Positions 1-64,000 of a DNA stretch of 64,000 nt are shown in pieces. A program made the translations under genes and the position numbers. This DNA comes from Scyliorhinus canicula (Eukaryota): NCBI RefSeq assembly GCF_902713615.1, contig NC_052152.1, positions 35,129,810 to 35,193,809 of the forward strand. Reading direction: 5' to 3'. Numbering within the stretch: position 1 is the first letter of the stretch; each line of letters opens with the position of its first letter. Under the pieces are notes generated by a model that was not told where the DNA came from, ran no database searches, and saw only the letters and a program-made list of their open reading frames with translations.

Positions 1-243
1 AGGCCCATTTCAGAGGGTAGTTATGAATCACCACATCACTGTGGGTCTGGAGTCACATGTAGCAGGCCAAACCACGTTAGGATTGCAAATTTCCTTCCTT
101 AAATACATTTGTGAACCAGATGGATTTTTACAATAATCAACAATGATTTTAATTCCAGGTTTTCTAATTAAATAAAATTTTCAGCATCTGCCATGCCTTT
201 GAACCCAGGTCTCCAGAGCATTATCCTAGCTTTGTGTGTTACA

Positions 244-465
244 GGGCAGCATGGTGGCACAATGGTTAGCATTGCTGCCTCAAGGCGCCGAGGTCCCAGG
301 TTCAATCCTGGCTCTGTGTCACTGTCCGTGTGGAGTTTGCACAGTCTCCCAGTGTTTGCGTGGGTTCACCCCCACAACCCAAAGATGTGCAGGATAGGTG
401 GATTGGCCATTCTAAATTGCCCCTTAATTGGAAAATGAATTGGGTACACTAAATTAAAAAAAAAG
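244..465 (+). mobile_element. HE1-type tRNA-derived SINE
   Basis: GGGCAGCA..TGGTTAGCA (A box), GGTTCAATCC (B box), GTGTGGAGTTTGCAC core, A-tail. Confidence 0.9.
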
Positions 466-805
466 ATTTCGGTGTTACTAGTCTAGTGATAATACCACTA
501 ATGCCACTGTCACCACTACATCATTAATAATGGATTCCAATTGTCAGATGTTAGACTAACTACGAGTCTTTCATTTCCTACGGTCTGTCTCTCTTTCTTG
601 AAAAGAAATATTACAGAGTCAAAGAGCTTTGACAAAGAGTCATGCAGATTTGAAATGTTAGCTCCCTTCTCTCTCCACAGATACTGTCATTAGTGCTGAG
701 ATTGTCCAATATTTTCTGTTTTTGTATTGCATTTATGGTCTTTCCAAACCACTGGGCCTTTTTGAAGATTACAAGCAAAGCATGCATTATCTCTGCAGAC
801 ACTCT

Positions 806-1032
806 TTTTTTAAGAAATTTAGAGTCCCCAATAATTTTTTTCCCCAATTATGGGGCAATTTAATGTGGCCAACCCAGCTAAACTGCACATCTTTGGGTTG
901 TGGGGGTGAAACCCATGCAGACACAGGGAGATTGTACAAACTACACACACCCAGTGACCTGGGGCCAGAATCGAACCCTGGTTCTCAGCGCCATAGGCAG
1001 CAGTGCTAGCCACTGCACCACTGTGCTGCCCT
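806..1032 (-). mobile_element. HE1-type SINE
   Basis: Reverse complement of the same consensus. Confidence 0.9.
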
Positions 1033-1094
1033 TGCAGCCACTTCATTTAAGACCATAAGATACAGGCTATCAGGTCCAGGGGATCAGGGCCTTT

Positions 1095-2340
1095 AGTTCC
1101 TCGTACTTTTTCTCTAGTGATAATGGTTATTTTAAGTTTGGCCCTTGATTTTCCAGAATTCTTGGAACACTGTCTTCTACTGTAAAGACAGGCACAAAAT
1201 ATTTTTTCAAAGTCTCTGCTCTTCTCTTGTTTCCTATTATTGATTCTACAGCCTCATCCTCTAAAGGGACCAACATTCTGTTTTGTTACTGTACATCTTT
1301 TTAGACACTCTTAATGTCTTATTTTTATATTTTTGCTAGTTCACTCTCATATTATAATATTTACATTTTTAACTCGTCCTTTGCAGGTTTCTAAAAATCT
1401 TCCCAATCTTCTGGCCTATTATTAATTTTCACATCGTTGAACACCTCCTCTTTCAATTTGATACCATCATCAACCTCCTTAGTTAGTCATGGATGGTGCA
1501 TCCTTCATATAGTCTTTCTATCTCAATGAAATATATCTTTGTTGACAGTTATGAAACAGCTCCTTAAACTGCTTCTCTACCATCTTACCTGCAACTTATT
1601 TTCCCAGTCCACTATAACCAATTCTGCCCACAATACCCTTTCCGTTTAATGCACTAGTTTCAGACCCCAGGTCTCACTCTCAAACTGGATGTAAAAATTG
1701 ATATTATGATCACTCTTGCCTAGAGGATCCTTCAGTATGAGATAATTGAACCATTGAGACCATTACACATTACCAGGCCTAAAATATATATTTTCCTGGA
1801 TGGTTCCAATTGTTTTAGTAAACTGTCCTAAATATACTATGAATTCATCCTTGAGGCTACCTTTGTCAATTATTTGCCCAATTCATATGAAGATTATAAT
1901 CTCCTACAATTATTGCAGTACCTTTCTTACAAGCTTCAATTATTTCTTAATTTGTAGACTGTCCTACAATGTAGCAAGAGTTCAGGGGTCTACCAGCTAC
2001 TCCCACCAGTGACTTATTTCCCAGGCTGTATCTCATCTTCCCTGAAACTGATTCTATATCTTGATCTTTCAAGCCAAGATCATTTTGCACCACTGTACTG
2101 ATCTCATCCTTCATTAACAGAGACACCCCACTTCCTTTTCTTATCCTTCTGAAATGTCAAATACCTCTGAATATTACTTTGCGACCACATCTCTGTAATG
2201 ATTATCATATCCTATTCATTTATTTCTATTTGTGCTATCAATTCATCCATCTTGTTACAAATGATGCTTGCATTCAGATAGAAGAGCCTTAAAATATTCC
2301 CTATTCTGGTCAGATTTGCTGCTGTTCTCTTATATTTGTA
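1095..2340 (-). mobile_element. Old CR1 LINE remnant
   Basis: Degenerate similarity to CR1 endonuclease/tether coding sequence. Confidence 0.6.
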
Positions 2341-2344
2341 TGCT

Positions 2345-3140
2345 AGAACATAGAATTTACAGTGCAGAAGGAGGCCATTAGGCTCATCGAGTCTGCACCA
2401 ACCCTTGCAAAGACCATCCCACTTAAGCCCACACTTCCACCCTATTCCCGTAACCCCTCCTAATCTTTTTTTTTGGACACCAAGGGCAATTTAGCATGGC
2501 CAATCCACGTAATCTGCACATTTTTGGACTGTGGGATGAAACCAGGGCACCCAGAGGAAACCCATGCAGACACGGGGATAACGTGCAGACTCCATTTTTA
2601 ACGTGCAGACAGTGACCCAAGCCGGGAATCGAACCTGGGACCCTGGAGCTGTGAAGCCACGATGCTAACCACTGGGCTACCATGCCGCCCATACTCTGTT
2701 TCCTCCTGTCACATGATGGCTATCAGTACCCATAACATCACCCTGTATCATTGCCTTGTCCTTTCTTGTTAATGTTCTAAACTTCCCCTCACATGAACCC
2801 TCCCCCTCAACACTATATTCTTTAAAGTTCCTTCTGGTAAACTCACTTTAATTTTCCTTTCTTCCTGTACAAATCCTTACTTACTGTACTTCCTCTTATT
2901 GGTTTGCACATCTTTTTTTTATAAATTTAGAGTACCCAATTCATTTTTTTCCAATTAAGGGGCAATTTAGCACGGCCAATCCACCTAGCCTGCACATCTT
3001 TGGGCTGTGGGGCGAAATCCATGCAAACACAGGGAGAATGTGCAAACTCCACACGGAAAGTGACCCAGAGCCGGGATCAAACCTGGAACCTCGGCGTCGT
3101 GAGGCAACAGTACTAACCACTGCGCCACCGTGCTGCCCTT
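2345..3140 (-). mobile_element. Two HE1-type SINEs (about 2345-2690 and 2913-3140)
   Basis: Same consensus; the first carries a CR1-derived tail. Confidence 0.88.
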
Positions 3141-5029
3141 GGTTTTCATATCTAATGTAAACCCTTCTTTTAGCAATTGTGCTGACTTGTGGATATGGAG
3201 ATCAGACTGTTTCATGAGCGAGGATCACCAGATCTGCGCCAATTTTACATCATTATCATATTTTTATTTTGGAAAGTGGACAAAGCTGACAAGAAAGAAT
3301 ATGTTGCCCATCCCTAGTTATCCTAAGGTGGTCATGGCTGCCAGCCATCTTCTTGAGCTCATTCATTCTTTGCTGTGGTAGTGCCCTGAACAAATGTCAG
3401 GTACAGAATTCCAAGATAGCGCAGCAATAAAAAAATAGCAATACATCCCCAAGAAGAAAGGTGTGAAATTCAGAGGCGGTGGGGGAGGACTGTAGTTGAT
3501 AGCACACCAATGGCATTGCTGTTCTTGCCTTTTTCAGTGGTATAGATCATGAGGAAAAGGAGTGTTGCTCAAGTAACCTTGGTGAGTCTTTGCAATGATC
3601 TTGTACCTAAACTATGTTTCAGTCTGGTGTTTGAGAGGCTGGATATTGAATCCAGCTACATGAGCAGCATTCAAGCAAACTGCTATGTCCTAGATGCAGT
3701 GAAGCTTTTTTTTTTAAGTGTTACACATCAAAGTGAGGAATATTCCATTTCATTGATTAAAAATCGCATTGCTAAAATTGAAAAAGCACCAAGACTTATT
3801 AATGACCTAAGCAAGGGAATAGAATGTGATATTGAGCTGGAGGAAGTTTTGTCTCATCCAGAATGCTGTCATATGTGTAGTCTGACAGCCAAGTTGCAGT
3901 CAGAAGCATAGCGGTGGAGAGAAAAAATTGGAGTGTCAATGTGCTTCTGAAATCTGACCCCATCTTGTTACTGCATTACCGAGATGGCAGCATCAATTAA
4001 GGAAGAGTAGGGAATCACCGATGCCAAGTGCAGAGGAGGGAAAATAAGTCTTTGCTGCAGCTGCAATGGCTGCATTTGATTACGTAAAAATGGAGCCATG
4101 CAAAGTTTCAGAGCTGGACTTTGAAGGAGGCTGTTACAGTCAGATGTAACAAACACTACAATAGATTAAGGAGGATAATGCACCATGACCACTGAGGAAG
4201 TAATTTATAAGTTCTGCTGATGTTCTTTAAGTGCCATGGAAAGGTGAAAGCCAGACTGGAATGTTTTAAGAACGAGTTTTGTGAGAAAAAGGCATCGAGC
4301 TGAGGGGGTTGATGTGTCATTCATAATCAGAAAAGAAAAGTTGAAGATGATGTAGTAATTGAAGACACGTGTAAGAACTATCTAATATGAGCGATATATT
4401 ATAAAATTGTCTTCCTTAAGTGAAATAGAAAAAATCATGCGAAACACAGGTAAAAGTTATTGGTTGATTTTAGTTATGAAAGGGCAGCATGAACTTGAAA
4501 GTCACCAACTTTATATGAAACAAGACAAGAATACGAATTATTAGTGTGATGAAATATCACAAGTTCAGTCCTGTGTGAGATTGCCGCTGTTTAAGTTCTT
4601 TGATTCAGCAATAATTAAACAGAGTTTAAGGATGTTTTGGTACAGGGCAACTCGCAAGACAAGATTCCCAAGTCATTCAAAGGTAAACACTGGTGCTTTC
4701 TCGCAGTTGGGAGCACTCTTGCCCAAGGTTGAGAGGTGAAATATTACATGTGGCATGAACTGATTCATAACATTCCAATGCAATACCAAGGAGGTGCTTG
4801 GTATTAGCTGGCGATCCTGTCCTTACTAATATATAATATAATAATTGCTTATTGTCACAAGTAGCCTTCAATGAAGTTACTGTGAAAAGCCCCTAGTCGC
4901 CACATTCCGGCGCCTGTTCGGGGACAAAATGCCAAACATTGGCCCATCTGCCTGTAGATATTAAAGATCCTCATGTAGACTCGATCTGAACAAATATTCC
5001 TCCCTCAATTACCAAAACCAGATCAACTA

Positions 5030-5340
5030 ACAATAGCACAGTGGTTAGCACTATGGCTTCACAGCGCCAGGGTCTCGGGTCTGATTCCCCGCTGGGTCAC
5101 TGTCTGTGTGGAGTATGCAGTTCTCCCCGTGTCTGCGTGGGTTTCCTCCAGATGCTCCGGTTTCCTCCCACAGTTCAAAGACGTGCAGGTTAGGTGGATT
5201 GGACATGCTAAATTGCCCTTAGTGACCAAAAAGATTAGGTGGGGTTATTGGGTTACGGGGATAGGATGGAAGTGAGGGCTTAAGTGATTGGGTGCAGACT
5301 CGATGGGCCGAATGGGCTCCTTCTACGCTACGTTCTAATA
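5030..5340 (+). mobile_element. HE1-type SINE (long form)
   Basis: Same consensus with a CR1-like 3' tail. Confidence 0.88.
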
Positions 5341-5444
5341 GTCCTTCTGCATCTAAGCAATTCATTGTTACATGAAGAATTCAAATATATTTCTCAAAAT
5401 TCAAAGCTGATACTATAATGCATTACTGACGCTTAGATGTACTG

Positions 5445-5765
5445 TTAGAGGTGCCATTTTTTTGGCTGAAACACAAAACTGAGACAGTCTACCCTCTCAG
5501 GTGGAAGTAAAAGATTCCATGGCACCATTTTGTAGAAGGGCATGGGAGTTATCCCTGGTGGCATGCCAATATTTATCACACAATTAACAAGACAGACACT
5601 TAACTGATCATTATCACATAGCTGTTTGTAGGAGCTTTCTATATATAAATTGAGTGCTTTGTCTTCAACATTACAACAGTCACTATACTCCTAAAGTTCT
5701 TCATTGGTTTTAAGGTACTTTAAGATGTTTTGTGGTCATCAAAGAGCCATGGAAATGAAAGTTTT
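5445..5765 (+). mobile_element. LF-SINE-like element
   Basis: gtaaaagattccatggcac..gatcattatcacat..acattacaacagt..cttcattgg matches my recollection of the LF-SINE consensus. Confidence 0.7.
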
Positions 5766-5768
5766 TAA

Positions 5769-5771
<3 letters not shown>

Positions 5772-5840
<69 letters not shown>

Positions 5841-5844
5841 TACA
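5772..5844. repeat. (TA)n(CA)n microsatellite
   Basis: Directly visible. Confidence 0.98.
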
Positions 5845-6999
5845 CGAAACACAAGATTTCTTTTTATAAGGACATTCCAGTGATATTTATCTGTACATCA
5901 ATGAGTCACAGCCGCTATTGTGATCTCACAAATCTAACCCCACAGTCATTACAAAGCAGCTACAGACTGACATAAAATATAGCATAACACTGGTGACAAA
6001 CTGGCCAAATTAAATTTTAGACAAGTGTTGAAACAACCTCTAGGATGTAGTCTTACAATGCTTCGCACTTCTGGAACAACTGCAGTGTAACTGCAAGAAC
6101 TCAAAGCAACCCAACTTGAACTACAATTTATGCTGCTCCTACCTTAAATAAATTATTTTTTTGTGGTTTCAAAGTCCTGCCCTTGTCAATTTACCCCTCT
6201 TTGAGAGTGAACCCAAATAATCTTGAAAAGGTGTTCAGTTACATGGGCATCTGATCTCTACCTCGCCCAACACTCAAGGAATCGTGAGGCCACTCAATAT
6301 CTATCAGCAGTGGCAAACCAAAGTACAAAAAATAAGATCCTTATGGAGATCGGCTGACTTATCTCACATTAAAATATAACTGATCTTTGAACACTAGTGA
6401 ACCATAAACATAGGTTAGATGGAACACTGCTTTATTTGCCGAGATATCAATTTGCAGCTTGCAGTACAACTCACTACTGTCAACTCTTCATTTATGTCAA
6501 CGTAACTACACTCCAATGAATCGGTCATTGTGGCACCTTAGACAATTACTGTAGATTTTTAGTAATTGTGCAAAAAAAATTACATTTTTTGTTATAATTA
6601 ATGGCAACCTGACTCAGTAAGCAAAAAACAATTTGGACATTAATTGAGTCTTGTCCGAAACCAATTTTAATACAAAAATGCGCCTTCAAAATCATTTTTT
6701 AAGTAGCTCATCCAGCTAAGTTCTTTTTAATTACAGGATGCGGGAGGAAATAGCAAAGGTACGCGTCCACAGCAAATTCCTTCAGGAGGTATTCCTGCCG
6801 GGGTCAGCAGCTGTAAAGACAAGCCTTCCCCTCAATCTGGAAGCACAATTGCCATTGCCCCCACCCCACCACCAAACTGTCACATCTTTTTCCTTGTGGC
6901 TGAATTAATGAGAACGAAGTGTTTTGTTTACAGATTGCGCCCTCCCACACCCCAATTTGCGGAACTTATTGAACAACTTGACAGATCTTGCTGCTGCTA

Positions 7000-7229
7000 A
7001 AAGTGGCACCTCGTACCGAGACACAAACTACACGACTGAGCGCTGCACACACACACACCACGTCCGACTCCTCGATCAAATCACAAAAGCCCTTCGCGCC
7101 GAGTAGACCATTTTTCTTTTACACAAAAAACATATTGCTGGACGGGACACACTGAATTGGATTTCCGCAGGAGGAGGGGGGGATGACTCGTGATTTGGAG
7201 TGACAGAAAATGGGACTAAAGTGAGCCTG

Positions 7230-7260
<31 letters not shown>

Positions 7261-7810
7261 GTCTGTCGCCCTCAGTCGACGCCAGTTTAAAGCTCCCCGG
7301 CTGGCTTTCCAGCCGGCGGGGGCACCTCCAGTCCGGACTGGAAAACAGGCTCAGGGGCTGATTGCCTGTTCCCGTCCAGCTCAAGGCCGCAGAGGAAGAC
7401 TGAGAGAAGCCGATACCCACCAGCTGCTGTTACCGCCCGGTCCCGGTACCGGCTGCGCCTCCTCGGCCGCCGCCGCCATTCCGCTCTTTGCCTCCACGTC
7501 TATCCTGCAGCTGCTGCCGTAAAGCACATCGACACCGAGTGTCGTCAGAGTGGGGGAGGGGGTAACAACCATCGTAAAGCCCCCCCCCCCCCCCCCCCCC
7601 CGGTGTTGATTTACGGCACTGTGCCGCTGCCATTGTTGTGCGGGAGTGATGGTTGTTGGGATGGATGTTGACCAGGGCTGTTGTTTATTTCTTTTCATCT
7701 GATTTAATGGCACGCAGTTAGCCAGGACGACTCGGATACCTTTCCTCATTCCCGGGCTCGCTGCTCTTTTTCTTCCAGCCTTCAGTCGCCGCTGACAGGC
7801 CTATTCTGTA
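7000..7810. promoter_or_regulatory. CpG island / promoter and 5' UTR region
   Basis: CpG-rich unique sequence in an otherwise CpG-depleted background. Confidence 0.65.
7421..7479 (-). CDS. First coding exon of an unidentified gene (MAAAAEEAQPVPGPGGNSS..) continuing beyond the window start
   Basis: CpG island; good Kozak context ggaATGG; typical MAAAA start; donor TG|GTGGGT (alternative GG|GTATCG ending at 7417). No downstream exon recognised. Confidence 0.5.
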
Positions 7811-8869
7811 TTTCTGAATTTTATTCAGCAAGCAACGAGCCACACAAACTACTTAATCCACAGTTTGGATCGTCAATGGACCCTTAATGGCAATAGAGAT
7901 GTTTTAGTCAGCCTCACTGCAGAGAGAAATTGGGGTTCCTACTCTTGATATTAACTCCCGTAACTATAAAAATAATAACTAATCATTGAACATTTTTTTA
8001 TAGACTAATAAGGATCTTGCATACTTATTTAACTGTCTTTTCGGCTTGTCACTTCATTGATTTGATGGAAGTGCATCCCAAGAGGAGGAGGCCACGGCGG
8101 CAGAGTGGTATTGGCACTGGACTGGTAAACCAGAGACCCAGAATTGTGCTCTGGGGGCTCAGTTCCAAATGTGGCCACTGCAGAGGGTGAAATTTGAATC
8201 CAATAAAAATCTGCAACTTTAAAAGTCGAATGATGACCATGAAACCATTGTTGTAAAAAACCATCTGGTTCACTAATGTGAAGGAAATCTGCCGTCCTTA
8301 CCTGGTCTGGCCTGTGACAGCAACAAGCTGGACTTTTAACTGCCCCCTCAAGGGCAGTGAGGGAAGGGCAATAAATGTGGCCCAGCCTGTGACACCCATG
8401 TGCCATGAACAATTTTTTAAAAGGTTCCCACACCCTTTCAAAATTGCACCATTTAATTTATCTTGACTCTCCTCATTATTCCTAACAAAATGAATCACTA
8501 TACATTTCTTTGTGTGAAATATCATCTGGCATGCATCTGGCCATTTTGTGGTGTGCCCTGCTTAAGTATGTTCATATCCAACTCACTGATTACATTTTAT
8601 AGTTGTGTCATGCAAATCTTGAAAATATGCCCCAAATATTTAAGTCCAAGTCATTGATATATATCAAAAAGATCAGTGGACCCAAAATCAACACTTAGAG
8701 TCAACACTATACAGTACACTTCTCTGAAGGCTAAAAAGCGACCATTCACCACCAATCCGCTTTCTGTCCCTTTGCCAATTTTGGATTCATGCAGCCACTA
8801 CCCATTTAATCACCTGGGCTTCAATTTTGATAACATTTTATTACTTGTTCTTTATTAGACACCATTTGT

Positions 8870-9130
8870 CCTCCAGCCGACTGCTTCTTTACAGCGGCTA
8901 TATTCGTGGCCAGGTATCGCTGGAGAGGGAGCACACAGTGTCTGCTGGCACCATCGAGGCCATCCATGCTCAGTGGGTACCGCAAGGACTGGGTTGATTT
9001 ATCGACCCCGCCAATCACATTTTGGTGTTTCCGTTGCAATTTATTTTTGTATGATGCAGTGTCCCTTTCCTGGGCTGCTCTCTTGATTTGTCCCTTAGTT
9101 TTTTGAATTTAATTTACTTGGTTTAACCTA
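8870..9130 (+). mobile_element. Tx1-like LINE 3' end fragment
   Basis: Reading frame GYIRGQVSLEREHTVSAGTIEAIHAQW resembling Tx1 ORF2 C-termini, followed by a T-rich 3' UTR. Confidence 0.55.
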
Positions 9131-9319
9131 AAATAGTATCAAACACCATTTGGCGCTGAGGACCTGGGTTTGATACCCGCTCCGGATCATTGTCCATGTG
9201 GAGTTTGCACATTCTCCCCAAAACTGTGGGGGTCTCACCCACACAACCCACAAAGATGTGCAGGTTGGTGAATTGGCTGCGCTAAATTGCCCCTAAATTG
9301 AAAAAAAATTAAGATGACT

Positions 9320-10565
9320 GAAGACAGCTCAATCCACCATTGTCAGCATGGTTTTACGAGGGGTAGGTTATGCTTGACAAACTTGCTTGAGTTCTTGGGG
9401 GACGTAACCAGCAAGGTGGATAACGGGGAACCTTTGGATGTGGTATATGTCGACTTCCAGAAGGCGTTTGATAAGGTGTCACATAGAAGACTGATCCAGA
9501 AAGTGAGATCACAGGGGATTGGGGATAGAGTACTCGAATGGATTGAGGATTGGCTGACAGAAAGCAGAGGTTCAGGATAAATGGGCCGCACTCTGGCTGG
9601 CGAACTGTAACTACTGGGGTGCTGCAGGGTTCAGTCCTCGGACCTCAACTGTTTACAATTTATATAAATGATCTGCAAGCAGGGACAGAATGTAATATAG
9701 CAAAATTTGCAGATGATACTAAAATATATGGTAAAGCAGGCAGTCAAGAGGAGATAAAGATTTTACAGACGGATATAGATAGGCTAGGAGATTGGGCCAA
9801 AATTTGGTAGATGGAGTTTAATGTGGATAAGTATAAGGTTGTCCATTTTGGCAAAAAAAATAGAAAGACAAATTATCTAAATGGAAAGCAGATTCAAGAT
9901 GCATCTGGGCAGAGATCTGGGTGTCTTTGTTCATGAATCACAGAAAGTCAGTATGCAGGTACAGCACGTAATTAAAAAGGCAAATGGAATGTTAGTGTTT
10001 ATTGCAAAAGGACTTCAGTATAAACGTAGAGAAATGTTGTTATAATTGTATAGGGTGTTGGTGAGACCACATCTGTATCATGTCCAGTTTTGGTTCCTTA
10101 TTTGAAGAAGGATTTGGTGGCATTGGAGGCAGTTCGGAGCTTTGCCAGATTGATTCCGGGAACAAAAGGGTTGATGTATGAGAGATTAAATAGTTTGGGT
10201 TTATGCTCACTGGAGTTTAGAAGGATGAGAGGGGATCTGATCAAGAAGTATAAAGTGCTAAATGGGATTGAAAGTAAATGTAGACTAAATGTTCCCTCTT
10301 GTGGGGAAATCTAGAATGAGTAGTCACAGATCTAGTTTGAGAATCAGTAGATTTAGAACGGAGATGAGGAGCAACGACTTCTCTCAGAGGGTGAATTTGT
10401 GGAACTCACTGCGCAATAGTGCGATGGAATCGGAGTCATTAAATGGTTTCAAGAAATAGATATATTTTGATTAAAAACGGGTTAAAGGGATAATGGGCAA
10501 CAGGTAGGGAAGTGGATTTGAGACCAACCACAATCTGATTGCCTACTTCTGCTCCTAATTCCTGT
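9320..10565 (+). mobile_element. CR1 (HER1-like) LINE 3' fragment with RT domain
   Basis: QHGFTRGRLCLTNLLEF, DFQKAFDKV, QGSVLGP, FADDTK, RMRGDLI. Confidence 0.92.
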
Positions 10566-10616
10566 ATAGTCCAGTAAACATTCTCTGAACTGCTTCCAAC
10601 ACATTTATATCCTTCC

Positions 10617-10806
10617 AGGTGGCTGGTTTGTGATGCAGAGTGAAGCCAAGAGTACAGGTTCAAAGCCTGTACTGGCTGAGGTTATTCATGAAGGCGTCTC
10701 AACCTTGTTGGGGGCGTGATGACCCTCAGATTAAATCACCACCAGTCAGCTCTCAAAGGGGAGAGCGGCCAATGGTCCTCTGGGACTGTGGCGACATTTA
10801 CATTTT
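10617..10806 (+). mobile_element. Other tRNA-derived SINE fragment
   Basis: GGTTCAA B-box-like motif and ACATTT repeat tail; a partial copy lies at about 25030-25100. Confidence 0.55.
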
Positions 10807-11830
10807 ACACAGTACTCCAGATCTGGACTCATCAATTGCCCTGTATTACTGTAGCATAACTTCCCAATTTTTGTACTCCCATTTCCCTTGCAATAAATGA
10901 TCTTTCCTAATTATTTGCTATACCTGCATACTAGCCTTTTGATTCCTGCACTAGGATACCCAGATCCCGCTGAAGCCCAAAGCTCTGCAATCTTTCACCA
11001 TTTGGATAATATGCTTTATTATTCTTCCTGACAAAATAGTCACTTTCCCACGGCTTAATCTATCTGTATCCTTTGGTAGCCTCATGTCAGTCACATCTTA
11101 CTATTCTACCCATCTTTGTTATCATCAGTAAATTTTGCAACCATATCTTCAGTCTCTTCATCCAAAGTCATTTATACAAATTGTAAAAAACTGAGGCCCT
11201 AATCCTGGTTATATCTTACCAACCAGTTAAAGATCCATTTATGCCTATTATTTCTTAGCTAACCAATCTTTCCATGCCAATGTTACCCTCTATACACTTT
11301 TATTTAATCGCAGTAACCTTTGATGTGGCACTTTAAATACCTTTTGGAAATCCAATTACATTCACCGGTTCCCCTTTATCCATAGCATATGTTACTCCTT
11401 CAAAGAACCCAGATTAATTGGCCAAACATAATTTTCCTTTCAAAAAGCCATGATCTGTAATCTGCTGGATTACAGATTTTTTCCTGGTGCCCTGCTATAT
11501 ATGTCTTTAATAATTTCTAACATTTTCCCTATGACAGATGCTAAGCTAACTGACCTGTAGGGCAGGATTTACCGACCAATCTGCTGCGGGTTTTTTGTTG
11601 GTGGAGGTGGCCCGCCAGCGAGATCTACCAGTCCCACTCTTGTAAACACTGATTTCCATTTGGCAGCACCCTTTGTCACTGGGGAAACCAGTGTGCCGAC
11701 GGAGCCTGGAATTTCCCACTGGTAAATTTGCCACTGGTGAAAAGCCGGTAAATCCTGCCCACAGCTTCCTGCCTCCTTCCCTTTTTGACTAAAGGAGTTA
11801 CATTCACTATTTTCAAATCTTCTAATCCTT
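10805..11830 (-). mobile_element. Old CR1 RT remnant
   Basis: Degenerate DFQK.., NVTPL.KKG motifs on the minus strand. Confidence 0.65.
11560..11760. mobile_element. MITE / non-autonomous DNA transposon (PIF-Harbinger-like termini)
   Basis: 15-bp terminal inverted repeats GGGCAGGATTTACCG / CGGTAAATCCTGCCC; inserted in a CR1 remnant. Confidence 0.8.
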
Positions 11831-12370
11831 CATGCAGTTTGCGTGTAGTAGCTATTGCAACATTTCTGCAAAGGCATGTTTTGTTTAAAATACATTGGCA
11901 AATCATACATGTTACATGCATGCTTAAAATATTTTCTTAATCCAATGTCATTTTATTCGGAAAATCTCTAAACAACCAAATAACTGACTTACAAAGATCT
12001 ACATGAAATGTGCTGCCTATTTGCAGCAGAGTACACTTGAGACATTACTATTTCAATATTACAACAAGTTGCACAACACAATATAGGACAAGTCTATACA
12101 TTCTTGAAATCAATTATAGAAAGTTTTTTCTTTTTTTAAATACATACAAGCATGCCCAAATCTGGTCAAAATTCAGTCTCATTCCCAATATGTTTGAGTT
12201 TTATTGCAGAAACTGAACATTAAAACACAGTCTGTGGTCAAGATTAAAGTGCAATTGCCATTATTAGATTACTAATACTGCTATTGCACTAAATTACTAC
12301 CTGCTTACTATGATCTATCAACATTTTTAGTCCAATTCAAATGGAATTAAATAAAAAGCTATAATGTTTT

Positions 12371-15257
12371 GACTTCCGGTGGCAGCCATGGTGTGGCTCC
12401 CGCACATTTGGTGGCTCCCGCTCGAGGCGGAATTGTTTGGTCGTTTTTCACCTGATTTCTGAGGTGTTTGCTGGTGTGTGGTGCATGAGTACTGAGAGAT
12501 AGAAGTGCTCTCCCAGTGGGGTTGATTTATGGCTTATCAGATGACAAGTATAACGGGTAAGAGGCAACAATCCAGCTGAGAGGTTTTTTGAACTGCAACA
12601 GAAAGAAAGATGGCGGAGGGCATCCTTGCCCGCCCGGTGGTCTGCTGAGCGACTGGTGGACTTCTTCAATGCCAAGTTCCAGCAGCAGAGGCAAGAAAAT
12701 TCAGAGGACCTGGCTAAGGGCAGCATTTGAGCGAGTGGAACAGAGGCTGGACTGCAGAGTTCTGTGCTCCAGAAAGTGGAGTCAACAGTGATGGAACAGG
12801 ACTGTTGGCCTCGATGGAGTCCGAGATGGTACTCGTGGCAGAGGGCCATAAGCGGGTGAGGGAGAAGGTGGAGGACCTGGAGAATTGCTCCAGGAGGCAG
12901 GCCGAAGATGGGGGAGCAGCCAAGGTGGATGGTGGCGCAGTTGCATGGTTTTCTCAACAGGAAGATTGAGGTGGGTGAAGGATACGCAACACTGCACCTG
13001 AGAAGGAAACATGCTGCAGATCTATCAGGACTTGGGTGCGGAGTTGGCTAAGAGGTGGGCTAGGTTTAATCGGATCAAGACAGCCCTCGACAAGGAAGAA
13101 GTGAAGTTTGAGGTGTTTATCCTGCTCGTCTGTGGGCCATGCACCTGAATCGAGAATTCTATTTTGATATGTCAGAGGAGGCAAGTGGATTTATGAGACT
13201 GTGGACTGGGAGGCGTGGAGGAGCCAATATGGGGGAATATGGTGTGTACACCAGGCAGATTGTTGTACTTAGTGTTTGGGTGCAGTGTGGGTGTGTTTTA
13301 TTTGAGGAATTCCAGGTGATGGGTAGCTATGGGGTGGGGGGGGGGGGGGCAGCCGAGTGGGGCCATCATGCTAGCTGGTTGGCTAGTTAACGGGAGTGAA
13401 GTAGGGGATGCTGGTTAAAAAGAGGCTTTGGTTGATTGGCAGGGAGGGGGGTCTGCAGGGAGTCCCCCGACCCGTTTGATTAAGTGGAATGTTCAGGATT
13501 TGAATGGCCTGGTTAAATGTTCTTGCGTTTTTGTGCATTTAAGGGGTTTGAAGACAACATTGTGTTTCTTCAGGAGACGCACCAGATATTGGAGAACCAG
13601 ACAAGGCAGAGGAAGGGCTGGGTGGGGCAGGTGTTCCATTTGGGATTGGATATGTAGACATGGGGGGGGGGCGACAGTGTTGGTAAGAGGATGGTTTTCA
13701 AGGACAGCACGGTGGCGGAGTGGTTAGCACAGCTGCCTCATGGCACCGAGGTCCCAGGTTCGATCTCGGCTCTGGGTCACTGTCCGTGTGGCGTTTGCAC
13801 ATTCTCCCCGTGTTTGCATCGGTTTCGTCCCCACAACCCAAAGATATGCAGGGTAGGCGGATTGGCCACGCTAAATTGCCCCTTAACTGGACAAAATGGG
13901 GACGGTCCAGGGGGATAGTTTTGTGATGGTGAATGGGAAGCTGGAGAGACACCCATGGTGCTGGTGAATGTATAGGCCCCAAATTGGGGTGATGTGGAAT
14001 TTCTGAGGCAGTTTCAGCAAAGATTCTGTACCTGGACACACACCGACTGAATATGGGGGGGGGGGGGTCGTGCCCTAGATTGAAGATTTTGGCAATGGCA
14101 AAGGAACTGTTTGGGTTAATGGAACGCATGGGGGGGGGGGGGGGGGGGGGGCTGCCCTGTGGCAGTTTCAGAGGCCGAGGGCGATGGAAGTTTTGTATTA
14201 GATAAGGCTGTTGGCTGGATCAGTTTATTCAGCGATTGTGGTGATGGACCATGCGCCACATTGCGTGGATTTGCCACTGTAGAGATAGAATGTGAGGTTA
14301 TTGGCAGATAAGAGGGTTTGCGGAAGGGTGATGGTGGCCACCCAGAACTATGTGGAACAGAATAGGGGGGAACGAGAGAAACCTATATTGATTTGGGCAC
14401 ATAGGGAGAGGGTGGTGTGCGCCGAGAACGAGGCCATTATGAGGGTGGACCGGAGGTGCTCAGCAGCGCCAGAGGTGCTACTAAAGGAGAGGCAGCGGCT
14501 TCAGATGGGGTTTGGGCTAGTGTCCATGAGAATGACAGTGGGGCAATTGTGTAGAGCCAGAGGGATAAGAGTACGGGGAGAAGCCAGAAGGATGCTTGCG
14601 CACCAACCGAGGAAACAGGCGGCAAGGAAGATTGGGATGATGAGACACGACAGGGGTATGGTGGTATCCGAGGTGCTGTGTAAGGTGCCCAACAGGAGTG
14701 TTCGGACAAAAAAAGTCAGCTCAGAGTACTTTGGGTTGTATCAGGGGACAAGGTTGGGGCGCCCGCTCACCCATTGCGCTTTGCCCTGGTGATTGAGCTG
14801 TTGGCGGGGGAGGGGTGGGCTACCTGCTGCTCCAGTTGGTAGGGGTGAGATTTTGTTACCTTGGGATACAGGTGGCGCGAAGTTGGGGCCAGCTGCCTAA
14901 GTCGAACTTGGTGCAGCTGTTTGAGAATGAAAGCAGACTTTAAGAGGTGGGATGTGCTGCCATTGTCATTGGCTGGTTGGGTTGACCTTAGAGATGACGT
15001 TTTTGCTGAAGTCTTTGTTTGTGTTCCAGAACCTCCAAGTTTTTGTGCCCAAGTCCTTTTTTAGGAAGGTTAATGGGATGATTTTGAAGATCGTGAGGGA
15101 GGGTAAGGCTTCGCAGGTAAGGAGGGTGTTAGCAGCAAACATTGCAACCATCAGGAAATGGGCAGCGGAGGCGTTTCCTGTTGCCACAATTAGCTTTTGG
15201 GATTCTGTTATGCAAATATTTTTAAATGCCTTCAATAAAATGTTTTTTTTTAAAAAA
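12371..15257 (+). mobile_element. L1-clade LINE, internally deleted and decayed
   Basis: 5' GACTTCCGGT start; ORF1 (EDLENCSRRQ), endonuclease (WNV..LNG) and RT remnants; AATAAA plus A-tail; diverged TSD aaaaagc..gttt. Confidence 0.85.
13702..13893 (+). mobile_element. HE1-type SINE inside an L1
   Basis: Same consensus. Confidence 0.88.
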
Positions 15258-15757
15258 GCAGTAAAGTTTCAAAAAAAACATACACATCTTAACCTAAAAC
15301 TCTAATTTGAAATTCATACAATGACCTATTTCCATTGAAAAGTATGTTTTTATCATTTCCAAAATGAGCAGTACCACATTTTGTACAAATCTAGTGCCCA
15401 GCCATCTGTAGCTACTATATTTATGGCCAAGTTGTTAAAATGACAAGCAATTCATTCATTTCTAAAGTAGCGAACAAGTTGAATTTTAAGATACAAGCTC
15501 CCCAAATATGCAATTTTAAAAAGATACAACTACCAGTTGGTTCAATGTATTTCCCTGTCCCAACTTTTCATCCCTTGTCCAAAAGTGAATCCAATCCAGA
15601 GTACGGATGCCCTAATTTGGACCCCTCTAGTCTGGCAGTTCAGAAAAACGTAGTTTTTGTGCAGTTGCAGAAATCCAGCTATCATTCGCCATTGAGACAC
15701 TTGGATTTTCTTACTGTGGTCATCTTCCTAATGACTATTATCCTTATTCAATATGCA

Positions 15758-15869
15758 CTAGGAAGTCAGATTATGTTCTGGGGTGCTGCATTTTTGCATC
15801 TTGATAACCCTGTCCAACTCGTCAAGGCAGGGTTTGATTAATTTGCTCTGTGTGTATGCAATTCTGAGT
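15758..15869 (-). CDS. cut8: cut8-like terminal exon 7 (RLRIAYTQSKLIKPCLDELDRVIKMQKCSTPEHNLTS*)
   Basis: Acceptor ttcttttctcttacag, phase 2 matches exon 6, TAG at 15758-15760. Confidence 0.82.
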
Positions 15870-18800
15870 CTGTAAGAGAAAAGAACAGTTATTTCATGGC
15901 CAAAGAATGGCTGTGCTTTATTAACAAAATTGCTTGTAAAACATCACTTCCTTGAATTACGACACAAGTGCATAAACATACAGCATAATGAACATCAAAT
16001 CTGCCTCCCCAAAATAGTTTAAATGCTTGCTGATGCGTTGTCATGAATAAGAACTGTGTGAAGAACTGAGTGGGTGCTGGCATATTAATGGGCACCTGTT
16101 TTAAACAGAGTATTAGTACACATGAAAGTAAATTCAGATGACAGCCACCAAGAAAATGCAGTGTTATTGTAAAATAAGTGGATCAGCTCTGGCTTTCCAC
16201 ATGGCTTCAGGAACTAAACATATTTTTGCTGCAGCATTCCAAAAGGCAATGCAATCCACAAGTTGGTGGTGAAGCAGTAGAGTGGTCAACATATGCATGC
16301 ATGTCAAGCTAACGTCGAGTGCAAGAGAGCAAGTAAGCGCAAGGCTTCAGACCAAAAAGGAAAACAATACATGAAGCTTTATTGCACTGTGAAGTGTTGA
16401 GATACTGTTCAATTACAGATAAAAGGAGACAACGATTGGGGAAATATTGTGTTGGTAGATTTTCCCAATTGTTCAGAGTTGCTCTTTGTTTTTGAAAGAA
16501 ACACGAGCCAAATAAATTGACACTTAATAAACAGGCAGTTCATATAGGGGAGCAGAAGCAAAGATTCACCAGAATGCCCTCAGACTAAAATGGTAATTGA
16601 TGAGGACAAGCTGCACAAAAAGATCTCGGTTCAAGGTGATAGAAAATCATTGAGTGATGTAATTTTATGTAGGGAAGTTATTCCCTCTGGTGGGGTAGCG
16701 CAGAATAAGGCGCCATAACCTTCAAATTAGAGCTTGGCTGTTTCGGGGAAATGGTGTGAAGTACTTTACACAAAAGGGAAATAGAAATTTGGAACTTTTT
16801 CGCCCACACCTTCCCCAAAAACCTACTCAGTCTAGATCAATTGAAAATGTCAAAACGGAGACTGATACTGTTACCCTACTCTTTTAAAGTCTCTCGGCGT
16901 AGTTATTTTTGATATGCGAGCCTGGAGAATTAGAAGTTGCTATTTGACCATGGGAATTCTTTGCTCAATTCTTTGCTTTCACAGTGTATTGCATTTACGC
17001 CACTGCTGGCCTTGAAGTCTCATTGATATATCCCCTCCCCAGCCCAGGTGAGAGCAAGCTGTAATAACATTGCCCCACCAGTTGAACATAGAACAGTACA
17101 GCACAGAACAGGCCCTTCGGCCCTCGATGTTGTGCCGAGCAATGATCACCCTACCCAAACCCACGTATCCACCCTATACCCGTAACCCAACAACCCCCCC
17201 CCCCCCCCATACCTTACTTTTTAGGACACTACGGGCAATTTAGCATGGCCAATCAACCTAACCCGCACATCTTTGGACTGTGGGAGGAAACCGGAGCACC
17301 CGGAGGAAACCCACGCACACACGGGGAGGACGTGCAGACTCCGCACAGACAGTGACCCAGCCGGGAATTGAACCTGGGACCCTGGAGCTGTAAAGCATTT
17401 ATGCTAACCACCATGCTACCGTGCTGATATTAGGCAACTCCGCTCAGACCAGATGTTGAACTCGGAAACTTCCTGGTTTGTGCAGCTCAGTTCTACTTTG
17501 CCCATCATCTCTCCAACTGAGCAGTCGGGGATACAGGTTTATTCATCAATAGATTAATTAGGAGAGAAAAAAAGAAGTTGATACTCAAAATATGAAGATT
17601 TCCTTTGTATAGAACATAGAACAATACAGCACAGAACAGGCCCACATATTTGTGTGACATTGAGATACTGGACGAGGCAAAGGTATAGCAAGCAATTTTA
17701 TTTTTTTTAAAAACAGTATCCTTGTCCTATTGGTAAAAGAGACACCTAAAGGTCCAGCAATTTCCCTAGTCATCCCAGTTTGGGTTGGGACAGGGGGCAT
17801 GAAGAAAACAAAAAGGTACTACAATTCAGTAACCCCTAATGAAAGTATGAATATTATGGCATGGGTAGGATTTGGCTGGATGATTCTTGCACCAAAATAG
17901 CCTGTCAAGGTACCAAAGGGATCTTAATAGCCAGATCCTGGCAAGGGGGAAAAGCAAAGAGCAAATTTGACAGAAAAATTACAAGAAAATTAGGAATTGA
18001 AAAGATTATAAAGAAAAGGTCAGTCTTCAATTTCAATTCAGTCGTGCAAGACATTTCCCATTCAGCTGCTTAGTGACATTAAATGGGAGAGGAGAGGAGA
18101 CAGGAACCAAAAGAAAATAAGAGCAAAAATGTGACAATGTCCTAAAATGAAAGAGAATACAGTACTTCAAGCCATCCTCAAAGCCATTCAAAAGTCACCA
18201 ATCTCACAGAAACCTCCATCCATTAGCCATTTAGAATAGAGTTCAACATTATTTTTAAACACTAGCTTTCGGAGCAGTGCTCCGAACGCTAGTGTTTGAA
18301 ACAAACATGTTGGGCTTTAACCTGGTGTTGTAAGACTTCTTACTGTGCTCACCAAAGTCCAACGCCGGCATCTCCACATTATTTTTAAAAACGCATTTTC
18401 AAATTCAGAAAAACTAATTCATTTTCAAAAATCTGAGATAGATTTAATTACAAAAGACAGGTAGACAGCACAGCATAAATAGGTACCTTTTCTTGAGTCC
18501 TTCATACTTCTCCAATTCTAAGCAGCTTCTCTGCAAGCTTGTCATGCACTGAACAGCTAAAGCAGTAAAACATTGTTGTGTGCTTTCATTATGGAAGCTA
18601 TTATCCCACTGAGGAAGTTCACTTGTACATCGCCAGGCAATTAGTACATAGTCTAATGCAGTTTCCCAGCACTCTGCTCGCAATAATAATCTCCCTTGTT
18701 CCAAGCAAATTTTCTGCAAGGCAATAAGATTTGATGCATTACTAAAAGCATTTCCAGAAGTCACTTTTGTCTTGTTACACAGAATTTTCTAATGGCCCAC

Positions 18801-21800
18801 CAGTTGAACTTGGCAGCATGTTTCCATTAAGAACAGGAGATTGGGCTTAATAGAACCTAGAAAGAAAATGGTTCCCCATTTCCTCTTCATAATGTCACAT
18901 GCCGTGGTCAAGAATTCAAAAATCCTGCCTTCATACTTGAATATGTTTAAAACTTTGTGTACATCATAAACAATAAAAAGTAGGATGATTTTTTTTTTGC
19001 TTTTACTTAGCTGGTGTTTTTAAACAGTATTAGCAAGAGGAAAATTGTCAGCAATGGCCTTGGAAGTATTGATGCAAGATATTGAATTCACATATACAGT
19101 TGATGTTGAATCAACTCACTAGGTTGCAGGTACATAGGGCAGCACGGCGGCACAGTGGTTAGCACAGCTGCCTCACTGCACCGAGGTCCCAGGTTCGATC
19201 CCAGCTCTGGATCACTGAGCGTATGGAGTTTGCACATTCTCCCAGTGTTTGCGTGGGCTTTGCCCCCACAACCCAAAGATGTGCAGGTTAGGTGAATTGG
19301 CCATGCTAAATTGCCCCTGAATTGGAAAAAATTAATTGGTACTCTAAAATAAATAAAAAAAGATTGCAGGTACATGTTAGAGTTAGATCAGGGTGGGGAG
19401 GGACATACTCCATCTCACCCAAGATCAGCATTTTGACCCAAGGTATTTCTAATTTATATTGAAGGCTTCAAAACTGCAGCTGGTCAGTCAGATTCACAGA
19501 TACAACCTAATCAAATGGTGCTGTTGAATCTGAGGCGATGACAAAAAAGTGGGGAAAACAAAGTAGATAAAATTGAGTAACTATGGGAGACACAGTGGTT
19601 AGCATTGCTGCCTCACGGCACCAAGGACCCGGGTTCGATCCTGGCCCTGGGTCACTGTCCATATGGAGTTTGCACTCCCACAACCCAAAGATGTGTAGCC
19701 AAAAGAGAAAATGCTGGAAAATCTTAATCCTGTTTGGCAGCATCTGTAGGGACCGAAAAGAGTTAACATTTCTAGTCCAGATGACCCTTTGTGGGTCATG
19801 TGTATGGTAGGTGGATTGGCCACGTTAAATTGGGAAAAAAAGAAATTGGTACTTTAAATTTATAAAATAATTGAATAACTACTGAAAATGCAAGGTGAAA
19901 AAGGTAACCCAAGGATTCAGTGAATTTATAATAGCCAAATGAATGAGGTGAAGCATTGCAGACTTTTAGTAGCTGACAGTAGTCAACTGGCAAGTTGCTG
20001 CAAAGTAGACAGAATGCTGAATTACATAACCAGAGGGCAAGCAGCTGCTGGTGACCAAGCCATTGAAGTGGTGGATGTCTGAAGAAATTTGAGGTTTTTC
20101 AACCTTAAAGTAACCAAAGATATTACGGCATTATTAGTTCTTCAGTGTAAACCTAGATAGGGCAAGAAGGACATGGTTGTGAACCAGTAAAAGGCAAGTT
20201 TAAGACTGAAGCAGGCTCTTCATGCAAAATTCCAAGAAATGGAATAAAATTGTTGGTGAGGAAAATGGAAGAACTAAACCATGCAAAATAGTTGCATGTT
20301 TTAGGGCAGAGAAACTAAACCAAAACCCTTTTGGATGTAAAGATTGACAAAATGCCTTGTTAGTTGTTTACCTACTCTAAACCTGGGGCGGAGGAAATTA
20401 TTTTCGTCTTCCCTTGCTCGGTGCAAAGATGTGCTCATGGCAAATAAACAATTGGATTTACAATGCCCGACACATGTATAGCATGATGTTACATGTCACC
20501 TTTCAGCCAAACCTGAATGTTTTCAGGTCTTATTACATGCAGGAATGGACAGATTCAGAGAAGGTATTGAACACATAATTATCGAGCATCCTCATTTCTG
20601 ACCTTATGACAGAGGGCAGGTTAGTCATTGGTATCTGAAGATGGTCAGACCGAGGACATTACCCCGAGGAGCTCCTGCAGCAATGTCCTGGGCTGAGATG
20701 ATTAACCTCCACAACCATATGACTTAAGCAAATTGAGAATTCCACTCCCAATTTCCATTGACAAATGTGCTGAGCTCCTTGATGTTGAGGGCAGTCACTC
20801 TAGCTTCAACTCTGGAATTCAGCTAGTTTGTGCATGTTTGGACCAAGGTTGTGAAGAGACCTGGAGCTGTGCGGCCCAAAAGAACCCAAATCAAATATTG
20901 GCGAGCAGATTCTTACGGACCACGTGCCACCTTAAGAAACGCTTGGTGACATGTTCCATCACTTCACTGACGATGGGAGTAGATCAATTAGCCAGATTAG
21001 ATTTGTCCTGCTTTTTGCAGACAGGATCTGGGCAATTTTCCACATTGCCAGGTATATGCCTGTAGCAGCTGTACTGGAACAGCTTGGTTAAGGGCACAGC
21101 TAGTTCTGGGGAACAAATCTTCAAGTTGTCAGGACACAGCCTTAGCTGTATGCCGTGTTTTCAGCCGTTTTTGATATTACATGGAGTGAATGAAATTGCC
21201 TGAAGACCAGCGTCTATGATGCTGGGGACCTCAGGAAGAGGCAGAGATAGATAATCCACTTGGCTGAAGATGGTTGCAAATGCTTCAGCCTGGTCTTCTT
21301 CGTTAACATGCTGTGCTCCCCCATTATTGAGGAGGATGTTTTGGACCTCCTCCTTGCATTAGCTATTTAACTGTCCATCAGTATTTATGACTGAATGTGG
21401 CAGGACTGTAGAGATTTTCTGTCATATGTCTAATATTCTGCTTCTGCTGTTTTGTATACACAGTCCTGTTTTGTAGATTTACCAGTTTGCCACCTCATTT
21501 TTAGCTATACCTGGTGCTGCATTGGCATACACGTCTACAATTTTGATTAAACCAAGGTTGATCCCTTGGCTTGATGGTATTGGTAGAATGAGCAATATGC
21601 CGAATCATAAGGTTAGAGATTGTGGCTAAATGCAATTCTGTTGCAGCTGATGGCCCACTGCATTTCATGCCCAGTTTGGAGCTATTAAATCTATTGAGCT
21701 TCTCACATTTATTACAGTGGTAGTGCCACATCACGTGCAAAGACAGGTCTTGCCAGAAGGACTGTGCAGTGGTCACTCCCATCAATCTCATGGATAGATG

Positions 21801-24800
21801 CACCAGTAGTAGGTAGATTCAGGAGGAGGTCAAGTAAATCTTTCCCGCTTGGTTCTCATACTACTTGCTGCAGGCCTAATTTGGCCTTCAGGATTCACCA
21901 GTAGTGATGCTACCAAGACAGTGTTGGGCATTGAAGCTCCCCAACAGAGAACCTGTTTCCTTGCTACCCTCATGCTTACTGCAAATGGTGTTCAACATGG
22001 AGGAGCACCATTTCATCATCTGAGGGAGGGAAGTGGTAACCAATGGGTATCAGGGGAAAAACTCTCCGCTGGCTGGAGTCGTACATTTTTAAAAACATTT
22101 CCAATTAAGGGGCAATTTAGCATGGCCAATTCAATTCACCTACCCTGCACATCTTTGGGTCATGGGGGTTAGACCCACACAGACACGGAGAGAATGTGCA
22201 AACTCCACACAGACAGTGACCAGGAGCTGGGATCAAACCCGGGTCCTTGGTGCCGTGGTGCGGCAGTGTTAATCGCTGCGCCACCATTGCTGCCCCTGCT
22301 GGAGTCATGCCTAGCACAAAGGAAGATGGATTGTGGTTTTTGGGAGGTCAGTCATCTCAGCTCCATACATCGCCGCAGGGGTAATGTTCTGAGCTCACCC
22401 GGCTTCAGTTGTTTCCACCAAAAGAGCAGAAGTGGGGATTTTCGCTGATATTTGCGCAATGTTCAGCATCATTCGTGACTCTTCAGATACTAAAGCAGTC
22501 CCTGTCAGAATGCAGCAAGACAGACAATATCTAGGCTTAGGCTGACAAGTGGCAAGTAAAATTTGTGCCACACAGGTGCCAGCCAATGGCCATCACCCCA
22601 TGACATTAAATGGCTTTACCATCAATAAATCCCCCACTATCAACATCCTGGGTATTACCAATGACCAGAAACTGGGAATTGTGGCACATAATTCCCTGCT
22701 TTGTCTGCGTGGGTTTCCTCCGAGTGCTCCGGTTTCCTCCCACAGTCCAAAGATGTGCAGGTTAGGCCATTCTAAATTGCCCTTAGTGTCCAAAAAGGTT
22801 AGGTGGGGTTACTGGGATAAAGGGGGATAGGGTGGAGGCACGGGGCTTAAGTGGGGTGCTCTTTCCAAGGGCCGGTGCAGACTCAATGGGCTGAATGGCC
22901 TCCTTCTGCACTGTAAATTCTATGATAACTCACCTCCTGACTGCCCAAAGCCTTCCCACTATCTACAAGGCAGAGTGTGATGGAATATTCGATATTTGCC
23001 GTGGTGAGTGCAGCTCCAACAACACAAGAAGTTGGACAATATTCAGAACAAAGAAGCTCACTTGATTGGCATCACATTCACACCCTCCAACACCGACCAC
23101 CATGTGCACCATCTACAAGATGCACTACAGAACTCACCCAAGGCTCCTTAGGCTGCACCTTCCAAACCCATGACCACTACCATCTAAGAAGGACAACGGC
23201 AGCAGACACGGGGAACACTATCACCTGGAAGTCCTCCCCTCACCTCCAGCACTGTGGGGGTACTTGCACCTCATGGTCAGTAGTGGTCCAAGAAGTCAGC
23301 TCACCACCACCTTCTTATGGGCAATTAAGGATGGGCAATAAATGCTGGCATAGCCAGCGACAGCCACACCCCATGAATGAATTGATTAAAAAGAAAATCA
23401 GGTGGTTTCCTTTCTCATATTAACCTGAAACGAGACTTCATGCCGTCCAGAGACAATGTTAAAGACTCACAGGGCTTCTTCTGCCTGACTCTATCCTAAC
23501 AGTGGATCAGGACATACTCCGAGATGGTATGAGAGGTGTCTAAGGCAGTGACTGCAAGATATTCTGTGAGTCAAGCTGTATCTTAACTAGTCTGCAGAAG
23601 AGCACTCAATTTTGGCACAAGATCCAACATGTTGGAGAGGATTTTGCAGGATGGACTGGCAGCATGTGCCTTTCATGTCTGTGGTGCCTTGGTTGATGCC
23701 AGGTGGTCTATTCGTTCTTGACTTTTCTGTGGTGGTTTGATGTTCTAGATCAGCATTTACAGACCTTGACTGGTATGTGCACGCAATGAAAACAGCTTTA
23801 AGCATTACTATCAAATAGCCTGCATTACTATCAAATTTTGTGCATTAAATGGGTAGAAAAATTGAATGAAATTCAACCCATTTATTTTGATGTTCCCCTC
23901 GCACCATGTGCAAGAACAATGTTGGTATAGAATACAAACCTTAAAAGCCTGAAGATGGACGTGCGCTTTTCGGTAGCAGTATGCATCTCTATTGGAACCC
24001 AAGCGCCATCGAGGTATTGATCGGTACATGTTGATTTTACTCAGCTCCAGCTGTTCCTGAGCAAACTTCAAGTTCAGCGATGGAAGAACCAATTTTAAAT
24101 CCTGTTCAGGAAATTTCAAAAAAAGTCTCCTTGAACTAAATATCCTTATTCATAAACTGAAATATTTTTGTCACGGAATAGTTATGAAAGTGAAGAACTA
24201 AAAGTACTGCTGCAATGCAAGTACATACCTCTTCTTCAAGTTCTGGATATCTGTGCAATAAAAGAGTGCGAACAAGCTGGGAAGAAGTTAGGTCATTTAG
24301 TTGGAATTCTAAACTTGCATCTGGCTTAAAATTCAGTCGCTGTTTCTTGAAAGGCAGTTCTAAGGAAAAAGAAAAGAAGCTGAATTTTAACTCTTCCAAA
24401 TACATTTTTAAAACTTTTTAATGGTAGGTGTTGTCTTGTTTAAAAATTCAGTCATGTGATGTGGACATCTCTGGCTAGGCCAGCGTTTATTGCCTATCCT
24501 CAATTTTCCTAAAGAAGGTGGTGGTGGGGCACAGGGGGTCGTCAGGTAGGGTTCCATGATTTTAACCCAACAACAGTGAACAAATAGCCTTACTTTTATG
24601 TTCAATTCCTCTCATAATAAAGCATAGCATTCCATTAGCCTTCTTAATTACTTGCTACCCTGCATACTAACTTGTGACCCAGCACTAGAACACCTTATAC
24701 CTCAGAATTCTGCAGTCATTCTCCATTTAAGTAACGTTCTGCCTTTTCACTGCCAAAGTGAACTTCACATTTTCCCACATTATACTCCATCTCCAGAGTT

Positions 24801-27800
24801 TTGCCCATTCACTCAAACCTATTTATATCCTGACTCATGCCTTATACTTAAAATTCCAATTAAGGGGCAATTTAGCATGACCAATTCATCTACCCTTTTT
24901 TGGGTTGCGGCAGTCAGTAACTCAGAGCCAGGACCAAACCCGGGTCCTCGGCAGCGTGAGGCAGAAGTGCTAACCGTTGCACCGCTGACTTGTGCCTTGT
25001 AGATGGTGGACAGGCTTTGGGGAGTCCCTCAGGTTCAATCAGCACCAGTCAGCTCTCAAAGGGGATTCTGCCTATGGTCTACTGGGACTGTGGCAACATT
25101 CAGATCTGTGGAGACTATCGACTCATGGGTGTTCAGCTGCAAATAGTTTAAGAATTGAACTAGAATACTGGGGTAAAAGCAAAATACTGCAGAGGCTGGA
25201 GTCTGAAACAAAAACAAAGGAGAGTTACTCGCCACAGGATTCCTAGCCTTTGACCTGTTCTTGTAGCCATAGTATTTATATGGCTTGTCCAGTTCAGTTT
25301 CTGGTCAATACTAACCACCAGGATGTTGACAGTGCAGGATTCAGCAATGGTAATTCCATTGACTGTCATGGGATGGTTAGATTCACTGGTTGGAGATGGT
25401 CATTGCTTGGATCATACCAAGACATGAAACAAAATATCGATAACATCCTGGCAACTTGATAATTTAAAACATGGACAAACACTGGCTGAGGCCTTGACTG
25501 GCTACACAAAAGGAATTTCCAGCCGAAAACCACAGCAACCTGGTTATCTCCAAAGAGACACTTAGCCTCCTGTGGGTGCAGAAATTAAACTCCAAGCAAC
25601 TGCACAAAAAAAAAAATAAGGCAGGCTTTGGCCAATGGAGACAAGGAGCCCGAAACCTTTGGTAAACCTATCAATGGATGAAACATTAACTATTGCAATA
25701 ATCCAGATCAGGAATATACATCCTTGACCCAAACCATGGGGAATAAGTGGGAGTTGTGACACATGATTTCCCCCCACCGGAGCTGTGTCACATGGCCGCC
25801 ACTACCAAAGTAGAGTTCGGTCGAAGTTTAAATTCCCGACTCTCATTTACGCTGTTCATAAGATATAGGAGCAGAATTAGGCCATTTGGCCCATCGAGTC
25901 TGCTTTGACATTCGATCATGGTTGATGTCATCCTGGCCTTAACTCCATCGTCCTGCATGTTCTCCATAATCCTTCAACCCATTAACACTATCAAAACCTC
26001 TAACTCCCCCTTAAATTTCCTCACTATCCCAGCATCCACTGCACTCTGGGACAGCGAATTCCACAATCCTTTGGGAGAAGTCGTTTCTCCTCAACTCATT
26101 TTAAATTTGCTACCTCTTATCCCAAGACTATGATCTCTCGTTCTAGAATGCCCCACAAGAGGAAGCATCGCTCCACGCCTACTTTATCCATACCTTTTAT
26201 CATCTTGTTTCTACTGGGAGTGTCTGAACTTCTGCACCAGTGCCTACTACAAGACTAATTCATTTCTAGGTGCTTAGCTCATTGTGAAAATCAGCGCTAC
26301 TGGAAAGTTAATAATCTCACACCAGCCTGCTTACCTCTGAAGGAATACATCATTGGACTTTTGATTGTGGACTCACGTGAAACAATTATTTTCTGTGCCT
26401 TTGCCCTGTATTTCTTTCGCATATCCCTCTTATTTTATGAATGCAAAGTGTGTGTGTGTGTATGGTTGGGGGGGGGGGGGGGGGGGGGGGGGAGGAGAAA
26501 GAGAACTTTGCGAATCCTCTTCCCACATTTTGAGAGTGTATAACATGAACTAACCCTATCTAAAGTTTGCTCTGTGCTTTTTAAATAGAGGATTGGATCA
26601 CAAAACTAGGGTTGGGGAAAATCCACTAACACTTTCAAAGGCGGGAGATCAAATATCAAAAGCACCAGTTTACACAGTGGAGAAATCAATGCGTTTTGAC
26701 TGCCCGTAACACCTGCCACTTGTATGGCATGAATATCACTTGCCACTACATTGTCATGCTGCATTTGGATATGGACTGCTTCAGCATTATATTTAATCTT
26801 CCAACATACTAGGCTTCCCAAGATAGTTTTTGTAATGCGCTTCCACTACTGAAATCTGGCATAACAGAGGACTTACCAGCACTGCATAGGTGTCTCATCG
26901 TGTGAATAATAAACAGCACTCGACAGATCACACCAGGCATTCAATCATTGGTGAAAAGTTAAGACGTGAAAATATAACATCTGTATCCATGGTGGATACT
27001 GATTCGGATCTCCAACACTAAACTCTAAAAAAGAAAATCCCGATTTGGATGCAAGCTCTGGAGAAATACTCAGGCTTGTATTATATGCTAAATCACACAC
27101 CTTGCTTGCTGCCACTTTGCAATGTTTTTGTACGACAACTAGAAGCTGCTGGTGAACTGAAGCACAATCTTCTTCGGTCTCCAAACTTTCTCCTGGCAAG
27201 AGATGGGTCTTCAGAGATATTTTCTGTTGAAAGGAAAAGAAAAATGTACTGACAGCAAAATGACAAATTTAGACAACAGCATATGACTACTTACAGTCAA
27301 GTATAAGCAAAGGTGACCCGATTTCAAAAATCTTGCCTTTTAACCAAATAACCACAAGAGCTGTCCAGGACTTCAATCTACCCACTTTAAGGGTAGCAGT
27401 TTTGTCTGTATTTGAGTAAGCAATTCAGGGACAGTAAATCATAAAAATCTTCATGCACAGCTTGGAAGTACATTTGTTACAAATTTAACCATGAAGATCA
27501 TTTTAGTCTTCAGCTCAGCAAAAGCAGGTAGTCACACCCAGCACAAAGGAAGATGGGGGTGGCCGTTGGGCCCCAATCAACTCCGCCTCAAGATACCACT
27601 TGCAGGAGGTTCCTTGGGGTAGGTCTAACCATCTTCAGCTGCTTCAATGGTCTTCTCTCCATCAAAAGGTCAAAATCGGGCAGCACGGTGGCCTAGTGGT
27701 TAGCACAACCGCCTCACGGCGCTGAGGTCCCAGGTTCGATCCCGGCTCTGGGTCACTGTCCGTGTGGAGTTTGCACGTTCTCCCCGTGTCTGCGTGGGTT

Positions 27801-30800
27801 TCGCCCCCACAACCCAAAAATGTGCAGGGTAGGTGGATTGGCCATGCTAAATTGCCCCTTAATTGGAAAAAATAATTGGCTAATCTAAATTTTTTTTTAA
27901 AAAAGGTCAAAATCGTTGATTATACGGTATTCAATTTTGTATACAACTCCTCAATTAAACAGTGTGCCCACAGACAGCAAGATATCCAACATTCATCAGG
28001 CTTAGGCAGCTAAGTGACAAGTAACATTTGTGCTACACAAGCAACAGGCATTGACCACCTCCAACAAGAGGGTGCCCAACCAGCTTTCCAAGGCATATTA
28101 CTATTGCTACATCTACCCACCATCGATATCCTGTGTTAATCATCTGACCAAAAACTTAATGGGACCAGCCACATAAATATTGTGCCCACAAGAGTCTGTC
28201 AGAGGCTGAGCATTCGGAGGCATATGACTCATCTCCCGACTCTCCCAAGCATGCCTAACATCTACAAGGCACACAAGCGATGGAATTCTTTCCATTTGCC
28301 TGGAGGAGAACATCTCCAGATTTACTTCCTCCACCATCACCATACCAAGGCTGCAGTGTATATATCCAAAAGATGCACAGCAGTACCTAATCAATGCTTC
28401 TCGACAGCATCTTCCAAACCCACAACCTCAAATATCTAGAAGGATGAGGGTAGAAAATGCATTGAAACCCCCCCCCCCCGAAAGATTCCCTCAAATAACA
28501 CACCAACCTGATTTGAAAAAAATATCAGCATGGTCAAGAAATGTTGAAAAGCATTTAAAGGGGTGCAGCATTGATTTACCAGAATTATACCTTGTAATGT
28601 AACCCTTACAATTTAACCCTTAGATTCAAAGATGGGATTATACAAACTTGGGTTGTATTCCCTAGCATTTTAAAGATTGGTATAAAGGGGATAGGGAGAA
28701 CCTATTTCTGATGGCTGGAGTGTCTAGGGCATAATCTACATATTGGAGTAAAGCTATTCAGGAGTTAAATTAAGTAATACTTGCAAGTACAAAGGGCTGT
28801 AGAAGTTTGGAACTTAATGGCAATTGATGCCAGTCAAATTGTCAATTTTAAATGAGTGAACAGATTTTTGGGATATGATTAATCCGAAAGCATGTCACAT
28901 CAGCCATGACCTCACTGAATAACGGAACAGACTTGTGGGGTTTATTCCTGTTCCTGATGCAGTGCAGCGGAGTTGACCAATACATGTTAACTTTCAACTC
29001 TGCTTAACCCATCTCAGACAGATGGTGCAAAAGGTAGAAGTAGAAATCGCTGCCAGACTGTTACTGTACTCTTTGTAGCTATCTTAGAAAGGCACTAGAA
29101 TAGCCCATTCCCCCTTCAATTTCTCAGAAAAATTAGATAAAGTGGAGAAGGAAAATATCCTGCAATGGGCCAGGGAACAGAACTGCAAATGGGAAGAGAA
29201 CATGGTCCGAATCTATCAATATATCAGAGCAGAGCTAGTGAAGAGGTGTGCTGGGTTTAACAAGGCCAAGGCGATGCCACACCGAAGGCAGATTCAGGTC
29301 GGGGTACTGTACCCGTCAAAACTGTGGGTGACTTTCGATGGCCACGAGTCCTATTTTGAAACCCCAGGGGAGGCCAATGACCTCAGAGACCATAAAATGG
29401 GAGATAACTGAATGTTGATGGGAGATGGAGGAGCTGAAACAGTGGGCATTATGGGGGTCGGACGGGGTGTTTGGTCGCTGGGGTGGTTTGTTAAGGGGCA
29501 ATAATTTTGTAAGGAGCAAATTACCCCCACCCACTCCCACCGCCTGTGCTGTATTTCTTTTTGGAGAGGGTGTGGGGTGCGTGTGTGAGGGTCCAGGGGG
29601 AGCCGTTTGCACAGACCAAGGAGGGAAGGGTGGGTGGAGTGTAGCCACCTGGGGTGGCCACGTCCCGATTTCAAAATGGACACTTGCAAGGAGTACAGGG
29701 AAAATTGGACAGTAGTAGGAAAACAAGCATGTGCAAGGTTTGCCTGTGGATCAATACAAATGATTGCGACATGGTCCAATTAATTGGGGCCAAATTCAGG
29801 GACCACCCAGAAGGAGCAAAACCCTTTGGGGTATAAAGAGGAGTCCCCAAAGACAGATCGCTCTCTTCTTCTTCACCTTCATCCTGGCCTTGGCTCTCAG
29901 CGACGAGAGGCCCGCCAAGCACCAGCCAATTAAGTCTAAGGTCAACGCACGCTACGAGATGGGCGCTTCTCGCTACTATTCTATACCAGTTCGAAGCCAG
30001 CAGTCTCAGAACCGGACAACGGCCATTGTTCCTCTGACTGAGTGGGCACCCGAAGCTAAGTATAGGCTTTTAGTAGTAGTTGTAGTTTAGTGAGTAGAGT
30101 TTGTGCATGAGTAATAATTGACTGTGTAAATAAATGTGCATTGATTTCAAACTTACTAACTGGTGTATCGAGTCTTTGATCAGTATTCGGTTTTGAACCT
30201 TGTGGTGGTATCGAAAGGATACCTGGCGACTCTTGAGCAAAGGTAATTAAAACAGAGCAAATTAAGGAAAGCATATCGAGCAACAGGAGCCTTCAGGCAG
30301 GAGCTGCCATGCTGGCAGGCAATGCTGGTGAATGGAAGTGAGGTGGGGAGGTGGCCACGGGGATGGCCAAATTGCAGCAGGGGAGGCAGTATTAGAGAAT
30401 GAGCGTGGTTATGGGCAGACAAGTGCTATCTTGGATGTGCCCGGTTCAGGGCGAAATCAAAGGAGGTAGAATTGGAAGGGGATGATGGCCGACGGTGGAG
30501 GTAAAATTCGTAACATGGAATGTACGGGGACTGAACGGGCTGGTGAAGAGATCTCGGGTCTTCGCGTACTTGAGGAGCTTGAAGGTGGGGGTGATTTTTC
30601 TGCAGGAGACATCTGTGGGTGAAGGATCAGGTAAGGTTGAGAAAGGGACGTGTGGGTCAGGGAGAGTGGCCATCTTTCTGAGCAAAACGGACACCGTTTG
30701 TAGGGGCAAAGGAAGTGCAGGACCCGGGTGTGAGGTATGTGAAGTGAGCGGGGTGCTGTGAAGGGGTTGCTGGGAACGATTCCGGACCTAGACACACATC

Positions 30801-33800
30801 AGTTGATTATGGGTCGATTTTAACTGCGTGCTGGAACCAAGGGTGAATAGGTCGAGCCCCAGGTCAAAAAGAAGGTCGAGGATGGTGAAGGAGTGGGGGG
30901 GGGGGCAGTTTATGGAAAGGATGAGAATGGTGGATCTGTGGAGGTTTAGGAACCTGAGAGAACGAGTACTCCTTCTCGCAAGTATACAAGATACACCCCA
31001 GAATTGAAATTTTCGTAGTGAGCCAAGCGGGGGGGGCGAATACACGGGAATCGTGATTTCAGACCATGCGTTGCACTGGTTGGAGGTTAGACTTAGCCTG
31101 AGGCAGGAGCAGAGGCCAAGATGGAGGCTGGATTCGGGGCTTTTGGCAGACATGGGGTTCTGTGAGGAGGTCTGTGATCAGAGATTACGTGGAGTTGAAT
31201 CAGAATGGGGAGGTGTCAGCGGCTATGGTTTGGGAGGCGGTGGTACAGGGCTGAGGTTATCTCGTTCAGGCGCACAGTGAGAGAAGTATGGACGGGTGTT
31301 GGATAGGAAACAAGAGTTTTGGGTTGCACACGGGAACAAGGCAAGGGTGTCCGCTGTTGCCGTTATTGTTTGCGCTGGCAATGGCCCCTAGTTGCAATTT
31401 AGGATAGCCAGGGGCAGGTTCAGGTATCTGGGGGTACAGGTCATGGGAGAGTAGTCGAGGGTGCACAAGTGAAACCTGACAACATTGGTGGAGGAGATTA
31501 GGGGGGATTTTAAGAGATGGGATACACTACACCCGACATTGGTGGAAGGGTCAAGGTGGTTAAAATGAACGTTTTGCCAAGGATCCCGTTTGTATTCCAG
31601 ACCCTCCCGACCTTTATTCTGAAGGCCTTTTCCCGGAAATTGGACAAAGCGATCTCGGAGTTTATATGGGCGGGGAAATAGCTAGGGTGAAGAAGGCCCT
31701 GTTACAGAGGCACAGGCAGAAAGGGGGGTTGGCGCTACCAAACCTGCTGCATTACTACTGGGCAGCGAATGCAGAGAAGGTAAGATGGTGGTGGGAATGA
31801 AAGGGGTTAGAATGAAGGTAGAGTCCTGTCGAGGATCCAGCCCGAGGGCCATGGTGACAGCATCGCTTCCACTGGCACCGGGGAGATACACAGTGAGCCC
31901 GGTGTTGCAGTCCACGATTAGTGTGTGGAACCAGTTGAGGAGACACTTTAGGATGGAGGGGATGTCGGTGCTGACACATTGTGCGAAAAGCATGGGTTTA
32001 AGTTGGGGGAGACGGACGGCATGTATAAGAACATAGAACAGTACAGGTCCTTCGGCCCATGATCTTCTGCCAACCATTTATCCTAATCTAAGGTCAACCT
32101 AACCTACACCCCTTCAATTTACTGCTGTCCATGTACCTGCCCAAGAGTCGCTTAAACATCCCTAATGACTCAAGAGTCCACCACTTCTGCTGGCAGTACA
32201 TTCCACACATCCACCACTCTCTGTGTAAAGAACCCACCTCTGACATCTCCCCTATACCTTCCTCCAATCACCTTAAAATTGTGTCCCCTCATGACAGCCA
32301 TTTCCACCCTGGGGGCATCACGGTGACGCAGTGGGCTAGTCCTGTCCTCATGGCACCGAGGTCCCAGGTTCGATCCCGGCTCTGGGTCACTGTCCGTGTG
32401 GAGTTTGCACATTCTCCCCGTGTTTGCGTGGGTTTTGCCCCCACAACGCAAAGATGTGCAGGGTAGGTGAATTGGCCACTTTAAATTGCCCCTTAATTGG
32501 AAAAAATGAATTGGGTACTCTAAATTTATAAAAAGAAAATTTTTTTTTTTGAATATATGTTTGGAATATGATACATTTAGAAAAAAGGAAAATTCAGACA
32601 CACACACACAAACAGACCTGGTGTTGCATTCAGATTTTGAATCAAACAATCATCCGATGGATCTGTTCTCAGGAAAGATGTAGGAATATTGACACGAAGT
32701 GTTGTTAACCGTGATTGCGTTCTTGTAGAATTCAGAATATCTTCATAGGACCGGCGCAGGTGAACTGAAGGCACAAAAGGTCTATTCAATATTTGTTCAA
32801 CAGAATTTTGGCTTATTTATGTGACAATCCAGTAAATTATTTTGCTTCCATTGTTTCAAATGCAAGTGCTGAGCTTGCCTGCGATGCTCTCCCATTTGGT
32901 CTAGGGGCAGGGAATAAAAACAAACTTAAGTCAAGATTTTTTAAAAACAGTATTGCTCACTATGGAATATACAGCAGTAAGCACTTGCACCGCATCATAA
33001 ATAACAGTTGTGTTTTGAAGTGACTTTTGCACAAGTGGAAATATATTTCCTTCCTAAGATAATCAAAAAATGTTAGAATTTTTGAAATTGCTAAAGCATT
33101 GAATGCCCCACCAAAGTAACAAAATGCACTATAATTTGTAAAATAAGAACCAGTAGGTGGGACTTGAATTCAGTAATACTTTTGAATGGCATGGTATGCT
33201 GGTTAGAGTCTCCCTTGTTGGAGATGGTCATTGCCTGGCATAAATGTTACAAGCCACTTCGCACCCCAAGCCAGAATGCCACCCAAGCCATGCCGCAAGT
33301 GGGCAGACTGCTGAATTGCAAAGAGAACTGAGCATTGCATCATCAGACAACATCCACACTTCTGATCTTATGATGGAGGGAATGTCATCAGCGAAGTGGC
33401 AGAAGATAGTTGGGGCTAGGACACTATCCAGAGAAACTCCGGCAGCCGTGTCTTGGGGCTAAGATCATTGGCCTTCAACACTGCAACCAACTTCCTTTGT
33501 GCTCGGTATGACTCCAGCTAGTGGAGAGTTTCACCTGGATTCCCATTAGCTTCAATTTTAAAAAGCTCTTTGATACCACAATTGGTCAAATGCCGTCTTG
33601 ATAAAGAACAAGTACTCTCACCTCGAGATTTCAGTTATTTTGTCCATGAAATCTGGAGCCCAAACTGAGCATTATGGGCAAAGGAGGTTATTGGTGATTC
33701 AGTGCCACTTGAAAGCACCATAGACAATACAACACCTTCCATCACTTTGCTGACAATTGACAGTAGACTGATGGAGCAGTTATTGGATTCATCCTGCTTT

Positions 33801-34757
33801 TTGTGGACAATATTGCTTGAAGTTGAAAACACATGATAAATGTGACTTCAACCAGTTAGGTAACCACGGCCAAGATGACACGACTGGCCAACAGGGGTCT
33901 CATGACTTGAAAGGTTAGCGCTCACCAATTCGGGGGGGGGGGGGGGGGGGGGACTCATGGACAAGGTTGAAAGAATAAATCTCTCCATACCTCGCGTTTT
34001 ATTTGTGCTCAAAATTTATCGATCACATAAAAATCTATAATTTTATCTCCACAGACGCTCCCCGAGTATTTCCAAGATCCAAAACACTTTGTTTTATATC
34101 TAATTAATAATCAGGTGTTCATATACTATAAAATATGCTATATTGATCAATATAGTGGATAGGTAAACATCTGTCAGAGAGCAATATACAAGTTTATTTT
34201 TTTTAAATCAATATGATGGTTAACTAAACACCCTTTAATTGCTGGCTCGTGTTTGGCGCCTAGTGCGACTTTTATTTTCGACAGTAGTGAACAATACCCT
34301 CAAATTATTTGAATGAATAAATCCACTTTCTACATTAGGTTTATTTACTAAGATCACCGGCACAATATTTTATACATTTACGTTTAAATGATACATTTTG
34401 CGCGAACATGCAGAGTGGCGAAAACCGCTTTCCTCATCTGCCCGCCAATACCACAGTAAAATGACTCTCCCCTTAAAAGCACATAACTCAACTTTTTTCT
34501 TGCAAGCGCGACACAGATCAGTAGTTTAACTTCACAGATGCAATACTTCGTGTGTATTACCATTGTATTGACTTTCAACAGGTTTTAAAACTGGCAAGCA
34601 ACTCAGCTCCCTCTCCCTCCCCCCCTCGCCTCGTCTCTGTTGAGCGCCTTATTTTTTCCGCGTCTATTTAAAAATGGACTTTTTACTCACCAGCAAGTTT
34701 AGGCTGCGGGTTTGGGATTTCCACCAGAACTTGTCTCAGGTTCACAGCAGGAGCCAT
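15758..34757 (-). CDS. cut8: Cut8/Sts1-family nuclear proteasome tether homologue (multi-exon gene; 273 aa if exons 1, 3a, 4, 5, 6, 7 are joined)
   Basis: Phase-compatible GT-AG exons 34691-34757, 27101-27223, 24229-24359, 23940-24101, 18487-18713 and 15758-15869 total 822 nt. The joined 3' exons read LNDLTSSQLV..RYPELEEE-DLKLVLPSLNL..KINMYRSIPRWRLGSNRDAYCYRKAHVHLQAFK-KICLEQGRLL..WETALDYVLIAW..ELPQWDNSFHN..QCFTALAVQCMTSL..IKPCLDEL, matching my recollection of metazoan Cut8 motifs. Family call is by recognition only. Confidence 0.8.
17084..17425 (-). mobile_element. HE1-type SINE (long form)
   Basis: Same consensus. Confidence 0.88.
18257..18380 (+). mobile_element. Short Penelope-like insertion with a 5' inverted hairpin
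   Basis: 20-bp stem AAACACTAGCTTTCGGAGCA/TGCTCCGAACGCTAGTGTTT; flanking duplication ACATTATTTTTAAA. Confidence 0.6.
18487..18713 (-). CDS. cut8: cut8-like exon 6 (KICLEQGRLL..LPQWDNSFHN..LKK)
   Basis: Acceptor attgccttgcag, donor AAG|GTACCT, 227 nt phase 0/2; contains the LPxWDNxxHN motif. Confidence 0.88.
19137..19362 (+). mobile_element. HE1-type SINE with TSD
   Basis: Flanked by TTGCAGGTACAT duplications. Confidence 0.92.
19585..19868 (+). mobile_element. HE1-type SINE split by a Penelope-like terminal fragment (19698-19797)
   Basis: SINE halves joined across the duplication ATGTGTA. Confidence 0.75.
20400..23760. mobile_element. Patchwork of decayed non-LTR (CR1/L2-like) LINE fragments and SINEs
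   Basis: Recurrent segments (IKPRDQPWFN, TINILG..DQKL) also seen at 25.2-25.4, 33.2-33.8, 48.2-49.1 and 61.8-62.3 kb. Confidence 0.65.
23940..24101 (-). CDS. cut8: cut8-like exon 5 (DLKLVLP..MYRSIPRWRLGSNRDAYCYRKAHVHLQAFK)
   Basis: Acceptor cctgaacag, donor AAG|GTTTGT, 162 nt phase 0/0, 127-nt upstream intron. Confidence 0.88.
24229..24359 (-). CDS. cut8: cut8-like exon 4 (ELPFKKQRLNFKP..YPELEEE)
   Basis: Acceptor ttttctttttccttag, donor GAG|GTATGT, phase 1/0, open. Confidence 0.85.
26877..27024 (-). pseudogene. cut8-like exon 3b candidate, disrupted
   Basis: Acceptor ttttcttttttag and strong donor CTG|GTAAGT; 148 nt (3n+1); stop codons in all frames. An internal ATG at 26940 is in frame with exon 4. 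Confidence 0.45.
27101..27223 (-). CDS. cut8: cut8-like exon 3a (ENISEDPSLARRKFGDRRRLCFSSP..SKQ)
   Basis: Acceptor tcttttcctttcaacag; open 123-nt phase 1/1 exon; donor CAAG|GTGTGT; basic NLS-like cluster. Confidence 0.65.
27678..27905 (+). mobile_element. HE1-type SINE with TSD
   Basis: Flanked by AAAAGGTCAAAATCG duplications. Confidence 0.92.
29130..32020 (+). mobile_element. L1-clade LINE remnant
   Basis: ORF1 C-terminus (RIYQ..AELVKR), endonuclease TWNVRGLNG/FLQET, GTRQGCPL, LPNL..YYWAA. Confidence 0.85.
29640..30285 (+). mobile_element. Solo LTR inside an L1 remnant
   Basis: TGTAGCC..GAGCAACA, 4-bp TSD GGAG, TATAAA and AATAAA inside. Confidence 0.85.
32312..32550 (+). mobile_element. 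HE1-type SINE
   Basis: Same consensus. Confidence 0.88.
32618..32900 (-). pseudogene. cut8-like exon 2 candidate with an internal 1-nt frame disruption
   Basis: Pyrimidine-rich acceptor ttccctgcccctag and donor CAG|GTCTGT; 283 nt (3n+1). The entry frame stops at TGA 32797-32799, while the +1 frame is open from 32816 to the donor (ISQNSVEQILNRPF..NLNATP). Confidence 0.55.
34691..34757 (-). CDS. cut8: cut8-like coding exon 1 (MAPAVNLRQVLVEIPNPQPKLA)
   Basis: ATG at 34757; strong donor CTG|GTGAGT; phase 1 matches downstream exons; next to a promoter-like CCAAT/GC-box region; encodes RxxLxxIxN. Confidence 0.7.
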
Positions 34758-34859
34758 TAACAAATAAATATACACAAAATACCCAATTTACCTAAAAGTC
34801 TTACTTTATTTGGGGGGGGGATCTCACAACTATTTAAAAACTCCTGGATCCGATCTCGA

Positions 34860-35200
34860 TTTTCCTGTTTAAAAACGAGTGATTTCTTCTTGCAATTTGA
34901 ACGCTATAAAAGAGGATGGGAGTTTTTTTTCCTCTGTAAGTGACTGACGTTGCAATCTAATGCTCACTCGGTCCCTTTCCCAGCCCTAGCCCTTGCTGTT
35001 CACCTGACTACCCTGCGCTGAATGACTGATTCACTGAAAAGCTGACCGTTCTCTTGCTGCTGTGTAACAAAGTGGAAATTGCCGCGCGGGCGGGGCTTCG
35101 TCGCTTTAGCCAATGCCAACACCGTGTCTAACTCCCAGACTCTTGCTATTGGATACTTGTCAGTCCTTTTAACCGGAACTCAGAAGCCGGCACTCGCCTC
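34860..35200 (-). promoter_or_regulatory. Probable promoter of the cut8-like gene
   Basis: Unique, CpG-containing sequence with a GC box (35088-35095), CCAAT (35110-35114), ATTGG (35148-35152), ETS-like CCGGAA (35173-35178), TGACGT (34945-34950) and TTTGAA (34896-34901). Confidence 0.55.
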
Positions 35201-35809
35201 TACACCAGGCAAATGAGGAACAAGTTGTCATCGCTTTGTGTTAAAGATATACAATATGTCCACTTCCAAAACTGACAATGAATGAATTATACACGGGCAG
35301 TCATTGTCAACGGGGGATATAATTTAGTACGAATGAAGCAGGGCGACATTCCCATCGGCCTGGCTGAAACTGAGCTGATTCGTACTAGAGCATCAAATTC
35401 AGAGAAATGTCTGTACATATCTCACCGGATTTGTTCCAGGGAAGACGTAGATAGATGGGAGAAGTTGGGACTGTTTTCCTTGGAGAAGGGAAGGTTGAGC
35501 GGAGATTTGATAGAGGTATTCAAGAGGTATCGTGAGGGGTCTGGCACAGGTGGAAGGATCGAGAACAGGGGGCACACATTTAAGGTAATGATAATCTTTA
35601 TTATTGTCACAAATTGGCTTACATTAACACGGCAATGAGGTTACTGTGAAAAGCCCCCAGCTCCCAGTCGCCACATTCCGACACCTGTTCGGGTACACTG
35701 AGGAAGAATTCAGAACGTCCAAATGACCGAACAGCATGTCTTTCGGGGCTTGTGGGAGGAAACCAAAACCCACGCAGACACGGGGAGAACGTGCAGACTC
35801 TGGGGCTTG

Positions 35810-36101
35810 TGATGAGACCATCAATTCACAAGACACATGATTGGAAGTAAACCGTGGTTTTAATAGTCTTACAACTAAGCCAGCCTGCGACCAGAGGAAC
35901 TGAGAGCAGGCCTACGGCTGCAGAGCTTTATACTTCCGGTTAGTGGGAGGAGCCATGGGCGGAGCCAAGGGTGGAGCCAAGTACAAACTCCTCATCTCCC
36001 CCTATGGGCAGAGCCACTCAACGGCTCGTATACAGAGCCCACAAGGACACAATACATGTAATACAACACAGTGTGAATTACTAGGTATCTAATTCACCAC
36101 A
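35810..36101 (-). repeat. 3' LTR of the Gypsy element
   Basis: Direct repeat of 40340-40631. Confidence 0.95.
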
Positions 36102-36289
36102 TTCACACCCTGTAAAAAAAATTAAGTCCGGCGGGGGGTGATGGGTCTACAAATTGAGCCGGTCCGGCGGCCGAGTCGTCCTTTGGGATCGGTGGAGCAC
36201 CTGGGTTGCAGCCTCTTCGAGTGGCTGAGTGGGGGCGGTCGGCGAGGGTACGATGGTGGACTCCAGGGGTGATTCGGTCCGAGCGTCCT

Positions 36290-38940
36290 ACCCGACTGGT
36301 GCGACGGGGAGCGCAGGAAACCTATAGGTGCGGGGGCGCGGAGCATGGGCAGTGAACCTATAGGTGCGGGGGCACAGGGCGCGGAGGGTTGGGTGGGGCG
36401 TAGCGTGGGGGGTACCTTGGCGGTAGTGGTGGTAGAGTTGGATCCTGCAGGTGCCAGGTCCCGGAGGGAAACCAGTGTCCTGACGGCCGTCGGGGTATTC
36501 GATGAAAGCGTATTGGGGGTTCGAGTGGAGTAGGAGCACTCTTTCTACGAGTGGATCAGTTTTGTGTGCCCGGATGTGCTTCTGGAGGAGAACCGGGCCA
36601 GGTGTCTTCAACCAATCTGGGAGCGAAACCCCCATGGTAGTGCCCCTAGAAAAAACAAATAGACGTTCGTGAGGGGTCTGGTGCATAGGAGGGACCTAAT
36701 GGCATGGAGCGCGTCGGGCAGGACCTCCTGCCAATGGGTGGTCGGGAGATTCCTGGACCAGAGGGTCAGTAGGACGGTCTTCCAGACCGTCGCGTTCTCA
36801 CTCTCCACCTGCCCGTTCCCCCTGGGGTTGTAGCTGGTAGTCCTGCTCGAGGCGATGCCCTTGTCGAGCAGGTACTGACGCAGCTCGTCGCTCATAAAGG
36901 ACGAACCCCTGTCGCTGTGTACATAGCTGGGGAAACCGAACAGGGTGAAGATACTGTGCAGGGCTCTGATGACTGTGTGGGAGGTCATATCGGGGCACGG
37001 GATGGCAAAGGGGAAGCGGGGAGAACTCATCGATAATGTTCAAAAAGTACACATTTCGATTGGTCGAGGGAAGTGGCCCTTTGAAATCGATGCTCAGACG
37101 TTCAAAGGGCCAGGAGGCCTTTACCAGGTGGGCCTTGTCTGGTCTATAGAAGTGCGGTTTGCACTCCGCGCAGATCGGGCAATACCTAGTGATGGCTTTT
37201 ACCTCCTCGGTGGAGAAAGGCAAATTATGGGCTTTGACGTAGTGGGCGAGCCGGGTGACCCCCGGGTGGCAGAGGTCATTGTGGATAGCTTTCAGGTGGT
37301 CGTCTTGCGCGCTGGCGCACGTACCGCTGGACAGGGAATCTGGGGGCTCGTTGAGCTTCCCCGGTCGATACATAATATCATACTTGTAGGTGGAGAGTTC
37401 CATCCTCCACCACAGGATTTTCTCATTTTTAATTTTGCCCCTTTGTGACTTGTCAAACATGAAGGCAACCGATCTTTGAGCAGTGATGAGGGTGAACCTC
37501 TTACCTGCGAGGTAGTGCCTCCAGTGTCGTTTAGCTTCCACGATGGCTTGTGCTTCCTTTTCGACTGAGGAGTGTCGAAGTTCCGAAGTGGAGAGGGTTC
37601 GGGAGAAAATGACGACTGGTCTCCCTGCCTGATTCAGAGTGGCTGCGAGAGCGACCGCTGAGGCGTCGCTCTCCACCTGGAAGGGGACGGATTCATCCAC
37701 CGCCCACATGGCAGCTTTGGCGATGTCCTCCTTGATGCAGTTGAAGGCCTGGCGGGCCTCAGCTGACAGAGGAAAGAGTGTGGCCTTAAATAGTGGGCGG
37801 GCTTTGTCCGCATACTGAGGGACCCACTGGGCATAATACGAGAAGACTCCCAGGCACCTCTTGAGGGCCCTGGGACAATGAGGGAGAGGGAGTTGCATAC
37901 GGTCCGTGTCGGGGCCCAGGACTCCGTTTTCCACGACATAGCCGAGGATGGCTAGCCTGGTCATGTGGAAAACACATTTCTCCATGTTATACGTGAGGTT
38001 AAGTTCCTGGGCAGTTTGGAGAAATCGATGGAGGTTGGTGTCATGGTCCTGCTGATCATGGCCGCAGATGCTGACGTTATCCTAGTACAGAAACGTGGCC
38101 CGCAGCCCGTACTGATCCACATTCGGTCCATTGCTCGTTGTAACACCGAGAGCCTTTCCTGAAGCCAAAGGGGACCCGGAAGAAATGTAAGAGGCGGCCA
38201 TCTGCCTCGAACGCCGTATAGTGGCGGTCCTCCGGGCGGATTGGGAGCTGGTGGTATGCAGACTTCAGATCCACCGTGGAGAAGATGCAGTACTGGGCGA
38301 TCTGATTCACCATATCTGCTATCCTGGGGAGGGGGTATGCATCGAGGAGCATGAACCGATTAATGGTTTGGCTATAGTCCACTACCATTCGGAATTTTTC
38401 CTCGGTCTTGAGCTCTCCAGGGGCTGTTACTGGCCTCTATGACCCCCTCACGTAGGAGCCTCTGGACCTCGGTTCTGATAAACACCCTGACCTGCAGGCT
38501 GTATCGCCTGCTGCGAGTGGCTACGGGTTTGCAGTCCAGAGTGAGGTTAGCAAAGAGTGGAGGGGGTTCGTTTTTAGCGTCGCTAGACTGCAGATAGTGA
38601 GTGGAGGTAGGGGTTTGCCGAAGCTGAGTGTGAGGCTTTTGAGGTTACATTGGAAGACGAGTCCCAGAAGAGTGGGGCGCAGAGTTCGAGTAGCTGGCGC
38701 CCTGAATCGTTAGGGCTGCGACGGTGCGCCCTTGGAGGTGAACAGAGTGTGAGCCCAAAGCGAGGGAGATAGTTTGCCGTGCAGGAAAGATAGGGAGCGA
38801 ACAGCGTCTTACCAGTTCAGGGTGTACGAAGCTCTCGGTGCTCCCAGAGTTGAAGAGGCATGGTGTACTGTACCCGTTGATTTTAATGGTCATCATAGAG
38901 TTCCGGAGGTGTTTCGGACGCGACTGGTCCAACGTGACCG
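36290..38940 (-). pseudogene. pol: Gypsy pol (protease, RT, RNase H, integrase), disrupted
   Basis: CLFNSGS (decayed protease), DLKSAYHQ, Y*DNV (stop in the RT catalytic motif), VESDAS / EKEAQA (RNase H), HNDLCHPG..CPICAEC, IDFKGP, HSDRG and GNGQVE (integrase). Confidence 0.92.
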
Positions 38941-39056
38941 CGCTGAGTTGCGGGTAGTCGGCGGCTCGATCAGCTGTGCTGGAGTGACCCCGTGATGACT
39001 GTCCGCTGACGTTGTAGTCGTTGAGATGAGGTTCAGAGACTGGAGAGGATGGAGCC

Positions 39057-39361
39057 TGTTGGAACCAACAATTCTACGGACACGTGCTTGTAGGATTAGA
39101 ATAGCAATTTTAATATACTCACAACAGAGCCAGCCGGTTAGCCATTGAACTTTCGGTGAACTGGCCGGCTGACCATGTGGCACTGATCTTTATACAGCAG
39201 CTCCAGGGGAGGAGTCCTGGGCGGAACCAAGGGAAAAGCCCAGTACAATTCTCGAGCATTCCCAGAGCTACTCCCAGTGGTGGTCAGGTAGTGCAACTGC
39301 ACTTACAATATAGGCACATGTATATATAGATTATAATACGGTGTGAACCACATTCACCACA
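39057..39361 (-). mobile_element. Solo LTR of a related Gypsy family inserted at the gag-pol junction
   Basis: TG..CA ends, TSD GAGCC (39052-39056 / 39362-39366), same ATTCACCACA terminus as the host LTR. Confidence 0.9.
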
Positions 39362-39369
39362 GAGCCCAA

Positions 39370-40304
39370 GATGGCCGTCCCCCGTGGATCGCGCGTGGCG
39401 GGCGGCGAGGAAGATGGCGTCCAAGATAGCAGATAGCTATATGAGTCGCACGTGGCCGGCCGCGTGGAGGAGGATTGCCAAGATGGCGGCCCCCATGAGT
39501 CGCACATGTCGGGTGGGGGCGGGGTCGGCATACAGGCTGCAGCCCTACGGGGCCTGTGGGGCCTTTCTTCGCTAGGCATAACTGGGTATAGTGTCCTTTG
39601 CGACCGCAGCTGCTGCAGGTCGCGTTGCGGACTGGGCAGTGCTGCCGTGGGTGTTGGGGCTGCCCACAAAAATGGCACGCTGGTGCTGCATAGTGGGTGG
39701 GTGGCTGCGCGGCGCAGGCCTGGAGCAGTCGCTGGTCGGGGGCCCATGATGGGATCGCTTGGTCCGCGGTGAACGAGGTGAGGCTGCGGGATGAGACCTC
39801 CATGGTTGTAGCTAACTCTACAGTGTCCTCCAAGTTCTGGGCCCCTTTCTCAAGCAACCATTGGCGCACATAGTTGGACCTGAACCCTGCCACGTATACA
39901 TCCCGGACCGCGAGCTCCATATGTTGGGCGGCTGTTACAGCCTGATAATTGCAGTCCCGAGCTAAGGCTTTTAAATTGCGCAGGAATTCTTCCAGCGACT
40001 CCGCGGGGCGCTGGCGGCGGATTGTAAAAATGTGGCACGCGTAGACCTCGTTGGTGGGCCGCACACACATTTGATCGAGCATAGCCATGGCCTCCGTATA
40101 CGAGGTAGTACAGTTAAGTTGTGTAGAGATACGATGGCTCACCCTTGCGTGCAGTAGGCTGAGTTTCTGCTCCTCCGTAGTTTCTGAAGTGCTTGATTCA
40201 GCCAGGTAGGCCTTGAAACATCTGAGGCAGTGTAGAAAGATTTATTTCACTTCTGCAGCCTGCGGGTCGAGTTCTAGTCGGTCAGGTTTGAGGGCTGATT
40301 CCAT
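39370..40304 (-). pseudogene. gag: Gypsy gag (disrupted)
   Basis: ATG at 40304 (MESALKPDRLELDP), early stop; zinc knuckles CHFCGQPQHPRQHC and CSSCGRKGHYTQLC. Confidence 0.85.
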
Positions 40305-40339
40305 AGTAGTTTTCTTCAAGTTTCCTAAGACTATTAAAT

Positions 40340-40631
40340 TGATGAGACCATCAATTCACAAGACACGTGATTGGAAGTAAACCGTGGTTTTAATAGTCTT
40401 ACAACTAAGCCAGCCTGCGACCAGAGGAACTGAGAGCAGGCTTATGGCTGCAGAGCTTTATACTTCCGGTTAGTGGGAGGAGCTATGGGCGGAGCCAAGG
40501 GTGGAGCCCAGTACAAACTCCTCATCTCCCCTTATGGGCAGAGCCGCGCAACGGCTCATGTACAGAGCCCACGAGGACACAATACATGTAATACAACACA
40601 GTGTGAATTACTAGGTATCTAATTCACCACA
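40340..40631 (-). repeat. 5' LTR of the Gypsy element
   Basis: Direct repeat of 35810-36101; TATAAA and ATTAAA on the minus strand. Confidence 0.95.
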
Positions 40632-41139
40632 GCTTGAACCTGGGAGCCCGGCGCTGTGAAGCAACAGTGCTAACCACTGTGCTACCGTGCTGCCCGTACA
40701 GCATAATTGACAAAAGAAGCAATAGTAACATGAGGAAAACTGCTTTCATGCAGTGAGTGGTATACACTGCCCGAGAGTTGGGTGGAGGCCGAATCAATGG
40801 AGACATTGGAGAGGGAATTGAATAATTATCTGCAAAGGAAGGAGCTGCAGGATTATGGGGAGAAGGTGGAGGACCCAGTGAATTATGGGGAGAAGGTGGA
40901 GGACCTAATGAATTGCTCCATCACAAACACAAATGGCCTCCTGTGCTGTAACCGTTCTGTGACCAAGGTATTTTCAATGGGAAAGAACCAAAGCAAAATA
41001 TCTGTAATGGATGGACTGGAGGAGCGGTTAAATGACAAGGTGATCTAAAACAAAAGTAGGTGATAATGGGAAAAGTAAAGAAACAACATTCGCGCCTGGA
41101 GGAGTTGTTGTGAATGGTAAAAGCAGCAGAAGGCCGTGA

Positions 41140-41525
41140 GCTTTTGTTGCATATCAGGTTCCAGAGACTTGATCACAAACATCTAGACTGATACTGCAGT
41201 GTCAGGAGGGCTGCACTGTTAAGGGTGGCATATTTAAGATCATACAATAAATCAGGGCCCTGACTATTCTTTCAGCTGGATGTAAAAGATCCCATGACAT
41301 TATTTTAAAGAAAGGCAAGTAAGTTACCCCTTGGCTAGTGTTTATCCCTCAACCAAGTTCTCTAAAAAAAATGGATTATCTGGTCATTATCACATTGCTC
41401 TTTGTGGGAGCTTGCTGTACAGAAATTGTTGATGTATTTCCTACATTACAACAGTGACTATGCTTCGAAAGTACTTCAAGTGCTTTGGGTTATCCTATGG
41501 TCATGAAAATACAAATATTCTTTCA
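41140..41525 (+). mobile_element. LF-SINE-like element
   Basis: ggatgtaaaagatcccatg..gattatctggtcattatcacattgct..tttcctacattacaacagtgact. Confidence 0.75.
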
Positions 41526-42014
41526 GTAGGGTGAAGTGAAGCATGGAATGCCTGGCAAAAAGGTTAAGGCAGACAAAAGGTTGGTAGATCTCATACTGCT
41601 GATAGGGGATCTCCCTCCCCATGCTCCTACCTGTACCCTTACCCCAGCTGCTCTGGTGCAGCCATCCTTCAATGCTAAACCTTTTTACCTTTTTCTAGTC
41701 CTAACAAAACGTTATCGACCTGAAACCTTGGCCCAGAGCTTCCGGGGGATAATGCTTGGACAGTACCCCGGATGATACGCTGAGGGACATACACATGCAG
41801 ACACACCTCCCCCACCCCCAGACGTCCCCAAGAAATGACTGCATGACAATTGCCAGCGAAGCTGAAACTTCTGAGGGGCAATTACGCTGCATTGAGAACC
41901 TTCTGATACTCTGATTCAAATCAGCGACTTCAGATGGCACTGACTGTCTTAGCAGAATAGTTACCGAGGAAACATCAGAGCAATTTAAATCATTTCCAAC
42001 TTCTGGGTACTGTC

Positions 42015-42600
42015 TGCCCCCCACCCCCACACAAGCCCCCCCCCCCCCCCCCCCCCCCCCACCCCCGGACCATTACTATCTTCCACTAACTGCCCTCCCA
42101 TCACACCAACTACCCATGACTGTCCCCGACTTCCAACAGCCCTACCTTCACCCCCGAGTAGCCCAGCTATTCTCCTGACCCCTCCCCAACTAACCCCCTC
42201 GACTACAACACCGATTACCTTGCCAGACCCACAAATTACTCACCAACTCCATCAACTATGCCCCATTAATCAGCTACGTTCCTGACCCCCAGCTACTCCT
42301 CCACCCCCCCGACTAATCCCCATCCAACACAATTACCCCTCAGCTGCCTCAACCCCCACATCCTTCTCACCTACCCCCCAACGCCTCTTGAATACCCTTG
42401 CCCCAACAAAATTCCCATCAAAACCCCGACTATCTCTCCACCCCCAACTACCCTCCCGATTCCCCAATTACCATCACACCCAACTTCCCTCCTGACCCCC
42501 CCCCCCACCCCCCGATTACCCTCCACCCCTACAACGACCTCCCACACCGTCACCTACCCTTCTGTCACCCCAACTACGCCCAGGCACCTTGCCGACTCTC
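42015..42600. repeat. C-rich low-complexity degenerate repeat (cccaactacc-like units) with a poly-C tract
   Basis: Directly visible; strong C/G strand skew. Confidence 0.75.
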
Positions 42601-44035
42601 TGACTATTTGGCCTCCACAGCTTTCTGCGGCAAAGAGCGCCACAGATTCACCACCCTCTGACTGACGAAATTCCTCCTCATCACAGTTTTAAAGGATGGT
42701 CATTTCAGTCTGAGGCTGTGGCATTGGCTTTTAGTTTTTCCTACTAGTGGAAACATTCTCTGCACGTCCACTGTATCTCGGCCTCTCAGTATCCTGTAAG
42801 TTTCAAAAACGTCCCCCTCATCCTTCTAATCTCCAATGAGTACTGACCCAGTCCTCAACCGCTCCTCATATGCTCAATGGGAGAGGGGAGGTGAAAGGGC
42901 AGGTGTTGCATGCAATGTCAGCATCGCATTTGTTGCCCATCTTGAACTGAGTGGCATGCCAGGACATTGTAGATGGCAGTTAATAATGGATACGTTTTCA
43001 GGACTTGCAGCACTACAGATGGATGCACAATTGCCATGTTTGGTTGTGAGCTTTGCAGATGCAGGCTACAATTTTGGGGACATGGATATGTGTCTAAATA
43101 CCACAGAGCTTTCCACTGATATTGCTGACTTTATCCTCCAAAAAGCTATCAATGTGCCTTGCTATCAACTGCTGCAGAAATAGCTCTGCAAAATTACTCC
43201 CAGCTCTATTAAAAGCATCTGCAAGTTCCAAACATTTTCACTATTTTCTCCCCCTGTCAATTTCATCTTATGTACATAATGCACAGCAGGTGTCATTTGC
43301 ACTTTGTCACCAATCATCTAATACAAATACTTTTGAAGATCTTGCTTCCTAGAAAATGTTCTGTTCCATTTGTTGTGATATTACTCAAATTGTTCCATTG
43401 AATCTATGGTGATGTGTACTGGTAATTACGTGGTATAAATTTCAAATGTTCCATATTGATAAAATATACAGCGTGTTTCATTTGCTAAGTTCTTTTTGCC
43501 ATCAAATTAGAAAGATTGAAAATTCTACAATTACTTTGAAAATCCTTCCAAGTGCATGTGTTTGATAAACTGTGTATCAGATTATGTCAATGTTTAGGAT
43601 GCAGTCTTTACTTGTTTTCTGTAAACAATTGCAAAAACATTTTCATTTGCAACAGACTTACACATACTTTGAATTTGAGATGTTTCTTGGTGATTTTATT
43701 TTTGGGGCTTGTTTAAAGAATAAAGCAATAACTACAAAATAGGCACCCAAGTACAACATTATGCTAGTTTACCTGATCTGCATGTCTTCAGCATATCTAC
43801 TACAATCATTACCACCCTTTACTGTCTCTCTCCCTCTGTCCTATCCCAGATTTCCTCTTTTAGTTCTTCCTCCCCATTTCAACGGCAAAAAAAATCATCA
43901 CATTTCTATCCTTTTTCATTTCCGAAGAGTCATATTCAACTCAAAACAACTCAATTTCTCTCTCCAGACCTGCTGAGTATTTACAGCACAGAAGCAGACC
44001 CAGAGGCCTGCTGTGCATGTAAGAAACAAGGCCCC

Positions 44036-44320
44036 TGATGTAACTATCAATTCACCAGACACGTGTTTCCGATATGAATATAGGCTTTAATCGACTTACT
44101 ACAGAGCCAGTCTGTTACTCGTTGATGAACTCTCAGTGAACTGCAGGCTGACTCTGGACAAGGGTATTTATACAGCAGCACTAGGGGGAGGAGTCATGGG
44201 CGGAGCCAAGGCTGGAGACCTGTACAAGCTCCTGAGCATTCCCAGGGGTCCCCTAGTGGTCGGATAACGCTACTGCGCTTAAAAAGATATAGTGTGAATT
44301 ATCATGTTACATTCACCACA
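44036..44320 (-). mobile_element. Solo LTR (same Gypsy group)
   Basis: TGATG..TTCACCACA, TSD GCCCC on both sides. Confidence 0.9.
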
Positions 44321-44689
44321 GCCCCGATTACAAGAAAATGGATGAGGGGAGGGCAGGGGATTGGTAAAATGTAGAGAACCAAAAGTGTGGAAGATTGGTG
44401 GGTGGGGATGGGAATGCCAGTGTGGGGGTGGGGTAGTAGAAGAATGGCAGCATAAGACAGGTGTAATATGTAAGATTAATAATGAACTTTAACAGGGGAG
44501 AAAGTGTATATATGCAAAATGGGTTAAAGAAAATCCCTGGTATAAGACAAAGAAGCAGAATTAGGCTACTTGGCCCATCGGGTCTGCTCCGCCATTCAAT
44601 CATGGTTGATATGTTTCTCATCCCCCTTCTCCTGCCTTCTCCCCATAACCCCTGATCCCCTTATGTATTATTCACACATACCCACACCA

Positions 44690-44997
44690 GGGAAGCATGG
44701 TGGCATAGTGGTTAGCACTGCTACATTACAGGGACCCCGGGTTCAATTCCAGCCTCGGGTGACTGTCTGTGTGGAGCTAACACTTTCTCCCCGTGTCTGT
44801 GTGGGCTTCCTCCGCGTGCTCCAGTGTCCTCCCAGTCTAAAGATGTACAGGTGGATCGGTCATGATAGATTTCCCCTTAGGGTGGGGGTCACAGGAATAG
44901 GGCGGGGGGTTAGGCCTAGGCAGGGTGTTCTTTCGAAGGGTTGGTGCAGACCCGATGGGCCGAATGGCCTCCTTCGGCATTGCAGGGATTGTGATAT
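44690..44997 (+). mobile_element. HE1-type SINE
   Basis: Same consensus. Confidence 0.85.
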
Positions 44998-45099
44998 AAA
45001 GTGCTTTACTGGTGATTAGTGTGCAAACAGTGTGCAGGTGTTTCTTTCTGGGGGGAGAGCTGAGGCCTCTGTTTATTTTAAACTGGGGTGTTTTTAAGT

Positions 45100-45530
45100 G
45101 TTGCCGCCATGTGCACTGGGTGGGGGCTGAGCTCCTTCCTGCGTCCCCCCGGTTCCCCTGGAAACAAGAGCTGGTCTCCTCTTCGGCGCAGCACTTTCGA
45201 CATTCCTCGCCAGCGACCGCGTTTGAAAATAACCGGCCCGGCGCGTGGCGGCGTCCGCGGGGGTGGCCGGGCTCCGCCGCCGCTCGCGCGCTCCCGGCCT
45301 CCGGCCCCCATTTATGGGAGGCTGCAGGGAGGGAGGGGGGTTTGTGTGGAATGTGCGGCTCGGCTCCCCTCATCCTCCTTCCAGTGTCGGCGCCGCATTG
45401 CCCGGGCGGGGAGGAGGAGCAGGAGCGGCAGCAGGGTTGGAAGCCACACCTCAGGTACGGGGAAGGAACGGCTCACTCATTCACACCCGGGTGGCGGGGC
45501 CAGAGATCACCCTCTCCACTCCCGGTGGGT
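45100..45530 (+). promoter_or_regulatory. CpG-island promoter and probable first exon of an unidentified plus-strand gene (donor after 45454)
   Basis: Very GC/CpG-rich unique block; X-box-like GTTCCCCTGGAAAC at 45152-45165; donor CAG|GTACGG. Confidence 0.55.
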
Positions 45531-45899
45531 TATAATTAACCTCCCTCTTTGAAGCCTGGCTCTGAAGTGTGTGCCATGTATGAGGGCCGCTAGGGAGGGG
45601 GGGGGGGGGAGGGCATTGCACGAGTTAGTGAATCCCAAACAAATGCTGAACAATCTCAGCAGCTCTGACAGCATCTGTGGAGAGAGAATGGAGCTGACGG
45701 TTCGGGTCAGGACACTGTGCTCAGCTGCAATGATATTCCAGAACATGTGCTGGGAGGTGTCTCCTTTTAAATGGACCAATGTTTATTGGGACCACGTGGA
45801 GCCAACTGCTGCCTCCCCAACTCTGCTGGAGCAGCCAATCTCCACCCATTTAGTAAGGATTTGTAAAGGCTTTTGTCCCAACAATTGCCATATGACATG

Positions 45900-46652
45900 A
45901 GGACAGCACAAAATTGTTGCTTCACAGCGCCAGGGTCCCAGGTTCGATTCCCGCTTGGATCACTGTCCATGCGGAGTTTGCACGTTCTCCATGTGTCTAT
46001 GTGGGTTTCCTCCGGGTGCTCCAGTTTCTGCCCACAAGTCCCGAAAGACGTGCTTGTTAGGTGAATTGGACATTCTGAATGCTCCCTCTGTGTACCTGAA
46101 CAGGCGTCGGACTGTGGCAACTAGGGGCTTTTCACAGTAACTTTATTGCAGTGTTAATGTAAGCCTACTTGTGACAATAATAAACATTATTATTAATCCA
46201 AGTGCAGGGTTCCCTTCCACGTTTGTAGTTGATTTGATGCCACAGTTACAATAATGATTTAAAATAAATCAGGATTCAACTCCTGTTGCATGTCATAGTG
46301 TTGGATTTGGTGTTAGTGGGATCTTAATGCAGGGGGTGGGGGGAGGGCGGTGCTCCTTGCTTTTTTTTACTTCTGGTAGCTCATGAGCGTTTCTCCCTGG
46401 TTTCTAAGCTGGGAAACTAACTTGCTATCATTTTATTAAATTAGTAACCAATTACTTATTTAAAATAAGTTAGAGTACCCAATTCATTTTTTCAGTTAAG
46501 GGGCAATTTATCGTGGCCAATCCACCAAGCCTGCACATCTTTGGGTTGTGGGGGCTAAACTCCATATGGACAGTGACTCAGAGTCGGGATCGAACCTGGG
46601 ACCTCGGCACCGTGCGGCAGCAGGGCTAACCCACTGCGCCACCGTGTTGCCT
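45900..46652. mobile_element. Two HE1-type SINEs (45900-46195 plus, 46460-46652 minus)
   Basis: Same consensus. Confidence 0.85.
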
Positions 46653-46689
46653 GTTAGTAACTAGTTACTTGATCAAATAAATGAAAAGA

Positions 46690-48215
46690 ATTGGACGGCC
46701 ATGGCAGGGAAAGTGATGTGCTTTAATTGCAACATATGAGAGTTCAATCCCAGACAGCCATCTCCGTAAGTGCAGCTTGAGCAACTTCGGCTCAGAGTTG
46801 TTGAGCTCCAGAGGCAAAAAGGAAAAGTTACATGGACATTTGATTCTCAGTGGCAGTCACACCCCTTAGATTAAGTAAACTTTAGAATTGGTCAGTGGTC
46901 TGGGACAGGAGTGTGTGATTGTGTGTATGGGGATCCAGGATTCCATGATGGAAGAGCATCTGCCTTTGCCTTTGGCCAACAGGTACGAAGTACACTGCCT
47001 GTATGGATGAAAGTAAGGACTGCAGAGTGGATCAATAGTGCAGGGACCCACTTAAGTGAGGGAAGTGAAAAAGAATGTGGTTGAGATAGGGAACGGTATA
47101 CTGTAGTACTGGAGATAAATAATGTTCTTTGCAGCTCTGGTAGTTCTGAATGATGTATTCCCTACCAGATTCATAGACATCCTTGTGGTTGGAGCCAAAT
47201 TGGAGGAAGGATCCAGTTGTTGTGCTCACGGAAGAACCAACAACATAGGTAGAACTAGGAATTATATTCTGCTGATAAATTTGGTGAATTTACGGTCCAA
47301 ATTAATCTTCTGTACCTCAAAAGTAATAATCTCTGGATTGTGACCTGAGCTATGGGCCAAGTGCAATGGATCTTGGAAACAAGTGAATTAAATGCATGGT
47401 TCAAAGATTTGTCTAGGAATAAGGGATTTGATTCATGGACACTGGGGAAATAATAATAATAATCACTTATTGTCACAAGTAGGCTTCAATGAAGTTACTG
47501 TGAAAAGCCCCTAGTCACCACATTCTGGCACCTGTTCGGGAGGCTGGAACGCAAATTGAACTTGTGCTTCTGGTCTTGTTCTGCATTGCAAGCCAGCTGT
47601 CTTAGCACACTGTGCTAAACCAGCCCCTAATAAGGAGTTGTTCATCAGGATGGGATCCACTTAAACCAGGATGAGATCAGCGTGAATCTTTTACAAGGGC
47701 TATGTATAGGGCTTTAATCTAAAAGGCGTGGGAGTGGTCAGGTAAAGGGAAATTTAGAAATCCAAGGAGAAAGTTTGAGACATCACAGCAGTATAGTGAT
47801 TTGAATAAAGACAAGTAGAGTGGAACAGGAAGGGACAGAGAGTCTAATGGTAATAGTGCATAGGGTGAAATGTCCATGCAAAGAATAGTGGTGTCAAAAA
47901 AATTAAAGGCTCTTTACCTGAATGCAAGAGGCATTCATAACAAACGAGGCACAATATAAATAAATGAGTTTAATATAATCACCGTTGCGGAGAGATGATT
48001 GCAAGGTGACCAAGTTTGAGAAATTAATGTTCCAGGGTCCACAACATTTCAGAAAGGCCGACGGTATGGAAAATGAGGAGGAGTAAAGGATGTCATAAGG
48101 ACAATAATAAGAAAGGTCTTTAGCTCAGAAGACACAGAGGCGGAATCAGTATGGTTGGAAATTGGAACTAACAAGGAACCCAAAAACTTTGGTGGAAATA
48201 GTTTATAGGCCCTTT
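46690..48215 (+). mobile_element. Decayed CR1 5' part (ORF1 and endonuclease start)
   Basis: HGRTNNIGR esterase-like and LYLNARGI endonuclease-like remnants. Confidence 0.6.
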
Positions 48216-50041
48216 GAGCGTAGTTTAAAATTTTTTATTGGAATGTGGGCTCTGCTGGTTAGGCCAGCATTATTGCCCATCTCTAATTGCCCTTCAGAAG
48301 GTGGTGATGAGCCGTCGTCTTTGAACTGCAGCATTCCATGTGATGGAGGTACATCCACAATGCTGTTAGGGAGGGAGTTCTAGGATTTGGGCCCAGTGAC
48401 TGAAGAAATGGTGATATAGTTCCAAGTCATGATGTGTGGCTTGGAGAGGAACTTACAAATGGTGGTTTTACCATGCATTTGCTGTCCTTATTCTTCTAGG
48501 TGGTAGTGGTCACGGTTTGGAAGGTGCTATTGAAGGAGTCTTCGTGAGTTGCTGAGATTTGTCTTGTAGATGGTGGTGGAAGAAGTTATGTTTAAGGTGG
48601 TGGATGGGGTGCTGGTGTTGTTGGAGCTGCAATCATCCAGGCTAGTGGAGACTATGGATCACATTCCTGACTTGCGCCTTGCGGACAACCTAGGGGAATC
48701 AGGAGGTGAATTAGTCATAACAGAATTCCCAGTCTTTGACCTGCTCTTGTAGCCACTGTATGTATATGGCCTATCCGGTTCAGGTTCTAGTCAACGATAA
48801 CCCCCAGAATATTGATGGTGGGGAATTCAGTATGGTAGTGCCAATGATTGCCATGGGAAGATGGTTAGGTTCTCTCTTGCTGGAGATGGTCATTGTCTGG
48901 CGCAAATGTCAGTTATGAGCCCAAGCCTGAATATTGTGGAAGTTTTGGTGCATATAAACACAGACTGCTTCAGTATCTGAGGAGTCGCAAATAATGCTGA
49001 ACTTTGTGCGCTCATCAACTAACAACCCCAGTTTTGACTTTATGATGGAGGGAAGGCCATTAATGAAGCAGCTGAATATGGTTATGCTGAGGATACTCCT
49101 TTTGAGGAACTCTTGTGGCTATTGTAGAAACATATAAAATAGGAGCAGGAGGAGGCCGTTCGACCCTTTGAGCCTACTCCGCCATTCATTTTGATCATGG
49201 CTGATCATCCAACTCAGTAACCTGTTCCTGCTTTCCCCTCATACCCTTTGATCGCTTTAGCCCCAAGAGCTATATCTAACTGCTTCTTGAAAATATACAA
49301 TATTTTGACCTCAACTGTTTTCTGTGGTAGAGAATACCACAGACCGACCACACTCTAGGTGGTGTTAAATATATTGTTAGATTGTGATCCCTGGTTCTGG
49401 ACTCTGCCGCCAATGGGAACATCTTTCCTCATCTGTCCTGTCTTGCCGTTTTGCCATTTAAGAGGTTTCTATGAGATCATCCTTAATCCTCTAAACTCCA
49501 GCAAATATAATCCTATCCAAGTCAATTTCTCCCCCTACTCCTGCCCCACTTCAGAGGTGAATGAAATTTCAGGCTTGTGTTGATTCAGATTCCCCCTACT
49601 GCCTCGGGAAAGTGGGCAGCATAATCAAAGACCTTTCCCAACTGGGTTATTCTCTCTTCCAACCTCTTCCATCAGACAGGAGATACACAAGTCTGAGAAC
49701 GCGCACTGACAGGCTCAAAAACAGCTTCTTCCCCACTGTTGCCAGACTCCTGAATGACCCTCTTATGGACTGAGCTGATCTCTCCACACGTCGTCTCTAC
49801 TGAGGAGTACTACACTCCTTATGCTTCTGGGACTGGAATGATTGACCACTAGCAACCACAACCATGTACCTTTGTGCTCAGTATGATTCCAACTGGTGGA
49901 GAGCTTTCCCCCGATTCTCATTGACTCTAGTTTGCTTGGGCTCCTTGATGCCACACTGAGTCAAATGCTGCCTTGATGTCACTCTCACCTCACTTCTTTT
50001 TTTTTTCCAAAGACATTTTATTCCAAACATACACAATATCA

Positions 50042-53000
50042 ACTTCTGGTGGCGGCTATGAGGGAGTAAGTTGCATATTTGGTGGCTCCCACTCTGGCCG
50101 GACTTTTGGACTTTTCCCCCAACTTTTTTGCGCTTTTGAGCGCTGGATTGGAAAGTAATAGTACTCAGGCACTGAATCCATACAGAGATGTATAGAACTA
50201 AGAAGTAGGAAGGCTCGCAAACAGCTGAAGCAGTGGATAAGTAAAGGCAAGGGGGAGGCTATGAGTGAAACCAATATGGCCGATGTCCAGACCCCGGCGC
50301 CGCCAAATCAGCCTACAATGGAGCACCTGCTGCAGGTTATGCAGGAGAGCTTCCTAGCACTGAAAAGTGATCATTTGGAACCGCTCCAGAAATCGTTTGA
50401 CCGAATGGAGAAAAGGCTGGATACCCAGGCTGAGAAGATCCAGGAGCTGGAGAAGACAGTGGAGGAGCAGGCGGATTTTCAAACGATGGCGGACGTGGAG
50501 ATTCGTAGGTTGAGAGACCAACAAAAAATGCTCCTGGAAAAGCTGGAGAACAAGTCTCGCCGGCAGAATTTACGAATCGTTGGCCTCCCGGAGGAGGCCA
50601 AGGGGCTGGATGCTGCCGCGTATGTGGCAGATAGGTTCAAGAAGCTGCTGGGGAACGAGGTGTTCCTTCGCCTGCCGGAGGTGGACAGGGCACATAGAGC
50701 ACAGGTGAGGCAGCCGCGGCTAGGGGGTCCCTCACGAGTGATGATGGTCCGGTTCCACAGGTTCCTGGATAAGGAGCAGGTTCTTCAATGGGCCAAGAGC
50801 ACGAGGAGCTGCAACTGGGATAATAGCACCCTGCGCTTTTACCAAGACCTGAGCGCAGAGGTGGCCAGAAGGAGGGCAGGCTGACCTATGGAGATTTAGT
50901 CGGCCGTTGGCGAAGGAGATTTTGTTCTATTCTCACATCCACAAGGTGTATTCCCGAATCGATTTCTTTATCATAAGCAGGGACTTGCTGACAGGGATTT
51001 TTTTTATTTATTTCTTTATTTTTTATAAATTTAGAGTACCCAATTCATTTTTCCAATTAAGGGGCAATTTAGCGTGACCAATCCACCTACCCTGCACATC
51101 TTTTGGGTTGTGGGGGTGAAACCCACGCAAACACTGGGAGAATGTGCAATCTCCACACGGACAGTGACCCAGAGCCGGGATCTAACCTGGGACCTCGGCG
51201 CCATGAGGCAGCAGGGCTAACCCACTGCGCCACTGTGCTGCACTTGCTGACAGGGATGACGGGTGCAGAATATTCGACAATTACCATCTTGGACCATGCT
51301 CCGCACTGGGTTGATCTGCAGATTTGCAAAGATAGCTTTCAGCGCCCACAATGAAGGCTGGAAGTTGGACTGCTGGCGGACGAGATGGTGTGTCAGAGGC
51401 TGAGGAAATGCATGCATAATTACCTGCAGGTAAATGATACTGGAGCAGTCTCAGCAGCGGTGCTCTGGGAAGTGCTGAAGGCAGTGGTGAGAGGGGAGCT
51501 GATTTCAATCCGAGCCCATAGGGACAGGACAGACAGGGCAGAAATGGACCGACTGGTTAAGGAAATTTTACGGACGGACAGGAGCTGTGCGGAGTCCCCG
51601 AGGCCAGAGTTACTTAGGAAATGACAGAGGCTGCAGACCGAGTTTGGGGTGTTGTCTACAGGGAAGGCCGTAGAGCAGCTTAGAAGGGCAAAGGGTACAA
51701 TATACGAGGATGGGGAGAAGGCCAGCAGAATGCTTGCACAGCAACTAAGAAAGAGAGAAGCGGCTAGGTAAATAGGAAAGGTAGTTGACGGGGAGGGAAA
51801 CCTGGTGGGGGACCCGGTAGGACTGAACAAGGTGTTTAGGGACTTCTATTGCAAGCTGTACACCTCGAAACCCCCCACGGAACCGGAGGGGATGAGGCGC
51901 TTTTTGGACGGACTGACCTTCCCAAGAGTAGGTAGGGGTTGGTAGACAGGCTGGGGGCCCCGATCAGGACTGAAGAAGTACTGGGGGGCCTGAAGGTCAT
52001 GCAGTTGGGTAAAGCCCCGGGGCCGGACGGATACCCGGTGGAGTTTTATAAAAAGTTCTCCGAGATAGTGGGGCTGGTGCTGGTCAGGGTGTTCAACGAG
52101 ACAAGAGACAGAGGGCTCTTACCCCTGATGATGTCGCAGACCACTATCTCGCTTATACTGAAGCGGGATGAAAACCCGGAGGCATGTGGGTCCTATAGGC
52201 CAATCTCTTTGATTAACGCAGATGCTAAGTTACTGGCCAAGATCTTGGCGTCTTAAATTGAGGACGTGTACCGGACATGACTGCGGAGGTCCAAACCGGG
52301 TTTGTAAAGGGCAGGCAACTGGTGGCCAATCTAAGGAGGCTGCTCAATGTGATTATGATGCCCCGGGAGAGCAGGGAGGCAGAGGTGGTGGTAGCAATGG
52401 ATGCCGAAAAGGCTTTCGACCGGGCTGTGTGGGACTATTTATGGGAGGTGCTGGGACGTTTTGGTTCGGGGTGGGATTCCTTGACTGGGTTAGGCTGCTA
52501 TATCAGGCCCCAGAGGCTAGTGTGAGGACCAACAGGACGACATCTGACTACTTCAGACTGCACCATGGGACTAGACTGCTGCTGTTTGCACTGGCTATAG
52601 AGCCGCTGGCAATTGCTCTGAGAGGTTCAAGGCACTGGAAAGGGCTGTTCCGGTGGGGGGAGTGGAACATAAAGTTTCGTTATATGCGGATGACCTGCTG
52701 TTATACGTGTCAGACCCAATGGCGGGGTTGGACGGAATCATGGAAATCCTGAGGGAATTTGGTCGGTTCTCAGGATACAAATTGAACATGGCAAAGAGCG
52801 AGTTGTGGGTAGTGCAGGCGAGAGGTTAGGAGAGTAGGCTGAGGGGGCTGCCGTTCAGGCTGGAAGGGGAAAGCTTCAGATATTTAGGGATACAAGTAGC
52901 GCGGGACTGGGGTAAGTTGCATAAGCTAAACTTGTCCCGGTTGATGGAGCAAGTGAGGGACGGGTTCCGGAGATGGGATGCGCTCCCGCTGTCATTAGCG

Positions 53001-53511
53001 GGGAGAGTGCAGACGGTGCAGATGACGATTCTCCCGAGATTCTTGTTCAGTATCTCCCCATTTTCATCCCGAGGTCCTTCTTTAAGAGGCTAGATAAAAT
53101 TATCCTGGGATATGTTTGGGCGGGAAAGTCCCCACGGGTGAGGAAGGCGATGCTCAAGAGGAACCGAGGAGATGGGGGTGCTGGCATTGCCGAACTTTAG
53201 CAACTGCTACTGGGCAGCTAACATAGCCATGGTAAGGAAATGGATGGTGGGACGGGGTCGGTTTGGTAGCGGATGGAGGCTGCTTCGTGCGGGGGCACCA
53301 GTTTGGCAGCCGTGGTTATGGCGCCTCTGCCGCTCCCGCCGGCACGATATTCCACCAGCTCTATATAGTGGTGGCGGCTCTACGGACCTGGGGATAGTGG
53401 GGGAGGCATATAGGGGAAGTGTGAGCATCGGTTTGGTCCCCAATCTCCTGGAAGGGAGCTTCCCTAGCAAGAGTGTGTTGGAGGAGAAGTTCGGGCTGGC
53501 GAGAGGGAATC

Positions 53512-53545
<34 letters not shown>

Positions 53546-54412
53546 GGGGGATCCAGGACAGGGTAGTTTCCAGAGGGGAGAGTCTCCGACATCTATAAAG
53601 AACTAATGGGAGCAGAGGAGGCACAGACCGAAGAACTGAAGGTTAGGTGGGAGGAGGAGCTCGGGGGGGGGGGGGGGGGGGGGGGCGAGATAGAGGACGG
53701 CATATGGGTAGACGCTTTGAGTAGAGTAAACACGACCACAACATGCGCCAGGCTCAGTGATCCAGATTAAGGTCGTACATCGGACCCACATGATGGTTGC
53801 CTGGACGAGCAAATTCTTTGGGCTGGAGGATAAATGTGCTAGATGTGCCGGAGGACCAGCGAACCATGTACACATGTTCTGAGTGTGTCCTAAACTAAGG
53901 GGGTACTTACTGGCAGAGATTCGCGGACGTCATGTCCTGGGTATTGAAAACTAGGGTAGCAATGAGTCCTGAGGTGGCAATTTTGGGGGTTTCGGAGGAC
54001 CCGGGAGTCCAGGAGGAGAAAGAGGCCGCGTCTTGGCCTTTGCTTCCCTGGTAGCCTGGCAATGAATACTGTTGGCATGGAGGGACTCAAAGCTCTCGAA
54101 ATCTGAAGTATGGCTTTCGGACCTGGTGAGCTTTCTCGAGCTGGAGAAAATTAAGTTTGTCTTGAGAGGATCGCTGTCAGGGTTCGTCCAGAGGTGGCAG
54201 CCATTCGTTGACTTCTTCGCGGAGAATTAATCTTTAGCAGGGGAGAGGGGAGGGGGGTTAGGGTAGCGTAGAGTAGGGGGTTGCTTAGGCATGTTCTTGC
54301 AAGAGGAGAGCCGATGCTTACATTATGTCTTATTTGCTTTTTGTACACTACGGTATAATGTTGCTCTTGTTTATGCCAAAATTACCTCAATAAAATTGTT
54401 TATTAAAAAAAA
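50042..54412 (+). mobile_element. L1-clade LINE, near full length with internal deletions
   Basis: ORF1 50261-50884 (LENKSRRQNLRIVGLPE); KAPGPDG, YRPISLIN, DAEKAFD, YADD; AATAAA plus A-tail; about 17-bp TSD AAACATAC(A/T)CAATATCA. Confidence 0.93.
50998..51241 (-). mobile_element. HE1-type SINE inside an L1, with TSD
   Basis: Flanked by ACTTGCTGACAGGGAT duplications. Confidence 0.92.
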
Positions 54413-54419
54413 CATACTC

Positions 54420-55815
54420 AATATCAACAAAATACATAGTCCAACAAAACATAGTTAACAATTTGTGCAATTTTCCCCTTTTTACTTCCTGCCCTTCCTC
54501 TTCACCCCCCCGTGACGAACAGCTCCTCAGATAAAGTCACGAATGACCTCCGTCGCACTTTGAAGCCCTCTTCTGATCCCCTCAGAGCGAGCTTAATCTT
54601 CTCCGCCCGAGGAAAATCGGACAAATCCCCGAGCCAGGCCACCACCCCTGGTGGTGTATCCGACCTCCAATTCAAAAGGATCCTTTGCCAAGCAATCAAA
54701 GTGGCGGAGGCCAGGATATCAGTCCCCTTACCCTCCAGCAGCCCTGGCTCCTCCAAAACCCCAAAGATTGCCACTATGGGGTCTGGCCTGATCCCGGCCC
54801 CCACTATCCTGGATAACGCCCCAAACACCGCCTCCCACAAATTCTCCAACTTCTCACAGCCCCAAAATAAGTGAGCATGATTCATCGGCCCCTGCCCACA
54901 CTTCTCCCACTCATCTGTTGCTCCTTGGAAAAACCCACTCATCCTTGCCCAAGTCATGTGTATCCTGTGCACCACTTTGAACTGAATTAAGCTCATCTTC
55001 ATGCAAGAGGAGGTTCAGTTCATTCGCCTCACACCAAAAGCCCCCATCCTATCTCCCTTCCCAATTCCTCCTCCCACTTACGCTTTATCCTTACCACCAG
55101 CGCTGTCCCATGCTCTCCCAACCACCTGTATATGTCCCTAATCCTTCCCTCCCCCAAGTCATCAGGAAGCAACAGTTGCTGTAATAACGTAATCCAGTTG
55201 CTGGGGGAATGTCGGCCACCCATTTTATGAAAAGCCTCGCACCTGCATATACCAAAACTCACTTCCCCTTGGTAAGTCAAACCTTTCCCGCAGCTCGTCC
55301 AGTCCAGCAAACTTCCCCTCTGAGAACATATGCCTAACCCGCCCCAGCCCCATCGCCCTCCACTTCCCATACATCCCGTCCATCCCCCCAGCCTAAACCT
55401 AAGGTTCCCACACAGTGGCGTCAACACTGAAATTTTATCAAACTTAAAATGCCGCCTCAATTGGTTATATATCCTAATACTGTAGTCAACTCCACCACCG
55501 GACTCCTCCCCGTCTACTTCCCTGGGGCTAATGGCAACGGGGCCTTCAAACTAAACCCCTGCAGCACTCCTCACCCAACCCAACCCATTCTGCCCACGTC
55601 CTCACTCATCTCCACATTTCCACCCCAGTAATAATGCATCAGGTTCCGGAGCACCAGTCCCCCATTCTGTCTCTGCCTCTGTACCAAAGCCCTCTTTACC
55701 CTCGGTACCTTTCCCACCCATATGAACTCCTAAATCAGTGCCTCAACCCTCTGGAAAAATACCTTGGGGAGAAAGATCAGGAGGGTCTGAAGGACAAACA
55801 GGAACCTTGGCAGCA
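54420..55815 (-). mobile_element. L1-clade 3' fragment (its polyA end lies at 49997-50040, split off by the plus-strand L1)
   Basis: LIQFKVVHR, HLFWGC zinc-knuckle region. Confidence 0.85.
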
Positions 55816-55818
55816 CAT

Positions 55819-56090
55819 TGGCGGCACGGTAGCACAGTGGTTAGCACTGTTGCTTCAAAGTACTAGGGAACCGGATTCGATTCCCAGCTTGGGTCACTGC
55901 TTGTGCGGTTTCCTCCGGGTTCTCCGGTTTCCTCCCACAATTCCCGAAAGACGTGCTTGCTAGGTGAATTGGACATTCTGAATTCTCCCTCAGTGTACCC
56001 GAAAAGGCCGGAGTGTGGCGACTAGGGGATTTTCACAGTAACTTCATTGCAGTGTAAGCCTAATTGTGACACTAATAAAGATTAGATTAG
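55819..56090 (+). mobile_element. HE1-type SINE
   Basis: Same consensus. Confidence 0.85.
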
Positions 56091-58366
56091 ACGGTCATCT
56101 TTACCATCAGCACCGTTCCTGCCAATGTAAAGTGCAAAGTATCCCACCTCTTGAAATCTCCTCCTTTTGTATGAAAAATATTTTATTGAGGAATATATAT
56201 ATATATATATATATCAAACACAACCATCAAACAAAACAAGCAAACACGGCTGCAAATAATCAAACCATCTAAAATACCCAAACCTTACCATCCCACCTCC
56301 CGCTCCCCTACCTCCTTTTTACCCCAACTGTTGACATCTTAACTATCTTTGAAGAAGTCGATGAACGGCTGCCATCTCTGGGCAAACCCCTCCACAGACA
56401 CCTTCAAGGTGAACATTATCTTCTCAACCTGGGGAACTCTCCCAGGTCACTCACCCAAACTCAGCTTTCAGTAGCGCCGAATCCTGCCACTCCAATAAGA
56501 TCTGTCTGGCTACCAAGGAGGCAAAGGCCAAAACATTGGCCTTTCTTGCCCCCTGGACACCCGGGTCTTCTGACACTCCAAAGATCGCCACTTCTGGACT
56601 CGGAGCCACCTACATCTTCAAGACCTCTGACATAACGTTGGCAAACCCCTGCCAGAAATCCCAAGCTTCAGACAGGCCCAAAACATGTGGATATGATTTG
56701 CAGGCACACCCGCACACCACCCATACCTATCCTCCACCCCTTCAAAAAACCTGCTCATCCTGGCCACAGTCATGTGCACCCTGTGTACCACCTTAAACTG
56801 AATAAGGCTAAACCTAGTACAGAACGAGGACGTGTTCACCCTCCTCAAAGCCTCCTCCCACAACCCAGCCTCCATCTCCCTCCCCAACTACTCCTCTCAC
56901 TTACACTTCACTACTCCTATTGGGGCTTTCTACCAATCCATCAAGTCCTTATATATTTCCGACACTTTAGCCTCACCTACCCCTGTTTTTGACACCACTT
57001 TGGCCTGTAGCCCTGGGGCGGCAGATGGGCGAAGGATGGTACCTGCTTCCTAACAAAATCCCTCACCTGTCAATACCGGAACCCATTCAGGTGGGTAAAT
57101 CAAATTTCTCCACCAACCCCTCTAAGCTCAAGAGGTTTCCCCGAACGAATAGATCCCCAAACCATGCCAGTTGCCACCTCCCGTCCAGCCCCCCACCTGG
57201 TGCAAATGGATGATTCCCGAAGATCGGTGCCCAAACTGAGGCCCCCTCCAGCCTCAGGTGCTGCCCCCGCTGCCTCAGGGCTGCCATCAATACCAGGTGT
57301 GTAGAGTACCTGGCCGGCGAGATCGGTAAAGGTGCCATCAACAATGCCCCCAAACTTGAGTCTTTATAAGAGGCTGCCTCCATCTGCTCCCATACCAACC
57401 CCTCCCCCACTTCCTAACTATGGTATATTCGCTGCCCAATAGTAATTCATTAAATTTGGAAAAGCTAACCCGCCTTCCCCCCGACCGCACTCCAGCAGCA
57501 TCTTTTTCATCCGCGGGACTTTACCCGCCCAAACAAACTCCGAAATTAATGCATTCACCCTCCTAAAAAAAAGCCTTTGGAATGAAGATTGGGAGATTCT
57601 GGAACACAAATAAGAACCTCGGGAGAACCATCATCTTCACCGATTGCACCCATCCTGTCAGTGACAGCGGAAGCATATCCCACCTCCCAAAATCCCCCTT
57701 CATCTGCTCCACCAAACTGAGCCAGATTCAGCTTGTGCAGCTGCTTCCTCACCCACGCCACCTGAATGCCCAAAAACCAAAAGCTCGTCCCCACTTCTCT
57801 AAACGGCAACTCCCCCAGCCTCTTCTCCTGCCCCTTCCCTTGAATCAGAAAAACCTCGCTCTTCCCCATATTCAATTTGTATCCCGAGAACAGGCCAAAT
57901 CCTACCAAAATGCCTATAATCCCCCCAATAACTTCCAAAGGGTTTTATATATGTAGAGCAGTAGATCATCTATGTGCCCTATACTCCACCCCCCGCCGTG
58001 CTATCCCCTGCTAGTCCCTTGATGCTCTAAGCGCCATTGCCAACGGCTCTATGGCCAAAGCAAAGAGCAATCGGGAGAGTGGGCATCCCTGCCTCGTCCC
58101 CGGTACAACCTAAAATATTCTGAACGTTTGCACACTCGCTATCGGCGCCCGGTACAATAGCCGGACCCAATCCACAAATCCCTGCCCAAACCCAAACTGC
58201 CCCAGCAAGTCCCACAAATAGTCCCACTCCACCCGTTCAAAGGCCTTCTCTGCATCCATGGCGGCCATCACCTCCACACTACGTCCCTTCGGGGGCATCG
58301 TTATAACATTTAACAGTCGCCTGATGTTAGGCGACAAATGCCTCCCCTTAACAAACCCTGTCTGGT

Positions 58367-58595
58367 CAGCAGCAAGGTGGTTCAGTAGTTAGCACTGCTG
58401 CCTCACGGTGCTGAGGTCCCAGGTTCGATCCTGGCCTTGAGTCACTGTCTGTGTGGAGCTTGCACATTCTCCCCGTGTCTGCGAAGTTCTCATCTGCACA
58501 ACCCAAAGATGTGCAGGGTAGGTGGATTGGCCACACTAAATTGCCCCTTAATTAGAAAAAAAAAATTGGATACTCTAAATTTTTTTTTTTTTAAA
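58367..58595 (+). mobile_element. HE1-type SINE inside an L1
   Basis: Same consensus; imperfect TSD aaac.c.gtctggtc. Confidence 0.88.
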
Positions 58596-59367
58596 CGCCG
58601 TCTGGTCCACCCCTATCATCCCTGGCACACCATCCTCAATCCTTGAGGCCAGGATCTTGGCCAGCAACTTAGATCCACGTTTAATAACAAAATTGGCCTG
58701 TAGGACCCACATTGCTCCAGATCCTTTTCCCTTTTTAAAATTAAGGAGATCGAGGCCTGAAATAACGTAAGGGGGTCCACCCCTTGTTCCCTTGCCTCAT
58801 TGAACACCCTTACCAGCAAGGGCCCCAAGTACCCCTAAAACATTTTATAAAATTCCACCGGGCACCCGTCTGGCTCAGGGCCTTCACTGCTTGCATTGCC
58901 CCCATAGCCTCCACCACCTCCACCAGCCCAATGGGGGCTCCCAATCCCTCCACCAGATCCTCCTCCACCCTAGGGAACTCCAACCCCTTAAACAACGCCT
59001 CATTCCCTCCACCCCGCCAGAGGGTTCCGACTCATACAATCTCTTATAAAAGTCCCCAAACACCCCATCCACCCTCACCTGATCCAAGACGGTATTCCCC
59101 TTCCATATCCTTCATCTTCTGATCTCCCTCACTGCCTCCTGCTGCGACTGCATCCTACTGATACAACCCATCACCTTCCTTTGCTCCACTAGCTCCTCCA
59201 ATGCCTGCCTCTTCCCCTCCTCCAGCTCTGGGGGCTCCAACCCATCCAGAAACTGCCCATATCTTCCGCCTCTCCAACCAGTTTAGCCTTATATAACTTC
59301 TTGTAAAATCCCCTGTGCACCTCATTTATCTTTTCCAGCTCCAATACCAACTCCCTCTTCTCCGCCC

Positions 59368-60131
59368 TGTTGCTCTTTTATCTGAACCACAAGATGGAGT
59401 ATGTTCCATGTATTGGACAAATGACCACACAGCCAGTATATTAGTTCAATTACAGTTTATTATTAAACATAGGCTTGGTTCTACGTTCTATGCGTAATAA
59501 TCTACATGCAGCTACACATTAAACTATACCTAACAACTGAAATGACCTTTACTTAACTTCCAAGTGACTGGCTCTGTGCAGGTTAGATAAGGCCTTTATC
59601 TAGATCCTCACGTGTGGTGGCTGGAAATCGTCAGGTTCGTCTCGGCTGTGGCTCGTTCTTCAGGTAGCGATTGCGGGACCTTGAACTTGGCTGCGATTGG
59701 TGAGGCAGAGGCCGGTCCCCAAAAGAGGCTGAATACTGGTTGTGCAGTTCTTCTTATCCCCTGATCTTTTGCGCTCTTTTGAGCCGTCCCAACTTGGGAT
59801 CCAATGGATAATGAAGGTTTTGATTACCCTAATCGATTCTGGCCAGTTAGGGGCGGGTACCTCGATGGTTGGGCGAGTTCTAGCTGCTATTATCCAAGGC
59901 ATGTATGTACTCCCAAATAAGGTAAATAGGCACCCCGAGTCTGCTACTGCTGCTATGTTTCAATCTGTGTCCCATTGTCCTGGGGAAATTGGTGATTGAT
60001 CTTTAGCAGATGTGAGTTTCAGTTAGGACTGGTTTCCCTCTGCACAATACACAGGGGCTGTGTACCGTCTAGGTCCCAGCCTGACCACAATTCCCATTAT
60101 CCTTTGCGGGCGGCCATTTTAGATGGCCGCA
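59368..60131 (-). mobile_element. Solo LTR inside an L1 remnant (termini resemble 29640-30285)
   Basis: Minus-strand TGCGGCC..GAGCAACA, 4-bp TSD GCCC. Confidence 0.85.
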
Positions 60132-60751
60132 GCCCTTTCCTGCAAAATATTCCTAGAGTCTGCCTAATGCCACAATTGGTGGGCCAACATAGGACTCACA
60201 TTCTCCCCATGCCCATACTGCCCCACTGCCTTGCCTGTCATCAACCAATCAAACTGTCCCTGAAATTTCTTCCTTTCTGCCAACAACTCCTTCGTGGGGG
60301 CCGCCGAGTATCTTCTATCTACCTCAACTATCTTGTCTAACAGCTGCCGGTGCCCCTACCTCCTCCTCCTGTCCCTATGCGCCTTAGACAAAATAATCTC
60401 ACCTTGGATCACTGCCTTCAAAGTTCCCAAAACGTGGCCGCCGACACCTCAACATTCTGATTAAGCTCCACATAATTCCCAATCACCACCCTCACCTTCT
60501 CACAAAACGGCTGGTCTTCTGCCAGAATCCCGAATCCAACCTCCACCCCGGCCTTTGCACCTGTCCCAAACTGAGCCTCACATCGAACCAATGTGATCCG
60601 AGATCCCAATGTGATCCGAGATCACAATTCCCCTCACCTCAGTTATTGAGTTCAGCTCTTACGTCCATGTTTGGACTAAGGCGGTCAGGAGCTGAGTGGC
60701 TCTGGTGGAACCGAAACTGAGCATCTGTGAACAGGTTATTGCTGTGTATGT

Positions 60752-61763
60752 TGTCACAACCGGGTGAGGAGGAATGAGTTGGCTCCTGTCTTTAATCAAC
60801 CCCTTTGTTGATCGCAACAAAAGTTTATTTAAAATTTTACCCTCGTAAATTATTTTCCCAACCCAAATGTATTTTTTTTTTGAAGGAGCCAATTCAACCA
60901 TCCATGTTTTCTTGAGCAAGAGTAAGTTTATTAGTTACTAAAAAAAAGAGGAAAAATAAATAATACATGCAACACACAAACACACACACCAGAAATAAGA
61001 ATGATGAGAGTCCAAGTGAAATTTAAAAGAATATACAAATGAAACCTTAGCTTGTCCCTTAGACATAAATGGTGGTATGTTGCAGCCGTTAAATTGAATG
61101 ATTTCGGTAGAACTGACTTTGGGAGTTTTGTAGTCTGTGAGAGACACTTGTGTGTCTCTGCAGGGATAACTGACGAGGCTGTCTTGTTTCTTCCTGTTTG
61201 CTACCTGTCTGCTAGACAGCTTGCCTCCAGCAAGAGAGAGATCACCTGCCTATGTCTGGAGGAGTGACTGAAGACTGCTTCTTGCTTCTGTTACACATTG
61301 TTCTAAAGCCAGTTTTTTAACCATTTTCTCTATGAATTCCTGGAATTGGGAAATAGGCACATCTTGCATCTGCCGTCTGCTTTCATCTCAGAATGTTTTA
61401 CACAGTCTGAGATATAAATCAACAGGGGATTGTCTTTTCGGATGTCTTATGAGATGTAGGAAACAGTCCAGGAAATTGTCTTCGCAAACACGGGAGATTA
61501 AAGCCCAGTCTATTGCATTTTCCCTACCTACATTTCTTTCAAGTGTTTCTGTTTGAGGTGGGCCTTGACACCCCTTCTGAGATGAAATTCCATGTTCTCA
61601 GGACATGTCTGTTAGTATAATCCACATAGGAATTTTCCAGAAAGTGGTCACTTTACAGTAACAGCCGTCAGGATCTTTTGTACTTTTTTAAAAACACAAG
61701 TCTTCTTTAAAAAGTTCAATATGCCTGGTGATAGTTGGTAAATCTGTAGTCCATTTTGTGACA
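60752..61763. mobile_element. About 1-kb solo LTR-like insertion
   Basis: Terminal inverted TGTCACAA..TTGTGACA, imperfect TSD ATGT/AAGT; interrupts a LINE fragment that resumes after it. Confidence 0.7.
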
Positions 61764-62316
61764 AAGTGTTGCTTGATAGTACTGTTAACGACACCTTCTC
61801 TCACTTTGCTGATGATTAAGCGTTGCAGATGATCGAGCGTAGACTGATGGAGGGATAATTGTCCTGTTTTGATGGGCAGACAAACCTGGTCAATTTTCCC
61901 CATTGCCGGATAGATGCCAGTGTTGCAGCTGTACTGGAACAGCATGGCTATGGCAAGGCTAGTTCTGGAGCATAATTCATCAGTATTATTGTTATTCCTA
62001 GTTTCCATCCATACTGATTCAGTACTATTGCTGGAATGTTGTCAGGATCCATAGCCTTTTCAGTATCCAGTGCCTTCACACATTTCTGTTGTCATGTGGA
62101 GTAAATTGGCTGAAGACTGCATCTGTAATGCGTGGGACGTCAGGAGGAGGGAAATGGATCATTCATTTAGCACTTTGGCTGAAGATGGTTGCATATGCTT
62201 CAGTCTTCTCCTTTGCATTAATGTGCTGGGCTCCCCCATTATTGAGATTGGTGATGTTTGTGGAGCCTCTTCTTTCGGTTTGTTGATTTAATTCTCCACC
62301 ACTTTTCATGACTGGA

Positions 62317-62976
62317 TAATAATAATAATCTTTATTATTGTCACAAGTAGGCTTACATTAACGCTGCAATGAAATTACCGTGAAAAGCCCGAGTCGCCAC
62401 ACTCTGGCGCCTGTTTGGGTACACTGAGGGAGAATTCAGAATGTCCAATTTACCTAACAGCACGCCTTTTGGGAGTTGTGGGAGGAAACCGGAGCACCCG
62501 GAGGAAACCCGCGTAGACACTGAGAGAGTGTGCAGACTCTGCACAGACAGTGACCCAAGCCGGGAATCGAACCTGGGACCTTGGCGCTGTGAAGCAACAG
62601 TGCTAATCACTGTGCTACTGTGCTTCCCTTATGTGCACAGAGGCTCAGAGATGGTCGCCTGTTCTTTCTATATTACAGGTATAATCTTTATTTCCACAAG
62701 TAGGCTTACGTTAAATGAAGTTACTGTGAAAAGCCCCTAGTCGCCACATTCCGTCGCCTGTTTGGGTACACGAAGGGAGAGTTCAGAATGTCCAAATTAC
62801 CTAACACCACGTCTTCCAGGACTTATGGGAGGAAATCGGAGCACCCGGAGGAAACCCACGCAGACACAGAGAGAACGTGCAGACCTCCGCACAGACAGTG
62901 ACCCAAGCTTGGAATCGAACCTGGGACCCTGGCGCTGTGAAGCAACAATGTGAACCACTGTGCTACCGTGCTGCCC
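62317..62976 (-). mobile_element. Two adjacent HE1-type SINEs
   Basis: About 62317-62628 and 62680-62976. Confidence 0.85.
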
Positions 62977-63313
62977 ACAAAGTCATTCTGAATCGGTAGC
63001 ATGACATGAAGTCTGTGCATAGTCCTGCTTTCTTTTAATGTGCAGTAACCCTTGCATTTACAAGGAGTGAGTACATGTTTGATACACCTCACCTCATTTG
63101 TAGAGAAGATGAGTAGTACCACGGCAGGATGGTGTGTGGATGGTTCGTGTGATGATGTGGCAAGCAAAGAGCTTAGGTCTCATCTATTTGTTGTGGGATC
63201 ACTTTTTCTTTGTCAGTTGCATGCTACTTACACTGTTTGGCATGCAAGTAGTCTTGTGTTAGTTTCACAAGTTTGACACCTCTTAATTTAACCTATGCCT
63301 TATGCTGCCTGTT

Positions 63314-63331
63314 ACTGCCCTCTGCTGGCAG
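63314..63331 (-). promoter_or_regulatory. CTCF-like binding motif
   Basis: Minus strand TGCCAGCAGAGGGCAGT closely matches the CTCF core, in unique sequence. Confidence 0.5.
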
Positions 63332-63766
63332 CAACTGATGAAACAGACAAATCGGTCCCCACAACAGTTTTATTTAATACAGCGATTTAATACAGCTATA
63401 TTTAACTCACTAAAACGTCTTATTTAAACAGTACCATACTTTCAAGACTCGCATGTTGAACTCAAACTACTACCCGATAGAGAGAACTTGGCCAGGCTCG
63501 CTCTGGAGGGATGTGCGCTGCTCTGAGTTCCCAGACTCGGGGTATTGTATTGCGAATGTTGGTCCCAGGTTATCGTTGCTGAAATCTCAAAATGTCCTGA
63601 TTTTTATAAGGTTTTAGTTAAACAATCCTGTATCCCATAGGCATCATTCATTCTTCTTTCTTGAGAGAGCCTTGTTTTTGCTGTTTCAATGCAAAAGTGT
63701 TATCAATAAAAAGTCCAGCTTCAAATTATTCTGTCTCTTCCCACAAAAGTCATTTGCTTGAGTTTC

Positions 63767-63991
63767 ATTTAAAAAAAAATTTAGAGTACCCAATTATTTT
63801 TTCCAATTAAGGGGCAATTTAGCTTGGCCAATCCGCCTATCCTCCACATCTTTGGGCTGTGAGGGTGAAACCCACACAAACACGGGGAGAATGTGTAAAT
63901 TTCACACAGACAGTGACCCAGGGCCGGGATTCGAACCCGGGTCGTCAGCGCCGTAGGCATCAATGCTAACCACTGTGCCACTGTGCTGCCC
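63767..63991 (-). mobile_element. HE1-type SINE with TSD
   Basis: TGAGTTTCA duplicated on both sides. Confidence 0.9.
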
Positions 63992-64000
63992 TGAGTTTCA

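What the first reader, a model, noticed from the sequence alone, without database searches (positions are those of the whole stretch)
15758..34757. A vertebrate (shark) Cut8/Sts1 nuclear-proteasome tether gene
Seen in sequence: four consecutive GT-AG exons (24229-24359, 23940-24101, 18487-18713, 15758-15869) splice without stops into a helical domain containing MYRSIP.WRLGSNRDAYCYRK..HL..FK, EQGR.L....W...LDYV..AW....LPQWDN..HN and IKPCL..L. Established knowledge: S. pombe Cut8 and S. cerevisiae Sts1 bind importin-alpha and the 26S proteasome to localise it to the nucleus; invertebrate homologues such as Drosophila exist; in mammals the unrelated AKIRIN2 is the described proteasome import adaptor. 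Inference: cartilaginous fish kept the ancestral Cut8/Sts1 route in its native intron-containing form. This would place its loss inside vertebrates and suggest coexistence with AKIRIN2. The ORF track shows only unlabelled fragments of this gene.
Basis: partly seen in the sequence, partly recalled or inferred. Interest (0 to 1): 0.9.

Follow-up and report, generated by a model that had tools for sequence, protein, structure and literature searches.

The report
Catshark Cut8/Sts1 proteasome tether gene
An intact seven-exon gene of the small-spotted catshark encodes a clear relative of the yeast protein that brings proteasomes into the nucleus, and the same gene is annotated, unnamed, in sharks, rays and most ray-finned fishes, although recent papers state that vertebrates have none.

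Summary
The four exons have GT-AG borders and splice in frame. With three upstream exons they form a 969-nt CDS of 322 aa on the minus strand, from the ATG at 34757 to the stop at 15758. The product is identical to RefSeq XP_038657676.1, "uncharacterized protein LOC119968861", of Scyliorhinus canicula.

It belongs to the Cut8/Sts1 family. Pfam PF08559 scores 87.9 bits (E 1e-24). A family profile hits the S. pombe Cut8 crystal structure at E 1e-16. The AlphaFold model superposes on it at Z 17.6, 2.0 Å over 141 residues.

The gene tree follows the species tree. The last three introns have the same position and phase in catshark, paddlefish and amphioxus, so inheritance was vertical.

The gene is not shark-specific. 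Orthologues are annotated in at least 14 chondrichthyans and over 100 ray-finned fish clusters, including medaka, stickleback, salmon, gar and bichir. No sarcopterygian or cyclostome protein appeared in three searches. The likely loss is therefore on the lineage to tetrapods, but this is not proven.

The function (importin/proteasome adaptor) is inferred from homology only. The sequence databases already hold these proteins, while papers from 2023 and 2026 deny any vertebrate homologue. I rate it a new member of a known kind, of moderate interest.

The parts
15758..34757 (-). Whole coding span of the Cut8/Sts1-family gene (LOC119968861 of Scyliorhinus canicula): 7 coding exons, 969-nt CDS, 322 aa.
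   Evidence: NCBI calls the gene over the same 19,000 bases of LR744036.1.
34691..34757 (-). Coding exon 1 (67 nt, residues 1-23). It holds the start ATG at 34757 and the first half of the conserved N-terminal motif R..L.EIP.PQPK. Donor GTGAGT; the following intron is phase 1.
32618..32764 (-). Coding exon 2 (147 nt, residues 23-72). It holds the RRSYEDILNS part of the N-terminal motif, followed by a poorly conserved, predicted-disordered linker.
27101..27223 (-). Coding exon 3 (123 nt, residues 72-113, phase 1-1). It is a symmetric cassette carrying the basic cluster RRKFGDRRR. It is skipped in an annotated sawshark isoform, and the region is absent from bowfin, gar and teleost proteins.
24229..24359 (-). 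Coding exon 4 (131 nt, residues 113-156). It holds the basic KKQR cluster just before the helical part, and the first helices of the Cut8 domain (Pfam match starts at residue 108).
23940..24101 (-). Coding exon 5 (162 nt, residues 157-210). It encodes a long helix and the YRSIPRWRLGSNRDAYCYRKA motif. The exon length is identical in paddlefish and amphioxus.
18487..18713 (-). Coding exon 6 (227 nt, residues 211-286). It encodes the core of the helical bundle with the W..ELPQWDN.FHN motif. The exon length is identical in paddlefish and amphioxus. It is held completely in contigs of at least 13 runs guessed to be RNA.
15758..15869 (-). Coding exon 7 (112 nt, residues 286-322 plus the TAG stop). 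It encodes the last helix (LIKPCLDELDRVI) and a short tail.

Best explanation
This is the catshark orthologue of the Cut8/Sts1 'tethering factor for nuclear proteasome' family. It is an intact, apparently transcribed, single-copy gene inherited vertically from the metazoan ancestor, and it is shared with other cartilaginous fishes and with ray-finned fishes.

Shown here: the gene model, family membership by sequence profile, the predicted fold, orthology, and the distribution among annotated proteomes.

Inferred from what is published for yeast Sts1/Cut8: the C-terminal helical bundle (about residues 160-314) binds assembled 26S proteasomes. The helices before it mediate dimerisation. The roughly 125-residue disordered N-terminus, with its basic clusters (RR 26-27, RRKFGDRRR 82-90, KKQR 116-119), recruits importin-alpha. 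The protein would thus carry or hold proteasomes in the nucleus and then be degraded there itself. In fishes it would act beside AKIRIN2.
For: - Gene model: seven GT-AG exons give an open 322-aa frame identical to XP_038657676.1.
- Family: Pfam Cut8 PF08559 scores 87.9 bits against a cutoff of 26.2, E 1.1e-24, covering profile positions 39-238 of 241. A metazoan profile hits PDB 3q5w 'Protein cut8' at E 1.2e-16 and nothing else significant.
- Fold: the AF2 model has pLDDT above 90 over the bundle. The best Foldseek PDB hits are Cut8 3q5x and 3q5w, with probability 1.00. VIA-align gives Z 17.6 and rmsd 2.0 Å over 141 residues; the next hit, a designed repeat protein, has Z 12.9. All 30 top Swiss-Prot AFDB hits are fungal STS1.
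- Orthology: in the gene tree vertebrates, Chondrichthyes and Actinopterygii are each one clade with 100/99 support, and the internal order follows the species tree. The last three introns have the same phases (0, 0, 2) and flank exons of identical length (162 and 227 nt) in catshark, paddlefish and amphioxus.
- Constraint: 91% identity to Mustelus, 68% to chimaera and 40-46% to ray-finned fishes, with intact ORFs in more than 100 species.
- Transcription: exon 6 is held at share 1.00 in contigs of at least 13 putative RNA runs from several studies. Most of these same runs hold only 0.11-0.12 of the 5.95-kb genomic stretch, whose exonic share is 0.087.
- Mechanism in yeast: PMC10808114 (the six-helix bundle suffices for proteasome binding; an N-terminal NLS binds Srp1; Sts1 is short-lived).
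Against: - No functional datum exists for any vertebrate or other metazoan member.
- No classical bipartite NLS pattern is present. The KKQR cluster is not conserved in teleosts.
- The stem branch leading to vertebrates is long (0.81 changes per site). Identity to S. pombe Cut8 is only about 19-20%.
- AKIRIN2 is described as essential for proteasome import in vertebrate cells, so a second route may be redundant, tissue-restricted or repurposed.
The runs' RNA label is a guess ('RNA?').
Confidence: 0.6

Rival explanations
1. It is a true Cut8-family orthologue, but in jawed fishes the protein has been repurposed. It would use the conserved helical bundle and the vertebrate-specific N-terminal motif for something other than nuclear import or tethering of proteasomes, for example a tissue- or germline-restricted adaptor for another cargo. 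AKIRIN2 would do the proteasome job.
For: The branch to the vertebrate clade is long. A sharply conserved N-terminal motif, R..L.EIP.PQPK...RRSY, is invariant in 25 fish proteins and only loosely similar in invertebrates. The basic clusters that could serve as an NLS vary or are missing in teleosts, and exon 3, which carries one of them, is a skippable cassette. The gene was apparently dispensable in the tetrapod lineage.
Against: The bundle is the most conserved part apart from the short N-terminal motif (64% mean column identity among fishes). It retains the family-wide signature residues P186, H205, W226, W237, P244, W246, H251 and N252. It superposes on Cut8 at 2 Å. In yeast this is the proteasome-binding part (PMC10808114).
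Confidence: 0.33
2. It is a gene in decay.
For: Read as continuous DNA, the N-terminal exons do not line up in one frame, because introns 1-3 are all phase 1.
Against: With the GT-AG borders at 34691, 32764/32618, 27223/27101 and 24359 the frame is continuous from ATG to stop. The product equals the RefSeq model. The N-terminal 36 residues are the best conserved stretch among fishes (70% mean column identity). The same exon phases occur in paddlefish.
Confidence: 0.02
3. It is a contaminant, a horizontally acquired sequence or an assembly artefact, not a genuine shark gene.
For: None found.
Against: The gene lies on a 211-Mb chromosome record next to TBC1D23. It has six spliceosomal introns holding shark-type repeats and retroelement debris. 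Orthologues in at least 14 chondrichthyans branch in species order.
Confidence: 0.01

Closest known systems
S. pombe Cut8 (PDB 3Q5W/3Q5X), nuclear proteasome tether
   Same: Same Pfam family (PF08559). The helical bundle superposes at Z 17.6, 2.0 Å over 141 residues. They share the motifs P..R.G..RD..Y.R and ELP.(W/F).N..HN, a basic cluster directly N-terminal of the helical part, and a disordered N-terminus.
   Different: Only about 19-20% identity. The metazoan N-terminal motif was not seen in the part of Cut8 aligned here. The catshark gene has six introns. No data exist on ubiquitin-dependent turnover, on nuclear-envelope or lipid binding, or on the mitotic 'cut' role.
S. cerevisiae Sts1, karyopherin-alpha/26S proteasome import adaptor
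   Same: Same family and the same predicted architecture: disordered basic N-terminus, small helical domain, six-helix bundle. All top Swiss-Prot structural hits are STS1.
   Different: Sts1's non-canonical bipartite NLS has no demonstrated counterpart here. Binding of Srp1 or the proteasome, and ubiquitin-independent degradation, are untested.
Invertebrate Cut8 homologues (Drosophila homologue cited in the literature; Lingula 'STS1', Acropora 'cut8', amphioxus, Ptychodera)
   Same: 33-50% identity over the domain. Intron positions are shared with amphioxus. The N-terminal R..L.EI element is shared.
   Different: The vertebrate proteins form a separate, long-stemmed clade with a compacted N-terminal motif. 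None of the invertebrate proteins has been studied functionally either, as far as the papers held here show.
AKIRIN2, the described vertebrate proteasome import adaptor
   Same: Analogous logic according to the literature: an NLS-bearing, dimeric, short-lived adaptor that binds proteasomes (PMC8961600, PMC12979645).
   Different: Unrelated in sequence and fold. The catshark protein hits only Cut8 in Pfam. AKIRIN2 binds the 20S alpha ring and IPO9, whereas Sts1/Cut8 are reported to contact 19S components and importin-alpha.
14-3-3 proteins
   Same: Weak structural resemblance of the helical bundle (Foldseek E 0.05-0.15).
   Different: TM-scores of 0.2-0.27 and no sequence match. Not a member.

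Membership tests
Cut8/Sts1 (Pfam PF08559, tethering factor for nuclear proteasome) | Sequence matches the family profile above the curated threshold over most of the domain. | tested here: met
   87.9 bits against a cutoff of 26.2, E 1.1e-24, profile positions 39-238 of 241. Exons 5 and 6 hit adjacent profile segments on their own. A metazoan profile hits PDB Cut8 at E 1.2e-16.
Cut8/Sts1 (Pfam PF08559, tethering factor for nuclear proteasome) | All-helical architecture: a small N-terminal helical (dimerisation) domain followed by a six-helix, 14-3-3-like bundle, as in the Cut8 crystal structure. | tested here: met
   AF2 helices at 129-133, 137-149, 155-183, 196-222, 226-241, 249-272, 277-293 and 295-314, with pLDDT above 90 from about residue 170. 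VIA-align Z 17.6 and rmsd 2.0 Å to 3q5w_B. Foldseek top hits are 3q5x and 3q5w.
Cut8/Sts1 (Pfam PF08559, tethering factor for nuclear proteasome) | Orthology: descent from the same ancestral gene rather than convergence or transfer. | tested here: met
   The gene tree is congruent with the species tree, with 100/99 support for the vertebrate, chondrichthyan and actinopterygian clades. Three intron positions and phases and two exon lengths are identical from amphioxus to catshark.
Cut8/Sts1 (Pfam PF08559, tethering factor for nuclear proteasome) | Disordered N-terminal region carrying a functional NLS that binds importin-alpha. | tested here: inconclusive
   Residues 1-140 are predicted with low confidence or as disordered. 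Basic clusters lie at 26-27, 82-90 and 117-119. KKQR aligns with the basic stretch of Cut8. There is no classical bipartite pattern, and the clusters vary in teleosts. Binding is not testable here.
Cut8/Sts1 (Pfam PF08559, tethering factor for nuclear proteasome) | Homodimerisation. | not testable with these tools
   Only the presence of the corresponding helices is predicted.
Cut8/Sts1 (Pfam PF08559, tethering factor for nuclear proteasome) | Binds the 26S proteasome and is required for its nuclear localisation; is itself a short-lived proteasome substrate. | not testable with these tools
   Known for yeast Sts1 and Cut8 (PMC10808114, PMC8961600). No experiment exists for any vertebrate member in the papers held here.
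AKIRIN family | Sequence similarity to akirin. | tested here: not met
   The Pfam scan of the full protein returns only Cut8. Structural hits are Cut8/STS1 only.
14-3-3 family | 14-3-3 sequence profile and nine-helix fold. | tested here: not met
   No Pfam hit. Foldseek E 0.05-0.15 and TM 0.2-0.27.

The most novel reading that the evidence does not exclude
Jawed fishes (sharks, rays, chimaeras and ray-finned fishes, including medaka, stickleback and salmon) run two proteasome nuclear-import or tethering adaptors side by side: the ancient Cut8/Sts1 route and AKIRIN2. The Cut8 route would have been lost once on the lineage to lobe-finned fishes and tetrapods, leaving AKIRIN2 as the sole, and hence essential, adaptor in mammals. 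The invariant N-terminal motif R..L.EIP.PQPK...RRSY would be a new short linear motif for importin or proteasome engagement or for turnover.
Probability: 0.4. Interest if true: 0.7.

Novelty: new member of a known kind. Interest (0 to 1): 0.5.

Why it matters
Current reviews and primary papers on proteasome localisation treat Sts1/Cut8 as a fungal system with a fly homologue. They state that vertebrates lack it and use the unrelated AKIRIN2 instead. A conserved, intact orthologue in cartilaginous and ray-finned fishes corrects that statement.

It also dates the loss to the lineage leading to tetrapods, not to the origin of vertebrates. Genetically tractable vertebrates such as medaka and stickleback, and fish cell lines, could then be used to test whether the two adaptor systems are redundant, divide the labour (26S versus 20S, tissue, cell-cycle stage) or have diverged.

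This is a correction and an opening, not a new kind of system. The sequences are already in RefSeq and UniProt with an automatic Cut8 domain call.

Tried and rejected
Junctions could therefore not be seen. I used the share of words held by runs for exon 6 against the whole genomic stretch instead.
- Papers: Takeda 2011 (PMC3193221) and Budenholzer 2020 (PMC7097302) are not held. Searches for Cut8+CG5199, Cut8+teleost and PF08559 found nothing on vertebrate members.
- Tetrapod and cyclostome members: I looked up 30 cluster representatives. Those nearest to vertebrates are either fishes or unnamed short fragments from metagenome and Logan contigs. AFDB cluster hits had their organisms masked and showed no hint of a tetrapod.
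- Synteny: translated ORFs from the 5.6 kb at the upstream end of the paddlefish locus, which include the 3' part of its neighbour gene, gave no hit in the window.
- Rfam: no family reached threshold in the window.
- Other long ORFs in the window: nothing except retroelement domains.
- Pseudogene, contamination and 14-3-3 or AKIRIN membership were considered and rejected (see rival explanations and membership test).
- I considered forcing the length filter of the homology search with an unrelated long first sequence, to hide the teleosts. I did not do it, because it would misuse the tool.


Full report
**Observation.** The first three have GT donors, and the last ends in a stop codon. Joined, they read as one open frame with every quoted motif. 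Exons 5 and 6 alone hit adjacent parts of Pfam Cut8 (PF08559): profile positions 87-133 at E 6e-4, and 139-199 at E 7e-11 and 42.6 bits against a cutoff of 26.2. The window has no N.

**Full gene model.** An exhaustive HMMER search with exon 6 returned 145 cluster representatives. The best was a 316-aa skate protein. tBLASTn of chondrichthyan homologues back onto the window located three further upstream exons. Reading the borders gives seven coding exons:
- 34691-34757
- 32618-32764
- 27101-27223
- 24229-24359
- 23940-24101
- 18487-18713
- 15758-15869

All introns are GT-AG, with phases 1, 1, 1, 0, 0 and 2. The CDS is 969 nt and the protein 322 aa. A separate exact-match splicing routine found the same exons. 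The protein is identical over all 322 residues to XP_038657676.1, [quoted passage not shown]. NCBI calls the gene over the same 19,000 bases of chromosome record LR744036.1.

They are not. The three phase-1 introns restore one frame, and the N-terminus is the best conserved stretch among fishes.

**Family membership.**
- The full protein scores 87.9 bits (E 1.1e-24) on Pfam Cut8, covering profile positions 39-238 of 241, and hits no other family.
- Alone against the PDB it finds only S. pombe Cut8, weakly (E 0.05). A profile of 89 metazoan homologues (A1) finds Cut8 3q5w at E 1.2e-16 and nothing else significant.
- An AlphaFold2 model built on A1 has a disordered N-terminal part of about 125-140 residues and a confident all-helical C-terminal part with pLDDT above 90.
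- Foldseek against the PDB ranks the Cut8 structures first (E 1e-5, probability 1.00, TM 0.63 by target), followed by weak 14-3-3 hits.
- VIA-align gives Z 17.6 and rmsd 2.0 Å over 141 residues (model 162-308, Cut8 71-216). This stands well above the next hit, a designed repeat protein at Z 12.9.
- All 30 best Swiss-Prot AlphaFold hits are fungal "Tethering factor for nuclear proteasome STS1".

**Descent.** A maximum-likelihood tree of 37 named proteins recovers vertebrates, Chondrichthyes and Actinopterygii each as one clade with 100/99 support. The internal order mirrors the species tree: chimaera, batoids and sharks; then sturgeon with paddlefish, gar with bowfin, and teleosts.

Exact exon maps for catshark, paddlefish (L001) and amphioxus (L002) each show seven coding exons. 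The fifth and sixth exons are 162 and 227 nt in all three, and the last three intron phases are 0, 0 and 2 in all three. This is vertical inheritance of an old metazoan gene, not transfer or contamination.

The catshark gene lies 8 kb upstream of TBC1D23 on the same strand. The paddlefish gene lies downstream of a gene with a CortBP2 domain.

**Distribution.**
- The skate query found 33 proteins, and the list was not truncated. They were 12 chondrichthyan clusters and actinopterygians from bowfin, paddlefish and sturgeon to teleosts. All carry PF08559 and all are called "uncharacterized" or "hypothetical".
- A 25-sequence fish profile found 148 hits, and the paddlefish protein found 130. The 120 listed in each case are all chondrichthyan or actinopterygian. 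They include Erpetoichthys, Lepisosteus, Amia, Anguilla, Salmo, Esox, Cyprinus, Oryzias latipes, Gasterosteus, Takifugu and Tetraodon.
- With the paddlefish query, sharks rank 10th to 14th (E about 1e-67), above nearly all teleosts. A normally conserved coelacanth, lungfish or amphibian orthologue should have been listed, and none was. No cyclostome protein appeared either.
- Named invertebrate representatives are amphioxus, Ptychodera, Lingula ("STS1"), Priapulus, Tachypleus, Acropora ("cut8"), an aphid and an ant.
- The remaining vertebrate-like representatives are fishes or unnamed short fragments.

The most economical reading is that the gene was present in the gnathostome ancestor, was kept in Chondrichthyes and Actinopterygii, and was lost on the sarcopterygian/tetrapod lineage. 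Absence was judged from annotated proteomes only, not from genomes.

**Expression.** Indirect evidence comes from run contents. Contigs of at least 13 runs guessed to be RNA, from several studies of the same organism, hold all sampled words of exon 6. Most of these runs hold only 0.11-0.12 of the 5,951-base genomic stretch, whose exonic fraction is 0.087. In other fishes, complete 255-293-aa proteins sit on 1.2-2-kb Logan contigs. For an intron-containing gene, such contigs are most simply spliced transcripts.

**Mechanism (inferred).**
[quoted passage not shown] Cut8 is its S. pombe orthologue and is required for nuclear proteasome accumulation (PMC10808114, PMC8961600, PMC11513537).
- The catshark protein keeps this layout. 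The bundle carries the family-wide near-invariant residues P186, H205, W226, W237, P244, W246, H251 and N252.
- The N-terminus has basic clusters at 26-27, 82-90 and 117-119. KKQR aligns with the basic stretch that precedes the helices in Cut8.
- There is no classical bipartite NLS pattern, and the clusters are not conserved in teleosts.
- An N-terminal motif, R8..L11..I14-P15.P17-Q18.K20...R26-R27.Y29, is invariant in 25 jawed-fish proteins. A looser counterpart exists in invertebrates: R..L.EI ... TPSPEEQIIRQRGRR. Its role is unknown.
- I estimate about 0.6 that the protein still acts as a proteasome/importin adaptor, and about 0.33 that it has been repurposed.

**Comparison with the literature.**
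[quoted passage not shown] The last statement is compatible with my results. The first two are contradicted by the fish genes. Full-text searches found no paper on a fish Cut8.

Teleosts have akirin2 (PMC2660306) and Cut8, so the two systems coexist in at least that group. AKIRIN2 in the catshark was not checked.

**Verdict.** The gene is already annotated but unnamed, and its existence in vertebrates is absent from the field's literature. I rate it a new member of a known kind, with interest 0.5.

Noticed in passing
window 27101-27223 (-), coding exon 3: This 123-nt phase 1-1 exon, which carries the basic cluster RRKFGDRRR, behaves as a cassette. The annotated sawshark isoform X2 (P0155) lacks exactly the 41 residues it encodes. 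Bowfin, gar and teleost proteins lack the region altogether. Alternative splicing could switch a possible NLS half on and off.
   Followed up: partly
protein residues 8-33 (window exons 1-2, 34691-34757 and 32618-32764): The N-terminal motif R..L.EIP.PQPK...RRSY..iL.S is invariant at 10 positions in 25 shark, ray and ray-finned fish proteins. A looser version (R..L.EI ... TPSPEEQIIRQRGRR) is seen in invertebrate homologues. No function is known.
   Followed up: partly
window 23940-24101 and 18487-18713; L001 12195-12356 and 12654-12880; L002 13392-13553 and 14971-15197 (0-based, as printed): The fifth and sixth coding exons are exactly 162 and 227 nt, with identical intron phases, in catshark, paddlefish and amphioxus.
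   Followed up: yes
window about 36100-40300 (-): A degenerate gypsy-type LTR retroelement lies 1.4 kb upstream of the start codon. Its RT-RNase H and integrase core domains, and a gag-like ORF, are split over several frames.
   Followed up: partly
window about 1-7572 (-): The 5' end of the downstream neighbour gene TBC1D23 (RabGAP-TBC, TBC1D23_C) is on the same strand. A likely first coding exon starts at the ATG near 7478 (MAAAAEEAQPVPGPGGNSSW, then GT). It is preceded by a run of about 24 G (7581-7604 as read on the minus strand).
   Followed up: partly
L001 1-5463 (paddlefish): The upstream neighbour of the paddlefish Cut8 gene encodes a 1212-aa protein with a CortBP2 domain. Together with TBC1D23 in the catshark, this suggests a conserved FILIP1L-like/Cut8/TBC1D23 block. 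The human gene order is from memory and untested.
   Followed up: no
P0158/P0198 and P0159/P0199: Paddlefish and sterlet each carry two Cut8 paralogues about 90% identical to each other, as expected after their lineage's genome duplication. Teleosts appear to keep one.
   Followed up: no
window introns, e.g. 27665-27919 and 32173-32649 (-): Repeated sequence families occur inside the introns. Near-identical translated stretches such as 'FQLRGNL.WPIHLPCT.L.CGG.THA.TGR.CKLHTDSDPEPGSNLGP' appear at least twice, probably SINE/LINE-type repeats.
   Followed up: no
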